From contig NZ_JASJOY010000022.1 of assembly GCF_031426985.1 (NCBI RefSeq), forward strand, positions 10,871 to 74,870: a DNA stretch of 64,000 nucleotides. Reading direction: 5' to 3'. The position numbers and the translations under genes were made by a program. The stretch is from Hydrogenophaga sp. GTDB lineage: Bacteria; Pseudomonadota; Gammaproteobacteria; Burkholderiales; Burkholderiaceae_C. Of the stretch, positions 1-64,000 are shown in pieces (positions within the stretch are counted from its first letter, which is position 1; each line of letters opens with the position of its first letter). A model generated the notes under the pieces. It was not told the DNA's origin, did no database searches, and was given only the letters and a program-made list of their open reading frames with translations.

Positions 1-127
1 CGGCGCTGCTGAAGCCCTGAACTGCGGGCTTTTCTGCCCCTGATCGGGGCTTTGTCCCGGGTGGTCGCTGCCCATAATCGTCCGCAAGTCTCCTGTACTT
101 GCCCGGTGAAACGCAGCCACACCCTCC

Positions 128-2221
128 ATGAATGCCCGTGCCGAATCCCCTTTTGACGCCTGTCTGAAGGAGGCGCTCGTCCTCTCGGTCGAGTGGGTGC
201 CGCGCTGGCTGGCGGCCCTGCACGACGCCTTGCAGCAGCGCGAGGCCGCCGCCGGCCACCTGCACGACAAACAGGCCTTTGCCCGGGCGCGCAGCGTGCT
301 TGCTTCGCACCGCGCACTGCTGGGTGAACGCTTCCTGTCGTTTCTGGCCGATGCCCTGCACGGCGGCACGGGGCTCGCGCCCCACACACCCGCCACGGCG
401 CGCCCCACCGGCGGCCGCAGCCTGGACAGCCTGAGCTTCGACGACCTGGAACTGATGGACGACCGGCAGGTGCAGGCCACCGTCGAACTGGCGCGGGTGC
501 AGCAGGTGGTGAAGATGGCGGCCGACGAAGAACTGGTCGCCTTCTGTGCGCGCCTGAGCCGCGCCCAGGGCCACGACGTGGTGCGCCACCAGGCCAACCC
601 GCTGCGGCCCGAAGCGGTGGTGGGGGCGCTCATGCGTGCGCTGGGCAGCCTGCACCTGGACGAAGCCGTGCGCGCGCGCTGGCTGCATGTGGGCGCCGTG
701 TCGCTGGGCACCGAACTGCAGAAACTCTACCGCCGCCTGACCGACCAGCTCGACCGCTGGGGTGTGCAGCCGGCCGGTTATGTGGTGGTGCAAAACGTGC
801 CGGGCCGGGCGGCCGTCCCCCTGCCCCCCCAACGCAGCGACAGCGTGCCCGCGGCAGCGCTGACCGGCACCGATGCCGTGCTCACGCTGGACCACCTGCA
901 CCAGCTGCTGGTGGGCAACCTGGAACAGAGCGGCCATGGCGTGTCCGATCAGGGCCCCTCGGGTTCGGGGAACGCCATGGTGCGCACGCTCGCGGCCGAG
1001 GTGGTCACGCTCATGCTGCGGCGCATCCACGAAGACATGCGCCTGCTCCCGGCGGTGCGCGAACGGGTGCAGGGCCTCAAACCCGCGCTGCTGCAGCTCG
1101 CCCGCACCGACCCGCGTTTTTTTGCCGATCGCCTCAACCCGGCGCGGCGCTTGCTGGACGTCATCACCGCCCGCGGCCTGGCCTTCACCAGCGAGCAGGA
1201 TAGAGGCTTTGCCGACTACGCCCAGCAGCTGCAGGACACGGTGCAGGCGCTGCAGGCGCCCACCCAGAGCCTGCCCGAGCTCTTTCCGCAACTGCTGCTG
1301 CGCCTGACCCGCAACGACGTGGTGACGCTGGCGCCCGCGCGCAGCCTGGCCATGCAGACGCTGGTGAAGGTGGAGCAGCGCAACCTGCTGGCCGAACGCG
1401 TGGCGAGCGAAATGGCCTCGCGCAACGACTTTTCGCGCGCGCCGGGTGTGGTGCGGCGCTTCCTCAGCGGCCCCTGGGCGCAGGTGGTGGCGCAGGCGCG
1501 CATGCGCGCCGCGCAGCAAGAAGGCGCCTCGGCAGCCGACGCGCCCGCGCTGCGCTACATGGACCTGCTGCCCGACCTGTTGTGGTCCAGCCAGCTGGCG
1601 CTGGCCAGCTGCAACCGGCCGCGCCTGATCAAGGTCATTCCCGGCCTGCTGCGCACGCTGCGCGAAGGGCTGGACAGCATCGACTACCCGCGCCCGCAGA
1701 CCGAGGCCTTCTTCCAGGCCCTGATGGGGCTGCACGAAGCGGCCTACAAGACGCAGCGCAACGAGGCCGGCAGCGACCCGGTGCCCAGCCGCCAGGGCGA
1801 GCTGTTGCCCGAGCCCTGGGTGCACCCGGGCGAGGTGCGCGACACCGGTTTCCTGGACGACCTGAGCATCGACACCCAGCCGGCCTTTCTGGACACCGAG
1901 CGCATGGACAGCGCCTGGCAGCGTTTGCACGCAGCCGACGAGCACCCGGAGGGACCGCTGCCCGTGGGCACCTGGGTGGACCTGCGCGAGGACGATCAGG
2001 CGCTGCGCTGCCAGCTGACCTGGGCCAGCCCGCACGGCACCCTGTTCCTGTTCAACGCCGCCAACGGTCGCAGCATCTCGCTGACCCTCAAAGGGCTGGA
2101 ACGCCTGCAGGCGCTGGGCCGCCTGCGCGTGGTGGCCGACCACGGCGTGGTCGATGACGCGCTGGACGCGGTGGCGCGCGAGGCCCTGCGCAACTCCCGG
2201 CAGATCGCCTGCCCGGACTGA
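128..2221 (+). CDS. DUF1631 family protein
   Basis: 697-aa ORF with helical repeats and NPxRPE, ARTDPRFF...PARRLLD and C-terminal W...QLTWASP...LF motifs typical of DUF1631. Confidence 0.8.
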   Translation: MNARAESPFDACLKEALVLSVEWVPRWLAALHDALQQREAAAGHLHDKQAFARARSVLASHRALLGERFLSFLADALHGGTGLAPHTPATARPTGGRSLDSLSFDDLELMDDRQVQATVELARVQQVVKMAADEELVAFCARLSRAQGHDVVRHQANPLRPEAVVGALMRALGSLHLDEAVRARWLHVGAVSLGTELQKLYRRLTDQLDRWGVQPAGYVVVQNVPGRAAVPLPPQRSDSVPAAALTGTDAVLTLDHLHQLLVGNLEQSGHGVSDQGPSGSGNAMVRTLAAEVVTLMLRRIHEDMRLLPAVRERVQGLKPALLQLARTDPRFFADRLNPARRLLDVITARGLAFTSEQDRGFADYAQQLQDTVQALQAPTQSLPELFPQLLLRLTRNDVVTLAPARSLAMQTLVKVEQRNLLAERVASEMASRNDFSRAPGVVRRFLSGPWAQVVAQARMRAAQQEGASAADAPALRYMDLLPDLLWSSQLALASCNRPRLIKVIPGLLRTLREGLDSIDYPRPQTEAFFQALMGLHEAAYKTQRNEAGSDPVPSRQGELLPEPWVHPGEVRDTGFLDDLSIDTQPAFLDTERMDSAWQRLHAADEHPEGPLPVGTWVDLREDDQALRCQLTWASPHGTLFLFNAANGRSISLTLKGLERLQALGRLRVVADHGVVDDALDAVAREALRNSRQIACPD

Positions 2222-2248
2222 TCGGGCGGCCGCGGTCGGCGGCCTGTG

Positions 2249-3583
2249 TCAGCCCTTGCGTTGCAGCTTGTTGCGCACCAGCGCGATGTTGTTGCGCAGC
2301 GCGTAGAGCTCGTCGGTGAAGGCCAGCGGCATCACCACCTTCTCCACCTTGGCCTCCATCTCGGCCAGTTCGTCCAGCAGCTGCTGCTCGCTCACACCGT
2401 CGGCGGCAGCGGTCTCGTGGCGCTGCTCGATGTCGCGCAGCTCGGCGTACCAGCGGAACACGCGCGAGCGGATGCGGAAGGTGTAGAGCGGCGGGATGAT
2501 GCGCGAGAGCGGCAGCGCCAGGGCGATGATCAGGCCCATGGCCAGCCACATGCGCTCGATCAGGTTGGCCAGCCAGAACGGCAGGTAGCGCTGCAGGAAG
2601 GGCGGGCCGTTCTTGATGGCGCGCACCGCCTCGGGCGAGAGCGGCACCTCGCTGTGTTCCAGGCTGGGGTATTCGCGGGCCCGGTTGAACCAGCTGGCGC
2701 CGCCGTGCAGGCTGGTCGCCGTCTGCGCGAACAGCTGCAGGATCGCGGGGTGCGTCTTCGCGCTGGCCAGCAGGCTGGTGGTGGAGGCCACCAGGCGCAC
2801 GTCGCGTTCGGGAATGTTTTTCGACAGCTCTACCACGCCCTGCGGCATGACCACCGGCGTGAGGTAACCAAAGCGGCGCGAATAGGCCTCGCTCTGCGCA
2901 AAGTCCATCAGCCGGATGCCGGGCGACTGCAGCAGCATCTGCACCATCAGCGACTCGGGCGCCGAGGCGAACACCACCGCATCGAGCTCGCCGTCGAGAA
3001 ACCCCACCGTGGCCGGCGTCTGGGCCAGCTCGCTGAGCTGGAGCTGTTGGCGTTCCACGCGGTTGACGTCCAGCAGGGTGCCGAACAGGCGCGGCACGCC
3101 GCTGCCGGCGGTGCCCACGTTGACGCGCCAGTCCCGCAGGTCGGGCAGGCTGGCCACCGTGGGGGTGTGGTTCAGGCGCTGCGCGGCGTCTTCGCGGTAG
3201 AACAGCCACAGCGGTTCGACGAACAGGCTGCCGAGCGAGACGATGGATTCTTCGTCGTCGTAGCCGATGTCGGCGCTGCCGCCCTGCACGAAGCCCAGAT
3301 CGGCCCGGCCGGTGCGCAGCAGTTCCAGGTTGTCGGAAGAGCCTTCGGTGGGCAGCAGTTCAACCGTGATGCCGTAGCGGCGCAGGGCGTCGGCGTAGCG
3401 TTTGCCGAACGCGTCGTAGGCGCTTTGTGCGGGGCCGGTGGCCAGCACCACACGTTTGGGCGGGTTGGGGTCCAGCCACCAGTAGGCCAGGCCCAGCAGG
3501 GCGATGGTCAGCAGCGCGAAGGGGCCAATGGACACCAGCAGGTCGCGCAGCGAGAGCAGGGTGTAGCGGATGTTGCGGGGCAT
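2249..3583 (-). CDS. TAXI-family TRAP solute-binding protein, membrane-anchored form
   Basis: ATG..S.Y, T.GS..NL..L..G..D..FVQ.G and VG..GSG motifs; N-terminal TM helix and C-terminal TM plus helical tail. Confidence 0.8.
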   Translation of the reverse strand: MPRNIRYTLLSLRDLLVSIGPFALLTIALLGLAYWWLDPNPPKRVVLATGPAQSAYDAFGKRYADALRRYGITVELLPTEGSSDNLELLRTGRADLGFVQGGSADIGYDDEESIVSLGSLFVEPLWLFYREDAAQRLNHTPTVASLPDLRDWRVNVGTAGSGVPRLFGTLLDVNRVERQQLQLSELAQTPATVGFLDGELDAVVFASAPESLMVQMLLQSPGIRLMDFAQSEAYSRRFGYLTPVVMPQGVVELSKNIPERDVRLVASTTSLLASAKTHPAILQLFAQTATSLHGGASWFNRAREYPSLEHSEVPLSPEAVRAIKNGPPFLQRYLPFWLANLIERMWLAMGLIIALALPLSRIIPPLYTFRIRSRVFRWYAELRDIEQRHETAAADGVSEQQLLDELAEMEAKVEKVVMPLAFTDELYALRNNIALVRNKLQRKG

Positions 3584-3620
3584 GCCGCCACCTTAGCACG
3601 CACCTGCCTGCGGCCCGTCA

Positions 3621-3742
3621 GGCAGCGACCCGCGTCAGCGGCGGAGCGTGGGGGCGCCTGCGATCCGGCGCCGGGTCGCCCCAAGCCGGATCAGCCCCCC
3701 CCTGGGGGGCAGCGACCCGCGCCAGCGGCGGAGCGTGGGGGC
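3621..3742. repeat. REP-like repeat, subfamily B, two tandem units
   Basis: GGCAGCGACCCGCG(Y)CAGCGGCGGAGCGTGGGGG occurs twice; the same unit recurs near 19430, near 26400 and inverted near 46980. Confidence 0.85.
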
Positions 3743-3750
3743 TCAAGTCC

Positions 3751-5310
3751 TCACATGCGGAAGATGCGCACCGATTCCTGCATCACCTGCGCCTGGGCCT
3801 GCAGCGAGCTGGCGGCGGCGGCGAGTTCCTCGACCATGGCCGAGTTCTGCTGCGTGACCGAATCGAGCTGGCCGATGGCCTGGTTGATCTGCGACAGGCC
3901 CGACGACTGCTCGCGCGAGGCGCTGGTGATCTCGCTGATCAGGCCGTTGACCTGCTGCACCGCCTCGACCACGTGGCCCATGGTCTTGCCGGCGTTGTTC
4001 ACGCGGGCACCTCCCTGGGCCACCTGGCTGGCGGATTCGTCGATCAGGGTCTTGATCTCTTTGGCGGCGGTGGACGTGCGCTGCGCCAGGCTGCGCACCT
4101 CGGCCGCCACCACCGCAAAGCCCCGGCCCTGCTCGCCCGCGCGGGCCGCTTCCACCGCGGCGTTGAGCGCGAGGATGTTGGTCTGGAACGAGATACCTTC
4201 GATGACCTGGATGATGTCGCCGATGCGGCTGGACGAGCGGCTGATGTCGTCCATGGTGCTGATCACGTCGGCCATGGCGGCGTTGCCTTCGCGGGCCACC
4301 GCGGCCGCGCGTTCGGACAGGCCGCTGGCTTCGCGCGCCGAGTTGCTGCTGTGTTCCACCGTGCTGGTCAGCTCCTCCATGGACGCGGCGGTTTCCTCCA
4401 GGCTGCTGGCCTGCGATTCGGTGCGGGCCGAGAGGTCCTGGTTGCCGCTGGCGATTTCATTGGACGCGACCTGCACGCCTTCGACTTCGCGCCGCACGTC
4501 GGAGACGACCGCCTGCAGGTTGACGTTGAGCTGGTTGAGCGCGCGCGCAAGTTCGCCGAACTCGCCGCCCCCCAGGGCGCCGATGCGGGCCGAGAGGTCG
4601 CCGGCGGCCATCTGGTTGGCGAAGTCCACGGCGCGCTCCAGCGGTGCCACCATCAGGCGGCGCATGAAGGCAGCGGTGGCGATGGCCAGCACCGCGGTGA
4701 TGCCCCAGGCCGCCAGGTGCCAGACCTCGGCCATGCCTTCGGTGGCGCTTTCGATGAACTGGATCACAAACGCCATGGCCAGCGCGATGGCGCCGAGTTT
4801 CTTGCCCAGGGTGGGGCGCAGCCAGCGCTGCAGGTGGCCACGCCAGCCGGTGCGCACCAGGCGGGCATGGTGCAGGGCGATGGTCGGTCGGCCCGACTCG
4901 GCTTCGGTGCGCAGGCGGGTGTACAGCGCCTGGGCCTGTTCGATCTGTTCGCGGCTGGGCTTGGTGCGCACCGACAGGTAGCCGGTGACCTGTCCGTTCT
5001 GAACGATGGGGGTGGCGTTGGCCAGCACCCAGTAGTGGTCGCCGTTCTTGCGGCGGTTCTTCACCAGGGCCGACCAGGGCGAACCGCCTTGCAGCGTGGC
5101 CCACATGTCGCGGAAGGCTTCCGCGGGCATGTCGGGGTGGCGCACCAGGTTGTGCGGCTGCCCGAGCAGCTCTTCGCGGCTGTAGCCGCTGACGGCGATG
5201 AAGGCCGGGTTGCAGTAGGTGATGCGGCTGGTGAGGTCCGTGGTGGAGACCAGGGTGAGGCCATCCGGGACCACGAACTCTTGCTGGCTGACGGGCAGGT
5301 TGGTTCTCAT
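3751..5310 (-). CDS. aer: PAS-domain methyl-accepting chemotaxis protein, Aer-like
   Basis: N-terminal PAS (STTDL.S.ITY.N..F..VSGY...EL.G.PHN..RHPDMP), TM/HAMP region, signalling domain [27 protein letters not shown]. Confidence 0.88.
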
Positions 5311-5378
5311 GGTGGTTCCGGGAAAAGGGGTGTGTAGTCTTCGTCACCTGGACGACGTTCTTGAAGCCCAGGTCGGTC

Positions 5379-5405
5379 GGATCGACCAGCGGTGACGAAA
5401 GTCTA
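5379..5405 (-). promoter_or_regulatory. possible sigma28 (FliA) promoter of the chemoreceptor
   Basis: TAGACTTT-N11-GTCGATCC on the minus strand, partial match to TAAAGTTT-N11-GCCGATAA, upstream of an MCP. Confidence 0.35.
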
Positions 5406-5432
5406 GGGAAGCCCCGGCGGGCCGACAGCGCG

Positions 5433-5478
5433 AAAAAAGCCCGGGCGGTGGTGCTGTTCGTGCGCCACCGCCCGGGCT
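5433..5478 (-). terminator. intrinsic terminator after the cusF-like gene
   Basis: Perfect 14-bp stem AGCCCGGGCGGTGG/CCACCGCCCGGGCT followed by a T-run on the minus strand. Confidence 0.85.
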
Positions 5479-5525
5479 GTACCACCCATGCCTGACGGCC
5501 GCGCCGTCCCTGCGTACCTTTGACT

Positions 5526-5894
5526 TCAGGGCCGCTTTTCGATCTGCAGCACCGTGTAGACGCCCAGCAACTTCTCGGCGGTGAAGCGGACCGGGTCACC
5601 CACCGCCAGCCCGGTCAGGCTGGCGGGATCGCGCACCTGGAACACCATGGTCATGGGCGGCATGTCCAGGTTCTTGATGTCGCCGTGCTGGAGGCTGACT
5701 TTGCCGGCCGCGGTGTCGATGCGGCGCACGTGCGCATCGGTCCAGGGCAGTTCGGCCGCGGCGGGGGCGCTCGGGGCCGCGGGCGTGTGCGCATGGTCGT
5801 GACCCGCGGTCGTCTGGGCCGTGGCTGGCGCGGCCAGCACCAGCAACGCGAGCATGGCACCGCACAGGGCGGTGTTCCGTGAAAGGAAAGGCAT
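5526..5894 (-). CDS. cusF: CusF-family periplasmic copper-binding protein
   Basis: Signal peptide, His-rich linker, H.DI..L.MP.MTM.F metal motif. Confidence 0.85.
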   Translation of the reverse strand: MPFLSRNTALCGAMLALLVLAAPATAQTTAGHDHAHTPAAPSAPAAAELPWTDAHVRRIDTAAGKVSLQHGDIKNLDMPPMTMVFQVRDPASLTGLAVGDPVRFTAEKLLGVYTVLQIEKRP

Positions 5895-5924
5895 GGGAAG
5901 GCTCCGAAGGACAACGGGGCGTGA

Positions 5925-6413
5925 TCAGCCGCGGTGGTAGGACTGGTAGACCCGGCTGCTGCCGTCGCGCTGCACCAGCAGCACGTCGTAGGGGTCTTTG
6001 CGGCCGCCGTACTCGGGGCCGTCCATGCCGGGGCTGCCCACCGGCATGCCCGGCACGGTGAGCCCGATGGCCGCGGGCTTTTCGGCCAGCAGGCGGCGGA
6101 TCTCGCGCGTGTTCACATGGCCTTCGACCACGTAGCCGTCGATCAGGGCGGTGTGGCAGGAGCCGTACTTCACCGGCAGGCCCAGGCGCTGGCGCACCGC
6201 GGTGTTGCCGGTCTCGAAGACCTGGACCTGGAAGCCGTCGCGCTGGAGGTAGGCGATCCAGTCCTTGCAGCAGCCGCAGCTGGGATCTTTCCAGACCTGC
6301 AGCACGGGCAGTGCGGGGGTGGTGGGGGTGGCGGCGCGGGCCGTGAGCGCGGTGGCGCTCAGCAGCGAGGCAGCGCCGATCAGCAGGGAACGTCGTTGCA
6401 TGGGGTGGTCCAT
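5925..6413 (-). CDS. DUF411 (CopG-like) periplasmic metal-binding protein
   Basis: Tat-like RRSLL signal; KDPSCGCC..W, SCHTA, EGHV and PGMPVGSPGM motifs. Confidence 0.85.
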   Translation of the reverse strand: MDHPMQRRSLLIGAASLLSATALTARAATPTTPALPVLQVWKDPSCGCCKDWIAYLQRDGFQVQVFETGNTAVRQRLGLPVKYGSCHTALIDGYVVEGHVNTREIRRLLAEKPAAIGLTVPGMPVGSPGMDGPEYGGRKDPYDVLLVQRDGSSRVYQSYHRG

Positions 6414-6599
6414 TCAGAACAGAAGGGGCGGGGTTGGGGCGTGGTGCCTAGGAGGCCGGCCTCGACAGGGCCCAGGGTCCGGCAGGCCGTTCGAAGCCGC
6501 CGGGCCGCTGGAAGTTCCACCCGATCTCGCGCCGCTGGCCGGCGGGATTGGACCGCCTGCCCCGGCGCAGGGGCAGGGGGCTGGTGTTGCCAGGGCCGC

Positions 6600-7355
<756 letters not shown>

Positions 7356-7386
7356 GGAGGGCTTTCGGTTGGAAGGTGTTCTGTGG

Positions 7387-8490
7387 TCAGCGGACTTTGC
7401 TGACGGCGGTGCGCTTTTCCACCCAGAGGGAGTAGCGCGACATGGCGAAACAGAACACGAAATAGATCAGCGTGATGAAGAAATAGGCTTCGAGCTTGAA
7501 CGGGCGCCAGTCGGCGTCGGCGTTGAGCGCCAGGGCCAGCGCGCCGGTGAGTTCGTAGAGCGAGACGATGGTCACCAGCGAGGTGTCCTTGAACATGCCG
7601 ATGAAGGTGTTCATGAGCGAGGGCACGACCATGGTCAGCGCCTGCGGCAGCACGATCTTGCGCTGTGCCTGCCAGTAGCTCAGGCCCAGGGTCGCGGCCG
7701 CCTCGGTCTGGCCCTTGGGCAGGGCCTGCAGACCGCCGCGCACCACCTCGGCCATGTAGGCGGCCGAGAACAGGGTGATCGCCACCAGCACGCGGATCAG
7801 CACGTCGATGCTCACGCCCTCGGGCATGAACAGGGGCAGCATGAACGAGGCCATGAACAGCACCGTGATCAGCGGCACGCCGCGGATCAGCTCCACGTAC
7901 AGCGTGCACAGGGTCTTGATGGCGGGCATGTTGGAGCGGCGCCCCAGCGCCACCAGGATGGACAGCGGAAAGGCCAGGGTCATGCCGATCACGGTCAGCA
8001 TCACGGTCAGCGGCAGGCCGCCCCACTGGTCGGTGTCCACCGGCGTCAGGCCGAACCAGCCGCCCTTCATGAGGACGAAGTAGAGCGCCAGCATGACGGC
8101 CCAGACGGCGGCGAGCCATCGGTTCCAGAAGCGCGGCATGCAGCTCATGGCGACCACGCCGAGCATGAGTGCGGTGGCGATCACCGGGCGCCAGTGTTCA
8201 GCCTGCGGGTAGCGGCCCATCACGATGAGGCGGCCTTTTTCCGTGACCACACCCCAGCAGGCGCCAACGCCCCGGGCGTTGTTGCAGGCTTCCAGGTTGG
8301 CGCCGAAGACGGCGTTGAACAGCACCCAGTCCATGCTTTTGGCCAAGGTCAGCAGCACGACCGAGAGCAGCAGCAGCGTCATGGCGCTGTTGGTGGGGCT
8401 GGAGAACAGGTTGGCCTTGAGCCAGGCCACGATGCCGGTGCGCTGGCCCGGCATCGGGCGTGCGGAAATGTTCTGATGGGTCTGTGACAT
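7387..8490 (-). CDS. aapM: amino acid ABC transporter permease
   Basis: Start moved to ATG 8490 (MSQTHQ); RGVPLI and [16 protein letters not shown] motifs. Confidence 0.88.
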
Positions 8491-8492
8491 GG

Positions 8493-9692
8493 CTATCTTT
8501 CCTGGATGGCTGCGCTGGCGTTGAACCAGTTCATCAGTGCCGAGGTGATGAGCGAGAGCGTGAGGTAGACCAGCATCACGATGGACAGGGCCTCGATGGC
8601 GCGGCCGGTCTGGTTGAGCGTGGTGTTCGCGATCGACACCAGCTCGGGGTAGCCCACGGCCACGGCGAGCGAGGAGTTCTTGGTCAGGTTCAGGTACTGG
8701 CTGGTCAGGGGCGGGATGATCACGCGCAGTGCCTGCGGCAGCACCACCAGGCGCATGGCCTGGCGCTTGTTCAGCCCGAGCGAAGCCGCGGCTTCGTGCT
8801 GCCCCAGCGAGACCGAGGCAATGCCCGAGCGCACGATCTCGGCAATGAACGACGCGGTGTACAGCACCAGACCGAGCAGCAGGGAACCGAATTCGGGGCT
8901 GAACACGCCGCCGTTTTCGATCTGGAAATCGCCCTTTGTGGGGATCTCCCATCCGGTGGGCGCTCCCCCCGCGAGCCAGCCGGCCACGGCCAGGCCGGCG
9001 ATCAGGGCCAGCGACAGCCAGAGCACCGGTCGTTGCTGCCCGGTCTGGTCAAAGTGCCGCTGCGCCTTGCGGGCGTAGAGGTAGGCGCCGATCGTCCCCA
9101 GCACCAGTCCGACGAGCGCCAGCGTCTGCCCCAGTTGCCACACCGGCCAGGGGAAGGAAAAACCGTTCTTGCTCAGATAGAAGTGCCCGACCTGCCAGGC
9201 CTGTTCGAAGTTGGGCAGCAGTTCGGTGAACACGATGTACCAGATCAGCAGCTGCAGGTAGACCGGCACGTTGCGGAAAAACTCGACGTAGCCGTAGCAG
9301 AGCTTGCGCACCAGGAAGTTGGCCGAGAAGCGGCCAACGCCGATCAGCGTGCCGACGAGGGTGGCCAGCACGATGCCGATCACGGCCACCTTGAGCGTGT
9401 TGAGCAGGCCGATGGAAAACGCGGTCCAGTAGGTGCTCATCACCTCGTAGGGAATCAGCGTCTCGCTGATGTCGAAACCGAACGGCTGACCCATGAAGTC
9501 GTAGCCGCTCTGGATGCCGCGCTCGCGCATGTTGCGCAGCGTGTTGCGCACCAGCAGCCAGGCCAGGGTCACCACCGAAACGATGGCCACGATCTGGTAG
9601 ATGACGCTGCGGCCTTCACGGCTGTGCCAGGAGATCGAGCGCCGCTTTCTGGGCGGCAGTGGCCGCGCGGGTATCAAGGGCAGATGGGACAT
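8493..9692 (-). CDS. aapQ: amino acid ABC transporter permease
   Basis: GLLNTL.VA, FRNVP and EIVRSGI.SV..GQ.EAA motifs. Confidence 0.88.
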   Translation of the reverse strand: MSHLPLIPARPLPPRKRRSISWHSREGRSVIYQIVAIVSVVTLAWLLVRNTLRNMRERGIQSGYDFMGQPFGFDISETLIPYEVMSTYWTAFSIGLLNTLKVAVIGIVLATLVGTLIGVGRFSANFLVRKLCYGYVEFFRNVPVYLQLLIWYIVFTELLPNFEQAWQVGHFYLSKNGFSFPWPVWQLGQTLALVGLVLGTIGAYLYARKAQRHFDQTGQQRPVLWLSLALIAGLAVAGWLAGGAPTGWEIPTKGDFQIENGGVFSPEFGSLLLGLVLYTASFIAEIVRSGIASVSLGQHEAAASLGLNKRQAMRLVVLPQALRVIIPPLTSQYLNLTKNSSLAVAVGYPELVSIANTTLNQTGRAIEALSIVMLVYLTLSLITSALMNWFNASAAIQER

Positions 9693-9798
9693 GGGGTCGT
9701 TCCCGGAAGTCGTGGCTAAAAAAATGGCACAAGCGCCCTACGAAACCCGTTCATAGGTCGCTTGTGCCTGCTGCGGCAAGCGCCAGCGTTGGGGGGGA

Positions 9799-10827
9799 TC
9801 AGCGCAGCGGGGCTGCGTACATCAGGCCACCCTTGTTCCACTGCGCGTTCTTGCCGCGCGGCAGGTTCAGCGCGGTCTTCGGACCGGCGTTGCGTTCAAA
9901 GACTTCACCGTAGTTGCCCACGGCCTTGATCGAGCGGGCCAGCCATTCCTTGTCCAGGCCCAGGTGCTTGCCCAGGTCTTCGGTGGCGCCCAGCATGCGG
10001 CCGACTTGCGGGTCGGTGCTCTTCTTCATCTCGTCCACGTTGGCCTGGGTGATGCCGTATTCCTCGGCTTCGATCAGGCCGTTGAGCACCCACTTGGAGA
10101 TCGCGAAGAACTCGTCGTCACCGCGGCGCACCATCGGGCCCAGGGGCTCTTTGGAGATCAGGTCGGGCAGGATCACATGGGCCGTCGGGTCCTTGGCTTC
10201 CTTGGCGCGGATCGAGGCCAGGCCCGATGCGTCGGTGGTGTAGGCCTGGCAACGGCCCGAGAAATAGGCGCCGGTGGAGGCTTCAAGCTTTTCAAACACC
10301 ACGGCCTTGATGTTCAGGCCATTGGCGCGCGAGAAGTCGGTCAGGTTCTTTTCGGTGGTGGTGCCGGACTGCACGCACACCGTGGCGCCCTTGAGCTGCT
10401 TGGCACTGGTGATCTTGCCCTTGTTGACCATGAAGCCCTGGCCGTCGTAGTAGTTCACGCCGACGAAGTTCAGGCCCAGCGATGCGTCGCGCGAGAGGGT
10501 GTTGGTGGTGTTGCGCGAGAGCACGTCCACTTCGCCGGACTGCAGGGCGGTGAAGCGCTGCTGGGCGGTCAGGGGCACCCACTTGACTTTGCCGGCATCG
10601 CCCAGCACCGCGGCGGCCACGGCCTTGCAGTAGTCCACGTCCATGCCGGTCCAGGCACCGCTGCTGTCGGCGGCGGAGAAGCCGGCCAGGCCCACGTTCA
10701 CACCACACACCAGCTGTCCGCGCGCCTTGATGGCGTCCAGTGTCTTGCCGGCGTGTGCCGGGGCGGCCGCCAGGGTGGCCATGGCGGCCACGATGGAGGC
10801 GGTCAGTTTGAGAGATTTGAAGGACAT
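9799..10827 (-). CDS. aapJ: amino acid ABC transporter substrate-binding protein
   Basis: TL..IK.RG.L.CGV, RFTALQSGEVDVL and ISKEPLGP.VR motifs; ATG 10827 follows an AGGAG ribosome-binding site. Confidence 0.9.
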   Translation of the reverse strand: MSFKSLKLTASIVAAMATLAAAPAHAGKTLDAIKARGQLVCGVNVGLAGFSAADSSGAWTGMDVDYCKAVAAAVLGDAGKVKWVPLTAQQRFTALQSGEVDVLSRNTTNTLSRDASLGLNFVGVNYYDGQGFMVNKGKITSAKQLKGATVCVQSGTTTEKNLTDFSRANGLNIKAVVFEKLEASTGAYFSGRCQAYTTDASGLASIRAKEAKDPTAHVILPDLISKEPLGPMVRRGDDEFFAISKWVLNGLIEAEEYGITQANVDEMKKSTDPQVGRMLGATEDLGKHLGLDKEWLARSIKAVGNYGEVFERNAGPKTALNLPRGKNAQWNKGGLMYAAPLR

Positions 10828-11023
10828 GCGTTTCTCCTGTTGGTTGAGGGCTGTTGTTGGCGATGCCATGAGACGCTTCTGTGCACCAGAATGGGCTGCA
10901 TCGGCGGGCAGCGCAGACTGTAGACGGCGCCCCCGGCGCGGGTCATCGGGGTTTACGTGGGAACTTCATGTGATTTATGCATGGGTACATCACCATCGAT
11001 CCGCGTGCCCACGCCAGCATCCA

Positions 11024-11039
11024 AGCACGAGGCGTGCCA
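11024..11039 (-). promoter_or_regulatory. sigma54 -24/-12 promoter of aapJQMP
   Basis: TGGCACGCCTCGTGCT on the minus strand (GG-N10-GC). Confidence 0.6.
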
Positions 11040-11151
11040 CGGGCAGCTCGTCCCGGTCGCGACATCGGTGCTTTTCTTTTCGCAGCAGGCGCACGTATGC
11101 TTTTTCCAAGGTCGCCGCGGGTGGCCGTACAACGACACAGGAGACAGACCC

Positions 11152-12855
11152 ATGCCAGCCGCCGACGCGCCACAGCGCCCCCACCACCGTTTCTGGCCCA
11201 AGCGGCTGCCGCATCGCATCACACCACCGGCCACCTCGCTGTGGTTCAACCTGGTGGTCAGCGCCACGCGCTATCCGGACAAGCCGGCCCTGGTCTTCTT
11301 CGACAGGTCCACCACCTACCGCGAGCTGCACGACCAGGCCGAGCGCCTGGCCGCGCATCTGCACGCGAACGGCGTGAAGGCCGGTGACCGCGTCATCCTG
11401 TTCATGCAGAACTGTCCGCAGTGGGTGGTGGCGCACTACGCCATCCTGCGGGCCAATGCGGTGGTGGTGCCGGTCAACCCGATGAACCGCGCCGAAGAGC
11501 TCAAGCACTACATCACCGACCCGGACGTGAAGCTCGCCATCAGCGCGGCCGATCTGGCGAGCGATCTGCTCCAGGCCAATGCCGAGCTGCCCGAGGCGCA
11601 GCGCCTGGCACACCTGGTGGTGGCGCATTACCACGACGCCATCGGCCCGCAGGCCGAAATGCCGGCTGCGTGGGAGCCCTGGCTGAAGACGCGCCACCCG
11701 CTGCCCGCCATGCCCGGCGGCACTGTGGCCGACTGGGCCGATGCGCTGGCCTGCAGCGCCGCGCCGCCGGTGCACGACCGCATGCCCGAAGACCTGAGCG
11801 TGCTGCCCTACACCAGCGGCACCACCGGCCTGCCCAAGGGCTGCGTGCACACCCACGCCAGCCTGATGCACAACGCCGTGGCCGGCCAGCTGTGGACCGG
11901 CGGCACGCACGAGAACGTGTCGCTGGTGGTGGTGCCCATGTTCCACATCACCGGCATGGTGGTGGGCATGCATTCGGGCGTCTACACCGGGGCCACGCTG
12001 GTCATCATGCCGCGCTGGGACCGCGAGCTCGCGGGGCGCCTGATCTCCAGCTGGAGGGTCACGCACTGGACCAACATCCCCACCATGGTGATCGACCTGC
12101 TGGCCAGCCCGCGCTTCGATCAATACGACCTCTCCAGCCTGGTCTTCATCGGCGGCGGCGGCGCCGCCATGCCGCAGGCGGTGGCGCAGCGCCTGTTCGA
12201 GCAGTTCGGCCTGCGGTATGCCGAAGGCTATGGCCTGACCGAGACCGCCGCGCCGTCGCACAACAACCCGGCCGACGCCCCCAAGCAGCAGTGCCTGGGC
12301 ATCCCGTTCCTTAGCGTGGACGCGCGCGTGGTGGACCCCGAAACCCTGCAGGAAATGCCACAGGGCGAGGCCGGTGAAATCATCATCCGCGGCCCGCAGG
12401 TGTTCAGCGGCTACTGGAAGCGGCCCGACGCCACGGCGGCGGCCTTCATCGACTTCAACGGACAGAAATTCTTCCGCTCCGGCGACCTCGGGCGCGTGGA
12501 CGAGGACGGCTATTTCTTCATCACCGACCGCCTCAAACGCATGATCAACGCCAGCGGCTTCAAGGTCTGGCCGGCCGAGGTGGAGGCGCTGATGTTCAAG
12601 CACCCGGCCATCGCCGAGGCCTGTGTCATCAGCACCCAGGACGGCTACCGTGGCGAGAGCGTCAAGGCGGTGGTGGTGCTGCGCGAGGCCGCCCGAGGCC
12701 AGACCACGGAGCAGGACATCGTGGACTGGTGCCGCGAACACATGGCGGTCTACAAGGCCCCGCGCATGGTGCAGTTCGTCGACGCGCTGCCCAAGAGCGG
12801 CAGCGGCAAGGTGATGTGGCGGCTGCTGCAGGAGCAGGAGGCCGCGCCCACCTGA
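11152..12855 (+). CDS. long-chain fatty acid-CoA ligase
   Basis: YTSGTTGLPKG, YGLTE, FRSGDLG and LPKSGSGK adenylation motifs; ATG 11152 follows AGGAG. Confidence 0.9.
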   Translation: MPAADAPQRPHHRFWPKRLPHRITPPATSLWFNLVVSATRYPDKPALVFFDRSTTYRELHDQAERLAAHLHANGVKAGDRVILFMQNCPQWVVAHYAILRANAVVVPVNPMNRAEELKHYITDPDVKLAISAADLASDLLQANAELPEAQRLAHLVVAHYHDAIGPQAEMPAAWEPWLKTRHPLPAMPGGTVADWADALACSAAPPVHDRMPEDLSVLPYTSGTTGLPKGCVHTHASLMHNAVAGQLWTGGTHENVSLVVVPMFHITGMVVGMHSGVYTGATLVIMPRWDRELAGRLISSWRVTHWTNIPTMVIDLLASPRFDQYDLSSLVFIGGGGAAMPQAVAQRLFEQFGLRYAEGYGLTETAAPSHNNPADAPKQQCLGIPFLSVDARVVDPETLQEMPQGEAGEIIIRGPQVFSGYWKRPDATAAAFIDFNGQKFFRSGDLGRVDEDGYFFITDRLKRMINASGFKVWPAEVEALMFKHPAIAEACVISTQDGYRGESVKAVVVLREAARGQTTEQDIVDWCREHMAVYKAPRMVQFVDALPKSGSGKVMWRLLQEQEAAPT

Positions 12856-12884
12856 GGGCGCAGGGCCCGCGGCACAATCGGCGC

Positions 12885-13127
12885 ATGAAGCCGATTCCGC
12901 ATCCCTTGTGGCGCCTCTGGCAACCGCGGAGCCAGCTGTTCTGGCTCGTGTTGCTGGTCAATGCCCTGTCGGCCGTGCTGGTCGCCTACCTGCGGGTCGC
13001 GCAGCCCGACGGCGCTGTGCGCTGGGCGGTCAGCCTGCTGGCGTTGACCGACACGCTGCTGGGCTGGTGGCTGCTGCGCCGGCTGTGGCTGGACGGCGCC
13101 ACGCCGATCGCCGGCCCGAACACCTGA
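12885..13127 (+). CDS. small hypothetical membrane protein with two TM helices
   Basis: 80-aa hydrophobic ORF with GC3-biased codons. Confidence 0.6.
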   Translation: MKPIPHPLWRLWQPRSQLFWLVLLVNALSAVLVAYLRVAQPDGAVRWAVSLLALTDTLLGWWLLRRLWLDGATPIAGPNT

Positions 13128-13148
13128 GCGCCGCGGTCGGCGGCGCGC

Positions 13149-14012
13149 TCAGTCGTCGACGCCGGGGGCCGGCACGATGTGCCGGTAGGCGTGCCAGGTG
13201 GCGTGGCCGATCACGGGGCCGACGATGAACAGGCCCAGGAAGGCCGGCAACATCGCCAGCACGATGCTGCCGGTGATCAGCGCACCCCAGAACAGCATCA
13301 CGCCCGGGTTCTGCACGCAGGCGCGGATGCTGGTCAGGCCGGCCGAGACCGCATCGACCTGGCGGTCCATGATCATGGGGATGGAGATCACGCTGGTCAC
13401 GAAGATCAGGCCGGCGAACACGCCACCGACCACCGTGTAGGTGATGAGAAACCCGATGTTCTCGGGATCGAACAGCATGGCCAGCAGGTTGGCCTTCTCG
13501 GGCATGGTGTTGAAGCTCACCGCGAACACCACCAGCGCCGCGCGGCCCCAGAGCATTTCCAGGATCAGCAGCACGCCGGCAAAGATGGCCATGGTGCTCC
13601 GGGTGGGCCGCCACGCCCCCAGCGAGGCGCGCAACGATGGGCGGTGCGTGTGCGTCTGCATGGCCTTGCTGGCGTCGTACAGGCCCAGGCACAGGAAGGG
13701 CCCCATGAGCAGAAAGCCCGCGCTCAGGGCCAGCAGGTACTGGGGCGCTCTCTGGAACAGGGCCAGCAGCGCGTGGCCCATGACGAAGAAGCACAGACCG
13801 TAGAACAGGCCGATGCGCGGGCAGCGTCGGAAGTCGGCCCAGCCGAGCCGGAGCCACTGGATCGGGTCCGAGAAGCGCAGCTGCGCCAGCGGCAGGGTGA
13901 AGAGGGACGACTCGCGTTCGGCCGAACGTTCATCGGCCGCGGGTGAGGGTGTGGTGTCGGTCGGCTCGGGCGGTGTTGCCTCTGTTGCCGCCGCGTGTAG
14001 GGCATCTGCCAT
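13149..14012 (-). CDS. DUF2189 integral membrane protein
   Basis: WL..GW.DF, GF.L.GP.L..GLY..S and C-terminal P.IGHATWHAYR motifs; ATG 14012 follows GGAG. Confidence 0.85.
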   Translation of the reverse strand: MADALHAAATEATPPEPTDTTPSPAADERSAERESSLFTLPLAQLRFSDPIQWLRLGWADFRRCPRIGLFYGLCFFVMGHALLALFQRAPQYLLALSAGFLLMGPFLCLGLYDASKAMQTHTHRPSLRASLGAWRPTRSTMAIFAGVLLILEMLWGRAALVVFAVSFNTMPEKANLLAMLFDPENIGFLITYTVVGGVFAGLIFVTSVISIPMIMDRQVDAVSAGLTSIRACVQNPGVMLFWGALITGSIVLAMLPAFLGLFIVGPVIGHATWHAYRHIVPAPGVDD

Positions 14013-14043
14013 GGTTGTCTCCGTTCGGGAAACAATATAACCA

Positions 14044-14057
14044 TTGACAAATATCAA
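14044..14057. promoter_or_regulatory. FNR/Anr-type box upstream of the DUF2189 gene
   Basis: TTGAC-AAAT-ATCAA, one mismatch from TTGAT-N4-ATCAA, in an AT-rich intergenic patch. Confidence 0.6.
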
Positions 14058-14146
14058 GCCGCATATGGTTTACCCCATGGGGTAGCAGGGTCTTGCCGGG
14101 CGGCGGCGCCAGATCGGCCGTTGCATCCGCCGTTTTCGGCGGCCCG

Positions 14147-14605
14147 TCAGTGGGGGTGCGCGCCGCGGTGCGGGCCGCTGTCGCGGTGCCCCGGGGCCTC
14201 CGCGCGTTCGCTCATTTCCCGGCGCATGTGCAGCGCCAGCGCCGCGTCCAGCGACTGGGTGTGTTTGGCGAACCAGGCCGCCAATTCGCCGGCCATTTCT
14301 CGCACCGGTTGCAGGTCGCCCGCGCGCGCCATGGCCAGGCCCTCGCGCAGCACGTTGAGCACCACCCGGTGCTGCAGGATGTGGTTGTCGGCCGACGCAA
14401 AACGCGTCTTGCGCATCCATTCGTCTTCGCGTCCGAAGTGGTGCACGGTGTGGTCGAGCACCGCCGACCAGGCCTGGGGCAGGGCGTCGTCGGGGGCGGT
14501 CTGGGCCATGGCCAGCAGGTCCACAAATTCGCGATGGACCTTGTCCATGGGTTCAAAGTCCAGCAGCAGGGCGTCGGACCATTCGACGGTGTTCACAGGG
14601 TTCAT
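14147..14605 (-). CDS. single-domain bacteriohemerythrin
   Basis: W.D.L.L....MD..H.EF, HF..E..WM and H...H iron ligands; ATG 14605 follows GGAGG. Confidence 0.85.
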   Translation of the reverse strand: MNPVNTVEWSDALLLDFEPMDKVHREFVDLLAMAQTAPDDALPQAWSAVLDHTVHHFGREDEWMRKTRFASADNHILQHRVVLNVLREGLAMARAGDLQPVREMAGELAAWFAKHTQSLDAALALHMRREMSERAEAPGHRDSGPHRGAHPH

Positions 14606-14657
14606 AGCGGCCTCCTTCGCAATGCGCACAGCTTGACAGTGCGGGGATGGCGCCGTT

Positions 14658-14671
14658 TTGATCCAGCGCAG
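14658..14671. promoter_or_regulatory. possible FNR-type box upstream of hemerythrin
   Basis: TTGAT-CCAG-CGCAG, one perfect half-site, about 60 nt upstream of the start codon. Confidence 0.4.
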
Positions 14672-14727
14672 AAACTGGGCCGCCTGGCCGGTGAGCCGGC
14701 GCCGGTGCGCCGCTACACTGCCGGCCC

Positions 14728-15471
14728 ATGAGCCTGCACGCTTACCCACCCCCCTACGTGCCCCTGAGCGGGCTGGACGACGCCCTGGCCCGCACCGGGT
14801 TTGTCCTGTTGAGTGCCGCCGATGTGCGGGGCTGGCTGCGCACCGATGCGGCCGCCCTCGATGCCCTGCACGCCAGCTGGAACGATCTGCCGCCCGACGG
14901 ATTCCTCAAGGACGGTGGGCGCTACCGGCGCCGGCGCCACAGCTGCTTCGTGGTGGAGGGCGCCGAAGTGCAGCTGGCCCCGCACCGCGCGCACTGGCAG
15001 CCGCTGGAATACAACGCGCTGCACGGCGGCATGCAGCGCTGGTTCGAGCCCATGGACGGGGCGGTCGTGGCGTCGCCGCTGTGGCGCACCCTGCTGGGCA
15101 CCTTGGGCCAGGCGGTGTCGGCCCTGCAAGGCGCGCGGCCCTGGTTTGTGGAGGCCCATCCCTTTCGCATCGACACCACCGACGGCATCGGCCGGCCCAC
15201 GCCCGAAGGCGCGCACCGCGACGGGGTGGACCTGGTCGCCGTGTTCATGCTCGGGCGCCACGGCATCAAGGGCGGCGAGAGCCGCGTGTTCGAGGCCAAC
15301 GGCCCCAGCGGCCAGCGCTTCACGCTCAGCGAACCCTGGTCGCTGCTGCTGCTGGACGACGCGCGCGTGATCCACGAGACCACGCCCATCCAGCCGCTGG
15401 TGGCCGGCGAGCTGGGCTGGCGCGACACCCTGGTGCTGACCTACCGGCGCGGCGGCTTCCAGGGCGACTGA
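14728..15471 (+). CDS. 2OG-Fe(II) dioxygenase family protein
   Basis: R.RR.S, PEG.HRDG (HxD) and distal IHETTP His, with C-terminal RD.LV.T. Confidence 0.8.
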   Translation: MSLHAYPPPYVPLSGLDDALARTGFVLLSAADVRGWLRTDAAALDALHASWNDLPPDGFLKDGGRYRRRRHSCFVVEGAEVQLAPHRAHWQPLEYNALHGGMQRWFEPMDGAVVASPLWRTLLGTLGQAVSALQGARPWFVEAHPFRIDTTDGIGRPTPEGAHRDGVDLVAVFMLGRHGIKGGESRVFEANGPSGQRFTLSEPWSLLLLDDARVIHETTPIQPLVAGELGWRDTLVLTYRRGGFQGD

Positions 15472-15616
15472 CGGCCGCGTGCCCGGACCCGGCGCGGGGC
15501 CGGTGCAAGGTCTTTTCGCGCGGGGGCACGCGCCTGCGGCGCAGCCGGGACAATGGCCCGCACCGCTGGCGCATGGGGCGCCAGTGCCCCCGTTTCCTGC
15601 CTGAAAGCCCCCGCCC

Positions 15617-16687
15617 ATGTTGTCCTGGTTCACCGCGGTGCCGTTCGCCGCTGCCGCCGTGCTCGGCCTGTCTTTTGTCGGCATGGCGGGCGCTGGGTGG
15701 TGGATGGTGGTGTGCGCCCTGATGCTGGTGGGCGCGGTGATCGCCGCGGTGCACCACGCCGAGGTGGTGGCGCACCGGGTGGGTGAGCCGTTCGGCACCC
15801 TGGTGCTGGCAGTGGCCATCACCGTGATCGAGGTGGCGCTGATCGTCTCGATGATGCTGACTGGCGGCCCGGACAAGGCCACCCTGCCGCGCGACACCAT
15901 CTATTCGGCCGTCATGATCATCTGCACCGGCGTGGTCGGCCTGTGCCTGCTGGTGGGGGGGCTGCGTCACCACGAACAGAACTTCCGCCTCGACGGCTCC
16001 AACTCCGCGCTGGCGGCCCTGGTGGCCCTGGCCGGGCTGTCGCTGGTCATGCCCACCTTCACCACCAGCGCCGGGGTGGGGCTGTACACGGTGTCGCAAC
16101 TGGTGTTCGTGGGCCTGTCGTCCGTGGCCCTGTGGCTGGTGTTCGTGTTCGTGCAGACCGTGCGCCACCGCGACTATTTCCTGCCGCCCTCCGACGCCTC
16201 GAACGAGGCCGAGCACGCCCACCCGCCCGGCAACGCGCAGGCCTGGGCCAGCTTTGGCCTGCTGCTGCTGGCACTGGTGTCGGTGGTGGGGCTGGCCAAG
16301 CAGCTCTCGCCCAGCATCGAGGCGGGCGTGGCCGCGCTGGGGGCCCCCAAGGCCGTCATCGGCATCGCCATCGCGCTGCTGGTGCTGCTGCCCGAGACCT
16401 GGGCCGCCGTCCGCGCCGCGCGCGCCAACCGCCTGCAGACCAGCATGAACCTGGCGCTGGGTTCGGCGCTGGCCAGCATCGGGCTGACCATCCCGGCGGT
16501 GGTGACGGCTTCGGTGCTGCTGGGCCTGCCCCTGGTGCTGGGCCTCACGCCCAAGGACCTGGTGCTGCTGGTGCTGACCTTCATGGTCAGCACGCTCACC
16601 CTGGCCACCGGCCGCACCAACGTCATGCTGGGTGCCGTGCACCTGGTGCTGTTCGCGGCCTTCCTGTTCCTGTCGCTGGTGCCCTGA
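15617..16687 (+). CDS. chaA: Ca2+/H+ antiporter, ChaA family
   Basis: HHAEVVAHRVGEPFGTLVLA and LLPE..AA..AA.ANRLQTSMNLA.GS alpha repeats. Confidence 0.88.
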   Translation: MLSWFTAVPFAAAAVLGLSFVGMAGAGWWMVVCALMLVGAVIAAVHHAEVVAHRVGEPFGTLVLAVAITVIEVALIVSMMLTGGPDKATLPRDTIYSAVMIICTGVVGLCLLVGGLRHHEQNFRLDGSNSALAALVALAGLSLVMPTFTTSAGVGLYTVSQLVFVGLSSVALWLVFVFVQTVRHRDYFLPPSDASNEAEHAHPPGNAQAWASFGLLLLALVSVVGLAKQLSPSIEAGVAALGAPKAVIGIAIALLVLLPETWAAVRAARANRLQTSMNLALGSALASIGLTIPAVVTASVLLGLPLVLGLTPKDLVLLVLTFMVSTLTLATGRTNVMLGAVHLVLFAAFLFLSLVP

Positions 16688-16702
16688 CGCCGGGGGCCGG
16701 TG

Positions 16703-17002
16703 TCAGGTGTCGATCACCGCGGCGCGCCGGCCTGCGGCGCGCTCGTCCGCGTGGCGGCGGATGTGTGCCGGCAGACGCGCGAGCAGCCAGCGCAGCGCCA
16801 TCGGCACGATGACCAGGTCGTCGACCATGCCCAGCACGGGGATCATGTCCGGGATCAGGTCGATGGGCGAGAGCAGGTAGAGCACGATGGCTGCCGCGCC
16901 GGCCTTGAGCCAGCCCGGCGCTTCCGGGTGCCCCAGCGCGAACCAGAGCCGCTTCGCATCACCGCGCACGGCCAGCCACAACACCGACAGACGTTTCCAC
17001 AT
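16703..17002 (-). CDS. YkvA/DUF1232 family protein
   Basis: YLLSPIDLIPD.IPVLG..DD motif; start moved to ATG 17002. Confidence 0.85.
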   Translation of the reverse strand: MWKRLSVLWLAVRGDAKRLWFALGHPEAPGWLKAGAAAIVLYLLSPIDLIPDMIPVLGMVDDLVIVPMALRWLLARLPAHIRRHADERAAGRRAAVIDT

Positions 17003-17126
17003 ACCTGCACCTCCAGAACACTGGCGGTCCGGAACACCCGGACAGCGCACGGTGTGGGGCGGTAGACCGCAAATGCAGGGGCCGGGTTCCCCCAGGCGCG
17101 AGCGAGTGCTAAATCCAGCACACGCC

Positions 17127-17196
17127 GCGGAACCGGCTTTGCCGGGCCGCTGGCGTGGTCCCCTTTGGGGGGGCGCCGCGCAGCGGCGCAAGGGGG
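17127..17196. repeat. REP-like repeat, subfamily A
   Basis: GGAACCGGCTTTGCCGGGCC core plus GCGCAGCGGCGCAAGGGGG end. Confidence 0.85.
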
Positions 17197-17203
17197 TACC
17201 CGA

Positions 17204-18406
17204 TCACCCGATCACATCAAGCACATCATGGCAGGCGCCCATGGTGTGGTAGTCCACCTTGCCGGCCGGGCTCTTCTCGTCCGAGTGCTTGCGGTTGTCG
17301 GCCGTGAGGATGCGCCACCAGGCGCCGTGTTCGTGGTCCACGAAATGGCGCCAGGCATAGGCCCACAGGTGCTCGTAGGCGGCCCAGTAGCGCTGCTCGC
17401 CGGTGACGGTGGCCAGGCGCGCCGCGGCGGCCAGCGATTCGGCCTGCACCCAGAAATATTTGTCGCTGTCGCAGATGCTGCCGTCGGGTGCGAAGCCGTA
17501 GTACAGGCCGCCGTGTTCACCGTCCCAGGCCTTGTGCAGGGCGGTGTCGAAGAAGTGGCGCGCGCGTTCGACCAGGGCCGGGTTCGGGCGGCGTTCGTGC
17601 AGTTGCAGCAGCAGCTTGGTCCACTCGGTCAGGTGGCCGGGCTGGAAGCCCCAGGGCCGGAAGATGTTGGTCTTGTCGTCCTTGTTGTAGTCCCAGTCGA
17701 CCGACCAGTCGGCCCGGTAGTGCTCCCAGACCAGTCCATCGGCCAGGGCGGCCTGCCGCACGGTGATGTGCTCGGCCAGCAGGGCGGCGCGGTCCAGGTA
17801 GTGCGCCTCCTGCGTGGCGTCGAAGGCGGCCAGCAGCGCTTCGCACAGGTGCATGTTGGCGTTCTGGCCGCGGTAGGGCAGCAGTTGCCAGTCGGGCGTG
17901 GCTTCGTCGGCGTACAGGCCGTGCGCGGGTTCCCAGAAACGCTGTTCCAGCAGATCAAAGGTCTGCGCGATGCCCGCATGCGCCCCGGCCACGCCCGCCA
18001 TGTGCGCGTGGGCATGGGCCAGCAGCACGAAGGCCAGGCCGTAGGCGTGGTTGGTGCCGTCCAGCACGTGGGCCTTTCCGCTGCGCCAGTCCAGCAGCCA
18101 GGCGTAGCCGCCGGATTCGGGGTGGCGGTGGTGTGGCAGGAAGTCGAAGGCCTGTTGCAGCGCCTGGCGCACCAGCTCGCCACCCAGGCCGCGCCGCACC
18201 GCCATGCCCAGCGTGACCACGTAGCGGGTGCTGCTGACCAGGTGGCGCGTGTGGGCGTCGTAGACGCTGCCGTCGTCGCGCAGGAAGTGGAACAGGCCGC
18301 CGCTGGGGTCGAAGGCGCGCGGCAGGTAGAAGCCCAGCGTGTCTTCGATGTGCGCGCGCAGGAAGGCGGGGCTGCGGAAATCGGGCAAGGGAGTGGCGGG
18401 GATCAT
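17204..18406 (-). CDS. AGE family (N-acylglucosamine 2-epimerase-like) sugar epimerase/isomerase
   Basis: RGQNANMHLCEA, QPGHLTEW, FWVQAE and DYHTMGAC motifs; start moved to ATG 18406. Confidence 0.88.
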   Translation of the reverse strand: MIPATPLPDFRSPAFLRAHIEDTLGFYLPRAFDPSGGLFHFLRDDGSVYDAHTRHLVSSTRYVVTLGMAVRRGLGGELVRQALQQAFDFLPHHRHPESGGYAWLLDWRSGKAHVLDGTNHAYGLAFVLLAHAHAHMAGVAGAHAGIAQTFDLLEQRFWEPAHGLYADEATPDWQLLPYRGQNANMHLCEALLAAFDATQEAHYLDRAALLAEHITVRQAALADGLVWEHYRADWSVDWDYNKDDKTNIFRPWGFQPGHLTEWTKLLLQLHERRPNPALVERARHFFDTALHKAWDGEHGGLYYGFAPDGSICDSDKYFWVQAESLAAAARLATVTGEQRYWAAYEHLWAYAWRHFVDHEHGAWWRILTADNRKHSDEKSPAGKVDYHTMGACHDVLDVIG

Positions 18407-18408
18407 GC

Positions 18409-19074
18409 TCAGGCCTCGGTGGATCGTTGTTGCAGCAGCTGGGTGAAGAGACGGTGCTCGCAGTCCGGGTCGCTGCACTTCTCGCAGGTCCAGGGGCGGC
18501 GCCCCTGTTCCCAGTCGGGGTCCTGTGTCGTGAGGGACCGCTGGAGCGCGCCGCCGATGGCGCGCAGGGCCTGCTGCACGCGCAGCGCCAGTGGCCCGTA
18601 CAGCGTCTGGAACGGGATGCCGGCGGCCTGCAGCTCGCGGCGCAGCACGGTGTCGGTGGCGGACCGCAGGGCCGGTCCGTCGCGGAACAGGCCGTCGGGC
18701 ACCCAGGGCAGGTCCAGCCCCATCAGCAAGGTCAGCCCGTAGCGGTGCTGCTGTGCCATGGCCGCGGGCCAGAGCGAGCGGTCCTCGAAATACAGCTCGC
18801 TGTAGGCGGCGATCACCGCCGCGGTGGTGTCGGCCAGCACCACCTGGATCGTCGCGTCCTGGGTGGCGGATTCGATGGCCAGGGTCTGGGCGTTCGCGCG
18901 TGCGGCCTGTTCGTGCGCCAGCGGCGCGCGGCCCTGCGCTTCGCACCAGGTGCGCAGCTGTTCGGGGACCAGGGTGCAGGTGAGGCCCTGTGCCCGCAGC
19001 AAGGGCTGCAGGGCTTGGGCCAGTGTGGTTTTGCCGGAGGATTCGCCGCCGAGCAGGGTGACGGTCAGGGCCAT
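18409..19074 (-). CDS. stand-alone NadR-like P-loop ATPase/kinase with a Cys-rich tail
   Basis: LLGGESSGKTTL Walker A, DTT, D.PW.PDG..RD motifs; C-terminal CEKCSDPDCEH. Confidence 0.75.
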   Translation of the reverse strand: MALTVTLLGGESSGKTTLAQALQPLLRAQGLTCTLVPEQLRTWCEAQGRAPLAHEQAARANAQTLAIESATQDATIQVVLADTTAAVIAAYSELYFEDRSLWPAAMAQQHRYGLTLLMGLDLPWVPDGLFRDGPALRSATDTVLRRELQAAGIPFQTLYGPLALRVQQALRAIGGALQRSLTTQDPDWEQGRRPWTCEKCSDPDCEHRLFTQLLQQRSTEA

Positions 19075-19083
19075 GACGCGGTG

Positions 19084-19368
19084 TCAGGGCTTGTTCTGGG
19101 CGATCTGGACGAAGATTTCGTTGGGCTTGACCATGCCCAGGTCCTGGCGGGCGAGTTCCTCGACCATGTCCAGACCTTCCTGCAGATCGTTCACTTCGCT
19201 GGCGATCTGCTCGTTGCGCTGTTTGGCGTCGCGGTTGGTCAGCTCCAGGTCGGCCAGTGTCTGCTTCATCTGGCCCACCTGCGGCACACTGCCGCGGCCG
19301 AACCACAGCTGCGCGTGCAGCACCAGCAGCAGCGCGATCAGGAGGGCAGGGACGAAGCGGTGGGCCAC
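19084..19368 (-). CDS. ftsB: cell division protein FtsB
   Basis: TM helix, LWFG.GS, coiled coil, EELAR.DLGMVKPNE.F; follows eno; GTG start. Confidence 0.9.
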   Translation of the reverse strand: MAHRFVPALLIALLLVLHAQLWFGRGSVPQVGQMKQTLADLELTNRDAKQRNEQIASEVNDLQEGLDMVEELARQDLGMVKPNEIFVQIAQNKP

Positions 19369-19384
19369 GGAAGTGGTTCAGCTG

Positions 19385-19466
19385 GGCAGGCCGCAGCGCC
19401 GGGCCGCCCCAAGCAAGGCCAGCCCCCTTGGGGGGCAGCGACCCGCGCAGCGGCGGAGCGTGGGGG
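19385..19466. repeat. REP-like repeat, subfamily B, between eno and ftsB
   Basis: GCCGCCCCAAG...CCCCCTTGGGGGGCAGCGACCCGCGCAGCGGCGGAGCGTGGGGG. Confidence 0.85.
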
Positions 19467-19478
19467 CGGTCATGGTCT

Positions 19479-20786
<1,308 letters not shown>

Positions 20787-20799
20787 TCAATGACTGTGT

Positions 20800-21105
20800 T
20801 CAAAAGACCGGGGCGCTTACGCCCTCGACCAGGACCATGTTGAAAAATGCGGTGGCGCCCGCCCGCTTGGCACGGGCCTGGCGGTATTGCTCGCCGTCGT
20901 AGAAGGCCTTGGCCTGCTCGAAGCTGGGGAAGCGCAGCATGGCGATGCGCGCCGGCTGCCAGTCGCCTTCCATCACCTCGAACCGGCCACCGCGCACCAG
21001 GTACTCACCACCCGCGGCTTGCACGGCAGCAGGGGCCTCGGCCATGTACTGCTTGTACTGCTCCAGGTCGCTGATCTGCATGTCGACAATGATGTACGCA
21101 CTCAT
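20800..21105 (-). CDS. DUF1330 family protein
   Basis: [13 protein letters not shown] and FPS...A..FY....Y motifs. Confidence 0.85.
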
Positions 21106-21956
21106 TGGAAATTCTCCTCCAGCAGCGGGTTTGTTTTGGTTACGGAATCGAGGGCCACCAGCGTTTCCAGCAGCGCCTTCATGTGCCTCAGCGGCACGGC
21201 GTTGGGGCCATCGGACCAGGCTTCGGCCGGCTTGGGGTGGGTTTCCATGAACAGGCCGGCCACGCCGGCGGCGACGCCGGCACGGGCCAGCACCGGCACC
21301 ATCTCGCGCGCACCACCGCTGGCACCGCCCAGGCCCCCGGGCTTCTGCACCGAATGGGTCACGTCAAACACCACCGGCGCGCCGGACTTGCGCATCTCGG
21401 CCAGGCTGGTCATGTCGGCCACGAGGTTGTTGTAGCCAAAGCTCACACCGCGCTCGCAGGCCAGGAAGCGGTCTTCCGACAGGCCTGCCTCGCGCGCGGC
21501 GGCGCGGGCCTTGTCGATCACGTTCTTCATGTCCCAGGGCGCGAGGAACTGGCCCTTCTTGATGTTCACCGGTTTGCCCGACTGGGCGACGGCGCGGATG
21601 AAATCGGTCTGGCGGCACAGGAAGGCCGGGGTCTGCAGCACGTCGACCACGCTGGCGACCTCGGCCACCTGCGATGCGTCGTGCACGTCGGTCAGGATGG
21701 GCAGCTGCAGCTGTTTGCGCACCTCTTCCAGAATCTTCAGACCGGCGTCCAGACCGACCCCGCGCTGGGTGGTGCCCGAGGACCGGTTTGCCTTGTCGAA
21801 CGAGCCTTTGTAGATCAGCGGGATGCCCAGCGATGTGCAGGCTTCCTTGAGCTGGCCCGCCACATCGAGCGACATCTGCAGCCCTTCGATGGAGCAGGTG
21901 CCGGCGATCAGGAAAAACCGTTTGTCCAGTCCGACATCGAATCCGCAGAGTTGCAT
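21102..21956 (-). CDS. kdsA: 3-deoxy-8-phosphooctulonate synthase
   Basis: [20 protein letters not shown] and NIKKGQF motifs; start moved to ATG 21956. Confidence 0.97.
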
Positions 21957-21967
21957 GGGGGCTCCGG

Positions 21968-23668
<1,701 letters not shown>

Positions 23669-23753
23669 TTATAAAGGGCGCCCCTGTCCGGCCCGGGACC
23701 CGGCCATTCCCGCCCGGCAGGCGAAAAACGTTCGAACTGCTACATTGCCGGCC

Positions 23754-24983
23754 ATGAACGATCTCGCTGGAAAACACATCGTCCTGGGCCTGTCGGGTGG
23801 CATTGCCTGTTACAAGGCGGCCGAGCTGTGCCGCGCCTTGGTCAAGGACGGCGCCACCGTGCAGGTCGTCATGACCGAGGCGGCCGAACAGTTCATCACC
23901 CCGGTGACCATGCAGGCGCTGTCTGGCCGGCCGGTGTTCACCTCGCAGTGGGACGCACGCACCTCGGGCGGGGTCGACAACAACATGGCCCACATCAACC
24001 TCAGCCGCGAGGCCGACGCCATTCTGGTGGCGCCGGCCAGTGCCGACTTCATGGCCAAGCTGCTGCACGGCCGGGCCGATGACCTGCTGAGCCTGATGTG
24101 CCTGGCGCGGCCGCTGGAGAGGGTGCCGCTGATCCTGGCGCCGGCCATGAACCGCGAGATGTGGGCCCACCCGGCGACCCAGCGCAACGTGACGCAACTG
24201 CGCGCCGACGGCAGCACCGTGCTGGACGTGGGCGTGGGCGAACAGGCCTGTGGCGAAACCGGCGACGGCCGCATGCTCGAACCCGATGAACTGCTCTACG
24301 AGCTGGTGCGCTTCTTCACCCCCAAGCGGCTGGCGGGGCAACACGTGGTGGTGAGTGCCGGGCCGACGTTTGAAGCCATCGACCCGGTGCGCGGCCTGAC
24401 CAACCTCTCCAGCGGCAAGATGGGTTTTGCCATCGCCCGCGCGGCGCACGAGGCGGGGGCGCAGGTGACGCTGGTGGCCGGGCCGGTGAGCCTGCCCACG
24501 CCGCGCGGCGTGGGGCGCATCAACGTGAAGTCGGCGCTGAACATGCAGAAGACGCTGAACGTGCTGGCGCAGAACGCCACCGTGTTCGTGTCGGCCGCGG
24601 CGGTGGCCGACTGGCGGCCTGCGGTGGCCGCCGAGCAGAAGATCAAGAAAGACGGCTCGGGTGCCGTGCCCACGCTCGGCTTCGTGGAGAACCCCGACAT
24701 CCTGGCCGAGATCGCGGCCACGCCACGTGCGCGCGTCGGCCAGCTGTATTGCGTGGGTTTTGCTGCCGAGAGCCAGGACCTGCTGGCCAACGCCCAGGCC
24801 AAGCGCGCGCGCAAGGGCGTGCCGCTGCTGGTGGGCAACATCGGGCCCGACACCTTCGGACAGGACGACAACGCGCTGTTGCTGATCGACGAGCAGGGCA
24901 ACACCGAACTGCCGCGGGCGTCCAAGCTGGCGCTGGCGCGCCAGCTGGTGGCCGAGATCGCGCGCCGCCTGCCGACGGTCTGA
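23754..24983 (+). CDS. coaBC: bifunctional phosphopantothenoylcysteine decarboxylase/synthetase
   Basis: GLSGGIACYKA, APAMN..MW, QACGETGDGRM, NLSSGKMG and KIKK motifs; start moved to ATG 23754. Confidence 0.95.
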   Translation: MNDLAGKHIVLGLSGGIACYKAAELCRALVKDGATVQVVMTEAAEQFITPVTMQALSGRPVFTSQWDARTSGGVDNNMAHINLSREADAILVAPASADFMAKLLHGRADDLLSLMCLARPLERVPLILAPAMNREMWAHPATQRNVTQLRADGSTVLDVGVGEQACGETGDGRMLEPDELLYELVRFFTPKRLAGQHVVVSAGPTFEAIDPVRGLTNLSSGKMGFAIARAAHEAGAQVTLVAGPVSLPTPRGVGRINVKSALNMQKTLNVLAQNATVFVSAAAVADWRPAVAAEQKIKKDGSGAVPTLGFVENPDILAEIAATPRARVGQLYCVGFAAESQDLLANAQAKRARKGVPLLVGNIGPDTFGQDDNALLLIDEQGNTELPRASKLALARQLVAEIARRLPTV

Positions 24984-25075
24984 GCTCTGCGCCGGCTTGC
25001 CGTGCCCCACGGGCGGGGCGTATCATTTGAATAAGCCTATGCTTATTTTGTGATTCGCACGACCAGGAGACACGC

Positions 25076-26125
25076 ATGACCCGGCCCCCCCACACGCCTT
25101 CGATTTCCCCTGCGACGAACCGCCGCGCCTGGCTGCGCATGGCCAGCGGCATGGGCCTGTGCGCGGCGGGGCTGGCGCTGGTGCCCGAGGTGCGCCTGTT
25201 CGCCCAGCAGGTGCAGGAATTCATCGAAGGCCCGCCGGTGCCCGACGTGAAACCCGAACAGCTCTCGCCCCATGTGTGGATGGTCTACGCCAAGGAAGGC
25301 TTTCCGACGCAGGAAAACCAGGGCCTCATGGCCAGCATCATTTTCGTGATCACGCAAAAGGGCGTGGTGGTGCTGGACACCGGCGCCTCGGTGCAGATCG
25401 GGCAGATGGCGATCCGCATGATCAAGACCGTGACACCCCAGCCGGTGATCGCGGTCTTCAACAGCCACTACCACGGTGACCACTGGCTGGGCAACCACGC
25501 CTTTGCCGATGCCTTTGGCAAAGACCTGCCCATCCACGCGCTGGCCCACACGCGCGACCAGATCGCCGGGCACGAAGGCAACCTCTGGCGCAGCCTGATG
25601 GAGCGCTGGACTAACCAGGCCACGCTGGGCACCAAGGTCGTGGCGCCGAACAAAGTGGTGGAGCACGGCCAGGTGTTCGACTACGGCGACGTGCAGATCA
25701 AGCTGCACCACTACGGCCGGGCGCACACGCCGTCGGACCTGTGTTTTGAGATCGTGCAGGACAAGCTCACCTACATCGGCGACATCGCCATGGCCAACCG
25801 CATCGCCAACATCGACGACGGGTCGTATCCGGGCACCTTCAAGTACTACGACGCGCTCAAGCAGGCCGCCGGCGAGCAGCTCTGGCTGCCCGGCCACGGC
25901 CGCGGCAGCAAAGACCTGCTGGACACCTATGGCACGTTCATGAAGGGCATCTGGGAACCCTGCGTGCAGGCGGTCAAGGACGGCATTGCGCTGGACGGTG
26001 CCAAGGCGCTGGTGATGAAAGACCCGCGCGTGGCCAGCCGCGCCAAGACCATGGACGGCTTCGACAGCAACATCGGCAAATACACCAGCCTGGCGTACCT
26101 CGAAGCCGAGAAAGAAGCGTTTTAA
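25076..26125 (+). CDS. exported MBL-fold metallo-hydrolase, SoxH-like
   Basis: Tat-like RRAWL signal; canonical SHYHGDH, H..AHT and PGHG motifs. Confidence 0.8.
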   Translation: MTRPPHTPSISPATNRRAWLRMASGMGLCAAGLALVPEVRLFAQQVQEFIEGPPVPDVKPEQLSPHVWMVYAKEGFPTQENQGLMASIIFVITQKGVVVLDTGASVQIGQMAIRMIKTVTPQPVIAVFNSHYHGDHWLGNHAFADAFGKDLPIHALAHTRDQIAGHEGNLWRSLMERWTNQATLGTKVVAPNKVVEHGQVFDYGDVQIKLHHYGRAHTPSDLCFEIVQDKLTYIGDIAMANRIANIDDGSYPGTFKYYDALKQAAGEQLWLPGHGRGSKDLLDTYGTFMKGIWEPCVQAVKDGIALDGAKALVMKDPRVASRAKTMDGFDSNIGKYTSLAYLEAEKEAF

Positions 26126-26126
26126 G

Positions 26127-26434
26127 CCCACCCCTGCCGCGCTGCGCGCGACCCCCTCCAGGGGGCGACGCCAGTGGCCCGGCCAAGCCGGTTCCACGGC
26201 GTCTCTGGATCGGTTCACGCCCGCCGGAGAGCGAACCGTTGCGCACGACAGGGTCTCGGTCGAGAACGCGGTGGAACCGGCTTTGCCGGGCCACACGCGT
26301 TGCCCCTTGAGGGGCGGAGCGGCCACACGCAGTGAGCCGGCGATGGGGTGGTCAACGGGCCCGCCGCCGGGCCGCCCCAAGGCAGGCCCAGCCCCCTGGG
26401 GGGCAGCGACCCGCGCAGCGGTGGAGCGTGGGGG
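26127..26434. repeat. composite REP-like element: inverted subfamily A pair plus a subfamily B unit
   Basis: GTGGCCCGGC(C/A)AAGCCGGTTCCAC at 26174-26197, inverted at 26271-26294; B unit at about 26380-26434. Confidence 0.9.
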
Positions 26435-27556
26435 TCAGTTCTTCCACCAGGGCAGCAGCCGCTTCATGGCGGCCACTTCACCCGGGTGGTCCGGCTGGTA
26501 GCCGGGCAGGGCCTGCAGCTGCTGTTGCCAGCGCGCGCTGCGCAGCAGCGTCAGCAGGCTTTGCACGGCGGGCAGTTCCAGCGCCGACTTCAGGCACACC
26601 AGCAGATAGCGTTCATCGGTCAGCGGCACGAAGCCCAGGCCCTGCCGCTGCGCGGCGTACTCGGTGCCCAGGCCCACATCGGCTTCGCCGCTGGCCACGG
26701 CCTGTGCCACGGCCGCGTGCGAGCTTTCCTCGCGTTCGAACCCGGGCAGGTTTTCGGCGGCGATGCCTTCCTGCGCCAGCAGATCTTCGAGCAACAGCCG
26801 GGTGCCGGTGCCGATGGCGCGGTTGACCAGGCGCGCCTGCAGGCGCGCCACGTCGCCCAGCGTGTGCAGCCGCAAGGGGTTGCCGGGGGCGACCATCAGG
26901 CCTTGCACGCGACGCGCAAAGCCGATGATCTTGTGCGTGCCCGGCTTGAGCAGCGGGCGGTAGGTGCGAGCGCTGCGGCTGTCGGCGTCGGCAAACGGCT
27001 GGGTGTGAAAACCCGCCAGCAGGCAGCGGCCTTCGTTCAGCGCCCGGATCGCGTCCACGCTGCCGGTGAAGCGGATGTCCAGGTGCAGGTTCGGGTGGCC
27101 GTCGGCGTGTGCAGCCAGGTCCTGCAGCGCCGCCAGCGCGTGGTCGTGGCTGGCGTAGAGCGTGAGCAGTTCGCTGGGCGCCTGGTCGTCGTCGAAGGCC
27201 ATGGAAAACGCACGTTCGAGCTCGGCGCGCAGGTGTTCCAGCTGCGGCCCCAGCCGCGCCTGGGCCAGGCGTTCGGCCATCAGCAGCCGCTGGCCGAACG
27301 GTGACAGCAGGGCCGCCTGGCCACGCTCCCACACCAGCAGTTCGCGGCCCAGCTGGGTTTCCCAGTCCTTGAGCTGGCCCCAGACGTGCCGGTACGACAG
27401 GCCCAGCTGCCGCGCCGCCGCCGAAATGGACCCCCGTTCGTGCACCGCGTGCAGCACGTCCATCATGGGGTTGCTCAGCAACGGCGCGCCGGTGCCGCGC
27501 GCCGGGCGCTCGGCGGCCAGGGAGTAGGACATCGCGATGCGTCTCATGGGCCGCAA
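26435..27556 (-). CDS. transcriptional regulator: ModE/LysR-like wHTH fused to a PBP-type oxyanion-binding domain
   Basis: GSISAAARQLGLSYRHVW helix-turn-helix; ASHD, GS..AI.AL..G, VNR..G.GTR motifs; divergent from tupB; exact start uncertain. Confidence 0.78.
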   Translation of the reverse strand: MRPMRRIAMSYSLAAERPARGTGAPLLSNPMMDVLHAVHERGSISAAARQLGLSYRHVWGQLKDWETQLGRELLVWERGQAALLSPFGQRLLMAERLAQARLGPQLEHLRAELERAFSMAFDDDQAPSELLTLYASHDHALAALQDLAAHADGHPNLHLDIRFTGSVDAIRALNEGRCLLAGFHTQPFADADSRSARTYRPLLKPGTHKIIGFARRVQGLMVAPGNPLRLHTLGDVARLQARLVNRAIGTGTRLLLEDLLAQEGIAAENLPGFEREESSHAAVAQAVASGEADVGLGTEYAAQRQGLGFVPLTDERYLLVCLKSALELPAVQSLLTLLRSARWQQQLQALPGYQPDHPGEVAAMKRLLPWWKN

Positions 27557-27591
27557 GTGTGCACCAGCCCCGGCCTATGCAAGGGCCTGCC

Positions 27592-27609
27592 TATGTTGCC
27601 GGGTGCATA
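27592..27609. promoter_or_regulatory. candidate operator between the regulator and tupB
   Basis: TATG-N10-CATA dyad, with further TATGC(A) motifs at about 27575 and 27646. Confidence 0.35.
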
Positions 27610-27667
27610 CCGCGTTGCCACGTACTCACAGATGGCCCGCCGGCCTTTATGCTGCGCCGCAAGATAT

Positions 27668-28396
27668 ATGAACAGCTTTTCTGACAGCGTGGCCACCGCA
27701 CTGGGGCTGGTGGTGTCGGGCGACGCGGCCCTCTGGACCATCGTGTCGCGGTCCCTGGCGGTCAGCGCCACGGCCTGCGTGTTGGCGTGTGCGCTGGGTC
27801 TGCTGCTGGGGGCCTGGCTGGCGGTGGCGCGCTTCCCGGGCCGCCCGGTGTTGCTGACCCTGCTCAACACTTTTCTGGCCATCCCGTCCGTGGTCGTGGG
27901 CCTGGTGATGTATCTGCTGCTCTCGCGTTCGGGGCCGCTGGGATTCCTGGGCTGGCTGTTCAGCTTCCAGGCCATGGTGCTGGCGCAGGCCATTCTGGTG
28001 CTGCCGCTGGTGACCGCGCTCACGCGGCAGGTGGTCGAAGACAGCGACCGCGAGCACGGCGAACAGCTCAGTTCGCTGGGCGCCGGGCGCGCGCTGCGCA
28101 GCCTGCTGATGGCCTGGGACGAGCGCTACGCGCTGCTCACCGTGCTCATCACCGCCTTCGGTCGCGCCGTGTCCGAGGTGGGGGCGGTGATGATCGTGGG
28201 CGGCAACATCGACGGCTTCACCCGCGTCATGACCACCGCCATCGCGCTGGAAACCAGCAAGGGCGACCTGCCGCTGGCGCTGGGCCTGGGCCTGGTGCTG
28301 CTGGGCGTGGTGCTGCTGCTCAACAGCGTGGTGGGCCTGTTGCGCCGCTGGCGCGAGCGGCTCGACGGTGGCGACCTGCGGATGGCCACCACATGA
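27668..28396 (+). CDS. tupB: tungstate ABC transporter permease
   Basis: LSRSGPLG.LG.LF and FGRAVSEVGAVMIVGGNIDGFTRVMTTAIALETSKG motifs; start moved to ATG 27668. Confidence 0.88.
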   Translation: MNSFSDSVATALGLVVSGDAALWTIVSRSLAVSATACVLACALGLLLGAWLAVARFPGRPVLLTLLNTFLAIPSVVVGLVMYLLLSRSGPLGFLGWLFSFQAMVLAQAILVLPLVTALTRQVVEDSDREHGEQLSSLGAGRALRSLLMAWDERYALLTVLITAFGRAVSEVGAVMIVGGNIDGFTRVMTTAIALETSKGDLPLALGLGLVLLGVVLLLNSVVGLLRRWRERLDGGDLRMATT

Positions 28397-29184
28397 GGGT
28401 GGAACTCGCCCCCGTCGGCCTGGCCGGCCCGAACGTCGCGCACGCCGCGCACGCACCCTCGGTGCTGGCGCTGCGTGGCGTGTCCGTGAGCCTGGGGCCG
28501 GCGGCCCAGGTCGAGGCCCTGCGCGGCATCACGCTGTCGATCCAGGCCGGCGAACGCGTGGCGCTGGTCGGTCCCAATGGCTGCGGCAAAAGCACCTTGC
28601 TGCGCACGCTGCACGGCCTGTTGCCCATCGCGGCCGGCGAACGCGCGGTGCCCCAGGCGTCGCGCATCGCCATGCTGTTCCAGCGGCCGCACATGATGCG
28701 CATGTCGGTGCGGCGCAACCTGCAACTGGGCCTGTGGCTCAGCGGCGTGCCATGGGCCCAGACCCGCGACCGCGCCCAGCAGGCGCTGGACCGGGTGCAG
28801 CTCACGCACCTTGCCGAGCGCAACGGCCGCGCGCTCTCGGGCGGGCAGCAACAGCGCGTGGCCCTGGCCCGCGCCTGGGCGCTGCAGCCCGACGTGTGGC
28901 TGCTCGACGAGCCCACCGCCAGCCTGGACCCGCACGCCAAGCGGGAGGTGGAGTCGCTGATCGCCGACTTCGGCGCCGAGGCCCCCGCGCCCGGCCGCCT
29001 GCCGCCCACCCTGGTGTTTGCCAGCCACAACCTGGGCCAGGTCAAGCGCCTGGCCAGTCGCGTGATCTACATCGAGCAGGGGCAGGTGCTGGCCGATCTG
29101 CCGATGGACCCGTTTTTCAACCAGGACCTGCTCGAACGCTGTTCGCCGCAGGCCAGTGCATTTGTCAAAGGAGAAACCCCGTGA
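28393..29184 (+). CDS. tupC: tungstate ABC transporter ATP-binding subunit
   Basis: [17 protein letters not shown] and LDEPTASLD motifs; ATGA overlap with tupB. Confidence 0.85.
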   Translation: MRVELAPVGLAGPNVAHAAHAPSVLALRGVSVSLGPAAQVEALRGITLSIQAGERVALVGPNGCGKSTLLRTLHGLLPIAAGERAVPQASRIAMLFQRPHMMRMSVRRNLQLGLWLSGVPWAQTRDRAQQALDRVQLTHLAERNGRALSGGQQQRVALARAWALQPDVWLLDEPTASLDPHAKREVESLIADFGAEAPAPGRLPPTLVFASHNLGQVKRLASRVIYIEQGQVLADLPMDPFFNQDLLERCSPQASAFVKGETP

Positions 29185-30032
29185 AATCGTTCGCTACCGC
29201 TGCTCACCATCCCCGCCGCACCGTGGTGCGCCTGCTGGCCACCGCCGGGCTGTTGTCGGCCTCGCTGCTCGGCAGCGTCGCCGCGCTGGCGCAGAGCAGC
29301 ATCGTCGTGGCGTCGACCACGTCCACCGAGCAGTCGGGCCTGTTCGGCTACATGCTGCCGGCCTTCAAGCAGGCCAGCGGCATCGACATCAAGGTCGTGG
29401 CCGTGGGCACCGGCCAGGCCATCGACATGGCCCGCCGCGGCGACGCCGACGTGCTGTTTGTGCACGACAAGCTGGCCGAAGAGAAGTTCGTGGCCGACGG
29501 CTTTGCCGCCAAGCGCCAGGAGGTCATGTACAACGACTTTGTGCTGATCGGGCCCAAGGCCGACCCGGTCGGCACCAAGGGCAGCGACATCGTGGCCGCG
29601 CTCAAGAAGGTGGCGAGCAGCAACGCACCCTTCGTCTCGCGCGGCGACAAGAGCGGCACGCACGCGGCCGAGCTGCGCTACTGGAAGATGACCGACACCG
29701 ACGCCAACAAGGGTTCGGGGTACAAGGAATGTGGCTGCGGCATGGGCCCGGCACTGAACATCGCGGCCTCCACCGGCGGCTATGTGCTGACCGACCGTGG
29801 CACCTGGCTCAACTTCAAGAACCGCGCCGATCTGGCGGTGCTGGTTGAAGGCGACAGGCGCCTGTTCAACCAGTACGGCGTGATGCTGGTGAGCGCCGCC
29901 AAGCACCCGCAGGTGAAAACCGCCGAAGGCCAGAAATTCGTCGACTGGGTGACCGGTTCGGCGGGCCAGAAAGCGATCGCCGACTACAAGATCGGCGGCG
30001 AGCAGCTGTTTTTCCCGAACGCGGTGAAGTGA
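29181..30032 (+). CDS. tupA: tungstate ABC transporter substrate-binding protein
   Basis: ASTTSTEQSGL (TupA TTTS-like), VAVGTGQA...RRGDADV..VH and SRGDKSGTH..E motifs; GTG start overlaps the tupC stop. Confidence 0.9.
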   Translation: MKSFATAAHHPRRTVVRLLATAGLLSASLLGSVAALAQSSIVVASTTSTEQSGLFGYMLPAFKQASGIDIKVVAVGTGQAIDMARRGDADVLFVHDKLAEEKFVADGFAAKRQEVMYNDFVLIGPKADPVGTKGSDIVAALKKVASSNAPFVSRGDKSGTHAAELRYWKMTDTDANKGSGYKECGCGMGPALNIAASTGGYVLTDRGTWLNFKNRADLAVLVEGDRRLFNQYGVMLVSAAKHPQVKTAEGQKFVDWVTGSAGQKAIADYKIGGEQLFFPNAVK

Positions 30033-30128
30033 CCCCCTGCGCTGCCTGAGCGCCCGAGCCTACCGGGCGGCTCATCCGTCGATGCGCGCCGGCAAATCGC
30101 CGCCCGGCGGGCCCGGGCGCTCAGGCAG
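30033..30128. repeat. hairpin/REP-like element between convergent tupA and modC
   Basis: Perfect 15-bp inverted repeat CTGCCTGAGCGCCCG at 30042-30056 and 30114-30128; begins CCCCCTGCGC immediately after the tupA stop. Confidence 0.7.
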
Positions 30129-30144
30129 TGGGGGAGGGCGGGCC

Positions 30145-31232
<1,088 letters not shown>

Positions 31233-31236
<4 letters not shown>

Positions 31237-31916
31237 GGCGCGCTCCGCCGGCTGCGCTGCTGGTACAGGTGCAGCGCCATCAGGCAGACGAAGGAAAACA
31301 CCAGCATCACCGCTGCCAGCCGATGCGCGTCGGCGTACTCCAGCGCCTCCACGTGGTCGTAGATCTGCACCGACACCACCCGGGTCACACCCGGGATGTT
31401 GCCGCCCACCATCAGCACCACGCCGAACTCGCCCACCGTGTGGGCAAAACTCATGATGGCGCCGGTGACCAGGCCCGGCCGGCACAGCGGCAGCACCACG
31501 CTGAAAAACGTGTCCAGCGGCGACGCGCGCAGGCTGGCCGCCACCTCCAGCGGGCGCGGCCCCAGCGCCTCGAACGCGTTGTGCACCGGCTGCACCATGA
31601 AAGGCAGCGAATACAGCACCGAGGCCACCACCAGCCCCGGCAGCGTGAACGGCAGCGTGCCCAGTCCCAGCGCCTGCGTCCATTGCCCCACCGGCCCGTT
31701 GGGCCCCATCAGCACCAGCAGATAAAAGCCCAGCACCGACGGCGGCAGCACGACGGGCAAGGCCACCACGGTGGCCACCGGCGTCTTCAGCCACGACCGC
31801 GTGCGTGCCAGCCACCAGGCCAGCGGTGTGCCCAGCAGCAGCAGGATCAGCGTCGTCAGCGCCGACACCTTCAGCGTCAGCGCGATGGCCTGCCAGTCAG
31901 CGGCGGTCAGCAGCAT
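31233..31916 (-). CDS. modB: molybdate ABC transporter permease
   Basis: [15 protein letters not shown] and [22 protein letters not shown] motifs. Confidence 0.93.
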
Positions 31917-31977
31917 GTTGAACGGCCCTCATCCGTTGGATCGAGCACCCGGCGCACACCGGCGTCGCAGGCGCGCT

Positions 31978-32733
31978 TCACGGTTGGTACCCATAGGCCG
32001 CGATCAGCGCCCGCCCCGACGGGCTTTGCAGCAGCTGCAACAGGGCCAGCGCCGCCTCGTTGCCCGCACCGCGGCGCAGCAGCACCGCGTCCTGGCGGAT
32101 CGGGCTGTAGAGCTGCGGTGGCACCCGCCACACCGAGCCGCTGCGCAGCCGCCCATTGGCCCACACCTGCGACAGCGCCACGAAACCCACGTCGGCATTG
32201 CCGGTGAACACAAAGCCGAAGGCCTGGCCAATGCTCTCGCCCTGCACCAGCTTGGGTGCCAGCACGGCGCTCAGGCCCAGCCGTTCCATCGCCTCCAGCG
32301 CGGCCGCGCCATACGGCGCCACCTTGGGCGCGGCGTAGGCCACCTTGCCCAGGTCGGCGCGCCGCAGCACGGCGCCCTGGTCGTCCACCCGGCCCGGCTG
32401 GGCCGACCACAGCGCCAGCTGGCCCGTGGCATAGGTGAAGCGGCTGCCCGGCTGCGCCAGGCCGTCCCGCTCCAGCGCCTCGGGCACCTGGGCATTGGCC
32501 GCCAGCAACACGTCGAACGGGGCCCCGTTGCGGATCTGCGCGTACAGCTTGCCGGTGGAGCCGAGCGTGACCTTCAGCGTGTGACCGGTGGTCTTGTGCA
32601 GTTCGGCCGCCAGCGCCTTGACCGGCTCCGCAAAGTTGGCCGCTACCGCCACCTGGGCCTCGGCCGCATGGGCAGCACCCTGCGCCAGCGCGGCGCACAG
32701 CAGGGCGGACAGGCAAGACAGCAGCAGACGCAT
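31978..32733 (-). CDS. modA: molybdate ABC transporter substrate-binding protein
   Basis: VAVAANF, GSTGKLYAQI.NGAPFD and APYG.AA motifs; start moved to ATG 32733. Confidence 0.93.
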   Translation of the reverse strand: MRLLLSCLSALLCAALAQGAAHAAEAQVAVAANFAEPVKALAAELHKTTGHTLKVTLGSTGKLYAQIRNGAPFDVLLAANAQVPEALERDGLAQPGSRFTYATGQLALWSAQPGRVDDQGAVLRRADLGKVAYAAPKVAPYGAAALEAMERLGLSAVLAPKLVQGESIGQAFGFVFTGNADVGFVALSQVWANGRLRSGSVWRVPPQLYSPIRQDAVLLRRGAGNEAALALLQLLQSPSGRALIAAYGYQP

Positions 32734-32776
32734 GGACCCCTCGCAACAGGACCGCCAGCGGGCGGACGGGTGGGAT

Positions 32777-32801
32777 TCGTTATCCCGAAATGGAATAGCG
32801 A
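32777..32801. promoter_or_regulatory. ModE-box-like operator upstream of modA
   Basis: TCGTTATCCC-GAAAT-GGAATAGCGA imperfect dyad (CGTTAT-N11-ATAGCG) resembling ModE sites. Confidence 0.55.
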
Positions 32802-33270
32802 GTGTAGCGGGTGGTGGGCGGGAGGCGGGTTGGGGTGTGGTCGGCCCATGGTCGTCAGCGATGGTTTTCTCAGCAAACGACCGGTCTGCCTTGGAACGTG
32901 ACCTGCGCCGACACCGCCAAGAAAGGCCGTGATGGCGGCTGCGGTCGCTCGCGCACGCCGACCAACGATCGCGACCATTTCGGCGCCGAACGGCTGGATC
33001 CGATGACCACGAAAGTACCCTCTGGGACCCGGTGGTCGACGACCGCCACATGAGCGCTTCACCGGGAACTTCATGGGCTTGTGGTGCTGTGCCAAGCCGA
33101 CAGCGACCAAGGCGCATGGAGCAGCAGTGGCCGGCGGCAGCGACATCGCGCTTTGTTGTGACCTTGCTCGCGGTGTCCGAGGACGCTCGCATCGGCAACA
33201 GGCAGGGGGTGCCAGCGGCCAGGCAAGGGTTGCACGGCTCGAACGATCCGCAGGCTTCATGCAAAACCAC

Positions 33271-33319
33271 TTGACCCGGATGTTGTTGTCGCTCTATAAT
33301 TGAGCATCCACTTACTCAA
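33271..33319 (+). promoter_or_regulatory. sigma70 promoter with overlapping TetR operator
   Basis: TTGACC-N18-TATAAT at 33271-33300, followed by TTGAG-N10-CTCAA at 33300-33319. Confidence 0.7.
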
Positions 33320-33333
33320 ACAAAGTTCAAAGT

Positions 33334-33903
33334 ATGGCCCGTCCCCTGAGCGAGGAAAAGCGCGCAGCCTTGCTTGAGGCTGCGTCGGACCTTGTCGCCA
33401 ACCTCGGCACTGGCGCCTCCACCGCGAAGATCGCGCAGGCGGCCGGCGTGTCCGAAGGAACCCTGTTCACGTACTTTCCGACCAAGGACGACCTCCTCAA
33501 TCAATTGTTCGTGGAGATCGAGGCCAAGCTCGCCACGACGATGTTGGCACCGTATCCGGTGGATGTGTCACCTCGAGACCAGCTGTGTCTCGTCTGGAAT
33601 CGCCTGATCGACTGGGGGCTGGCCCACTCCACATCGCGCAAGGCGCTGCGCCAGTTGAAGGTGTCGGATCGCGTGACGGCAGAGAGCCGCAGCCGCTGCC
33701 ACGCCATGCTGAGGGACGCACGTGCGATCGTGGAGCGGTGTCTGTCGGGACATGCCGCTCCAGACCGGGTCGCCTTCTACATCGACACGATCCTGTTCGA
33801 TCTGGCCGACATCACCATCAACGCGATCGCCTCGACGCCCAAGGAAGACAAAGCCATTCGGCAGGCCGGGTTCGACCTTTTCTGGAATGGCTCGGCCGCC
33901 TGA
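33334..33903 (+). CDS. TetR/AcrR family regulator
   Basis: IAQAAGVSEGTLFTYFPTKDDL helix-turn-helix. Confidence 0.9.
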   Translation: MARPLSEEKRAALLEAASDLVANLGTGASTAKIAQAAGVSEGTLFTYFPTKDDLLNQLFVEIEAKLATTMLAPYPVDVSPRDQLCLVWNRLIDWGLAHSTSRKALRQLKVSDRVTAESRSRCHAMLRDARAIVERCLSGHAAPDRVAFYIDTILFDLADITINAIASTPKEDKAIRQAGFDLFWNGSAA

Positions 33904-33920
33904 TTTTTTTTACTCAATAA

Positions 33921-33940
33921 ATGAGTGTTCAATTACTCAT
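33921..33940. promoter_or_regulatory. second TetR operator upstream of the SDR gene
   Basis: ATGAG-N10-CTCAT, the same TGAG-N10-CTCA geometry as at 33300-33319. Confidence 0.65.
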
Positions 33941-33953
33941 GTAAGGAACTTGT

Positions 33954-34871
33954 ATGTCAAATCACAAAGGCTTCACCGAAGCGGATGTCCCCGATCAGTC
34001 GGGAAAGAGCTTCATCGTCACAGGCGCCAATGCTGGCGTCGGCTTCGAAGTGACGAGGGTGCTCGCGGCGAGAGGCGCGCGCGTCCTGTTGGGTTGCCGC
34101 GACCAGGCGAGGGCCAAGGAAGCCATCGCACGGATTCGGCGCATCACGCCGAGGGCGGATGTCAGCTGGCTCCCGCTGGACCTGGGCGATATCGAGAGCA
34201 TTCGCGCCGCGGCCAAAGCCGTTGCAGCGGAACCGCGGATGGACGCCCTCATCAACAACGCGGGCATCATGTACCCGCCCCTGACGCGCACCAGGCAAGG
34301 GTTCGAGTCGCAGTTCGGGGTCAACCATCTGGGCGTGTTCGCGCTGACCTCGCTGCTCCTGCCCAAGCTGGCCCAAACGCCGGGATCGCGCGTCGTCGTC
34401 ACGTCGAGCATCGCGCATTTCAAGGGCAAGATCGATTGGGACGACCTCAACGCTGAACACGGTTATTCGAAGGTGGTTCGCTATGGCGGCAGCAAACTGG
34501 CCAATGCGCTGTTCTTCTTCGAACTGGATCGTCGCCTGCGCGCGTCAAGGTCCCCCGTCACCGCCGTTGGTGTCCATCCGGGCGTCGCCAGTACCAACCT
34601 GGGACGGCATATGGGGCTCGCCCAATGGGCGGGGCCGATCGTCGGCATGCTCCTCAACAGTGCTGACAAAGGCGCATGGCCGGCGCTGCTGGCCGCGACG
34701 GGAAGCGTGAAGCCCGGGGGCTACTACGGGCCGATCGGATTCGGCGGCATCCGGGGTGTGGCGGGTGAGGCCAAACGAGCCCCGCGAGCCGAGGACCCGG
34801 AACTGGCAAAGCGCTTGTGGGATGTCTCCATCGCCATGACGGGTATCGACCCGGACTTGCCGTCGGTCTGA
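33954..34871 (+). CDS. short-chain dehydrogenase/reductase, retinol-dehydrogenase-like
   Basis: TGANAGVG, NNAG, F.VNHLG.F and Y..SK motifs. Confidence 0.9.
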   Translation: MSNHKGFTEADVPDQSGKSFIVTGANAGVGFEVTRVLAARGARVLLGCRDQARAKEAIARIRRITPRADVSWLPLDLGDIESIRAAAKAVAAEPRMDALINNAGIMYPPLTRTRQGFESQFGVNHLGVFALTSLLLPKLAQTPGSRVVVTSSIAHFKGKIDWDDLNAEHGYSKVVRYGGSKLANALFFFELDRRLRASRSPVTAVGVHPGVASTNLGRHMGLAQWAGPIVGMLLNSADKGAWPALLAATGSVKPGGYYGPIGFGGIRGVAGEAKRAPRAEDPELAKRLWDVSIAMTGIDPDLPSV

Positions 34872-35061
34872 AGGCTTGCCCAACACCGATGCTAGACACC
34901 GAAGCGGCGACTCAAGCGATAGACCAGGAAAAGCTGTGACAGCCGCTTCGGGTGATCGTTGGTCTGCGGCGGATGGGCTTTTGAAACTGGTGGTTGGCGT
35001 GGCGATCTTCTGACCGATGGCATGACCGCCAGTGGCCGCTGCCAGCCAGACCACCACCGCC

Positions 35062-35490
35062 TCAGGGCTTGATGTACCCGTAGTGCTCGCGGAACTGCAG
35101 CTGGCCGATGCGCACGACGCCGGACGGGGTGAAGCCGGCGTCCATGACGAACTGCTCTTTCTTCAGGTCGAGCGCGCGCATCGTGAGTTCGCAGATCTCG
35201 AACTTCACGCCCCGGGCGACCAGGTCCGAGATCAGCGGGCCGTAGTCGATGTTGGGGTTCTTCTTGTCCTTGGCGCCTTCCTTGAGGAAGTGCACGCCGT
35301 CGCCCAGCGCGACCGCCACGATCTGGGTGCCCGGGGCGGTGTCGAGGTAGTTGCGCAGGGTGCGCAGGCCGGCGGTGGCCTGGGTGTCGCTGTTGTCGAA
35401 GTGGTAGACCACTTTGTCTTGCGCCAGGGCGGCGCTCATGCCCAGGACGAGGGCGGTGGTGGCGATCAGGCGCTGGATGCGGCGGTTCAT
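35062..35490 (-). CDS. exported DsrE/DsrF-like protein
   Basis: Signal peptide; KVVYH, N.L, V..G.GV..L, GV.F..C and V..I..LQ...Y.YIKP motifs; start moved to ATG 35490. Confidence 0.78.
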   Translation of the reverse strand: MNRRIQRLIATTALVLGMSAALAQDKVVYHFDNSDTQATAGLRTLRNYLDTAPGTQIVAVALGDGVHFLKEGAKDKKNPNIDYGPLISDLVARGVKFEICELTMRALDLKKEQFVMDAGFTPSGVVRIGQLQFREHYGYIKP

Positions 35491-35578
35491 GGGGCGTCTC
35501 CTTGGCAAAGGTGGATGGATAGCGCCCGCATCGTACGGCCCGGCGCAAGGCCGTGGGGTGGCGTGGAACAATGACCGC

Positions 35579-36346
35579 ATGCCCGACACCGCCGCCCCCC
35601 ACCTGACCGAAGCCCTGGGCCACGCCATCAGCGACAAGCGCCTGGAGGTGCTGCGCCGCGTGGCGGCGTCGGGCTCGATCTCGCAGGCGGCGCGTGAGGC
35701 GGGCATCAGCTACAAGGCGGCCTGGCAGGCCATCGACACGCTGACCAGCCTGAGCGGTGTGGCGCTGGTGGAGCGCACCGTGGGCGGCAGCGGCGGTGGC
35801 GGTGCGCGCATCACGCCGCAGGGCCTGCAGCTGCTGGCGCTGGCCGACGAACTGGCCCATGCTCGTGCGGCGGTGCTGGCCCGGTTTGCCGGCGGGCCGG
35901 CGCTGGCCGGTGGCCTGGGCCTGCGCACCAGCATGCGCAACCAGCTGCCGTGCGAGGTGCTGGGCAGCGAACCGCTGGCCCCCGATGACCCGATGGTGCT
36001 GATCCGCCTGCGCACGGCGGGCGGTGCGGTGCTGACGGCGAGCGTGACGCGCGAGAGCGCCGACCTGCTGGCGCTGCGGCCGGGTGCGTCGGCGCTGGCG
36101 CTGTGCAAGGCCACGGCGGTGCAGGTGCAGGCCGGTGCCCTGCCGCTGGGGCCCGCCCACGACGTGAACCGCCTGGGTGGTCGCATCGACCGCATCGCCC
36201 ATGGCGAGGGGCGCGACGAGGTGGTGATCGGCCTTGACGGGGGCGGGCAGTGGGTGGGGTTTGCGGTGCATCCGTTCACCGCACGCCGCGGCCAGCGGGC
36301 CTGGGCGGCCATGGCCACGTCGGCCCTGGTGGTGGGGCTGGGTTGA
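35579..36346 (+). CDS. modE: ModE-like regulator (wHTH plus TOBE domains)
   Basis: GSISQAAREAGISYKAAWQAIDTL, GGSGGGGA.IT and TSMRNQL motifs; start moved to ATG 35579. Confidence 0.82.
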   Translation: MPDTAAPHLTEALGHAISDKRLEVLRRVAASGSISQAAREAGISYKAAWQAIDTLTSLSGVALVERTVGGSGGGGARITPQGLQLLALADELAHARAAVLARFAGGPALAGGLGLRTSMRNQLPCEVLGSEPLAPDDPMVLIRLRTAGGAVLTASVTRESADLLALRPGASALALCKATAVQVQAGALPLGPAHDVNRLGGRIDRIAHGEGRDEVVIGLDGGGQWVGFAVHPFTARRGQRAWAAMATSALVVGLG

Positions 36347-36527
36347 TCGCCTGAGACGGGCGCGTCGCTCTGCGGGTTTGTCCCGCTGGCAAGCAAGTTC
36401 ATATGAACCTGTGTGCCGTTCCGCGGCGGAGCAGCTGTGCCAGGGCTGCTCTCATTTGTGTTGCACGCGGGGGCAGCACCTGTGCCACGGCACGGTGGTT
36501 TTCTCAGATTGAGTCACTTCCGGCGCC

Positions 36528-36542
36528 TGGCATGGAAGTTGT
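36528..36542 (+). promoter_or_regulatory. sigma54-like promoter of the aldehyde dehydrogenase gene, -12 GT variant
   Basis: TGGCATGGAAGTTGT. Confidence 0.6.
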
Positions 36543-36603
36543 GGACAGGTGATCAGCCGCTTCGGCTTTTTCACTTGTTCCACCCATTCAGAGGAAGACA
36601 CGC

Positions 36604-38124
<1,521 letters not shown>

Positions 38125-38150
38125 TCTGAAAAGACCAGAAGCAGGGTTTG

Positions 38151-38181
38151 AGGGGAGGCGGGCAACCGCTTCCCCTTTTTT
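38151..38181 (+). terminator. intrinsic terminator-like hairpin after the aldehyde dehydrogenase gene
   Basis: AGGGGAGGCGG-GCAA-CCGCTTCCCCT followed by a T-run. Confidence 0.7.
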
Positions 38182-38205
38182 GGCTTTCAGAACAAGGAGA
38201 CAGAC

Positions 38206-38586
38206 ATGGTTGAAAAAGTCGTGGCGACACCGGCAGCGCTGGAGTTGATCGAGTTCCTCAAGACCAAATACGGGCCCGGCCTGATGTTCCACCAGAGCGG
38301 CGGCTGCTGCGACAACAGCGCGGCCAACTGCTACCTGCTGGGTGAGATCACCATGGGCCAGGGCGACGTGTTGTTGGGCGTCATCGGCGGTTGCGAGTTC
38401 TACATGAGCAAGACGCAGTACGCGACCTGGCGCCACACGCAGCTCATCATCGACGTGATCGAAGGCCACGGCGGCACCTTCTCGCTCGAAGGGCCTGAGG
38501 GCAAGGCCTTCCACACCCGCTCGCGCGTGTTCACGCCCGAGGAAATGGCCCAGATCGAAGCCGCCGAGCAGGCCGCCGGGGCCTGA
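38206..38586 (+). CDS. DUF779 family protein
   Basis: FHQSGGCCD and FSLEGPEG..F.TRSR.F motifs; usual neighbour of this ALDH. Confidence 0.88.
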   Translation: MVEKVVATPAALELIEFLKTKYGPGLMFHQSGGCCDNSAANCYLLGEITMGQGDVLLGVIGGCEFYMSKTQYATWRHTQLIIDVIEGHGGTFSLEGPEGKAFHTRSRVFTPEEMAQIEAAEQAAGA

Positions 38587-38704
38587 GACAACGTGAGCGA
38601 AACCTGCACACCCGCGCGGGGTGCGCAGGCCGCCCGGGCACGCCCGACCGACTCACACCGCCCGTACAGCGGGCGGGTTGTTCCAGCACGGGACACTGGC
38701 CGCA

Positions 38705-38719
38705 TGGCATGGAACTTGT
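38705..38719 (+). promoter_or_regulatory. sigma54-like promoter of the TonB receptor gene, -12 GT variant
   Basis: TGGCATGGAACTTGT, 14/15 identical to the ALDH promoter. Confidence 0.6.
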
Positions 38720-38774
38720 AGCGCCAAGGGGGATGCAACAGACCGGCACCGGCCGGCCCCCACGGAGACAAGAC

Positions 38775-40865
38775 ATGCCCCGACACCCCACGTTCACCCT
38801 GCGGCCCCTGCACGCCGCGCTCTGCATCCTTCTGGCCGGCCCCGCCGGGGCCCAGACCCTGCCGGACGTGGTGGTCAGCGCCAACCGGCAGGAACAGCAG
38901 AGCTTCGATGCGCCGGCCTCGATCCACGCCGTGGGGCAGGACGCGATCGAGGCCGCCGGCCCGCGCGTGAACCTGTCCGAATCGCTCAACCGGGTGCCGG
39001 GCATCACCGTGCTCAACCGCCAGAACTACGCGCAGGACCTGCAGTTGTCCATCCGCGGCTCCGGCGCCCGATCGCCCTTTGGCATCCGCGGTGCGCGCCT
39101 CATCGTCGATGGCATTCCCGCCACCATGCCCGACGGGCAGGGCCAAGCCTCGACCATCAGCCTGCCCTCGGCCCAGCGCATCGAGGTGCTGCGCGGCCCG
39201 CTGGCCCAGCTGTACGGCAACTCGGCCGGCGGCGTGGTGCAGGTGTTCACCGCCGACGGCCCCGAGCGGCCCGAGCTGCGCATGAGCGTGGACGCCGGCC
39301 CCGATGGCCTGAGCCGCTACGGCCTGCAGGCGGCGGGGCAGAGCGGAGCGGTCAACTACGTGGTGGATGTCAGCGATTTCCAGACCGACGGCTGGCGCGA
39401 GAACAGCGCGGCCGAGCGCCAGCACCTCAATGCCAAACTGCGCTGGGACGCGAGCGAGCAGACCCGCGTGACCGTCGTGGCCAATGTGTTTGACCAGCCG
39501 GTGTCGGGCGACCCGGTGGGGCTGACGCGCGGGCAGATGGAGGACGACCCGCGCCAGGCGGTGGCCAACGCCACGCTCTACCACGCCGGCAAGGACGTGG
39601 CGCAGCGCCAGCTGGGCCTGGTGCTGGACCACCGGCTGGGCGCCGACGCCAGCGTGATGGCCCGGGTGTACGCCGGGCAGCGCGACCTGGACAACCGGCT
39701 GTCCATCCCGCTGTTCGTGCAGACCGCGCCCACGGCGTCCGGCGGTGTCGTGCGGCTGGACCGGCAATACAGCGGCGTGGGCCTGCGCTACAGCCGCCGC
39801 TTGCCGGCGGGTGACGGGCAGGTGCTGTTCAGCCTGGGGCTGGACCACGAGCGCATGGGCGAGCACCGCCAGGGCTACATCAACAACCTTGGGGTGCAGG
39901 GCGATCTCAAGCGCGACGAGCAGGACAGCGTGCACAGCACGGGGGTGTATGCGCAGGCCGACTGGGCCATCAACGAGGACTGGAGCGCGCTGGCCGGCCT
40001 GCGCGCCAACCGGGTGGCGTTCCGGGTGAAAGACGCCTTCATCACCGGGGACAACCCGGACGACAGCGGCACGGCCTCGTTCAGCGCCACCAACCCGGTG
40101 CTGGGCATCACGCGCCACCTGAGCGCCGACACCAACCTCTACGCCAACATCGGCCGCGGTTTCGAGACCCCGACCTTCACCGAGCTGGCCTACCGCGCCG
40201 ACGGCAGTGGCCCCAACCTCGGGCTGGGATCGGCCAGCAGCACCCATGCGGAGCTGGGCCTGAAAACCCGGCTGACCGAACAGCAGCGGCTGGACGTGGC
40301 GCTGTTCAACATTGCCTCCCGCAACGAGATCGTGGTGGCGTCCAGCAGCGGGGGGCGCACCGTCTACGCCAACGCCGGCAGGACGCGTCGCAGCGGTGTT
40401 GAGGTCACGCACAGCGCGCAATGGACGCCCGAATGGCGCAGCCTGCTGGCGCTGTCCACGCTCAAGGCCCAGTTTGCCGAGGCCTTCACCAGCAGCGGCG
40501 GGGCCGTGGTGGCCGCGGGCAACCGCATCCCGGGCATCCTGGACCGCACGCTGTTCGCCGAACTGGCCTGGCAGCCGCGCGCCTGGGCCGGCTTCACCGG
40601 TGCGCTGGAGCTGGTGCACCGCGGCAGCATGGTGGTCAATGATCTCAACGAAGACCGCACCGATGCCGTCACGCTGTTCAACCTGCGCCTGGGCTGGCAG
40701 CAGACGGTCGGCGCCTGGACCCTGCGCGAGACCCTGCGGGTGGACAACCTGACCGACCGCGCCTACGTGGGTTCGGTGATCGTCAACGACGGCAACAAGC
40801 GCTACTTCGAGCCCGCGCCGGGGCGCCAGTGGGGCCTGGGCCTGACGGCGACGTACCGCTTCTGA
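38775..40865 (+). CDS. TonB-dependent receptor, YncD/PqqU-like
   Basis: Plug RVNLSESL..VPG...NRQNYAQDLQLSIRG.GAR..FG.RG..L.VDGIPATMPDGQGQ matches YncD as I recall it; GFETPT, FEPAPGR and terminal F; ATG 38775 follows GGAG. Confidence 0.82.
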   Translation: MPRHPTFTLRPLHAALCILLAGPAGAQTLPDVVVSANRQEQQSFDAPASIHAVGQDAIEAAGPRVNLSESLNRVPGITVLNRQNYAQDLQLSIRGSGARSPFGIRGARLIVDGIPATMPDGQGQASTISLPSAQRIEVLRGPLAQLYGNSAGGVVQVFTADGPERPELRMSVDAGPDGLSRYGLQAAGQSGAVNYVVDVSDFQTDGWRENSAAERQHLNAKLRWDASEQTRVTVVANVFDQPVSGDPVGLTRGQMEDDPRQAVANATLYHAGKDVAQRQLGLVLDHRLGADASVMARVYAGQRDLDNRLSIPLFVQTAPTASGGVVRLDRQYSGVGLRYSRRLPAGDGQVLFSLGLDHERMGEHRQGYINNLGVQGDLKRDEQDSVHSTGVYAQADWAINEDWSALAGLRANRVAFRVKDAFITGDNPDDSGTASFSATNPVLGITRHLSADTNLYANIGRGFETPTFTELAYRADGSGPNLGLGSASSTHAELGLKTRLTEQQRLDVALFNIASRNEIVVASSSGGRTVYANAGRTRRSGVEVTHSAQWTPEWRSLLALSTLKAQFAEAFTSSGGAVVAAGNRIPGILDRTLFAELAWQPRAWAGFTGALELVHRGSMVVNDLNEDRTDAVTLFNLRLGWQQTVGAWTLRETLRVDNLTDRAYVGSVIVNDGNKRYFEPAPGRQWGLGLTATYRF

Positions 40866-40877
40866 GTGTGAGGGGGC

Positions 40878-40990
40878 CGATCGCCCTGGGCCCGTCCTTC
40901 GACAAGCTCAGGACGATCGGGCCGTCTGCCCTTTGCGCCTTTTACCCTTCGACAAGCTTCGGAAAAGCCAAGCCCAGGTCGAAGGGGGTG
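40878..40990. repeat. degenerate CCTTCGACAAGCTCAGG-type palindromic repeat
   Basis: CCTTCGACAAGCT occurs twice with a GTCGAAGG counter-arm, between convergent genes. Confidence 0.55.
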
Positions 40991-41008
40991 AACCGGGCTG
41001 CGCCCGGT

Positions 41009-41758
41009 TCACAGCCCCGGTTTCTGCAGCGCGCGCAGCACCTCGGTCTGGAAGTCCGGCCCCTCGGCCGCGGCCATGAAGGCGTCGATGCGGCCATCAA
41101 ACCGCACCGTGCCCTGGTGCAGCAGCATCAGGCGGTCGGCGGTTTTGACTTCTTCGATCAGGTGCGTGGCCCAGAGCACGGCCAGGCCCTGGTCGCGGCA
41201 CAGGCCGCGCACCGTGTCCAGCAGCTGCTGGCGCGAGGCCGGGTCCAGGCCGACGGTGGCCTCGTCCATCAGCAGCACGCGCGGCGCGTGCAACAGGGCG
41301 CGCACCAGTTCCACCTTGCGCCGCGTGCCGCCCGAGAGGCTGCGCACCACGGCCTTGGCCTGGTCTTGCAGGCCGATGGCGGCGAGCTGTGTGGCGATGC
41401 GTTCGCGCGCCACCGGGCGCGGGAGGCCGTGCAGGTCGGTGTGGAACAGCAGGTTGGCCATGACGCTCAGGTCCAGGTCCAGCGCGCTTTGCTGGAACAC
41501 CACGCCCAGGCCGGCCAGGGCGCGCGCCGGGTGGCGCCGCATGTCCTGGCCCAGCACTTCGATGCTGCCCTGGTCGGGGGTGAACAGGCCGGTCAGCAGC
41601 TGCAGCAGGGTGGACTTGCCGGCCCCGTTGGGCCCCAGCAGGGCCAGCATCTCGCCGGCCTGCAGCGCCACGCTCACCCCTTTGAGCGCGGGTTTGCCGT
41701 TGTAGGCCTTGTGCAGATCGCGCGCGCTCAGCACGGCGGGGGTCGGGGCAAGGCTCAT
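41009..41758 (-). CDS. pedB: ABC ATP-binding subunit, PedB-like
   Basis: GPNGAGKST, VVFQQSALDLDLSV..NL, LSGG.RRKVE and ATH motifs; PQQ-ADH cluster context. Confidence 0.78.
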   Translation of the reverse strand: MSLAPTPAVLSARDLHKAYNGKPALKGVSVALQAGEMLALLGPNGAGKSTLLQLLTGLFTPDQGSIEVLGQDMRRHPARALAGLGVVFQQSALDLDLSVMANLLFHTDLHGLPRPVARERIATQLAAIGLQDQAKAVVRSLSGGTRRKVELVRALLHAPRVLLMDEATVGLDPASRQQLLDTVRGLCRDQGLAVLWATHLIEEVKTADRLMLLHQGTVRFDGRIDAFMAAAEGPDFQTEVLRALQKPGL

Positions 41759-42813
41759 GATTTGGGCGGGGCCAGCAGGTTCATGCGCGCCAGCAGTTGC
41801 TTCTCGCGTTCCACCATGGCCAGCACAGCCTGGCGGTAGTCGCGGGTGTTGAGGTAGTCGATGGACTGATCGTAGCGGGCCAGCGCGCCCGCGTGGCGTT
41901 CGCTGAACATGGCCTTGTGGAAGGCGTCGTGCAGTTTCTGGACCACCGCCGCCGGCGTGCCGGCCGGCGCGGCCAGGCCCCAGGGCGAGGTGTAGACCGC
42001 CTGCGGGTAGCCCAGCTCGCGCATGGTCGGCGCGGCGGGCCAGCGCGGGTTGCGCGCGGCGTTGAAGGTGGCCAGCAGGCGCATCTGGCCCTTGTCCACC
42101 CAGGGCGCAAAGCCGGTGGAGTTGACCCCGGCCATGATCTGCGCGCCCGCGATGGCCAGCATCTGGTCGGCCGTGCCTTTGTAGGGCACGTGCACGTATT
42201 TCACGTTGTGCTGCAGCAGGATCTCTTCCATCGCCAGGTGGGCGGTGGTGCCGATGCCGGTGGAACCCAGGGTCAGTTCGCCCGGGTGTCGCACGGCCCA
42301 GTCGACCAGGTCGTGGACCGACTTGAACGGGCTGCTGGCCGGCACCAGCAGGCCGAAGCTCACGCCCGAGACCTGCACGATGGGCGCGAGGTCGGTGACC
42401 GGGTCCCAGGGCACGTGGTTCATCAGCGCGTGGCGGTAGACCGTGATCGGCACCTGTCCGATGGTGTGGCCGTCGGGTTCGGCCGCCTTGAGCGCCGGCG
42501 CCACCAGCGTGCCGGCGGCGCCGGGTTTGTTGACCACCACCACCGTCTGGCCCAGCAGGGGTTCGGCTTCTTCGGCCAGGATGCGGATGGTCAGGTCCGT
42601 CTGGCCACCGGCGGGCCAGGGCACGATCAGCTGCACGGGTTTGCTGGGAAAGGGCGCCTGCGCCCGCGCGGCCGGCCAGACCGACCCCATGGCCAGGGCC
42701 GCCGCACCGCCCAGCCAATGCCGGCGCGAACAGCGGGTTGCACCGTCGTGCAACGCATCAAGGGTTTGCCCTGTGTCATTTTTGAACGCTGTGCGCGGCG
42801 GGGTGTGTGTCAT
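41755..42813 (-). CDS. Bug/TctC tripartite tricarboxylate-type substrate-binding protein
   Basis: FP.KP..LIVPWPAGG.TD, N.PGA.G, HVPYKG motifs; RRHW Tat-like signal; ATGA overlap with the ATPase gene. Confidence 0.85.
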   Translation of the reverse strand: MTHTPPRTAFKNDTGQTLDALHDGATRCSRRHWLGGAAALAMGSVWPAARAQAPFPSKPVQLIVPWPAGGQTDLTIRILAEEAEPLLGQTVVVVNKPGAAGTLVAPALKAAEPDGHTIGQVPITVYRHALMNHVPWDPVTDLAPIVQVSGVSFGLLVPASSPFKSVHDLVDWAVRHPGELTLGSTGIGTTAHLAMEEILLQHNVKYVHVPYKGTADQMLAIAGAQIMAGVNSTGFAPWVDKGQMRLLATFNAARNPRWPAAPTMRELGYPQAVYTSPWGLAAPAGTPAAVVQKLHDAFHKAMFSERHAGALARYDQSIDYLNTRDYRQAVLAMVEREKQLLARMNLLAPPKS

Positions 42814-42879
42814 GGCGGCTGTGGGGTGTTGTGTCGGGCCTGTGGCGGCGGGTGCGGCCCTTGTCTCGCCGGTGTGGGA

Positions 42880-42896
42880 GGCAAATTCCGTTCCCG
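42880..42896 (-). promoter_or_regulatory. possible sigma54 promoter of the bug-pedB operon
   Basis: CGGGAACGGAATTTGCC (GG-N10-GC), back to back with the pedA1 promoter. Confidence 0.45.
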
Positions 42897-42915
42897 TTGC
42901 CTGCGGCCCGGCCGC

Positions 42916-42931
42916 TGGCACCTTTTTTGCA
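42916..42931 (+). promoter_or_regulatory. sigma54 promoter of the pedA1 operon
   Basis: TGGCACCTTTTTTGCA, near consensus. Confidence 0.8.
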
Positions 42932-43006
42932 CCAGTCCGTGTGCGCAGACCATGCCTGCACGCGGTCCTTGAAGACCGTTTTCACAACAACAGGAGACAA
43001 GACCCC

Positions 43007-44008
43007 ATGGCCCCAGGCGCCCCCCGTGCCTTTGCTGGCGTTCGTTGCACCGTTGCGGCCCTGTGTGCCGCCGCGGTCTGCTGGGGCTTCAGCCCGCAGG
43101 CCCTGGCCCAGGGCAAGGTCTACGTGTCCAGCGAGAAGGACCACAAGGTCTACGTGTTCAACGCGGCGGGCGAGCGCCAGGCCGCCATCGAGGTGTGCCA
43201 GCGTCCGCGCGACATGTCGTTCAGCCCCGATGGCTCGCAGATCTATGTGATCTGCGGCGACAGCAACGCCATGGGGGTGGTGAACCTGGCCAGTGGCCAG
43301 CTGACCGGCACCGTGCCGCTGGGCGAAAGCCCGGAGATGTTCGACCTCAGCCCCGACGGCAAGACCGCCTACGTGTCGGTCGAGGACGACAGCGTGCTGG
43401 CCGCCTACGACCTGGCCAGCAAGAAACCCTTGTTCGAGGTCAAGACCGGTGGCGAGCCCGAAGGGGTGCTGGTCACGCCCGACGGCAAGACGGCCTACGT
43501 CACGTCCGAAGTGGCCAACGTGGTCCACGTGATCGACCTGGGCACGAAGAAGGTGGTCAAGAACATCAAGGTCGGCAAGCGGCCGCGCCGCTTCGCGCTC
43601 GTGGCCGGTGGCGGCGAGCTGTGGGTGACCAACGAACTGGACGCCAGCGTGAGCGTGGTGGACACCCGGACCCACACCGAAAAGCAGAAGATCCGGTTCA
43701 CCGTCAAGGGCATGCGCGAGACCGACATCACGCCCGTGGGCATGACGCTCAGCCCCGACGGCAAGACGATGTGGGTGGGCCTGGGACGCGCCAACCACGT
43801 GGTCGAGGTGGACGTGGCCAGCAAGGCGGTCCGGCGCCAGGTGCTGGTCGGCAAACGCGCCTGGGGCATGGGCGTGTCGCCCGACGGCAAGACGCTGTAC
43901 GTGGCCAACGGCCTGTCGGACGACATGACGCTGATCGACACCGCGTCGGGCAAGGCGATCAGGACCGTGCCGGCTGGTCGCGTGCCACACACCATCCTCG
44001 TGAAATGA
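43007..44008 (+). CDS. YVTN beta-propeller protein of PQQ catabolism clusters, PedA1-like
   Basis: Signal peptide; repeated SPDGK..YV blades; ATG 43007 follows AGGAG. Confidence 0.85.
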   Translation: MAPGAPRAFAGVRCTVAALCAAAVCWGFSPQALAQGKVYVSSEKDHKVYVFNAAGERQAAIEVCQRPRDMSFSPDGSQIYVICGDSNAMGVVNLASGQLTGTVPLGESPEMFDLSPDGKTAYVSVEDDSVLAAYDLASKKPLFEVKTGGEPEGVLVTPDGKTAYVTSEVANVVHVIDLGTKKVVKNIKVGKRPRRFALVAGGGELWVTNELDASVSVVDTRTHTEKQKIRFTVKGMRETDITPVGMTLSPDGKTMWVGLGRANHVVEVDVASKAVRRQVLVGKRAWGMGVSPDGKTLYVANGLSDDMTLIDTASGKAIRTVPAGRVPHTILVK

Positions 44009-45300
44009 CCCCCCCCCGTTGCTTGCTCGCTGCGCGTAGCCGCATCCCCCCCCAGGGGGGCGCTCCCAGCGGCCCGGCCAAGCCGGTTCTGCGGGAGCCC
44101 TGGATGGGTCTGTGGCGCTCTGCCGGTTTGGCGTTGCTGTGTGTGCTTGGTTGGTTTTCTCAGCCGGCATTGGCTGCCACGAAAGTCACCATCGCAGTGG
44201 TGTCGCTCGACGGCGATCCGCGCCACGCGCCGCGGCGGCTGGAGAAGGCCTACCCCGGTCACCCGACCGGGCGCGCCATCGATGGCGTGAAGCTGGCGGC
44301 CGAGGATTCGGCCTTCGAGCTGGACGCGGCCGGCATCAGCCTGGTGGTCAAGGACGTGGTGCTGCCGAACGTGGCCGGCCTGGCGAAAGCGCTGGCCGAT
44401 CTGAAAGCGGCCAAGGTGCAGCACATCGTGGCCGACCTGCCGGCGCCCGAGCTGCGCGCGCTGGTGCAGGCCGCACCCGCCGCGCTGGGTGGCGCCATCG
44501 TGCTCAACGCTGCGGCCGATGACGACGCGCTGCGCGGCGCCCAGTGCGCCGCCCACCTGCTGCACACCGTGCCCAGCCGCGCCATGCTCAGCGACGCGCT
44601 GGCGCAGTACCTGGCGGCGCGCAACTGGCGCAAGGCGCTGGTGCTGCAGGGGCCGCTGCCGGGCGATGCGCTGATGGCCGAGGCCTTCAACCGCTCGGCC
44701 AAACGCTACGGCGTCAAGGCCACGGCCAGCAAACCTTTCAAGCTCACCGGCGACCCGCGCGAGCGCGACCTGGGCAATGTGCGCCTGCTCACCGGCAGCG
44801 ACCGCGAGCACGAGGTGGTGGCGGTGCTCGACAGCGACGGCGAGTTCGCCCGCACCGTGCCCTACGCGACGCAGCTGCCGCGGCCGGTGGTGGGCGCCAA
44901 CGGCCTGGTGGCCGTGCCCTGGCATCCGCTGTGGGAGCGCAACGGCGGCCCACAGCTCTCACGCCGTTTTGCCAAGGGGGCCTTGCGGCCGATGACGGGC
45001 CACGACTGGGCCGCCTGGATGGCCGGGCGGGCCGTGGCCACCGTGCTGGCCGAGCTGCCCAAGGCGCCCATCGCGCAGCAGCTCAAGGCCCTGCGCGGCG
45101 GGCCGGTGGCGGTGGACGGTTTCAAGGGGCCGCGCCTGAGCTTCCGCGCCTGGGACGGCCAGTTGCGCCAGCCCATCCTGCTCAGCCATGTGGATGGCGT
45201 GGTCGGCGTGGCCCCGCTGGACGGCGTGCTGCACCCGAAAGAAATCATGGACACCCTGGGCGTGGACGAAGCGGAGAGCGCATGCAAGCAACGACCCTGA
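44005..45300 (+). CDS. branched-chain-type ABC substrate-binding protein, PedA2-like
   Basis: G..LA..D, HT.PS.AM.SDAL.QYL..R.W and SFR.WDGQLRQP motifs; alternative start ATG 44104 after the repeat. Confidence 0.8.
   Translation: MTPPRCLLAARSRIPPQGGAPSGPAKPVLREPWMGLWRSAGLALLCVLGWFSQPALAATKVTIAVVSLDGDPRHAPRRLEKAYPGHPTGRAIDGVKLAAEDSAFELDAAGISLVVKDVVLPNVAGLAKALADLKAAKVQHIVADLPAPELRALVQAAPAALGGAIVLNAAADDDALRGAQCAAHLLHTVPSRAMLSDALAQYLAARNWRKALVLQGPLPGDALMAEAFNRSAKRYGVKATASKPFKLTGDPRERDLGNVRLLTGSDREHEVVAVLDSDGEFARTVPYATQLPRPVVGANGLVAVPWHPLWERNGGPQLSRRFAKGALRPMTGHDWAAWMAGRAVATVLAELPKAPIAQQLKALRGGPVAVDGFKGPRLSFRAWDGQLRQPILLSHVDGVVGVAPLDGVLHPKEIMDTLGVDEAESACKQRP
44009..44093. repeat. REP-like repeat, subfamily A
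   Basis: C-run, CCCCCCCCAGGGGGG, then GCGGCCCGGCCAAGCCGGTTC. Confidence 0.8.
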
Positions 45301-46118
45301 ACCAGCCGCCGGCCCTGTTGCCGCACCTGCTGCGCGCGCTGCGTGCGGTGGTCGGGCGCGAGATCGGCCGCTTCCTGCGTCAGCCCACGCGCCTGGGCTC
45401 GGCGCTGGTGCGGCCGCTGCTGTGGTTCGTGGTGTTCTCGGCCGGTTTCCACAACGTGTTCGGCGTGGCGATCGCGCCGCCCTACGAAACCTACGTCGAA
45501 TACAAGGAATACATGGTGCCCGGCCTGCTGGGCATGGTCGCCTTGTTCAACGGGATGCAGAGCTCGCTGTCCATGGTCTACGACCGCGAGATGGGCGTGA
45601 TGCGCCTGCTGCTGACCGCGCCCCTGGCGCGCGGCTGGCTGCTGGCCTTCAAGCTGCTGGCGGGCACCGCGCTGTCGCTGCTGCAGATGGTGGTGTTTCT
45701 GCTGATCGCCTGGGCCTTCGGGGTCGAGGTGCCGCTGGCCCACCTGCCGGCGGCCCTGCTGGCCATGGTGTGTGGCGCGGTGATGCTGGCCTCGGTCGGG
45801 CTGGTGCTCTCGGTCTACGTCAAGCAGCTGGAGAACTTCGCCGGCACCATGAACTTCGTGATCTTCCCGATGTTCTTCATCAGCCCGGCGCTGTACCCGC
45901 TGTGGAAGCTGGAAGAGTCGGGCGCCTGGTGGCTGCTCAAGCTCGCGCAGGCCAACCCCTTCACCCACGCGGTGGAGGCGATCCGTTTTGCACTGTACGG
46001 GCAGTTCAACGGCACGGCCTGGGCGGTGGTGCTGGGCTGCACGGTGGTGTTCTTTCTGGCCGCGCTGTGGGGTTACGACCCGCAACGCGGCTGGGTCAGC
46101 AAGAAGCCCGGCGGCTGA
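45282..46118 (+). CDS. pedC: ABC-2 type permease, PedC-like
   Basis: RPLLWF.VF.AGF, YMVPGL.GM..LFNGMQSSLSMVYDREMG and ENFAG.MNFVIFP motifs. Confidence 0.82.
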   Translation: MQATTLNQPPALLPHLLRALRAVVGREIGRFLRQPTRLGSALVRPLLWFVVFSAGFHNVFGVAIAPPYETYVEYKEYMVPGLLGMVALFNGMQSSLSMVYDREMGVMRLLLTAPLARGWLLAFKLLAGTALSLLQMVVFLLIAWAFGVEVPLAHLPAALLAMVCGAVMLASVGLVLSVYVKQLENFAGTMNFVIFPMFFISPALYPLWKLEESGAWWLLKLAQANPFTHAVEAIRFALYGQFNGTAWAVVLGCTVVFFLAALWGYDPQRGWVSKKPGG

Positions 46119-46141
46119 GCACAACAACAGGAGATGACGTG

Positions 46142-46939
46142 ATGCGCTTCACAGGAACCCGCCGTCAATGGCTGCAGGCCGCGGCCTCACTGGTGGCCGC
46201 TCCCGTGCTGGCTCAGGACGACCAGACCGGCGGCGATCCGCTGGGCTCCATGCAGTACCCCGGCCTGCGCGAGCAGACCATCGGCCAGGCCAGCGCCCGG
46301 TTCACCGAGCAGGTGCTGGTCAAGGGCCCGGCCTTTGCCGACGACGCGATGAACGTGCCCCTGCTGGTGGATGCCCGCGGACTGGATGCTGTGGGTGGGG
46401 GCGTGCAGCGCATCCGTGTTTCGGTGGACCGCAACCCGGTGCGCCAGGTGCTGGACTTTGAACCGCTGCGCGCGCTGCCCATGCTGGCCTTTCGCATCCG
46501 CATGGAACAGGCCTCGCCGGTGCGCGCCTTTGTGCAGACGCGCGACGGCCAGTGGCACGTGGGCAGCACCTGGGTGCAGGCGGCGGGGGGCGGCTGCACG
46601 GTGCCGGGTCTCACGCGGGCCGATGGCTCGTGGAGCAGGACCCTGGGCCAGGTGCAGGCGCGCTTTTTCAACAACGTGATCGATGGCAGCCGCCGCCTGC
46701 GCCTGCGGGTGATGCACCCCATGGACACCGGGCTGGTGGCGGGCGTGCCGGCGTTCTACATCGAACAGATGGAACTGCAGGACCCGGACGGCCGGCCCTG
46801 GTGGCGCATCGCGCTGCACGAGCCGGTGTCCGAGAACCCGCTCATCACCTTCGAGCTGCCCACGCTCTCGCCCAAGGCGTTTCGCCTGGTCGGGCGCGAC
46901 AACAACGGCAACCGCATCGACGCCGAGGTGTCCGTATGA
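46142..46939 (+). CDS. quinoprotein dehydrogenase-associated SoxYZ-like carrier (fused)
   Basis: Tat signal RRQWL; SoxY-like domain ending AAGGGCT; SoxZ-like LR.MHPMDTGL and SENP motifs. Confidence 0.85.
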   Translation: MRFTGTRRQWLQAAASLVAAPVLAQDDQTGGDPLGSMQYPGLREQTIGQASARFTEQVLVKGPAFADDAMNVPLLVDARGLDAVGGGVQRIRVSVDRNPVRQVLDFEPLRALPMLAFRIRMEQASPVRAFVQTRDGQWHVGSTWVQAAGGGCTVPGLTRADGSWSRTLGQVQARFFNNVIDGSRRLRLRVMHPMDTGLVAGVPAFYIEQMELQDPDGRPWWRIALHEPVSENPLITFELPTLSPKAFRLVGRDNNGNRIDAEVSV

Positions 46940-48096
46940 GCCCCCTTGCGATCCATCGCCTACGGCGCCGTTTCGCGGCTCCACCGCTGCGCGGGTCGCT
47001 GCCCCTGGAACGGGAAGGGACCCGGTCCTTGCCGGGTCCGGGGGCTGATCCGGCTTGGGGCGGCCCGGCGCCGGATCGGAGGGCGGTGCGGGTGAGGCGC
47101 CTGTCGTGGATGCTGCTGGCGCTGTGCGCCAGCGCATCACAGGCCCAGCCGGTGCCGGTGCCGCCGTTGGCTTCGAAGCCCGACCTGGCGCGGCTGGACT
47201 ACGACCTGAAACCGCGCCAGATCGCGCCCGGCACCTGGGTGATCGAAGGCGAGGTGGCCGACTTCAGCCGCGCCAACGGCTGCAACATCATCAACACCGG
47301 CTTCATCGTCACCGGCGACGGGGTGGTGGTCATCAACACCGGCCCCTCGCGCCTGTACGGCGAGCAGCAGCGCCGGGCCATCGAGCGCGTCACGCGCGAG
47401 CCGGTGCGCCGCGTGATCGCGCTCAACCTGCACCCCGACTATTTCTTTGGCCACCAGGCCTGGGCCGACCGGCCCACGCAGGCCCTGGCCGGCAGTGTGG
47501 CCGGCATGCAGGCCGAAGGCAGCGCCTATGCCGACAACCTCTACCGCCTGTGCGGCGACTGGATGAAAGGCACCGAGTCCACGCCCGCGCGCGAGAGCCT
47601 GGACCCCAAGGCCCTGCCGCAGACGCTGCAGGTGGGTGGCCACCGGCTGGAGCTGCGCCGCCTGCACGGCCACACGGCCGACGACCTGGTGCTGATCGAC
47701 CACACCACGGGTGTGCTGTTCGCCGGTGGGCTGGTGTTCGCCGAGCGCGTGCCCACCACGCCCCACGCCCAGTTCGCGCCGTGGACGGCCAGCCTGGACA
47801 CGCTGGCGCAGTGGCACGCGGCGGGGCAGTTCCGCACCGTGGTGCCCAGCCACGGCCCGGTGCACGACGGCACGGCCGGCATCGGCCAGACGCGCGACTG
47901 GCTGCAGTGGCTGGGCGCGCAGATGCAAGGCAGCGCCGAACGCGGCCTGGACCTGGGCGAGGTGCTGCGCCTGCCGGTGCCCGAGCGTTTTGCCCGCTGG
48001 GCCGCGCAGCCGGCCGAGCTGCACCGCAGCCTGACGCAGTGGTACCCGCGCTACGAGCAGCAGGTGCTGGGCGGCACCACGCCCGCGCCGCGCTGA
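46936..48096 (+). CDS. quinoprotein relay system metallo-hydrolase, SoxH-related, type 1
   Basis: NGCNIINTGF, NLHPDYFFG, GHT..DL and VPSHG motifs; alternative GTG start near 47087. Confidence 0.82.
   Translation: MSPLAIHRLRRRFAAPPLRGSLPLEREGTRSLPGPGADPAWGGPAPDRRAVRVRRLSWMLLALCASASQAQPVPVPPLASKPDLARLDYDLKPRQIAPGTWVIEGEVADFSRANGCNIINTGFIVTGDGVVVINTGPSRLYGEQQRRAIERVTREPVRRVIALNLHPDYFFGHQAWADRPTQALAGSVAGMQAEGSAYADNLYRLCGDWMKGTESTPARESLDPKALPQTLQVGGHRLELRRLHGHTADDLVLIDHTTGVLFAGGLVFAERVPTTPHAQFAPWTASLDTLAQWHAAGQFRTVVPSHGPVHDGTAGIGQTRDWLQWLGAQMQGSAERGLDLGEVLRLPVPERFARWAAQPAELHRSLTQWYPRYEQQVLGGTTPAPR
46941..47080. repeat. REP-like repeat, subfamily B, inverted relative to 3621-3742
   Basis: CCACCGCTGCGCGGGTCGCTGCCCC and GGGGCTGATCCGGCTTGGGGCGGCCCGGCGCCGGATCG are reverse complements of the 3.6-kb units. 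Confidence 0.85.
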
Positions 48097-48275
48097 GCGC
48101 GTCGCACTGCGCCCCGCTGTTGCACCGCGGGTTGCGACATTTCTGAACACTGTCACAGCGGTGACGCAACGGACCGGGCGGCCGGGACACACCGCGCCCG
48201 CTCGACGGGCAAAAAAAGGGTGGTGCGGGCGCTCCAGAGCCCCGGATCGGCCCGTGAAAACCCTAGGTGTGTCAC

Positions 48276-48290
48276 TGGCACAGAAGTTGC
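48276..48290 (+). promoter_or_regulatory. sigma54 promoter of the PQQ alcohol dehydrogenase gene
   Basis: TGGCACAGAAGTTGC. Confidence 0.8.
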
Positions 48291-48404
48291 CATTTATCAA
48301 AGCGTGCCAGTCACCGGCTGGAGGGAAACCCACAGCGAGCAGCCGGGCGGCACGAGAGCCAAGCCACAGACACATCAACCTCACGCACGAGCAGGAGACA
48401 CACA

Positions 48405-50126
48405 GTGAAACGCACTCTATTGAGCCTTTTGGTCATGGCCGCCACGGCCCACGTTGGCGCCCAGGGCGTGACCGACGCGATGATCGCCAACGACGCCGCC
48501 ACGCCCGACAACGTCCTGAGCTGGGGCCTGGGCACGCAAGGCCAGCGCCATTCGACGCTGACCGGCATCAACGAAAAAACCATCAGCAAGCTGGTGCCCG
48601 TGTGGTCCATGTCCTTCGGTGGTGAAAAGCAGCGCGGCCAGCAAAGCCAGCCGCTGGTGAACAACGGCAAGATGTTCGTCACCGCGTCCTACTCGCGCAT
48701 CTACGCGGTGGACACCAAGACCGGCAAGAAGCTCTGGAAGTACGAGCACCGCCTGCCCGAAGGCATCATGCCCTGCTGCGACGTGATCAACCGCGGCGCC
48801 GCCCTGTACGACAACCTGGTCATCTTCGGCACGCTGGACGCCCAGCTGGTCGCCCTGGACCAGAACACCGGCAAGGTGGTCTGGCGCGAGAAGATCGACG
48901 ACTACTCTGCGGGCTACAGCTACACCGCCGCCCCCCTGATCGCCGAAGGCCTGCTGCTGACCGGTGTGTCCGGTGGTGAGTTCGGTGTGGTCGGTCGCGT
49001 GGAAGCGCGCGACCCCAAGACCGGCAAGATGGTCTGGTCCCGCCCCGTGGTCGAAGGCCACATGGGCTACAAGGACGGCAAGGAAAACGGCATCACCGGC
49101 ACCACCAACGCCACCTGGCCGGGCGAGACCTGGAAGACCGGCGGCGCCGCCACCTGGCTGGGCGGCACCTACGACGCCAAGACCGGCCTGGCCTACTTCG
49201 GCACCGGCAACCCGGGCCCGTGGAACAGCCACGTGCGCAAGGGCGACAACCTCTATTCCGCCTCGACCGTCGCCATCGACGTGAAGACCGGCCAGATCAA
49301 GTGGCACTACCAGACCACGCCCAACGACGGCTGGGACTACGACGGCGTGAACGAGTTCATCACCTTCGACATGGACGGCAAGCGCGTCGGCGCCAAGGCC
49401 GACCGCAACGGCTTCTTCTACGTGATGGACGCCGAAAACGGCAAGCTGCTCAACGCATTCCCCTTCGTCAAGAAGGTGACCTGGGCCACCGGCATCGACC
49501 TCAAGACCGGCCGCCCGAACTACGACCCGGCCAACCGCCCGGGCGACCCGACCGCCGCCGGTGGCGACGGTGCCAAGGGCAAGTCCGTGTTCTCGGCCCC
49601 GGGCTTCCTGGGTGGCAAGAACCAGATGCCCATGGCCTACAGCCCCAAGACCGGTCTGTTCTACGTGCCCACCAACGAATGGGGCATGGAGATCTGGAAC
49701 GAGCCCATCACCTACAAGAAGGGCGCGGCCTACCTGGGCGCCGGCTTCACCATCAAGCCGCTGTTCGACGACCACATCGGCTCGCTGCGCGCGATCGATC
49801 CCAAGACCGGCAAGGTGGCCTGGGAAGTCAAGAACGAGGCCCCGCTCTGGGGTGGCGTGCTGACCGCGGGTGACCTGGTGTTCTGGGGCACGCCCGAGGG
49901 CTATCTGAAGGCTGCCGACGCCAAGACCGGCAAGGTGGTGTGGCAGTTCCAGACCGGCTCCGGCGTGGTCGCGCCTCCCATCACCTGGACCGAAGGCGGC
50001 GAGCAGTACGTCTCCGTCGTGTCCGGCTGGGGCGGTGCGGTTCCCCTGTGGGGCGGTGAAGTGGCCAAGAAGGTCAACTTCCTGGAACAGGGCGGCTCGG
50101 TCTGGACCTTCAAGCTCATGAAGTGA
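48405..50126 (+). CDS. pedH: PQQ-dependent alcohol dehydrogenase, lanthanide-type (PedH/ExaF-like)
   Basis: Vicinal PCCD disulfide, GGEFG, GNPGPW and WDYDGVNE (extra Asp); GTG 48405 follows AGGAG. Confidence 0.9.
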
Positions 50127-50270
50127 TTTTTCAGCGGCGGCAGGGAACGGCCTGATCGGGCTGGGGGCCCTGCCATGTACGGGGCGGTGTCGGCCGCGGC
50201 ACGCAGTGCACACGGTTGACACCGCCTTCTTTTTTGCCTGTTGTTTCTTTCTCTTTCCGGCAGATCTGTC

Positions 50271-50591
50271 ATGCGCTCACTTTTCATCATCGCTTCCGTG
50301 CTGGCTGCGGCCAGCTCTTCCGCCCACGCGCTGGATGCCGCCGCCGCCCTGGAGCTGGCCAAGGCCAACGGCTGCCTGTCCTGCCACGCCAGCCACGAAA
50401 AAATCGTGGGTCCGGCCTACGCCGCGGTCGCGGCCAAGTACAAGGACGACAAGGACGCCGTGGCCTCGCTGGCCCAGTCCATCCAGAACGGCAGCAAAGG
50501 CAAATGGGGCCGCATCCCCATGCCCGCCCATTCCAGCATGAGCGCGGCCGACGTCAAGACCCTGGCCCAATGGGTGATGACCATCCAGTGA
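50271..50591 (+). CDS. class I cytochrome c (c551/c552-like)
   Basis: Signal peptide, CLSCH heme motif, VGP and WG.IPMP axial Met. Confidence 0.92.
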   Translation: MRSLFIIASVLAAASSSAHALDAAAALELAKANGCLSCHASHEKIVGPAYAAVAAKYKDDKDAVASLAQSIQNGSKGKWGRIPMPAHSSMSAADVKTLAQWVMTIQ

Positions 50592-51175
50592 AGCGCCCCG
50601 GGCCGCGCACGCGCGCGGTCTTTCAGGCGTTGTTCGCGGGGGCCGTGTGGCTGGCACCCGCGGGTTCCCAGGCGTTTGATTTCCAGGGCGACAAGGCCCT
50701 GGTCGCCGTCACGCGGGACCAGGCCCGCACCCGCATCGGCACCGTGAGCTTCACGCCCCTGCCCGACAGCGGCGGCACGGCCCGGTTCAGTGTGCGCATC
50801 GACCCGCTGGTGCTGCGCGACCACTTCCTTTCCATGCGCGAATTCAAGTGCCTGCCGGCCGCGCAGGAAATCACCTGTTTCGTGCCCTATCCGTACCGCC
50901 AGCCGGGCACCGCGTCCGCCACCGACCTCGCCTGGCTCGAACACAGCCTGCTGTTTTTCTACAAGCAGCCGGCCGACTTCGGCGCCAAGTTGTGGAACGG
51001 CGTGCTGTTCCGCTTCGCCGTGACGCCCACCGCGTTGGTCGGCACCCCGCAGGCGGTGGACCTCAACCGCATCGGCGTGCCGCCCGATCCGCTGGACGTG
51101 CCGCCCTATGGGCCGATGGACCGCGACGCGTTTGCGCCCGGGGCGCGCTGGGTGCAGGAACTGCGGATCGAGTGA
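50588..51175 (+). CDS. exported hypothetical protein
   Basis: GTGA overlap with the cytochrome stop; signal peptide; HFLSMREFKC...C segment; GC3-biased codons. Confidence 0.7.
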   Translation: MKRPGPRTRAVFQALFAGAVWLAPAGSQAFDFQGDKALVAVTRDQARTRIGTVSFTPLPDSGGTARFSVRIDPLVLRDHFLSMREFKCLPAAQEITCFVPYPYRQPGTASATDLAWLEHSLLFFYKQPADFGAKLWNGVLFRFAVTPTALVGTPQAVDLNRIGVPPDPLDVPPYGPMDRDAFAPGARWVQELRIE

Positions 51176-51298
51176 AACCGCGCGGGCGGGCCGCGTGTCC
51201 ACCCGCCCGCTGCATCTGCTCACATTTGGCTACCCCCGCACGCCGGCCGATTCGGTAGCATGGCGTCCCGGTCTTTTTAAGCCCATCTGGAGTTTTTA

Positions 51299-51805
51299 AT
51301 GAAACTGTTGCCTGTTCCGATGATGTCTTTTCGCCCACTGGTGCTGGCGCTCGCTGGCCTGTCCGCCGCGGTGGCGCTGGCGGCCGATCTTGTGGAAACG
51401 CCGACCGTAGAAACGCCGACGGTAGAGGCGCCGACGGTGGAAGCGACAGTGAGCCCTTCTGCCCGCCAGCAAAGCTTTGCCCTGCAGATCGCCCGGGCCA
51501 ATCTGGTCCAGCAAGGCGTGACCGAACCGACCACCGAACAGATGGCCTTGGCAACGGCCGATGTCCAGTCCCTGCGTGACCAGGGCATGGGCTGGGGTGC
51601 CATCGCCAACAGCCTGGGCTTGCGCCTGGGCGCGGTGGTCAGTGCCGAGAACCGTGCCGCGAAGGCGCAGACCCATGTGGCTGCAGCCGCTTCGTCCGAC
51701 CAGACATCGGCCCGCGGCCAGGGCGCTGGCAGCAGCAACGGCAAGGGTGGTGGCGGCGGCAAGGGTGGCGGCAACGGCGGTGGTGGCGGCGGCGGCAAGC
51801 GCTGA
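51299..51805 (+). CDS. exported low-complexity protein with VE(T/A)PT repeats and a Gly-rich tail
   Basis: GGAG ribosome-binding site, signal peptide, LRDQGMGWGAIA..LG motif. Confidence 0.7.
   Translation: MKLLPVPMMSFRPLVLALAGLSAAVALAADLVETPTVETPTVEAPTVEATVSPSARQQSFALQIARANLVQQGVTEPTTEQMALATADVQSLRDQGMGWGAIANSLGLRLGAVVSAENRAAKAQTHVAAAASSDQTSARGQGAGSSNGKGGGGGKGGGNGGGGGGGKR
51392..51448 (+). repeat. about four tandem 15-bp coding repeats
   Basis: GTGGAAACGCCGACC GTAGAAACGCCGACG GTAGAGGCGCCGACG GTGGAAGCGACA. Confidence 0.85.
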
Positions 51806-51832
51806 GCCACGTCCTCACGGCCCATCCACCTG

Positions 51833-51857
51833 ACGCGCTGCCTTGGCAGCGCGTTTT
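51833..51857. terminator. hairpin terminator between convergent genes
   Basis: ACGCGCTGCC-TT-GGCAGCGCGT followed by TTT. Confidence 0.6.
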
Positions 51858-51873
51858 GCTTGGGGGTTTCGTT

Positions 51874-52674
51874 TCAGGGCCTGCGTTCGGCGCGCAGCGA
51901 GCCTCCGGTCATGAAACCCGGCGGCAGTTTTTCTTCCCGCTCGAACTTCACCAGCCCCTCGCCCTGGCAATACCACTCGCGGCTGGTGAGCGGCACGTCG
52001 GTGAAGCCGTTGACCGGATCGGTGTAGAGGTTCAGCTGGGCCTGCCCCACCACGCGCAGGCAGGGCCGGTGGGTGCTGCCGTCGGCCAGTTGCACCACAT
52101 CGTCCACGGCCTCGATGCGCCAGGTCATCTGCGCCTTGTGGGTGTGTTTGAGCTCGCGCGGGTATTCGTTCTTGCGCTGGATCAGGTAGGGCACGGTGAC
52201 CGTGGTCCATTCGGTGCCCACCGCATAGGGGGCCTTGAGCACCCAGACCGGTTCGGCGTCGGCCGTGGGGGCGTCGTCGATGTCGGTGCGGATGGCCACG
52301 CGGCGAATGCCTTGCTCGTCCACCTTCAGGTAGTAGCTCACGCCGGCCGAGTGGTGGCGCACGGCCACGGGCTGGTCCTGGAAGGTGGTGGGTGCCTGGA
52401 CCCCGATGGTCCATTGCTCGGGCTCGCGCGGTTCGTCCATCGCATAGGTCACGGCAAGCGACTGTTCATCGCCCTCGCGCAGCGGGAACCATTCGTTGCC
52501 CATGTCACGACCCGAGCATCCCGACAGCAGCAAGGTCAGCCCAGCCGCCAGCCAGGCAGGCGCGGCAGACCGGTCGCACCGTGGAACCGGCTTGGCCGGG
52601 CCACAGCTGCGGTCCCCCTCCCGCCGAAGGCGAGAGAGGGGGAGGACGCGAAGCGGCGCAGGGGGCGTCATCAT
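51874..52674 (-). CDS. hypothetical lipoprotein, beta-rich
   Basis: Lipobox LLLSGC; WFPL..G and EWY..G.GLVK motifs; N-terminal about 31 residues encoded by a repeat. Confidence 0.72.
   Translation of the reverse strand: MMTPPAPLRVLPLSRLRREGDRSCGPAKPVPRCDRSAAPAWLAAGLTLLLSGCSGRDMGNEWFPLREGDEQSLAVTYAMDEPREPEQWTIGVQAPTTFQDQPVAVRHHSAGVSYYLKVDEQGIRRVAIRTDIDDAPTADAEPVWVLKAPYAVGTEWTTVTVPYLIQRKNEYPRELKHTHKAQMTWRIEAVDDVVQLADGSTHRPCLRVVGQAQLNLYTDPVNGFTDVPLTSREWYCQGEGLVKFEREEKLPPGFMTGGSLRAERRP
52581..52665. repeat. REP-like repeat, subfamily A, inside the 5' end of the lipoprotein gene
   Basis: GTGGAACCGGCTTGGCCGGGCCAC...GAGAGGGGGAGGACGCGAAGCGGCGCAGGGGG. Confidence 0.9.
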
Positions 52675-53195
52675 TTTTCGGGGAGTTGTGCGCGGGGCAG
52701 ATCGCGCAACTTGATCTCGACCTTGTCGTTGCTGGCGGGCAGCAGCCAGGCCAGGCCGCCCTGGCCGCGGCGGGGGGCCGTTTCACCGAGCTGGGTGTTG
52801 CCGTCGCGTGCTTTCTTGACGCCGTCGCCCAGGATGCGGTGCAGGTCTTTTTCGTAGGGCAGCGTGAACGCGCGGGGCAAGGCCAGCGGTGCGTTGTCCT
52901 TCATGGGGTGGACCCAGAGGAAGATTGCGCCGGGGTGGCCGCGCCCGGGGCTGGGCTCGTCGAACACGGCCGAGAGCAGCACGAACTGGCGCGGCAGCTC
53001 GTCCTCGGCCGGCCAGCCCGAGACGCCTTTGAAGGTCTGGTGGCCGAAGGCGTAGAAACCGCTGACCAGCAGCACCAGCGCGGCTTTGAAGCCCCAGTGC
53101 CAGCGCGTGCCCAGGCAGAGCACCAGCAGCAGAAACGCCAGCAGCGCGTAGACGATGACGAGCAGCAAGAGCTGGGAGGAAACGGCAGGGATCAT
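52671..53195 (-). CDS. hypothetical membrane protein with two N-terminal TM helices
   Basis: Hydrophobic N-terminus; GWP...LP, GAIFLW and PRAFTLPY segments; GC3-biased codons. Confidence 0.75.
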   Translation of the reverse strand: MIPAVSSQLLLLVIVYALLAFLLLVLCLGTRWHWGFKAALVLLVSGFYAFGHQTFKGVSGWPAEDELPRQFVLLSAVFDEPSPGRGHPGAIFLWVHPMKDNAPLALPRAFTLPYEKDLHRILGDGVKKARDGNTQLGETAPRRGQGGLAWLLPASNDKVEIKLRDLPRAQLPEK

Positions 53196-53206
53196 GGGGG
53201 ATGGTC

Positions 53207-53381
53207 GCAGGCGAGAGAGGGGGAAGACGCGGAGCGGTGCAGGGGGTGCAGCTCCAGGGGCCTTACCGGAGCGCGTGACCGCATGCCAGGCGCTCCGTGG
53301 AACCGGCTTTGCCGGGCCACAGGAGCGGTCCCCCTCCCGCCGCAGGCGAGAGAGGGGGAAGACGCGAAGCGGCGCAGGGGG
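53207..53381. repeat. REP-like repeat, subfamily A, doublet
   Basis: GCAGGCGAGAGAGGGGGAAGACGCG.AGCGG.GCAGGGGG twice in direct orientation, 135 nt apart, with the core at 53297-53320. Confidence 0.9.
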
Positions 53382-53385
53382 TGTT

Positions 53386-53997
53386 TCATAGTCCCGTGCG
53401 CTGCACGATGGTCTTGGGGTTGGTGTTCAGGTCCAGCACCTGGCCGGCGTCGTCCAGCGTGAAGCGGATCAGCGTGCGCTCGTCGCCCTTGCGCGGGATC
53501 TGCTGCGTGCCGGTGTAGACGATCTCGGCCTGCGGGTTGATCTTGACCACGGCGACGCTCACGTCCACCGGCTGCTGGTCGCCGCTGTCGTAGTAGTGGG
53601 CATTGACCACGTATTCACCGGGCACGATGCCGCGCAGGGTGACGATCTCCTGGCGGATCGGGCTGCTGAAGGTGCGGCCGTTGACCAGCACGCTGCTGTT
53701 CTTGGCGCCGCGGTCGTCGCGGTCCAGGTGCAGCAGGCCGGCGTCGCGCTGGCGGAACCACAGCGTCTTGCCGCCGGGCTCCTGGACCCAGGCGTCCACG
53801 TCGTTGGGGTTGCCGTCGGGCCACGAGACGGTGACCATGAACTCGGCCTTGGCCGGCACGTCGCCCGCCTTGCGGGCGTTGGGGTTGAAGGCCAGGATGG
53901 CGATGACGAAACAGAAGACGAAGGCGATCAACATGTTGAACAACATGTCGTAGAACGGGTCGACTTCGGTGTCACGGACCGCTCGGCCGATCGCCAT
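53386..53997 (-). CDS. ExbD/MotB-like single-TM protein with a YfaP/DUF2135-like periplasmic domain
   Basis: PFYDMLF (TM Asp) then DVDAWV..P, LD.DD.G, E.V.L....PG.Y.V.AHYY; start moved to ATG 53997. Confidence 0.7.
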   Translation of the reverse strand: MAIGRAVRDTEVDPFYDMLFNMLIAFVFCFVIAILAFNPNARKAGDVPAKAEFMVTVSWPDGNPNDVDAWVQEPGGKTLWFRQRDAGLLHLDRDDRGAKNSSVLVNGRTFSSPIRQEIVTLRGIVPGEYVVNAHYYDSGDQQPVDVSVAVVKINPQAEIVYTGTQQIPRKGDERTLIRFTLDDAGQVLDLNTNPKTIVQRTGL

Positions 53998-54733
53998 CGG
54001 GCGTTCCTCCGGGTGCGGCGTCGGTGGCCAGTGACAGCGCCAGCGCATCGGCCACCAGGGCGTCGGCAAAACGGTCCAGCCGCATCAGCTGCAGACCCAG
54101 CAGGATGTTGCCGGTCAGGCCGGTGACGGTGGTCAGCAGCGCGATGCCCAGACCACCGGTCAGGCTCTTGAGCAGCTGGGCGCTCTGGCTGGGGTCGAAG
54201 CTGTCCATCTGGCCCAGCTGCAGCGCGAGGATGGAAAAGCCGATCACCTTGCCCAGCAGGCCGAGCTTGAGCTGTATGCCGTTGAGCCACCAGGCCATTT
54301 CGTGCGCCCCGTGGGCGCGCTCGCCCAGCACCAGCAGCCACGAGGCACGGTCGGCCCCGGGCTGCGCCGTGCCGTGCAGGAATTCACCGCTCCAGCTGTC
54401 GGCGTGTGGGCCTGCGCGTTGCACCTGGTCGAGCGCGGTGCGCTGGCGGCCAAGCACCCAGGCGCGGTGGCCGACCCAGCCCGAACAGCCGACGAACAGC
54501 AGCACGATGACGATGGTCAGGCGCGTCGGGTCGGCCTCGATCAGCCGGTGCCAGGCGCCCGCCTGCCACAGCAGCAGCGCCGCAAACCCCAGCAGACCCA
54601 TGAAGGCCAGCCAGAGCAGGAACAGGCCCTGCTCGGCGCGCTCGATGTTGAACGGGGGGTGTGCGCTGCCGGGCAGGCGCCGCACCAGCAAGGCCCCGAG
54701 CATGCGGTGGGTGGGGGCGCTGGTGGCGTTCAT
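53972..54733 (-). CDS. MotA/TolQ/ExbB-family proton-channel protein
   Basis: LGLLGKVIGF and G.GIALLTTVTGL...LL motifs; ATG 54733 overlaps the pqqE stop (ATGA). Confidence 0.8.
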   Translation of the reverse strand: MNATSAPTHRMLGALLVRRLPGSAHPPFNIERAEQGLFLLWLAFMGLLGFAALLLWQAGAWHRLIEADPTRLTIVIVLLFVGCSGWVGHRAWVLGRQRTALDQVQRAGPHADSWSGEFLHGTAQPGADRASWLLVLGERAHGAHEMAWWLNGIQLKLGLLGKVIGFSILALQLGQMDSFDPSQSAQLLKSLTGGLGIALLTTVTGLTGNILLGLQLMRLDRFADALVADALALSLATDAAPGGTPDGDRPSGP

Positions 54734-55908
54734 GCGGTTCCCGGCGCAGAGCCGTCCGCCGCTGTGGCACGTGAAGGTTCGGGATGCCGGTGCCGCGATT
54801 CCGCGTCGCTGCGGAACACGATGGGGATGTGGCGGTTCCTGGACGCGTTCTTCACCACCGCCACCACCTTCTGATGGTGGGCCGACTTGCTGCACACCGG
54901 GTCGGTCTCGGCGGCGTCGCCGGTGAGCAGAAAGGCCTGGCAGCGACAGCCGCCAAAGTCCTTGTGGCGCTCGTCGCAGCTGCGGCAGGTGGGTTTCATC
55001 CACGCGTCGCCGCGGTAGGCGTTGAAGGCGTTGCTGCGCTGCCAGATGTCGGCAATCGGCACGTCCTTGACGTTGGGCAGCGACAGCCCGGGCAGGTCGC
55101 GCGCGTTGTGGCAGGGCATGGCCAGGCCGTCGGGCGCGATGGACAGGAACACAGCGCCCCAGCCATTCATGCAGGCCTTGGGGCGCTCTTCAAAATAGTC
55201 GGGCACGACGAACAGCACGCGGCATTTCTGCCCCGTGGGGTTGGCGTCCTGCTCGGCGCGGAAGGCGTTCACTTCGGCCTCGGCGATTTGGAGTTCTTCG
55301 CGCGTGGGCATGAGGTGGTCGCGGTTGATCCAGGCCCAGCCGTAGTACTGGGTGTTGGCCAGTTCGAGGTACTCGGCCTCCAGCGCCACGGCCATGTCGA
55401 TGATCTTGCGCACGTGCGGCAGGTTGTGCCGGTGCAGCACGCAGTTCATCACCATCGGCCAGTCGTGCTGCTTGATCAGCCGGGCCACGCGCTGCTTGAG
55501 CTCGAAGGTCTTGGTGTGGCTGAGGAAGTCGTTGAGTTCCTTGGTCGAGTCCTGGAACGAGAGCTGCACGTGGTCGAGCCCGGCGTCCTTGAGCTTCTGC
55601 GCGCGGGCGGGTGTGAGGCCCACGCCCGAGGTGATGAGGTTGGTGTAGTAGCCCAGCCGGTGCGCCTCCTGCACGAGTTCTTCGAGGTCGTCGCGCAGCA
55701 TCGGCTCGCCACCCGAAAAGCCCAGCTGCGCGGCACCGAGCTTGCGCGCCTGCGTCATCACGTCCACCCACTGCGCGGTGCTCAGCTCGTCCGTCACCTG
55801 GGCGTGCAGCGTGGGGTTGTAGCAAAACACGCAGTGCAGCGGGCACTTGTAGGTCAGCTCCGCCAGCAGCCACAGCGGCGGGCCGGCGGGGTCACTCGAT
55901 CCAGCCAC
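54730..55908 (-). CDS. pqqE: PQQ biosynthesis radical SAM enzyme
   Basis: WLLAELTYKCPLHCVFCYNP, GGEP..R.DL, ANTQYYGWA and SPASM CM.GWG/C..C...GGCRCQA motifs; probable GTG start at 55908. Confidence 0.95.
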   Translation of the reverse strand: MAGSSDPAGPPLWLLAELTYKCPLHCVFCYNPTLHAQVTDELSTAQWVDVMTQARKLGAAQLGFSGGEPMLRDDLEELVQEAHRLGYYTNLITSGVGLTPARAQKLKDAGLDHVQLSFQDSTKELNDFLSHTKTFELKQRVARLIKQHDWPMVMNCVLHRHNLPHVRKIIDMAVALEAEYLELANTQYYGWAWINRDHLMPTREELQIAEAEVNAFRAEQDANPTGQKCRVLFVVPDYFEERPKACMNGWGAVFLSIAPDGLAMPCHNARDLPGLSLPNVKDVPIADIWQRSNAFNAYRGDAWMKPTCRSCDERHKDFGGCRCQAFLLTGDAAETDPVCSKSAHHQKVVAVVKNASRNRHIPIVFRSDAESRHRHPEPSRATAADGSAPGTA

Positions 55909-56155
55909 GGCGTTGGCCTTCTTCCAGGAGCGATCGCACGTCGGGCTCGATGCCTTTGGCCTGGAACGCGGCCTCGAGCTCGGTGACGATGCCGGGCAGG
56001 GTGCGCGTGCCATCGCAGCATTTGAGGATTTCGGCCGCGCTCGGGTTGAGCTGCACCATGCCTTCGGGGTAGAGCAGCACCCAGCGGTCCTGCGCCGGCT
56101 CGAACTGCAGGCGGAACTTGCGCGAGAGCTTGGGTGTGAGCGGCAGCGGGTTCAT
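55892..56155 (-). CDS. pqqD: PqqA chaperone
   Basis: RLQFEPAQ..WVLLYPEGMV.LN.SA.EIL motif. Confidence 0.93.
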   Translation of the reverse strand: MNPLPLTPKLSRKFRLQFEPAQDRWVLLYPEGMVQLNPSAAEILKCCDGTRTLPGIVTELEAAFQAKGIEPDVRSLLEEGQRRGWIE

Positions 56156-56178
56156 GTCAATGCGTGACAAGTTGAGTG

Positions 56179-56207
56179 AGGGGAAGACGCGCAGCGGGGC
56201 AGGGGGG
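56179..56207. repeat. truncated subfamily A repeat between pqqC and pqqD
   Basis: AGGGGAAGACGCGCAGCGGGGCAGGGGGG. Confidence 0.75.
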
Positions 56208-56210
56208 CGT

Positions 56211-56945
56211 TCATCCCTGACATGCCTTCTCGATCGCGTCCAGCATGGTCCAGAGGATGTCCAGCTTGAACTGCAGGATGTCCAGCGCGTGGTGCTGTTG
56301 CGGGCGGGTCTGGAAATGGGCCAGCGTCACGCGCAGGCCGTGTTCCACATCGCGGCTGGCCAGCGGGATGCGGCTGCGGAAGTAGGCCAGGCCGTCGGCC
56401 TCGATCCAGGGGTAGTGGGTCGGCCAGGTGGCCAGGCGGTCCTTGTGGATCTGCGGCGCGAACATCTCGGTCAGCGACGAGCACACGGCTTCCTGCCAGG
56501 GCGCCTTGGCCGCGAAGTTCACGTACGCGTCGCAGGCGAAGCGCACCGCGGGCACCACGTGCTGCAGCGACCACAGCTCCTCGCGCGAGATGCCCACGGC
56601 CTCGCCCAGGCGCGTCCAGGCCTCGATGCCGCCGGCGGCGGCGCCCTGGTGGTTGCCGTGGCCGTCGTGGTCGAGGATGCGTTCGATCCACAGGCGGCGG
56701 TGCTCGCGGTCGGGCATGTTGGCCAGGATGGCCGCGTCCTTGCGCGGGATGCAGATCTGGTAATAAAAGCGGTTGGCCACCCAGCAGCGGATCTCGTCAG
56801 GCGTGCAACCACCCGAGTTCATGCGCACGTTGAACGGGTGGTGGATGTGGTAACTGCGGCCCTTGTCGCGCAGCTGGGCTTCGAACTCTTGCGCGTTCCA
56901 GGCGGGCAGGTGGCCGTCGGTGCGGATGGATTGGGCGATTTCCAA
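56211..56945 (-). CDS. pqqC: pyrroloquinoline-quinone synthase
   Basis: [26 protein letters not shown] and [12 protein letters not shown] motifs; TTG 56945 follows AGGA. Confidence 0.93.
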
Positions 56946-56999
56946 GATCAGGTTCCTACAAACGCGAATGTTGAAGAAGTGACTTGCCCAGCACACACC

Positions 57000-57069
57000 G
57001 TGGAACCGGCTTTGCCGGGCCACTGGTGTGGTCCCCCTGGAGGGGGAAGACGCGGAGCGGCGCAGGGGG
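57000..57069. repeat. REP-like repeat, subfamily A, between pqqB and pqqC
   Basis: GTGGAACCGGCTTTGCCGGGCCAC...AGGGGGAAGACGCGGAGCGGCGCAGGGGG. Confidence 0.9.
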
Positions 57070-57987
57070 TCATATCTCAATGCTCATGCCGTCGTGGGCG
57101 ACCTCGATGCCGTGCCGCGTCAGCAGCGCGCGCTCGTCGGAGTCTTCCACCAGCATGGGGTTGGTGTTGTTGATGTGGATGAGCACCTTGCGCACGCCGG
57201 GGGGCAGCCGGTCCAGCTGTTCGATCATCCCGCCCGGGCCGCTTTGCGGCAGGTGGCCCATGTCGAGCGCGGCCTTGGTCGAGAGGCCCAGGCGCTGCAT
57301 TTCGTCGTGCGTCCAGAAGGTGCCGTCGACCAGCACCACAGCGCAGCCGCTCATGAGCGCGATCAGCTCGGGCGTGACCTCGGCCAGCCCCGGTGCGTAG
57401 AAGGCCTTCGCGCCGGTGGCGGGGTTGGTGATCAGCAGGCCGATGTTGTCGCCCGGGCGCGGGTTGCCGCGAAAGGGTGAATACGGTGGCGGCTTGGACG
57501 AGAGCGACACCGTCTGCAGCTGCAGGCCGGGCAGGGCGGGGATGTGCACCGCGCTGCCGTCGATCGGCAGTTCCTGTCGGGCCACCCCGCAGTAGTGCGA
57601 GAGGATGCCGGTGATGGGAAAACCGCTGGAGATGTCGGAGAACACCTCGGGTGTGGCCAGCAGCGGCAGCGGCGTCTTGCGCTCGCGCAGCATCAGCAGG
57701 CCGGTCACGTGGTCGATCTGCGCGTCCATCAGCAGCACGGCGGCGATGCCGCTGTCGCGGATGGCGCGGGCCGGCTGCAGCGCGTGCGTGCGCTGGATCT
57801 GGGTGAGGATGTCGGGCGAGGCGTTGACCAGCAGCCAGTCGATGCCGTCGGCGCTCAGTGCGATGGACGACTGTGTGCGCGGCGTGGCGCGCAGCGTGCC
57901 ACGCCGCACGCCGTCGCAATTGGGGCAGTTGCAGTTCCACTGAGGGAAACCGCCGCCGGCCGATGAACCCAGAACGCGGATGCGCAT
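57070..57987 (-). CDS. pqqB: PQQ biosynthesis protein B
   Basis: [33 protein letters not shown] and HINNTNP motifs. Confidence 0.96.
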
Positions 57988-58009
57988 GGCAGTGTTTCAG
58001 TCGTTCAAG

Positions 58010-58044
58010 AAAAAAAGGCGCACGGGTGGAACACGCGTGCGCCT
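58010..58044 (-). terminator. hairpin plus T-run between pqqA and pqqB
   Basis: AGGCGCACG...CGTGCGCCT followed by a T-run on the minus strand. Confidence 0.75.
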
Positions 58045-58062
58045 GGGGCCTGTCTGCGCCGA

Positions 58063-58137
58063 TCAGCGGTTGGCGATGTACATCGTGATCTCAAAACCAA
58101 AACGCAAATCGGTGAAAGCCGGGGTGGTCCATTGCAT
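58063..58137 (-). CDS. pqqA: PQQ precursor peptide (missed by the ORF track)
   Basis: [24 protein letters not shown] with E-x3-Y core; AGGAG site; second in-frame ATG at 58140. Confidence 0.97.
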
Positions 58138-58163
58138 CATTCGTCTCCTGAAGTGGGGTTGGC

Positions 58164-59312
58164 ATGAAAACTGACTGCCAGCTCGACTGCTCCACAGCAC
58201 CGCGAGCCGCTCCCTTGAACAGCAATATCGATGCCATTTCCCGCCGCCCTAGGGATGTCCCTAGGGCGGCACTCGCCTGGCCGGCGCCCGAGCACTTGCC
58301 GGTGGGGCGCGGCCACCGCATGGCCTGGCGCAGCCTGGGCACCGCGGGGGGTGAACCCTGGCTGCTGCTGCACGGCGGCCCGGGCAGCGGCGCCCAGCCC
58401 GGCCTGCTGGCGCCGCTGGACCTCGCGCGCCAGTGGGCCATCGCACCCGACCAGCGCGGCAGCGGCGCCAGCCGCCCACGCGGTGGCCTGCTGGGCAACC
58501 ACACGCAGGCACTGGTCGCCGATCTGGAGGCCTTGCGCGAACACCTGGGCGTGGCGCGCTGGTCGGTGCTGGCGGGGTCGTGGGGCACGGTGCTGGCGCT
58601 GGCCTACGCGCAACAGCACCCGCAGCGCGTGCAGCGCCTGGTGCTGCGCGGGGCGTTTGCGCTCAGCCGGCGCGAGATCGGGGGGCTGCTGCTGCCCACC
58701 CGCCAGACCACGCAACGGCTGGGTGCCGTGCCGGGCTGGCCGGTTCGGCCGGGCACACCGCTGCCGGTGGCGTTGCGTCGGCTGACACAACTGCTTCAAA
58801 GTGGAACAGCCGCTGTTGCACCGCTGCGCGGGGCTGTGCCGGTGGTGCGGCGTTGGGCGGTGCTGGAGTCCGATCTGGCCGAACGCGGCCTGCGGCGCAG
58901 CCTGCGCCAGGCCGCGCTGGCCGGGCGCAGCAGCGGGCTGGTGCCGGCGATCCGGCGCGAATGGGCGGCCCTGCGCCGCCGCCAGCGCCGCGCACAGGCC
59001 CAGGCGGATCGGCCCCGGATCGGCCGGGCCGACCGGCAGGCCCTGGCCAAGTTCCGGGTGCAGGCCCATTACCTGCGGCACCGGGGGTTTCTGCGGCCGG
59101 CCGACCTGGGGCGGGCGGTGCATGCCCTGAACGGGCAGGGCGTGCCCATCGACTGGGTGCACGGGCGCTGCGACACCGTGTGCCCGCCGGCCAACAGCCG
59201 CCGCTGGGCCGCGCCCGGGGGGCGGCTGACCATGCCCCTGAGCGGCCACCTGGGGCACGAGCCCGACCTGCTGGCCGCGCTGCACGAGCGGGTGCAGGGA
59301 GCGCCGCCATGA
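58164..59312 (+). CDS. proline iminopeptidase-like alpha/beta hydrolase
   Basis: [19 protein letters not shown] nucleophile, HG..D..CP and GH motifs; start uncertain. Confidence 0.75.
58221..58236 (-). promoter_or_regulatory. sigma54 promoter of the pqq operon
   Basis: TGGCATCGATATTGCT on the minus strand. Confidence 0.8.
58243..58270. promoter_or_regulatory. perfect 13-bp inverted repeat beside the pqq sigma54 site
   Basis: GCCGCCCTAGGGA-TG-TCCCTAGGGCGGC. Confidence 0.55.
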
Positions 59313-60400
59313 AGGCGGTGCGCGCGGTGTGCGCGGTGCTGCTGATCGGCCTGTGGGCGGGCGCCGCCGCGGCGCAGGCAGCGACGCGCTGCGCCGACGA
59401 TGTGCCCTGGCAACGCGTGGCGGCGGGCGTCTGGCGCTGGAGCCCGGCCGCCGAAGCCGAGGTATCGACCACGAACGCCGGCCATGTGGTGCCCACCACC
59501 GTGGTGGTGCACGGCCGGCAGGCGCTGCTGATCGACCCCGGCCCCAGCCACGCGCACGGCCAGCGCGTGCGGCGCTCGCTGGCCTGTCGCTTCGGCGCCC
59601 AGGTGCGCTGGATCGTCAACAGCCATGCCCACGCCGAAAACGTGCTGGGCAATTCGGCCTTTGCCGACCTGCAGGCGGCGGGCCAGGTGCAGATCCTGGC
59701 CAGCGCCGCCACGCGCATGGGCATGGCCCAGCGCTGCCCGGCGTGTCTGGCCAGCCTCACCGCCAAGGCCGGCGCAGACGCCATGGCGGGCACCCGCATC
59801 GTGCTGCCCACCCGCACGCTGACCGAGGGCGATGTGCTGCGTGTGGGTCCGCACCGGCTGCGGGTGCTGCGCATCGAGCAGGGCCACACCGAAGGCGACC
59901 TGGTGCTGTGGGATGCGCAGCGGCGCCTGCTGTGGGCCGGGGGGCTGGTGTACGGGCAGCGCCTGCCCGAACTGGCGCAAGGCAGCCTGGACGGCTGGTT
60001 GGCCGCGCTGGACCGGCTGGCCGCGCTGCGGCCGGCGGTGGTGCTGGGCAACACCGTGTCGGTGGCCGCCGACCCGAACAGCCTGCCGCCCGCTTTGACG
60101 GACACGCGCGCCTATCTGAGCGCGCTGCGCACCGAGGTGCTGAACGCCATGGACCAGGGCCTGCAAGCCAGCGACGCCACCACCTTGACCTTGCCCGCGT
60201 ACAGCGCCTGGGCCGGCCACGCCGAACGCCAGGGCTTCAACGCCCAGCGCGCCTGGCGCGAGCTGGAGCCGGTGTGGATGGACAGGGTGGATCCCCCCGC
60301 GCCGCCTGCGGCGTCACCCCCGAGGGGCGGTGCGAGTGGCCCGGCAAAGCCGGTTCCACCGCACCCTGAAACGGGACACTCCGCGCCGGACACGCGCTGA
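59309..60400 (+). CDS. second quinoprotein-associated MBL-fold hydrolase, SoxH-related
   Basis: Signal peptide; IDPGPS, NSHAHAENVLGN and GHT.GD motifs; ATGA overlap with the peptidase gene. Confidence 0.78.
   Translation: MKAVRAVCAVLLIGLWAGAAAAQAATRCADDVPWQRVAAGVWRWSPAAEAEVSTTNAGHVVPTTVVVHGRQALLIDPGPSHAHGQRVRRSLACRFGAQVRWIVNSHAHAENVLGNSAFADLQAAGQVQILASAATRMGMAQRCPACLASLTAKAGADAMAGTRIVLPTRTLTEGDVLRVGPHRLRVLRIEQGHTEGDLVLWDAQRRLLWAGGLVYGQRLPELAQGSLDGWLAALDRLAALRPAVVLGNTVSVAADPNSLPPALTDTRAYLSALRTEVLNAMDQGLQASDATTLTLPAYSAWAGHAERQGFNAQRAWRELEPVWMDRVDPPAPPAASPPRGGASGPAKPVPPHPETGHSAPDTR
60293..60359. repeat. REP-like repeat, subfamily A, translated in the 3' end of the MBL gene
   Basis: CCCCCCGCGCCGCCTGCGGCGTC...GTGGCCCGGCAAAGCCGGTTCCAC. 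Confidence 0.85.
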
Positions 60401-60419
60401 CGTTCGCCAGCACCAGGGG

Positions 60420-62462
60420 TTACAAAGTCCCCGGTGGGAGCAGGTCCTTCTTGCGGTAGATGGTGTTGCGCGACACGCCCAGCGCCTTGGCGGCGGCCGA
60501 CACGTTGCCCTTGTGCAGGCGCAGCATTTGCGCCATGGCGCTCAGCGCCACGTCCTGCAGGCGCTGCCCGTCGGACTGGCTGGCTTCTTTCATTTCGGCG
60601 GGCGTCACCGGCAGCGTCACCAGCGGTGGCAGGTGCTGGGCGCTGGGCATGGGCATCACGTGGGTGGGCGGCGTCAGCTGCAGTTCTTCGAGGAAGTCGT
60701 CCGGCAGGTGCGCCACCTCGATGTTGCCGCTGCAGCCCACCATGACCACGGCGGTGCGCAGCAGGTTGTGCAGCTGGCGGAAGTTGCCGGGCCAGTGGTA
60801 GCGCTTGAACAGGTCCAGCACCTCGGCCGAGAGGTTGATGTTCTGGCCGTTCTCGCACAGCGTCTTGAGGATCTTGCGCACCACCAGTTCGAAGTCGCTG
60901 CGCTCGCGCAGCGCCGGCAGGCGCACCACCAGGCCGTTGAGGCGGTAGTACAGGTCTTCGCGGAAGTCGCCGCGCGCGATCATGTCCTTGAGGTTCTTGT
61001 GCGTGGCGCAGACCACGGCCACATCCACGTCCACCTCTTTGCCGGCCCCCAGCGGGCTCACCTTGCGTTCCTGCAGCACGCGCAGCAGGCGCGCTTGCAG
61101 GTGTTTGGGCATGTCGCCGATCTCGTCCAGGAACAGCGTGCCGCCGTTGGCCTGCAGGATCTTGCCGATGGAGCCCTTTTTGCGCGCGCCGGTGAAGGCG
61201 CCTTCTTCGTAGCCGAACAGTTCGGACTCGATCAGGGTCTCGGGAATCGAGGCGCAGTTGACCGACACGAAGGGCTGGCCGGCGCGGGGCGAGTCACCGT
61301 GGATGGCCTGGGCCAGCAGGTCTTTGCCGGTGCCGGTTTCGCCCAGGATCATGATCGGGATGTCCTTGCCCGAGACCATGCGCAGTTTGTGGATGACCGA
61401 GGCGACCTGGGCGTCGCCGGTGTCCAGGTACTGCAGGGTCGAGAGGTGCGGCTTGCGCGGCGGCGCTGCCCTGGGCTCGTCGGCCGCCACGGGAGCAGGG
61501 GCCGTTGCCTGGCCGCTGGACGCCGCATCGGCACGGCCAGCCGACCACGGTGCCGACGTCTTGAGCTTGGCGCGGCACCAGACCGTGACGCCGTTGTGCA
61601 GCACCAGCTGCTTGGGGGCCGGCATGGCGCCGCTGAACAGTTCAAACAGCGACGACATCGGGATGCCGAACAGCGACGAGAAGGTGTGCGCCTTGAGCGC
61701 CGAGAACGGCAGGCCGATCTGGAACTGTGCGCTGCGGTTGGCCGAGATGAAACGGCCTTCGGGCGAGAACACCGCGATGCCTTCGACCAGGGTGCCCAGG
61801 AATTCCGAGCGCGTGTGGAAATGGATGCGGATGGCCTTGGGGAAGATGTCCGCGAACATGTGGTTCTCGATCATCTGCGCCGACATGCGCACCAGCGCCA
61901 GCGTGTGCTGGTGGTAGCTGCGCTGGTCACCGGTCACGTCCAGTGCGCCGATCACCTGGCCGTAGGGATCGAAGATGGGGGCGGCCGAACAGGTCAGGAA
62001 CTTGTTGGCGTTCATGTAGTGCTGGTTGCCGTGCACCGTGAGCGCTTCCTGCTCGGACAGGGCGGTGCCGATGGCATTGGTGCCCTTGCTCTGTTCGGAC
62101 CAGTCCATGCCCGGCGTGAGCGCCACGCGCGAGGCTTTTTCGAGGAAATCGGTGTCGCCCAGCGAGTGCAGCACCATGCCGCGCGAGGACGTCAGCAGCA
62201 CCATGCTGTGGGTGTTGGCGATCTGGTCGTACAGCGTCTCCATGACCGGCGCGGCGTGCTGGAACAGGAAGCGGTTGTCGTCCAGCGCGTTGTGCAGGTC
62301 GCCGCGCAGGGCGCTGGTGAAGTCGGGCACGTCGTTTTCACGCAGCCCGAACGAGGCCGAGCGCTGGTGCGACTGGCCGATCACATCGACCGGCAGACCG
62401 GTCGCGGGCTGGAGCGACCCCTGCGCGGGCGCGGGGCCATGGGGGTGCAAAGCGGCGTTCAT
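60420..62462 (-). CDS. sigma54-dependent GAF-AAA+-Fis activator, AcoR-like
   Basis: GAF KGTNAIGTAL, GETGTGKD, ELFGY..GAFTGA, FLDEIGDMP, WPGN.R.L and Fis HTH; ATG 62462 follows GGAG (alternative 62573). Confidence 0.93.
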   Translation of the reverse strand: MNAALHPHGPAPAQGSLQPATGLPVDVIGQSHQRSASFGLRENDVPDFTSALRGDLHNALDDNRFLFQHAAPVMETLYDQIANTHSMVLLTSSRGMVLHSLGDTDFLEKASRVALTPGMDWSEQSKGTNAIGTALSEQEALTVHGNQHYMNANKFLTCSAAPIFDPYGQVIGALDVTGDQRSYHQHTLALVRMSAQMIENHMFADIFPKAIRIHFHTRSEFLGTLVEGIAVFSPEGRFISANRSAQFQIGLPFSALKAHTFSSLFGIPMSSLFELFSGAMPAPKQLVLHNGVTVWCRAKLKTSAPWSAGRADAASSGQATAPAPVAADEPRAAPPRKPHLSTLQYLDTGDAQVASVIHKLRMVSGKDIPIMILGETGTGKDLLAQAIHGDSPRAGQPFVSVNCASIPETLIESELFGYEEGAFTGARKKGSIGKILQANGGTLFLDEIGDMPKHLQARLLRVLQERKVSPLGAGKEVDVDVAVVCATHKNLKDMIARGDFREDLYYRLNGLVVRLPALRERSDFELVVRKILKTLCENGQNINLSAEVLDLFKRYHWPGNFRQLHNLLRTAVVMVGCSGNIEVAHLPDDFLEELQLTPPTHVMPMPSAQHLPPLVTLPVTPAEMKEASQSDGQRLQDVALSAMAQMLRLHKGNVSAAAKALGVSRNTIYRKKDLLPPGTL

Positions 62463-62817
62463 GTTGTCTCCAGGGTCCGGGGGTAGACCCACCCAGTAAT
62501 CCGGCGCCCACGACGCTTCGCGCATCGGATCGGACAGGGACTCGGGATCGGTATTGTTGTCTCTTTGACTCATGCAATTGTCTTCATATCTGTGGCGGGC
62601 ATCAACACAAGGGTCTGCCCGGATGCAACAGCCTGTTCCGCTACGGTGCACAGACGAGATAGCAAGTAGTCGGCCATAGGGAAAGACCCTTGGTTTTGTG
62701 CCCGGTGCAAGGCTGTACCGGGCACTGTGACAATGCGCGCGGCGCAATTGGTGCAATTTGGAGCACTGCGCGGCGGTGCAGCGGTGTTGCGGTGTGGCTG
62801 TGCGGCACGGGCGGCGG

Positions 62818-62833
62818 TGGCAAGCTTTTTGCA
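62818..62833 (+). promoter_or_regulatory. sigma54 promoter of the cytochrome c550 operon
   Basis: TGGCAAGCTTTTTGCA. Confidence 0.8.
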
Positions 62834-62888
62834 GACCGGTGTTCAGAAGCCTTTTCACTTCCCTTTCTGAACAACGGAGACAAGCCCC

Positions 62889-63386
62889 ATGAACTTCCCC
62901 CGAATCCGTCTGCCCAAGCGTGTGCTGCAAGGCGCACTGGTGATCAGCGCCACCGCCTTCGTGGCTGTGGCCGTCATGGCCCACGGCGACGTGGTGCCGC
63001 AGGCTGTGGACACCCACACGCTGCCCCAGCTGGGCGCCAAGTGGCTGGAGGCCAACCCCTACAACGACAAGAGCCCGGCGCGTGGCGAGGCGCTGCGCAT
63101 CGGCACATCGGCCTACAACCAGAACTGCGCGCGCTGCCACGGCCTGGAAGCGATTTCCGGCGGCATCTCGCCCGACCTGCGCAAGCTGGACAGCGACTGC
63201 ACCGGCCTGTCCGATCCGGCCAAGAAGGAAGCCTGCTTCAAGGAGATGGACGACTACTTCCTGGCCACCGTGCGGCGCGGCCGTGTGCGCGACGGCCGCG
63301 TGTACATGCCGCCGTTCGAAGGCACGCTGTCGCAAGAAGCGATCTGGTCGATCCGCACCTACATCGAGACGCGCCGCGAACCTTGA
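62889..63386 (+). CDS. pedF: cytochrome c550, electron acceptor of PQQ-ADH (PedF/ExaB-like)
   Basis: AHGDV.PQAVDT, NQNCARCHGL...SGGI.PDLR and YMP.F...L motifs. Confidence 0.9.
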   Translation: MNFPRIRLPKRVLQGALVISATAFVAVAVMAHGDVVPQAVDTHTLPQLGAKWLEANPYNDKSPARGEALRIGTSAYNQNCARCHGLEAISGGISPDLRKLDSDCTGLSDPAKKEACFKEMDDYFLATVRRGRVRDGRVYMPPFEGTLSQEAIWSIRTYIETRREP

Positions 63387-63428
63387 ACGCGCTCGGGGGA
63401 ACAGGTCCTACAACCGGAGACAACACAC

Positions 63429-64000
63429 ATGCCGCTGAACAACAACAAACCCACCCCATCCTCCCTGTCGATCTCGCGGCGCCGCGTGCTCGGCGCCGCC
63501 GCCTGCTTGCCCCTGCTGGCCGGGCTGCCGGCGCTGCACGCGCAGGAGCTGACCGACCTGGCCCGCATCAAGGCCAGCGGCGCGCTCAAGGTGGCGGTCT
63601 ACAAGGACAACGCGCCGTTTTCGTCGGGTCCGGCCAACGCGATGACCGGTCTTGATGTGGGTCTGGCCGAGGCGCTGGCCCGGCAGCTGGGCCTCAAGCT
63701 CTCGCTGCTGCCCTTCGATGCCGGCGAGAACATGAACGACGACCTGCGCAACATGGTCTGGAAGGGCCATTACCTGGGCTACGGCCCGGCCGACGTGATG
63801 CTGCAGGTGCCGGTGGACCGTTACCTGATCAACGAGAACCGGCAGGCACTGATTTTTGCGCCCTACATGCGCCAGGTGCCGGTGCTGCTGCTGGACACGC
63901 GCAAGCTGGCCGAGGTGCGCACGCCCGAAGACCTCAAGGGTCTGCCGCTGGCGGCCGAACGTGGCGCCGGCCAAGCCAGCCTGCTCATGGGCTATGGCGG
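63429..64000 (+). CDS. quinoprotein-associated substrate-binding protein (PedG/MoxJ-like), cut by the window end
   Basis: Tat-like RRRVL; L.VAVY.DN.PFS and AGENMNDDLRNMVWKGHYLG motifs; no stop codon in the window. Confidence 0.78.
   Translation, partial: MPLNNNKPTPSSLSISRRRVLGAAACLPLLAGLPALHAQELTDLARIKASGALKVAVYKDNAPFSSGPANAMTGLDVGLAEALARQLGLKLSLLPFDAGENMNDDLRNMVWKGHYLGYGPADVMLQVPVDRYLINENRQALIFAPYMRQVPVLLLDTRKLAEVRTPEDLKGLPLAAERGAGQASLLMGYG

What the first reader, a model, noticed from the sequence alone, without database searches (positions are those of the whole stretch)
38775..40865. PqqU/YncD-like importer in an organism that makes its own PQQ
Seen: a YncD-like plug sequence, a sigma54-like promoter shared with the ALDH gene, and full pqqABCDE 15 kb away. 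Established: E. coli YncD (PqqU) imports PQQ, and PQQ chelates lanthanides in vitro. Inference: the receptor recaptures secreted PQQ, possibly as a Ln-PQQ complex. That would make PQQ a lanthanide shuttle feeding the PedA1A2BC-like system and the Ln-type dehydrogenase.
Basis: partly seen in the sequence, partly recalled or inferred. Interest (0 to 1): 0.65.

Follow-up and report, generated by a model that had tools for sequence, protein, structure and literature searches.

The report
PQQ importer PqqU in ethanol-oxidation island
The gene is a genuine copy of the outer-membrane PQQ importer PqqU, sitting in an alcohol-oxidation gene island of a PQQ-producing Hydrogenophaga; this combination is already documented, and its binding-site residues argue against the proposed lanthanide-PQQ shuttle.

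Summary
Window 38775-40865(+) encodes a 696-aa TonB-dependent transporter. Its only strong family match is PqqU: 613 bits end to end against 150 for the next family, and 42% identity to E. coli PqqU. All five published PQQ-contact residues are kept (F102, K273, R303, R365, R528).

It lies in a 27-kb island with exaC-DUF779, PedA1A2BC-like genes, the genome's only eight-bladed PQQ alcohol dehydrogenase (PedH type, D-Y-D), cytochrome c, pqqABCDE and an AcoR-like sigma-54 activator. pqqU has its own -24/-12 promoter, nearly identical to exaC's. That element is conserved in 18 of 20 orthologous loci.

Most likely the protein imports metal-free PQQ and is co-induced with the quinoprotein, for recapture and scavenging.

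The lanthanide-PQQ idea is not supported:
- The residue equivalent to E. coli K274 is lysine, whose amine occupies PQQ's metal site. Metal co-transport was proposed only for Glu variants.
- The same PqqU clade also sits beside Ca-type dehydrogenases.
- About 27 of 43 PedH-bearing congeners lack it.

PqqU in PQQ producers, Hydrogenophaga entries and pqqU-pqq synteny in Burkholderiales are all published (Munder 2025). Only the regulatory context is new. No expression data could be obtained.

The parts
36528..36542 (+). sigma-54 type -24/-12 element TGGCATGGAAGTTGT upstream of exaC
   Evidence: one of only 2 genome-wide hits to the exact core; sequence
36604..38124 (+). exaC, NAD-dependent acetaldehyde dehydrogenase
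   Evidence: NF050026 ExaC, 953 bits, above the cut-off of 900; Pfam Aldedh
38150..38177 (+). intrinsic-terminator-like hairpin (12-bp stem plus T run) just after exaC
38206..38586 (+). DUF779 protein, the usual partner of exaC
   Evidence: PF05610, 133 bits. It lies upstream of pqqU in 12 of 20 orthologous loci: exaC-DUF779 together in 9, and DUF779 or exaC alone in 3 cut or short loci
38679..38696 (+). degenerate copy (TGTTCCAGCACGGGACAC) of a conserved inverted repeat, TGTTCC-ATTYC-TGAACA. The repeat lies about 12 nt upstream of the -24 element in the aligned orthologous loci
   Evidence: This window's copy differs from the 18-nt consensus at 5 positions
38705..38719 (+). sigma-54 type -24/-12 promoter element TGGCATGGAACTTGT of pqqU, 56 nt before the ATG
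   Evidence: Conserved as TGGCAYGGAACTTGT in 18 of 20 type-A loci of the genus and in one other genus; absent from 9 type-B loci
38775..40865 (+). pqqU, TonB-dependent outer-membrane PQQ transporter (696 aa). Signal peptide residues 1-26, TonB box 31-36, plug 45-154, barrel to 696. PQQ-contact residues F102, K273, R303, R365, R528
40988..41012 (.). perfect 10-bp hairpin (GTGAACCGGG-ctgcg-CCCGGTTCAC) between the convergent pqqU and pedB-like genes. It is a likely transcript end, though it has no T run
   Evidence: sequence read; not found by the terminator scan
41009..41740 (-). PedB-like ABC ATPase of the PQQ-alcohol-dehydrogenase system
   Evidence: TIGR03864, 313 bits, above the cut-off of 302
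41755..42813 (-). TctC/Bug-family periplasmic binding protein (start approximate)
   Evidence: PF03401, 226 bits
42916..42930 (+). sigma-54 type element TGGCACCTTTTTTGC before the pedA2-like operon. A CATTTTTGAAC element lies at 42777
43007..46118 (+). PedA2-like beta-propeller (43007-44008), PedA1-like binding protein (44104-45300) and PedC-like permease (45282-46118)
   Evidence: TIGR03866 286 bits (cut-off 287.3), TIGR03863 421 bits, TIGR03861 349 bits
46142..48096 (+). SoxYZ-like quinoprotein-associated carrier (46142-46939) and quinoprotein relay zinc metallohydrolase 1 (47110-48096)
   Evidence: TIGR04557 208 bits, TIGR04558 406 bits
48276..48290 (+). sigma-54 type element TGGCACAGAAGTTGC before the dehydrogenase. 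A CATTTCTGAAC element lies at 48138
   Evidence: The -24/-12 element is conserved in 12 of 12 congeners and the upstream element in 11 of 12
48405..50126 (+). PedH-type, lanthanide-signature (D-Y-D) PQQ alcohol dehydrogenase. It is the only eight-bladed quinoprotein found in the genome
50271..50591 (+). small c-type cytochrome (CxxCH), the presumed electron acceptor
   Evidence: sequence; weak NF045773 hit
54730..58140 (-). pqqABCDE: pqqA 58063-58140, pqqB 57070-57987, pqqC 56211-57080, pqqD starting at 56155, pqqE 54730-56013
   Evidence: TIGR02109 510 bits; PqqC and PqqB Pfam hits; PqqA and PqqD read
58222..58236 (-). sigma-54 type element TGGCATCGATATTGC upstream of pqqA
60420..62486 (-). 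AcoR-like sigma-54 enhancer-binding protein (GAF-PAS-AAA+-HTH_8). It is the candidate activator of the island (start approximate)

Best explanation
The gene encodes a PqqU-type TonB-dependent transporter. It binds free, metal-less PQQ outside the cell and moves it into the periplasm, using the cell's Ton system for energy. There the PQQ loads the periplasmic quinoproteins.

In this Hydrogenophaga lineage the gene has its own sigma-54 promoter inside an alcohol-oxidation and PQQ island. It is probably switched on by an AcoR-like activator, together with exaC, the PedH-type dehydrogenase, the PedA1A2C-like genes and pqqABCDE. Uptake capacity for PQQ would then rise exactly when apo-dehydrogenase is being made. 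The cell would recapture PQQ that leaks through its own outer membrane and take PQQ made by neighbours.

Shown here: family membership, the binding-residue signature, the promoter element and its conservation, and the synteny.

Inferred: PQQ as the substrate in this organism, the identity of the activator, induction by alcohols, and the recapture role.
For: Identity:
- The PqqU HMM is by far the best model: 613 bits end to end against 150 bits for the next.
- E is about 1e-144 to the solved E. coli PqqU structures.
- The protein is 42% identical to E. coli PqqU, with Y99->F (accepted by Munder et al.) and K274, R304, R365 and R536 conserved (criteria from PMC12124388).
- In the tree, E. coli PqqU nests among the family's homologues. 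The genome's four other TonB-dependent receptors (BtuB-like, two of TOL_0244 type, one Fiu-like) are remote outgroups.
- In a phylum-wide sample the protein falls in the 560-820-bit tier, where every sequence correctly extracted and aligned has F-K-R-R-R.

Context:
- Clade A (70-80% identical) lies directly after exaC and/or DUF779 in 12 of 20 genus loci. It lies 13-21 kb from pqqE in all 13 producers where both genes are on one contig.
- Clade B lies directly after another quinoprotein gene.
- G269 is 99% complete. It has the PedH orthologue about 7 kb from clade-A pqqU but no pqqC or pqqE, so its enzyme must depend on imported PQQ.

Regulation:
- The -24/-12 element is conserved in 18 of 20 orthologous loci while the flanks diverge.
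- Five of 35 genome-wide loose sigma-54 matches lie in this island, each ahead of an operon.
- A CATTTYTGAAC-type element is conserved next to the pqqU promoter in the aligned orthologues, and upstream of the PedH promoter in 11 of 12 congeners.
- An AcoR-like activator gene is in the island.
- In Ralstonia solanacearum, growth on ethanol needs rpoN1, and an AcoR-type activator gene sits beside exaC (PMC4676750).
- There is no Fur box before pqqU.

Precedent: PqqU imports PQQ in E. coli, and in the PQQ producer P. aeruginosa (PA2289).
Against:
- The score is below NCBIfam's equivalog cut-off of 1200 bits, which is tuned to enterobacterial PqqU.
- In this particular genome the conserved inverted repeat next to the promoter is degenerate (5 of 18 positions differ). 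Regulation here may therefore be weaker than in relatives.
- A shared upstream activator site for all five promoters was not found.
- In P. aeruginosa, pqqU is reported to be constitutive, so inducible control is an inference from sequence only.
- The DNA-binding end of rpoN is missing from the draft assembly. Its first three quarters lie at the end of contig C150.
Confidence: 0.75

Rival explanations
1. One reading: the receptor takes up PQQ as a lanthanide-PQQ complex. Secreted PQQ would then act as a lanthanophore, feeding the PedA1A2BC-like system and the PedH-type enzyme.
For: - The gene sits in an island with a Ln-signature dehydrogenase, which is the genome's only eight-bladed PQQ-ADH, and with PedA1A2BC-like genes.
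- No LutH-like receptor is recognisable among the genome's five TonB-dependent receptors.
- PQQ binds lanthanides in vitro and has been floated as a possible lanthanophore (PMC8969499).
- Metal co-transport by some PqqU variants has been proposed (PMC12124388).
- The outer-membrane route for lanthanides is also unresolved in P. putida (PMC12997753).
Against: - K273 (E. coli K274) is lysine. In the PqqU-PQQ structure its amine occupies PQQ's metal-coordination site. The co-transport proposal applies to Glu substitutions only.
- All 58 aligned family members have Lys. Glu and Gln variants exist, but in a different, more distant tier that is 30-35% identical.
- The pocket keeps three arginines suited to an anionic ligand.
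- Clade-A pqqU also lies near Ca-type (D-F-S) dehydrogenases in G205 and G248. It also occurs in G219, where no PQQ-ADH was found.
- About 27 of 43 congeners with the PedH orthologue lack clade-A pqqU.
- Lys-type PqqU of E. coli and P. aeruginosa imports PQQ without any lanthanide.
Confidence: 0.06
2. It is a LutH-like lanthanide or lanthanophore receptor that merely resembles PqqU. Such receptors have been mis-annotated as YncD/PqqU.
For: - bioRxiv 10.64898/2026.07.10.737718 reports that Ln-importing TonB-dependent transporters have PqqU as their top PDB hit and often neighbour pqq genes.
- The window's gene neighbours a Ln-type dehydrogenase and pqq genes.
Against: - The same paper states that those transporters lack the conserved PQQ-binding residues. 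This protein has all five.
- It scores end to end on the PqqU model, and E. coli PqqU nests among its relatives.
- No small periplasmic lanthanide-cargo gene with a signal peptide lies next to it. The 126-aa neighbour is the DUF779 partner of exaC.
- I could not fetch a reference LutH sequence, so this comparison rests on the paper's statement.
Confidence: 0.03
3. It is a siderophore or other metal-chelate receptor, as the automatic label 'iron complex outermembrane receptor protein' on its homologues suggests.
For: Generic JGI names on homologues; weak matches to siderophore-receptor models of 150 bits or less.
Against: - The PqqU model scores four times higher than any siderophore model.
- There is no Fur box: the best match is 7 of 19, at the bottom of the background distribution.
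- There is no FecR-type N-terminal signalling extension.
- The promoter is sigma-54 type and the gene sits in an alcohol-oxidation island.
- E. coli YncD was shown structurally to be unlikely to carry an iron substrate (PMC7193533 abstract).
Confidence: 0.04

Closest known systems
E. coli PqqU (YncD, b1451; PDB 6V81 and 9C4O)
   Same: Same architecture: TonB box, plug and 22-strand-type barrel domains. 42% identity over the full length. All five PQQ-contact positions are conserved (Y99 as F; K274, R304, R365, R536). There is a single copy per genome.
   Different: - E. coli does not make PQQ, and its pqqU stands apart from quinoprotein genes.
- Here the host makes PQQ, and the gene lies in a PedH/pqq island behind a sigma-54 type promoter.
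- The protein belongs to a separate subclade (clade A) from the one that holds E. coli PqqU.
Pseudomonas aeruginosa PqqU (PA2289), bioRxiv 10.64898/2026.04.27.721047
   Same: It is a PqqU in a PQQ-producing bacterium that oxidises ethanol with a PQQ dehydrogenase. It was shown experimentally to be the PQQ importer.
   Different: - It is reported as constitutive, unaffected by PQQ, carbon source or iron, whereas here a conserved sigma-54 promoter and island context suggest co-induction with the ethanol system.
- The P. aeruginosa dehydrogenase ExaA is Ca-dependent, whereas here the enzyme is PedH type.
- I did not align PA2289 itself.
PqqU homologues of Burkholderiales in Munder et al. 2025 (PMC12124388)
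   Same: - The paper's dataset already lists Hydrogenophaga PqqU proteins, one of them modelled with PQQ.
- It reports that 23% of PqqU encoders also make PQQ.
- It shows four Burkholderiales genomes with pqqU syntenic to the pqq operon (fig. S11).
   Different: As far as I could read, the paper does not describe the exaC-DUF779-pqqU arrangement, the sigma-54 promoter, or the two clades each tied to a different quinoprotein gene.
LutH-type lanthanide TonB-dependent receptors (Methylorubrum extorquens and relatives)
   Same: They are outer-membrane TonB-dependent transporters related to PqqU, and are often found near pqq or lanthanide-enzyme genes.
   Different: They are reported to lack the PQQ-binding residues, which this protein has. 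They import lanthanide rather than PQQ.
Glu274 variants of PqqU (proposed metal-PQQ co-transporters)
   Same: Same family, with the same F/R/R/R pocket residues.
   Different: They carry Glu (or Gln) where this protein has Lys. In my sample they are only 30-35% identical to it (L079-L085).

Membership tests
PqqU (TonB-dependent PQQ transporter) | An aromatic residue at E. coli position 99 (Y, F or W), which stacks on PQQ | tested here: met
   F102 in the window protein (MAFFT alignment with E. coli PqqU; HMMER alignment). Criterion from PMC12124388.
PqqU (TonB-dependent PQQ transporter) | Arg at E. coli positions 304 and 365 | tested here: met
   R303 and R365. Both are invariant in all 58 aligned relatives.
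PqqU (TonB-dependent PQQ transporter) | The semi-conserved K274 and R536 | tested here: met
   K273 and R528.
PqqU (TonB-dependent PQQ transporter) | Full-length similarity to characterised PqqU that exceeds similarity to any other TonB-dependent receptor family | tested here: met
   NF041535 scores 613 bits over 2-675 of 676, against 150 bits for the next model. This is below the curated equivalog cut-off of 1200. PDB matches at E about 1e-144.
PqqU (TonB-dependent PQQ transporter) | Groups with characterised PqqU in a tree, apart from other receptors | tested here: met
   In the quick IQ-TREE tree, E. coli PqqU nests inside the set of homologues, and the four other receptors of the genome are long-branch outgroups. 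The careful tree search did not finish, and no LutH reference was available.
PqqU (TonB-dependent PQQ transporter) | Binds and imports PQQ | not testable with these tools
   This needs ITC or growth complementation.
TonB-dependent transporter | Signal peptide, TonB box, plug domain and beta-barrel domain | tested here: met
   PF07715 and PF00593. Signal peptide and the DVVVSA box read.
Metal-co-transporting PqqU variant (proposed) | Glu in place of K274, creating a metal site together with PQQ | tested here: not met
   Lys at this position in the window protein and in all 58 aligned relatives. Glu and Gln occur only in distant homologues.
LutH-type lanthanide receptor | Absence of the PQQ-binding residues, and clustering with proven Ln importers | tested here: not met
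   The residues are present. Clustering with reference LutH could not be tested because no reference sequence was obtainable. Criterion from bioRxiv 10.64898/2026.07.10.737718.
Sigma-54 dependent promoter | GG at -24 and GC (or a close variant) at -12 with fixed spacing, suitably placed before the gene, plus a cognate activator and rpoN in the genome | tested here: inconclusive
   - TGGCAT-N5-TTGT lies 56 nt before the ATG. The -12 element is TTGT, not TTGC.
- The element is conserved in 18 of 20 orthologous loci.
- An AcoR-like activator is in the island and the genome has 14 such activators.
- rpoN is present but cut by a contig end.
- No transcript data are available.

The most novel reading that the evidence does not exclude
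Despite the lysine, this island-borne clade of PqqU might carry PQQ with a bound lanthanide, or hand PQQ and lanthanide on together. That would make PQQ the missing outer-membrane lanthanide shuttle in bacteria that, like this one and P. putida, have PedH and PedA1A2BC but no LutH-type receptor.
Probability: 0.05. Interest if true: 0.75.

Novelty: new member of a known kind. Interest (0 to 1): 0.27.

Why it matters
PQQ leaks from producers and behaves as a public good. A producer that raises its importer together with its quinoprotein and its PQQ synthesis genes would be keeping that good to itself. If the sigma-54 control is real, it contrasts with the constitutive pqqU reported for P. aeruginosa.

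The two Hydrogenophaga clades each sit next to a different quinoprotein gene, and some relatives keep the dehydrogenase and pqqU but have no pqq genes. Together they give a natural series for studying the balance between making and scavenging PQQ.

For lanthanide biology the result is mostly negative. This receptor is not a good candidate for the missing outer-membrane lanthanide route.

Tried and rejected
- A search for one upstream activator site shared by all five sigma-54 promoters gave nothing at 8 nt or longer. Only the pqqU-orthologue, pedA2 and PedH promoters share a CATTTYTGAAC-type element. The exaC and pqqA promoters have different repeats.
- I tested whether the ExbB/ExbD-like module after pqqE, noted earlier in the scan, is a private motor for PqqU. 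Its ExbD-like gene is in 37 of 81 congeners and follows the PedH/pqq island, including genomes without any pqqU. I therefore rejected it as a PqqU-specific partner.
- The Pfam Sigma54_DBD search and an RpoN-box scan found nothing in the assembly. The reason is a contig end: the first three quarters of rpoN lie at C150:20952-22211.
- The careful IQ-TREE run did not finish in time, so I used the quick tree.
- Two fetched loci (L070, L074) gave wrong-strand longest ORFs and were ignored.
- phmmer alone missed most other TonB-dependent receptors, so I used a profile.
- I did not run a structure prediction. At E about 1e-144 to solved PqqU it would add little, and the tool returns no coordinates for checking pocket geometry.
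- I could not fetch a reference LutH or PA2289 sequence for direct comparison.
Full report
WHAT IS THERE

The window is contig C22:10871-74870 of a 5.06-Mb draft genome in 250 contigs. The genome is about 68% G+C. Names on the closest protein matches place it in Hydrogenophaga, GTDB family Burkholderiaceae_B.

The ORF runs from the ATG at 38775 to the stop at 40865 and encodes 696 aa. A GGAGA Shine-Dalgarno sequence precedes the ATG. The protein has a signal peptide (cleavage after AGA at residue 26), a TonB box (DVVVSA, residues 31-36), a Plug domain and a TonB-dependent barrel.

IS IT PqqU?

- NCBIfam's PqqU model covers it end to end at 613 bits. The next model, for generic siderophore receptors, reaches 150 bits.
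- The only PDB relatives at E <= 1e-10 are the two E. coli YncD/PqqU entries, at E about 1e-144.
- Munder et al. 2025 (PMC12124388) define PqqU by three PQQ-contact residues: Y/F/W99, R304 and R365. K274 and R536 are semi-conserved.
- I fetched E. coli pqqU (L064) and aligned it. The window protein has F102, K273, R303, R365 and R528 at those five positions and is 42% identical overall.
- Fifty-six homologues from the family and genus carry the same signature. The only exception is three with Asn at the last position.
- In a tree, E. coli PqqU nests inside this set. The genome's four other TonB-dependent receptors are remote outgroups. They are a BtuB-like receptor, two of the TOL_0244 family and one Fiu-like siderophore receptor.
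- In a sample of 401 genomes from the phylum, hits to the PqqU model fall into tiers. Enterobacterial PqqU scores above 1200 bits. A broad tier at 560-820 bits includes the window, and every sequence from it that I correctly extracted and aligned has F-K-R-R-R. A tier at 300-490 bits contains the K274Q and K274E variants. A tier near 140 bits lacks the signature.

The protein is a PqqU.

A RIVAL THAT HAD TO BE EXCLUDED

A 2026 preprint (10.64898/2026.07.10.737718) reports that LutH-like lanthanide receptors are often mislabelled YncD/PqqU. They have PqqU as their top PDB hit and often sit near pqq genes, but they lack the PQQ-binding residues. This protein has those residues, so it is not of that kind. 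I could not fetch a LutH reference sequence, so the comparison rests on the paper's statement.

SURROUNDINGS

From about 36.5 to 63.4 kb the window is one PQQ and alcohol-oxidation island:
- exaC (above the NCBIfam cut-off) and DUF779
- pqqU
- on the opposite strand, a TctC-family binding protein and a PedB-like ATPase
- a PedA2-like propeller, a PedA1-like binding protein and a PedC-like permease
- a SoxYZ-like carrier and a relay metallohydrolase
- a PQQ alcohol dehydrogenase
- a small cytochrome c
- four unnamed envelope genes
- pqqEDCBA on the minus strand
- an alpha/beta hydrolase and an AcoR-like GAF-PAS-AAA+-HTH activator

The dehydrogenase has the D-Y-D lanthanide signature (WDYDG). 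It matches PedH (6zcw/6zcv, 805 bits) better than Ca-dependent ExaA (1flg, 668 bits). It is the only eight-bladed quinoprotein found in the genome. Two six-bladed GSDH-type enzymes are also present. The first 33 kb of the window hold unrelated housekeeping genes.

PROMOTERS

The element TGGCATGGAA(G/C)TTGT occurs exactly twice in the genome: 62 nt before the exaC ATG and 56 nt before the pqqU ATG. The promoter is therefore duplicated in kind, not physically shared. A strong terminator-like hairpin follows exaC.

With a looser sigma-54 pattern, 5 of 35 genome-wide matches fall in this island. About 0.4 would be expected from its share of the genome. Each lies ahead of an operon and in the right orientation: exaC, pqqU, pedA2-A1-C, the dehydrogenase and pqqA.

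Phylogenetic footprinting supports the pqqU promoter. TGGCAYGGAACTTGT is present upstream of the orthologue in 18 of 20 genus loci and in one other genus, while the flanks diverge. It is absent from nine loci of the other PqqU clade.

About 12 nt upstream of the -24 element lies a second conserved block, the inverted repeat TGTTCC-ATTYC-TGAACA, in the aligned orthologues. Its core, CATTTYTGAAC, occurs only five times in this genome. Two of those five are upstream of the pedA2 and dehydrogenase promoters. The core is conserved upstream of the PedH orthologue's sigma-54 promoter in 11 of 12 congeners.

Three caveats apply:
- In this genome the copy next to pqqU is degenerate (5 of 18 positions differ).
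- The -12 element reads TTGT rather than TTGC.
- No transcript data could be obtained.

rpoN looked absent at first. It is in fact cut by a contig end. All 12 sampled congeners have it, and the genome has 14 sigma-54 activators.

In another member of Burkholderiales, Ralstonia solanacearum, growth on ethanol needs rpoN1 and an AcoR-type activator gene sits beside exaC (PMC4676750). There is no Fur box before pqqU.

DISTRIBUTION

In 201 genomes of the family, 108 have a PqqU-like gene. In 81 genomes of the genus there are two clades.

Clade A is the window's clade, at 70-80% identity.
- It is in 22 sampled congeners plus this genome.
- It lies directly after exaC and/or DUF779 in 12 of 20 loci.
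- It lies 13-21 kb from pqqE in all 13 producers where both genes are on one contig.
- pqqE was found in 15 of the 22.
- Three near-complete genomes (G269, G205, G219) have clade A but neither pqqE nor pqqC.
- G269 keeps a D-Y-D PedH orthologue about 7 kb from pqqU, so its dehydrogenase must run on imported PQQ.
- G205 and G248 have clade A near a dehydrogenase that is 51% identical and carries D-F-S, the Ca-type signature.
- G219 has clade A, and no PQQ-ADH was found there at E <= 1e-100.

Clade B is 42-46% identical and includes the branch nearest E. coli PqqU.
- It lies directly after a different quinoprotein gene with a D-Y/F-T motif.
- It is found mostly in genomes without pqqE.

The PedH orthologue (84-98% identical) is in about 42 congeners, or about 43 genomes with this one. 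About 27 of them lack clade-A pqqU. These counts are descriptive, because related genomes are not independent.

MECHANISM

The best-supported reading has three parts:
- It is a Ton-energised importer of free PQQ.
- It is transcribed from its own sigma-54 promoter, as part of the alcohol-oxidation regulon.
- It raises the periplasmic PQQ supply while apo-dehydrogenase is being made, both by recapturing leaked PQQ and by taking PQQ from neighbours.

Membership, signature, promoter conservation and synteny are shown here. Substrate, inducer, activator and physiological role are inferred.

THE LANTHANIDE-PQQ IDEA

Points in its favour:
- the island context
- the absence of a LutH-like receptor among only five TonB-dependent receptors
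- PQQ's known lanthanide binding
- published speculation that PQQ might act as a lanthanophore (PMC8969499)

Points against:
- Munder et al. place the K274 amine exactly where PQQ holds its metal. They propose metal co-transport only where Glu replaces it. This protein and all 58 aligned relatives keep Lys.
- Glu and Gln variants occur only in a distant tier.
- Clade A is not tied to lanthanide-type enzymes, and most PedH islands do without it.

I put this reading at about 5-6%.

NOVELTY

The following are already published:
- PqqU in PQQ producers: 23% of encoders in Munder et al., and an experimental demonstration for P. aeruginosa PA2289.
- Hydrogenophaga entries in Munder's dataset.
- pqqU-pqq synteny in four Burkholderiales genomes.
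- The notion of metal co-transport.

What this analysis adds is modest:
- the exaC-DUF779-pqqU arrangement
- a conserved sigma-54 promoter and adjacent repeat, suggesting co-induction, in contrast to the constitutive pqqU reported for P. aeruginosa
- two clades, each wired to a different quinoprotein gene
- natural PQQ auxotrophs that retain the dehydrogenase and the importer

The finding is a sound annotation of ordinary interest.

EARLIER SCAN NOTES

- A note on an ExbB/ExbD-like module after pqqE led me to test whether it is a private motor for PqqU. It follows the PedH/pqq island, not pqqU.
- The notes on the lanthanide signature and on the split PedB/TctC pair agree with what I found.

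Noticed in passing
L056-L063 (genus loci), for example L057:60-3528: A second PqqU clade in the same genus is 42-46% identical to the window's protein and includes the branch nearest E. coli PqqU. It lies directly downstream of a different PQQ dehydrogenase gene with a D-Y/F-T motif. It has no sigma-54 element upstream and occurs mostly in genomes without pqqE.
   Followed up: partly
L079-L085 (genomes G348, G534, G537, G549, G435, G459): Distant PqqU homologues, 30-35% identical to the window's, carry Gln (L079-L081) or Glu (L083-L085) at the K274 position while keeping F/R/R/R. These are the variants for which metal co-transport has been proposed. I did not examine their neighbourhoods.
   Followed up: no
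L091 (G269:C3:38500-50200): A 99%-complete congener keeps the D-Y-D PedH orthologue and clade-A pqqU about 7 kb apart, but neither pqqC nor pqqE was found. It appears to be a natural PQQ auxotroph with a lanthanide-type enzyme.
   Followed up: partly
G000:C150:20952-22211 (outside the window): rpoN is cut by the end of contig C150. Only residues equivalent to 17-427 of a congener's 561 are assembled, so domain searches for the DNA-binding end report the gene as absent.
   Followed up: yes
window 48138, 42777 and 62857; L095-L105: A CATTTYTGAAC-type element lies about 120-170 nt upstream of the PedH-type dehydrogenase's sigma-54 promoter. It is conserved in 11 of 12 congeners. Related copies lie before the pedA2-like operon and in the divergent region next to the AcoR-like activator gene. 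It is a candidate activator binding site.
   Followed up: partly
window 51874-54733: The ExbD-like gene of the four-gene envelope module after pqqE is in 37 of 81 congeners and always accompanies the PedH/pqq island, including genomes without any pqqU. It is therefore not a PqqU-specific energiser.
   Followed up: partly
window about 44020-44100, 46950-47100, 52580-52680, 53200-53390 and 56160-56210: A repeated intergenic element recurs between genes of the island. In one frame it translates as ...[27 protein letters not shown]..., and it inflates ORF calls. It also produced false tblastn hits to the N-terminus of the pqqC ORF in other genomes.
   Followed up: no
whole genome G000: Only five TonB-dependent receptors were found, and none is LutH-like. 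The sole eight-bladed PQQ alcohol dehydrogenase is the lanthanide type, with no Ca-type paralogue. How lanthanides cross the outer membrane in this organism is therefore open.
   Followed up: partly

Follow-up and report, generated by a model that had tools for sequence, protein, structure and literature searches.

A conserved four-gene module resembling the Ton and Tol motors and linked to lanthanide-type quinoprotein alcohol dehydrogenases

Organization of the locus

The window, a 64,000-nucleotide stretch of a Hydrogenophaga sp. contig (NZ_JASJOY010000022.1), carries four genes, g1 to g4, beside a set of pqq genes and a quinoprotein dehydrogenase island (Table 1). The four reading frames lie on the minus strand, where the first-pass annotation had placed them, and are conserved as one unit. 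In the family's other genera their synteny is kept in 20/20 loci, so they are true genes and not chance open reading frames of a 68% GC genome. The related loci were retrieved with a 10-sequence alignment, and the strains found to carry the module include Macromonas nakdongensis BK-30, Comamonas badia DSM 17552, Azohydromonas caseinilytica, Chelativorans sp. J32 and Rhodopila globiformis DSM 161. Simple ORF calling gave spurious long ORFs in high-GC loci, and gene content was taken from cross-locus conserved clusters and tblastn/HMM matches.

Sequence reading confirmed the ATGA coupling of g1 to the pqqE stop codon. The g2 gene, with GGAGGA upstream, shares its first 26 nt with the end of g1, and the g4 start overlaps the g3 stop as ATGATGA. 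The earlier description of a module linked throughout by overlaps thus holds for pqqE/g1, g1/g2 and g3/g4, but g2 and g3 are 190 nt apart and the chain is unbroken only if a 65-amino acid, repeat-built ORF (53192-53389) is counted. The spacer is filled by two REP-like repeat copies (repeat families D1-D3). The relatives lack it, and their g2 and g3 either overlap or are separated by about 10 nt. A REP-like repeat at 52565-52668 also encodes approximately residues 3-37 of g4. A consensus scan of the pqqE/g1 region found no terminator-like site between the two genes and no sigma-70-like promoter.

Table 1. Features of the module and its surroundings, in window coordinates
Feature	Position	Strand	Description
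ATGA junction	54730..54733	(-)	TGA of pqqE (54732-54730) and ATG of g1 (54733-54731) overlap; sequence read directly
g1	53972..54733	(-)	253 aa; membrane protein, four hydrophobic segments, MotA/ExbB/TolQ-like hairpin; KLGLLGK162VIGF ... GIALLTTVTGLTGNIL
g2	53386..53997	(-)	203 aa; putative ExbD/TolR/MotB-like B subunit, N-terminal TM with Asp17, predicted periplasmic β-sandwich
g2-g3 spacer	53196..53385	none	190 nt; REP-like copies at 53206-53248 and 53281-53384; lineage-specific insertion
g3	52671..53195	(-)	174 aa; two N-terminal TM segments, conserved domain, C-terminal LPxPxLPEK
g4	51874..52674	(-)	Lipoprotein, LLSGC lipobox (Cys53), predicted all-β DUF3108-like fold
pqqB-C-D-E	54730..57987	(-)	Directly upstream of g1; context, outside the conserved module; from ORF listing
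PQQ-dependent alcohol dehydrogenase	48405..50126	(+)	TIGR03075, 756 bits; lanthanide signature WDYDG; convergent with the module
Quinoprotein ADH island: PedA2/PedB/PedC-like ABC system, SoxYZ-like carrier, relay metallohydrolase 1	43007..48096	(+)	TIGR03866, TIGR03863, TIGR03861, TIGR04557, TIGR04558

The four proteins and their likeness to known motors

As the first-pass annotation proposed, g1 resembles MotA and ExbB, although its score against the Pfam family MotA_ExbB (PF01618) is below the gathering cut-off (15.3 bits against 22.9, E 0.017). It ranks fifth in a genome-wide PF01618 scan, with 15.6 bits, after four canonical paralogs. Alignment of 21 g1 sequences with these four by hhalign gave a probability of 86.7% (E 4.4e-6, 59 columns), which shows that the TM hairpin, with its GLLGT.xG and AL.TT..GL motifs, is homologous to the channel-forming hairpin of MotA/ExbB/TolQ. 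Forty-two columns of g1 are invariant across 21 genera, as is the ALLTT motif. The loop between the second and third hydrophobic segments is short (~60 aa) and the chain stops ~35 aa past TM4. A profile search of g1 against PDB sequences gave no match.

The second protein, g2, is predicted to span the membrane once, by an N-terminal helix that bears a conserved aspartate, as in ExbD, TolR and MotB. Its N-terminus reads ...VDPFYD17MLFNMLIAFVF, and the AF2 model (pLDDT 80.9) has a helix at 14-37 that contains Asp17 and strands at 53-191. Asp17 does not vary among 21 genera, and its conservation is at least 90% in the wide family and in the phage copies; six alpha members have valine in its place. 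No Pfam or NCBIfam match to an ExbD/TolR (PF02472) or OmpA-like domain was found. These features agree with what had been proposed for g2, but the YfaP/DUF2135 label given to its periplasmic part fared less well. DUF2135 matches 2/36 family members (best E 6e-4) and PPC 4/36 (best E 0.017), with E values of 6e-4 to 0.02 overall, and neither matches the window's own copy. Foldseek of the model against the PDB found nothing below E 0.01, and a profile search against PDB sequences gave weak matches only, one of them to a subtilisin-like protease (C-terminal domain). The predicted β-sandwich carries the acidic motifs WPDxNPNDxDxW and HLDRDDRG. As evidence of lanthanide binding these were rejected because the phage copies conserve them equally.

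The third protein, g3, has a conserved domain, GWP..LP..F...EP...G.I.LW...PRAY.LPY..LH in the alignments, and belongs to no Pfam or NCBIfam family. It adjoins g2 in 78/82 loci of viruses and in almost every cellular locus, and is part of a universal g1-g2-g3 core. The fourth, g4, is a DUF3108-like lipoprotein that occurs in the PQQ-linked clade only. The first-pass annotation cast g3 and g4 as a putative force transducer. Its lipobox is conserved in 20 homologs, its AF2 model (pLDDT 93.8) is all-β, and Pfam DUF3108_like (PF21347) matches 23/27 g4 family members (best E 9.7e-9; the window copy, at E 0.1, is no match). Foldseek matched the model to BDI_3050 and BF2203, both of YmcC-like fold, with E values between 2e-4 and 7e-4 and low TM-scores (0.36-0.40).

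The reported absence of TonB and TolA was borne out, since Pfam and NCBIfam searches found no TonB, TolA or OmpA-like domain in any of the four proteins. The module also remains an uncharacterised one of ExbB/ExbD type: g1-g4 of the window score below threshold for every Pfam, NCBIfam, PADLOC and PHROG family, and only relatives of g4 reach DUF3108_like. In the library searched, no paper on MotA/TolQ/ExbB genes together with pqq, xoxF or lanthanide describes the module, which is also missing from a survey of MotAB homologs.

By these likenesses the module appears to be a relative of the proton-driven Ton, Tol and flagellar stator motors. It shares with ExbB-ExbD(-TonB) and TolQ-TolR(-TolA-TolB-Pal) the GLLG..../AL.TT..GL hairpin of the A subunit, a B subunit with one N-terminal TM and a membrane aspartate, and tightly coupled genes for extra envelope partners, a lipoprotein among them. 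In contrast to ExbB and TolQ, g1 has four hydrophobic segments with the short loop after the second. The predicted β-sandwich of g2, weakly PPC/DUF2135-like, is a fold other than that of ExbD/TolR, and in the window's lineage a lysine stands at the first channel threonine. Instead of TonB there is g3, a two-TM hairpin protein that lacks an SHLS or SxxxH motif, a Pro-rich spacer and TonB_C. Whereas Pal is OmpA-like, g4 is DUF3108-like, and no TolA- or TolB-like gene belongs to the unit.

Among the stators, MotA-MotB and PomA-PomB, the A subunit has what is apparently the same four-TM layout as g1, and the B-subunit aspartate lies near the cytoplasmic end of the TM in both. The module differs in lacking a torque-generating cytoplasmic domain, a plug, an OmpA-like peptidoglycan-binding domain and a flagellar context, and its profile score is sub-threshold. 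In the non-canonical 5:2 systems ZorA-ZorB (Zorya), GldLM and AglRQS, as in the module, a distantly MotA-like A subunit goes with a B subunit of atypical form and with partners particular to each system. Unlike Zorya, the module has no long ZorA tail and no ZorC/D (or E) effectors, and g2-g4 have no PADLOC matches; unlike GldLM and AglRQS, it has no gliding or T9SS genes and its context is metabolic.

Genomic partners of the module

The first-pass annotation attached the module to the pqq operon. That attachment did not survive comparison, homologous modules being mostly unlinked to PQQ biosynthesis genes. pqqE abuts g1 in 5/100 related loci (L031, L032, L044, L051, L063), and pqq genes lie within 8-10 kb of the module in 9/100. 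Neither linkage nor co-occurrence with pqqABCDE/F is consistent. In the family sample pqqC is present in 21/29 module-bearing genomes and missing from 8/29, four of which are rated 100% complete, and in these the module still stands beside the dehydrogenase gene. The pqqE-g1 fusion is lineage-specific.

The steady partner of the module is the PQQ alcohol dehydrogenase (ADH), not PQQ synthesis. PQQ-system genes lie within 8-10 kb in 47/51 loci of the g4 type, and a separate clade of alpha loci has the ADH gene directly after g3. All 29 module-adjacent ADHs have the lanthanide signature D-[YF]-D (D-x-D), compared with 13/20 control ADHs; the aspartate of this signature is a lanthanide ligand (bioRxiv 10.1101/2020.02.25.964783). 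In the family sample the ADH occurs in 28/29 carriers of the module and 46/171 non-carriers. In a phylum-wide sample it occurs in 10/10 carriers and 68/388 non-carriers (17.5%). Genomes that are related do not count as independent samples, and the carriers of the phylum-wide sample fall in three families only. Among bacteria the module, carried by ~3% of sampled Pseudomonadota, is almost confined to genomes with a lanthanide-type PQQ-ADH, and even where PQQ genes are not linked to the module, a TIGR03075 enzyme is encoded in 10/10 genomes. The dependence does not run the other way. Seventeen genomes of the family sample have an orthologous lanthanide-type ADH and no module, and the module is therefore dispensable for this enzyme.

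The PedA1A2BC-like ABC transporter, which P. putida requires for growth that depends on REE (PMC6839425), is adjacent to the module in more than 30 loci and present in 22/29 carriers. It is linked to the module less tightly than the dehydrogenase is, and as an obligatory partner it was rejected, its binding protein missing in 7/29 carriers.

The g1-g2-g3 core is older and wider than the g4-bearing, PQQ-linked module, and almost all of the 162 further loci keep its gene order. Some bacterial clades have the trio away from any PQQ gene, and T4-like phages have it with no PQQ genes nearby. The function of the core therefore cannot be PQQ- or lanthanide-specific, and the module is not by nature a PQQ device. 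Of the proposed tie to PQQ biology, the quinoprotein neighbourhood and the genome co-occurrence with lanthanide-type ADH remain; the pqq operon and a core dedicated to PQQ do not.

Proposed role and alternatives

The reading favored here, with a confidence a little short of an even chance, is that the module is a PMF-driven accessory motor supplying cofactor to lanthanide-type quinoprotein dehydrogenases. g1 and g2 would form an ion-conducting inner-membrane unit of the ExbB-ExbD/TolQ-TolR/MotA-MotB kind, presumably with 5:2 stoichiometry and with Asp17 of g2 inside the g1 ring. Ion flow would be converted into periplasmic work through the β-sandwich of g2 and through g3, which may consist of a TM hairpin, a periplasmic domain, a flexible linker and the terminal LPxPxLPEK. 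The three-gene core would be generic, with g4 added in the clade that includes the window, and in this clade the machine would serve the periplasmic lanthanide-type PQQ-ADH system. Its most likely job would be a step that needs energy in the delivery or insertion of Ln3+ and/or PQQ, in the periplasm or at the outer membrane, to the exclusion of PQQ synthesis and export. If the accessory-motor reading is right, lanthanide handling, in which a chelator would give up the ion or the apo-enzyme would receive it, is somewhat more probable than not as its task; energizing an outer-membrane receptor in place of TonB is a lesser possibility, and direct action on the dehydrogenase a slighter one still. 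The proposal in its fullest form, a TonB-independent ion-driven machine that carries out a step needing energy in the delivery of lanthanide (or PQQ) into these periplasmic dehydrogenases and whose core is an ancient generic motor also found in T4-like phages, is possible but doubtful as a whole.

A partial parallel exists in mxaACKLD/MoxR-VWA, envelope accessory genes for Ca2+ insertion into the MxaFI methanol dehydrogenase, for which metal loading has been proposed. These too are clustered with a PQQ dehydrogenase, and in one gamma clade a VWA protein stands in the position of g4. They have no sequence relation to the module, and their energy comes from an AAA+ ATPase and not from an ion-driven membrane motor.

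The module might instead be a generic envelope machine with Tol-Pal-like housekeeping duties in the periplasm or outer membrane, its place in quinoprotein islands reflecting co-regulation or hitch-hiking and no dedicated role. The very wide spread of the core (1,805 g2 clusters at 50% identity), the trio in T4-like phages, the 19/29 alpha loci without a PQQ neighbour, and the gamma clade whose trio has tilS/accA/dnaE as neighbours and a VWA-FHA gene where g4 would be are all consistent with this. The near-complete co-occurrence with PQQ-ADH, which holds even in the unlinked genomes and contrasts with the phylum background, and a carrier frequency unlike that of a housekeeping system make it unlikely.

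An improbable reading is that the motor does not work, g1 and g2 being a degenerate channel or scaffold, with Lys162 neutralizing Asp17, that merely anchors g3 and g4. The canonical LLGT motif is retained in most of the g1 family, but in the window the first channel threonine is replaced by Lys162, and 29 relatives share the LLGK; the six valine-bearing alpha members point the same way. The change to LLGK co-varies with one in g2 from PF[ST]D to PFYD, and the pair looks compensatory, unlike decay. Within the lysine-bearing clade Asp17, ALLTT and the 42 further g1 columns are invariant, which fits a modified but selected ion path.

A function related to phages is very improbable. On this reading the module, acquired from phages or common to them and bacteria, would be a defence sensor like Zorya or a device for superinfection exclusion or for the timing of lysis. 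PADLOC ZorA matches the g1 hairpin weakly (E 0.021), and the trio is carried by 160 viral contigs and by cultured Rhizobium phages, RHph_Y68 among them. The viral copies, however, form separate branches, the module is chromosomal and syntenic within a metabolic island across genera, and it has no ZorC/ZorD-like effector genes, no long ZorA tail and no PADLOC model that passes.

The leading idea of the first-pass annotation, a PQQ exporter or PQQ-biosynthesis accessory co-transcribed with pqqBCDE, has the slimmest chance: the ATGA coupling to pqqE recurs in four other loci, a PqqB-like gene directly precedes g1 in L037, L039, L042 and L056, and no established route of PQQ to the periplasm is known, but pqq genes are rarely within reach, export is unlikely as the core job because of the carriers without pqqC, and no MotA/ExbB family member is known to transport solutes beyond its coupling ions.

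How lanthanides and PQQ get to periplasmic dehydrogenases and enter them, and what powers these steps, is poorly understood. A conserved, unnamed relative of the 5:2 motor superfamily that is almost confined to genomes with lanthanide-type PQQ-ADH is therefore a candidate for the energy-coupling step. Independently of that role, with its new B-subunit domain and new partners, it may represent a further functional class beside the Ton, Tol, flagellar, gliding and Zorya motors, and the copies in T4-like phages raise the question of what part such a motor plays during infection. If the proposal in its fullest form is true, the module would define a new class of PMF-powered periplasmic metalloenzyme maturation.

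Gene layout behind pqqE

Four ORFs, g1 to g4, follow pqqE in the window. As the first-pass annotation had read directly in the sequence, g1 is coupled to the pqqE stop; consensus scans of the window found no terminator-like site between the two genes. That annotation had all of the genes linked by overlaps. This holds for pqqE/g1, g1/g2 and g3/g4, but g2 and g3 lie 190 nt apart, and the overlap chain is complete only when a 65-aa repeat-built ORF between them is counted. Repeat analysis of the window showed that a REP-like repeat, present twice, makes up the gap. Since g2 and g3 abut in relatives, the gap arose by local insertion. The repeat family (~100 nt) occupies four junctions of the pqq-motor operon, recurring at the pqqB/C and pqqC/D junctions and within the 5' end of g4. 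The copy inside the g4 frame codes for residues ~3-37, before the signal-peptide core, and no other in-frame ATG or GTG was found in g4 ahead of the lipobox. The cytochrome c gene and g4 are separated by two secreted-looking ORFs, for which no NCBIfam family was found; the C-terminal end of one is a Gly-rich tandem repeat.

Features of the window, in window positions
Feature	Position	Strand	Remarks
pqqB	57070-57987	minus	ORF; pqqC, pqqD and pqqE next, pqqE ending at 54730
g1	53972-54733	minus	253 aa; starts on pqqE stop as ATGA
g1 Lys162 codon	54248-54250		
g2	53386-53997	minus	203 aa; starts 26 nt ahead of g1 stop; GGAGGA upstream
g2 Tyr16 codon	53950-53952		
g3	52671-53195	minus	174 aa; separated from g2 by gap
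g4	51874-52674	minus	266 aa as ORF; ATGATGA start on g3 stop
REP-like repeats	52565-52668, 53206-53384, 56166-56208, 56996-57071		
Secreted-looking ORF	50570-51175		
Secreted-looking ORF	51299-51805		Gly-rich tandem repeat at 51732-51799

The channel-like pair and its envelope partners

The g1 protein has four hydrophobic segments, the C-terminal pair being KLGLLGKVIGF ... GLGIALLTTVTGLTGNILLGL. A profile search with g1 found no match among PDB sequences; a profile built from 21 orthologs aligned to the genome's four canonical MotA/ExbB/TolQ paralogs with 86.7% probability (E 4.4e-6), precisely at the C-terminal hairpin. The g2 N-terminus, VDPFYD17MLFNMLIAFVF, forms an ExbD/TolR-like TM helix (residues 14-37 in the model). 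It is followed by a beta-sandwich (AF2 model, pLDDT 80.9), in which alignments showed the invariant acidic motifs WPDxNPNDxDxW and HLDRDDRG. A structure search with the model found no significant PDB neighbour, and sequence-level links to PPC and DUF2135 domains are faint. In six alpha-proteobacterial g2 homologs (among loci L103-L130) the membrane Asp is replaced by Val, giving PFSVMLF or PFTVMLF; should that Asp be the ion site, an ion drive is impossible for these six.

At the position of the family's first channel Thr, g1 has Lys162. LLGT is the g1 motif across the family. LLGK is limited to one subclade of Burkholderiales and varies together with PFYD of g2, the two occurring in the same ~29 members; all other clades, including phages, combine LLGT with PF[ST/L]D. 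Lys162 and Tyr16 are a paired change adjoining the presumed ion-binding Asp, and may reflect changed ion coupling or gating in the window's lineage.

In g3, two TM segments are accompanied by a conserved domain (GWP...LP..F...EP...G.I.LW...PRAY.LPY..LH). The protein also has a linker whose length varies, Gly/Glu-rich in the phage versions, and its C-terminal motif LPxPxLPEK is conserved. The domain is probably periplasmic, because the short inter-TM loop has positive charges. The fourth protein is a lipoprotein, its lipobox kept in all homologs. It was modelled with confidence as an all-beta fold (pLDDT 93.8) similar to DUF3108/YmcC-like lipoproteins (Foldseek E 2e-4 to 7e-4, TM-scores just 0.36-0.40), and 23 of 27 g4 family members match Pfam DUF3108_like.

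Judged from sequence, g1 and g2 share membrane parts with ion-driven 5:2 motors, and these parts suggest an ion drive and a working mode like that of ExbBD/TolQR. In membership tests, however, the module falls outside Ton, Tol, the flagellar stator and Zorya. It lacks the ExbD/TolR- or OmpA-type domain of known B subunits, Pal and ZorC/D, as well as TonB and TolA, whose absence had been noted before; g1 scores below the threshold of the MotA/ExbB/TolQ family (Pfam MotA_ExbB, E 0.017). The earlier description as uncharacterised stands: NCBIfam, PADLOC and PHROG hold no family for any of g1-g4, and a search of a literature library found no description. The module is a real, conserved, unnamed variant of the ExbB/ExbD-type motor.

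Distribution in bacteria and phages

Databases hold over 2,100 close g2 relatives, from Hydrogenophaga or Burkholderiales where named, and the full-length family comprises 1,805 clusters at 50% identity. In the window's family the module is carried by 29 of 200 genera sampled; all 20 loci fetched from these carriers were syntenic for g1-g2-g3-g4. A species-genome scan gave 225 further loci. The best 80 of these are from Beta-, Gamma- and Alphaproteobacteria, essentially all with the core trio g1-g2-g3 together, and detection of g4 among them is limited to Burkholderiales and certain gamma lineages, e.g. Oxydemutatoraceae and Porisulfidus. Purifying selection on the unit is strong. A gamma-proteobacterial MAG clade (L071-L092, L098, L101) has a 511-aa VWA and FHA protein in the g4 position (e.g. 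L098:9187-10722) and housekeeping neighbours (tilS, accA, dnaE, L,D-transpeptidase, DUF302), with up to ~13 PQQ-dependent alcohol dehydrogenase (ADH) paralogs elsewhere in the genome.

The trio is also present in 160 IMG/VR contigs. Among 82 viral loci (80 IMG/VR contigs and two cultured-phage loci), g1 lies beside g2 in 79 and g3 in 78. Cultured Rhizobium and Sinorhizobium phages have g2 homologs as well; of the two fetched, g1 beside g2 is detectable in RHph_Y68 and not in 16-3, and g3 beside g2 was detected in neither. Phage g1 is shorter (~150-190 aa). In T4-like genomes the trio sits in the replication/recombination region (L136-L215, L217; e.g. L139:8817-12221; MN988486.1 105372-106860), flanked by genes for a late sigma factor, a gp46/47-like exonuclease and UvsX. 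No PQQ genes were found near the phage copies, and viral rows stand apart from cellular rows in the g2 tree.

Lanthanide-type dehydrogenases and a proposed role

The module had been taken as tied to the pqq operon. Among 100 cellular loci (the 20 family loci and the best 80 of 225 scan loci) pqqE abuts g1 in just 5, and 9 have pqq genes at a distance of up to 8-10 kb; the fusion is a chance local event in one subclade of Comamonadaceae. Phylogenetic profiling supported a wider tie to PQQ biology in part. In the family sample PQQ-ADH is present in 28/29 carriers and 46/171 non-carriers, a PedB-like binding protein in 22/29 and 25/171, but pqqC in just 21/29 (21/171 non-carriers), and in the phylum sample of 400 genomes an ADH above the cut-off of TIGR03075, the profile matched by the window enzyme (756 bits), is present in 10/10 and 68/388; these counts come from interrelated genomes, hence no formal p-value is given, and the pattern recurs in three classes. 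Of 51 g4-type loci, 47 have one or more genes of the quinoprotein ADH system (ADH, PedA2/B/C-like ABC system, SoxYZ-like carrier, relay metallohydrolase or pqq genes, identified by NCBIfam), and in a separate, well-supported alpha clade ADH directly follows g3. TIGR03075-type enzymes are encoded elsewhere, in as many as a dozen copies, in all ten genomes without a PQQ gene near the module (five gamma, four alpha and Comamonas badia). At the lanthanide-coordinating Asp position (bioRxiv 10.1101/2020.02.25.964783), module-adjacent ADHs, 31-87% identical to the window enzyme, have D-[YF]-D in 29/29; 20 controls from module-free genomes have D-[YF]-D (13), DFS (3) or D[FY]T (4). The link between the module and lanthanide-type quinoprotein dehydrogenases is robust. 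Orthologous ADH occurs without the module in 17 genomes.

Three lanthanide-type ADH orthologs have one in-frame stop codon each, TAA or TAG (G025:C1:526132-527859, G155:C278:2833-4566, G139:C10:20234-21043), the last (locus L045) on the Glu of conserved GVNEF; these could be pseudogenes, sequencing errors or read-through. PqqB-like metallo-beta-lactamase-fold genes adjoin the module or PedABC-like genes (L035:14743-15609, L036:4065-5000, L042:8168-8977, L056:6412-7284, L058:2009-3025, L037:10939-11874). The majority lack the N-terminal 14-letter zinc motif; the L037 gene retains it although its genome has no pqqC.

In the mechanism proposed, g1 and g2 would conduct ions past Asp17, and g2 with g3 would pass the resulting movement into the periplasm. 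The lipoprotein g4 would adapt the generic core to the quinoprotein system, and the work performed would be a step in cofactor supply. PQQ export, suggested earlier, is disfavoured because auxotrophs carry the module: pqqC is absent from eight carriers, four of them rated 100% complete, which must therefore import PQQ, and four of the eight (G044, G130, G135, G162) have ADH within 10 kb of the module. A purely generic envelope machine is disfavoured by the near-complete co-occurrence with PQQ-ADH and a prevalence of 3% in the phylum sample. For a defence role the module lacks effectors. In bacteria the unit travels with lanthanide-type PQQ-ADH, and the favoured step in cofactor supply would be lanthanide handling, because every adjacent ADH is of the lanthanide type, because PQQ producers and auxotrophs alike carry the module, and because the commonest neighbour after ADH is a PedA1A2BC-like transporter, which P. 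putida requires for its REE-dependent growth (PMC6839425).
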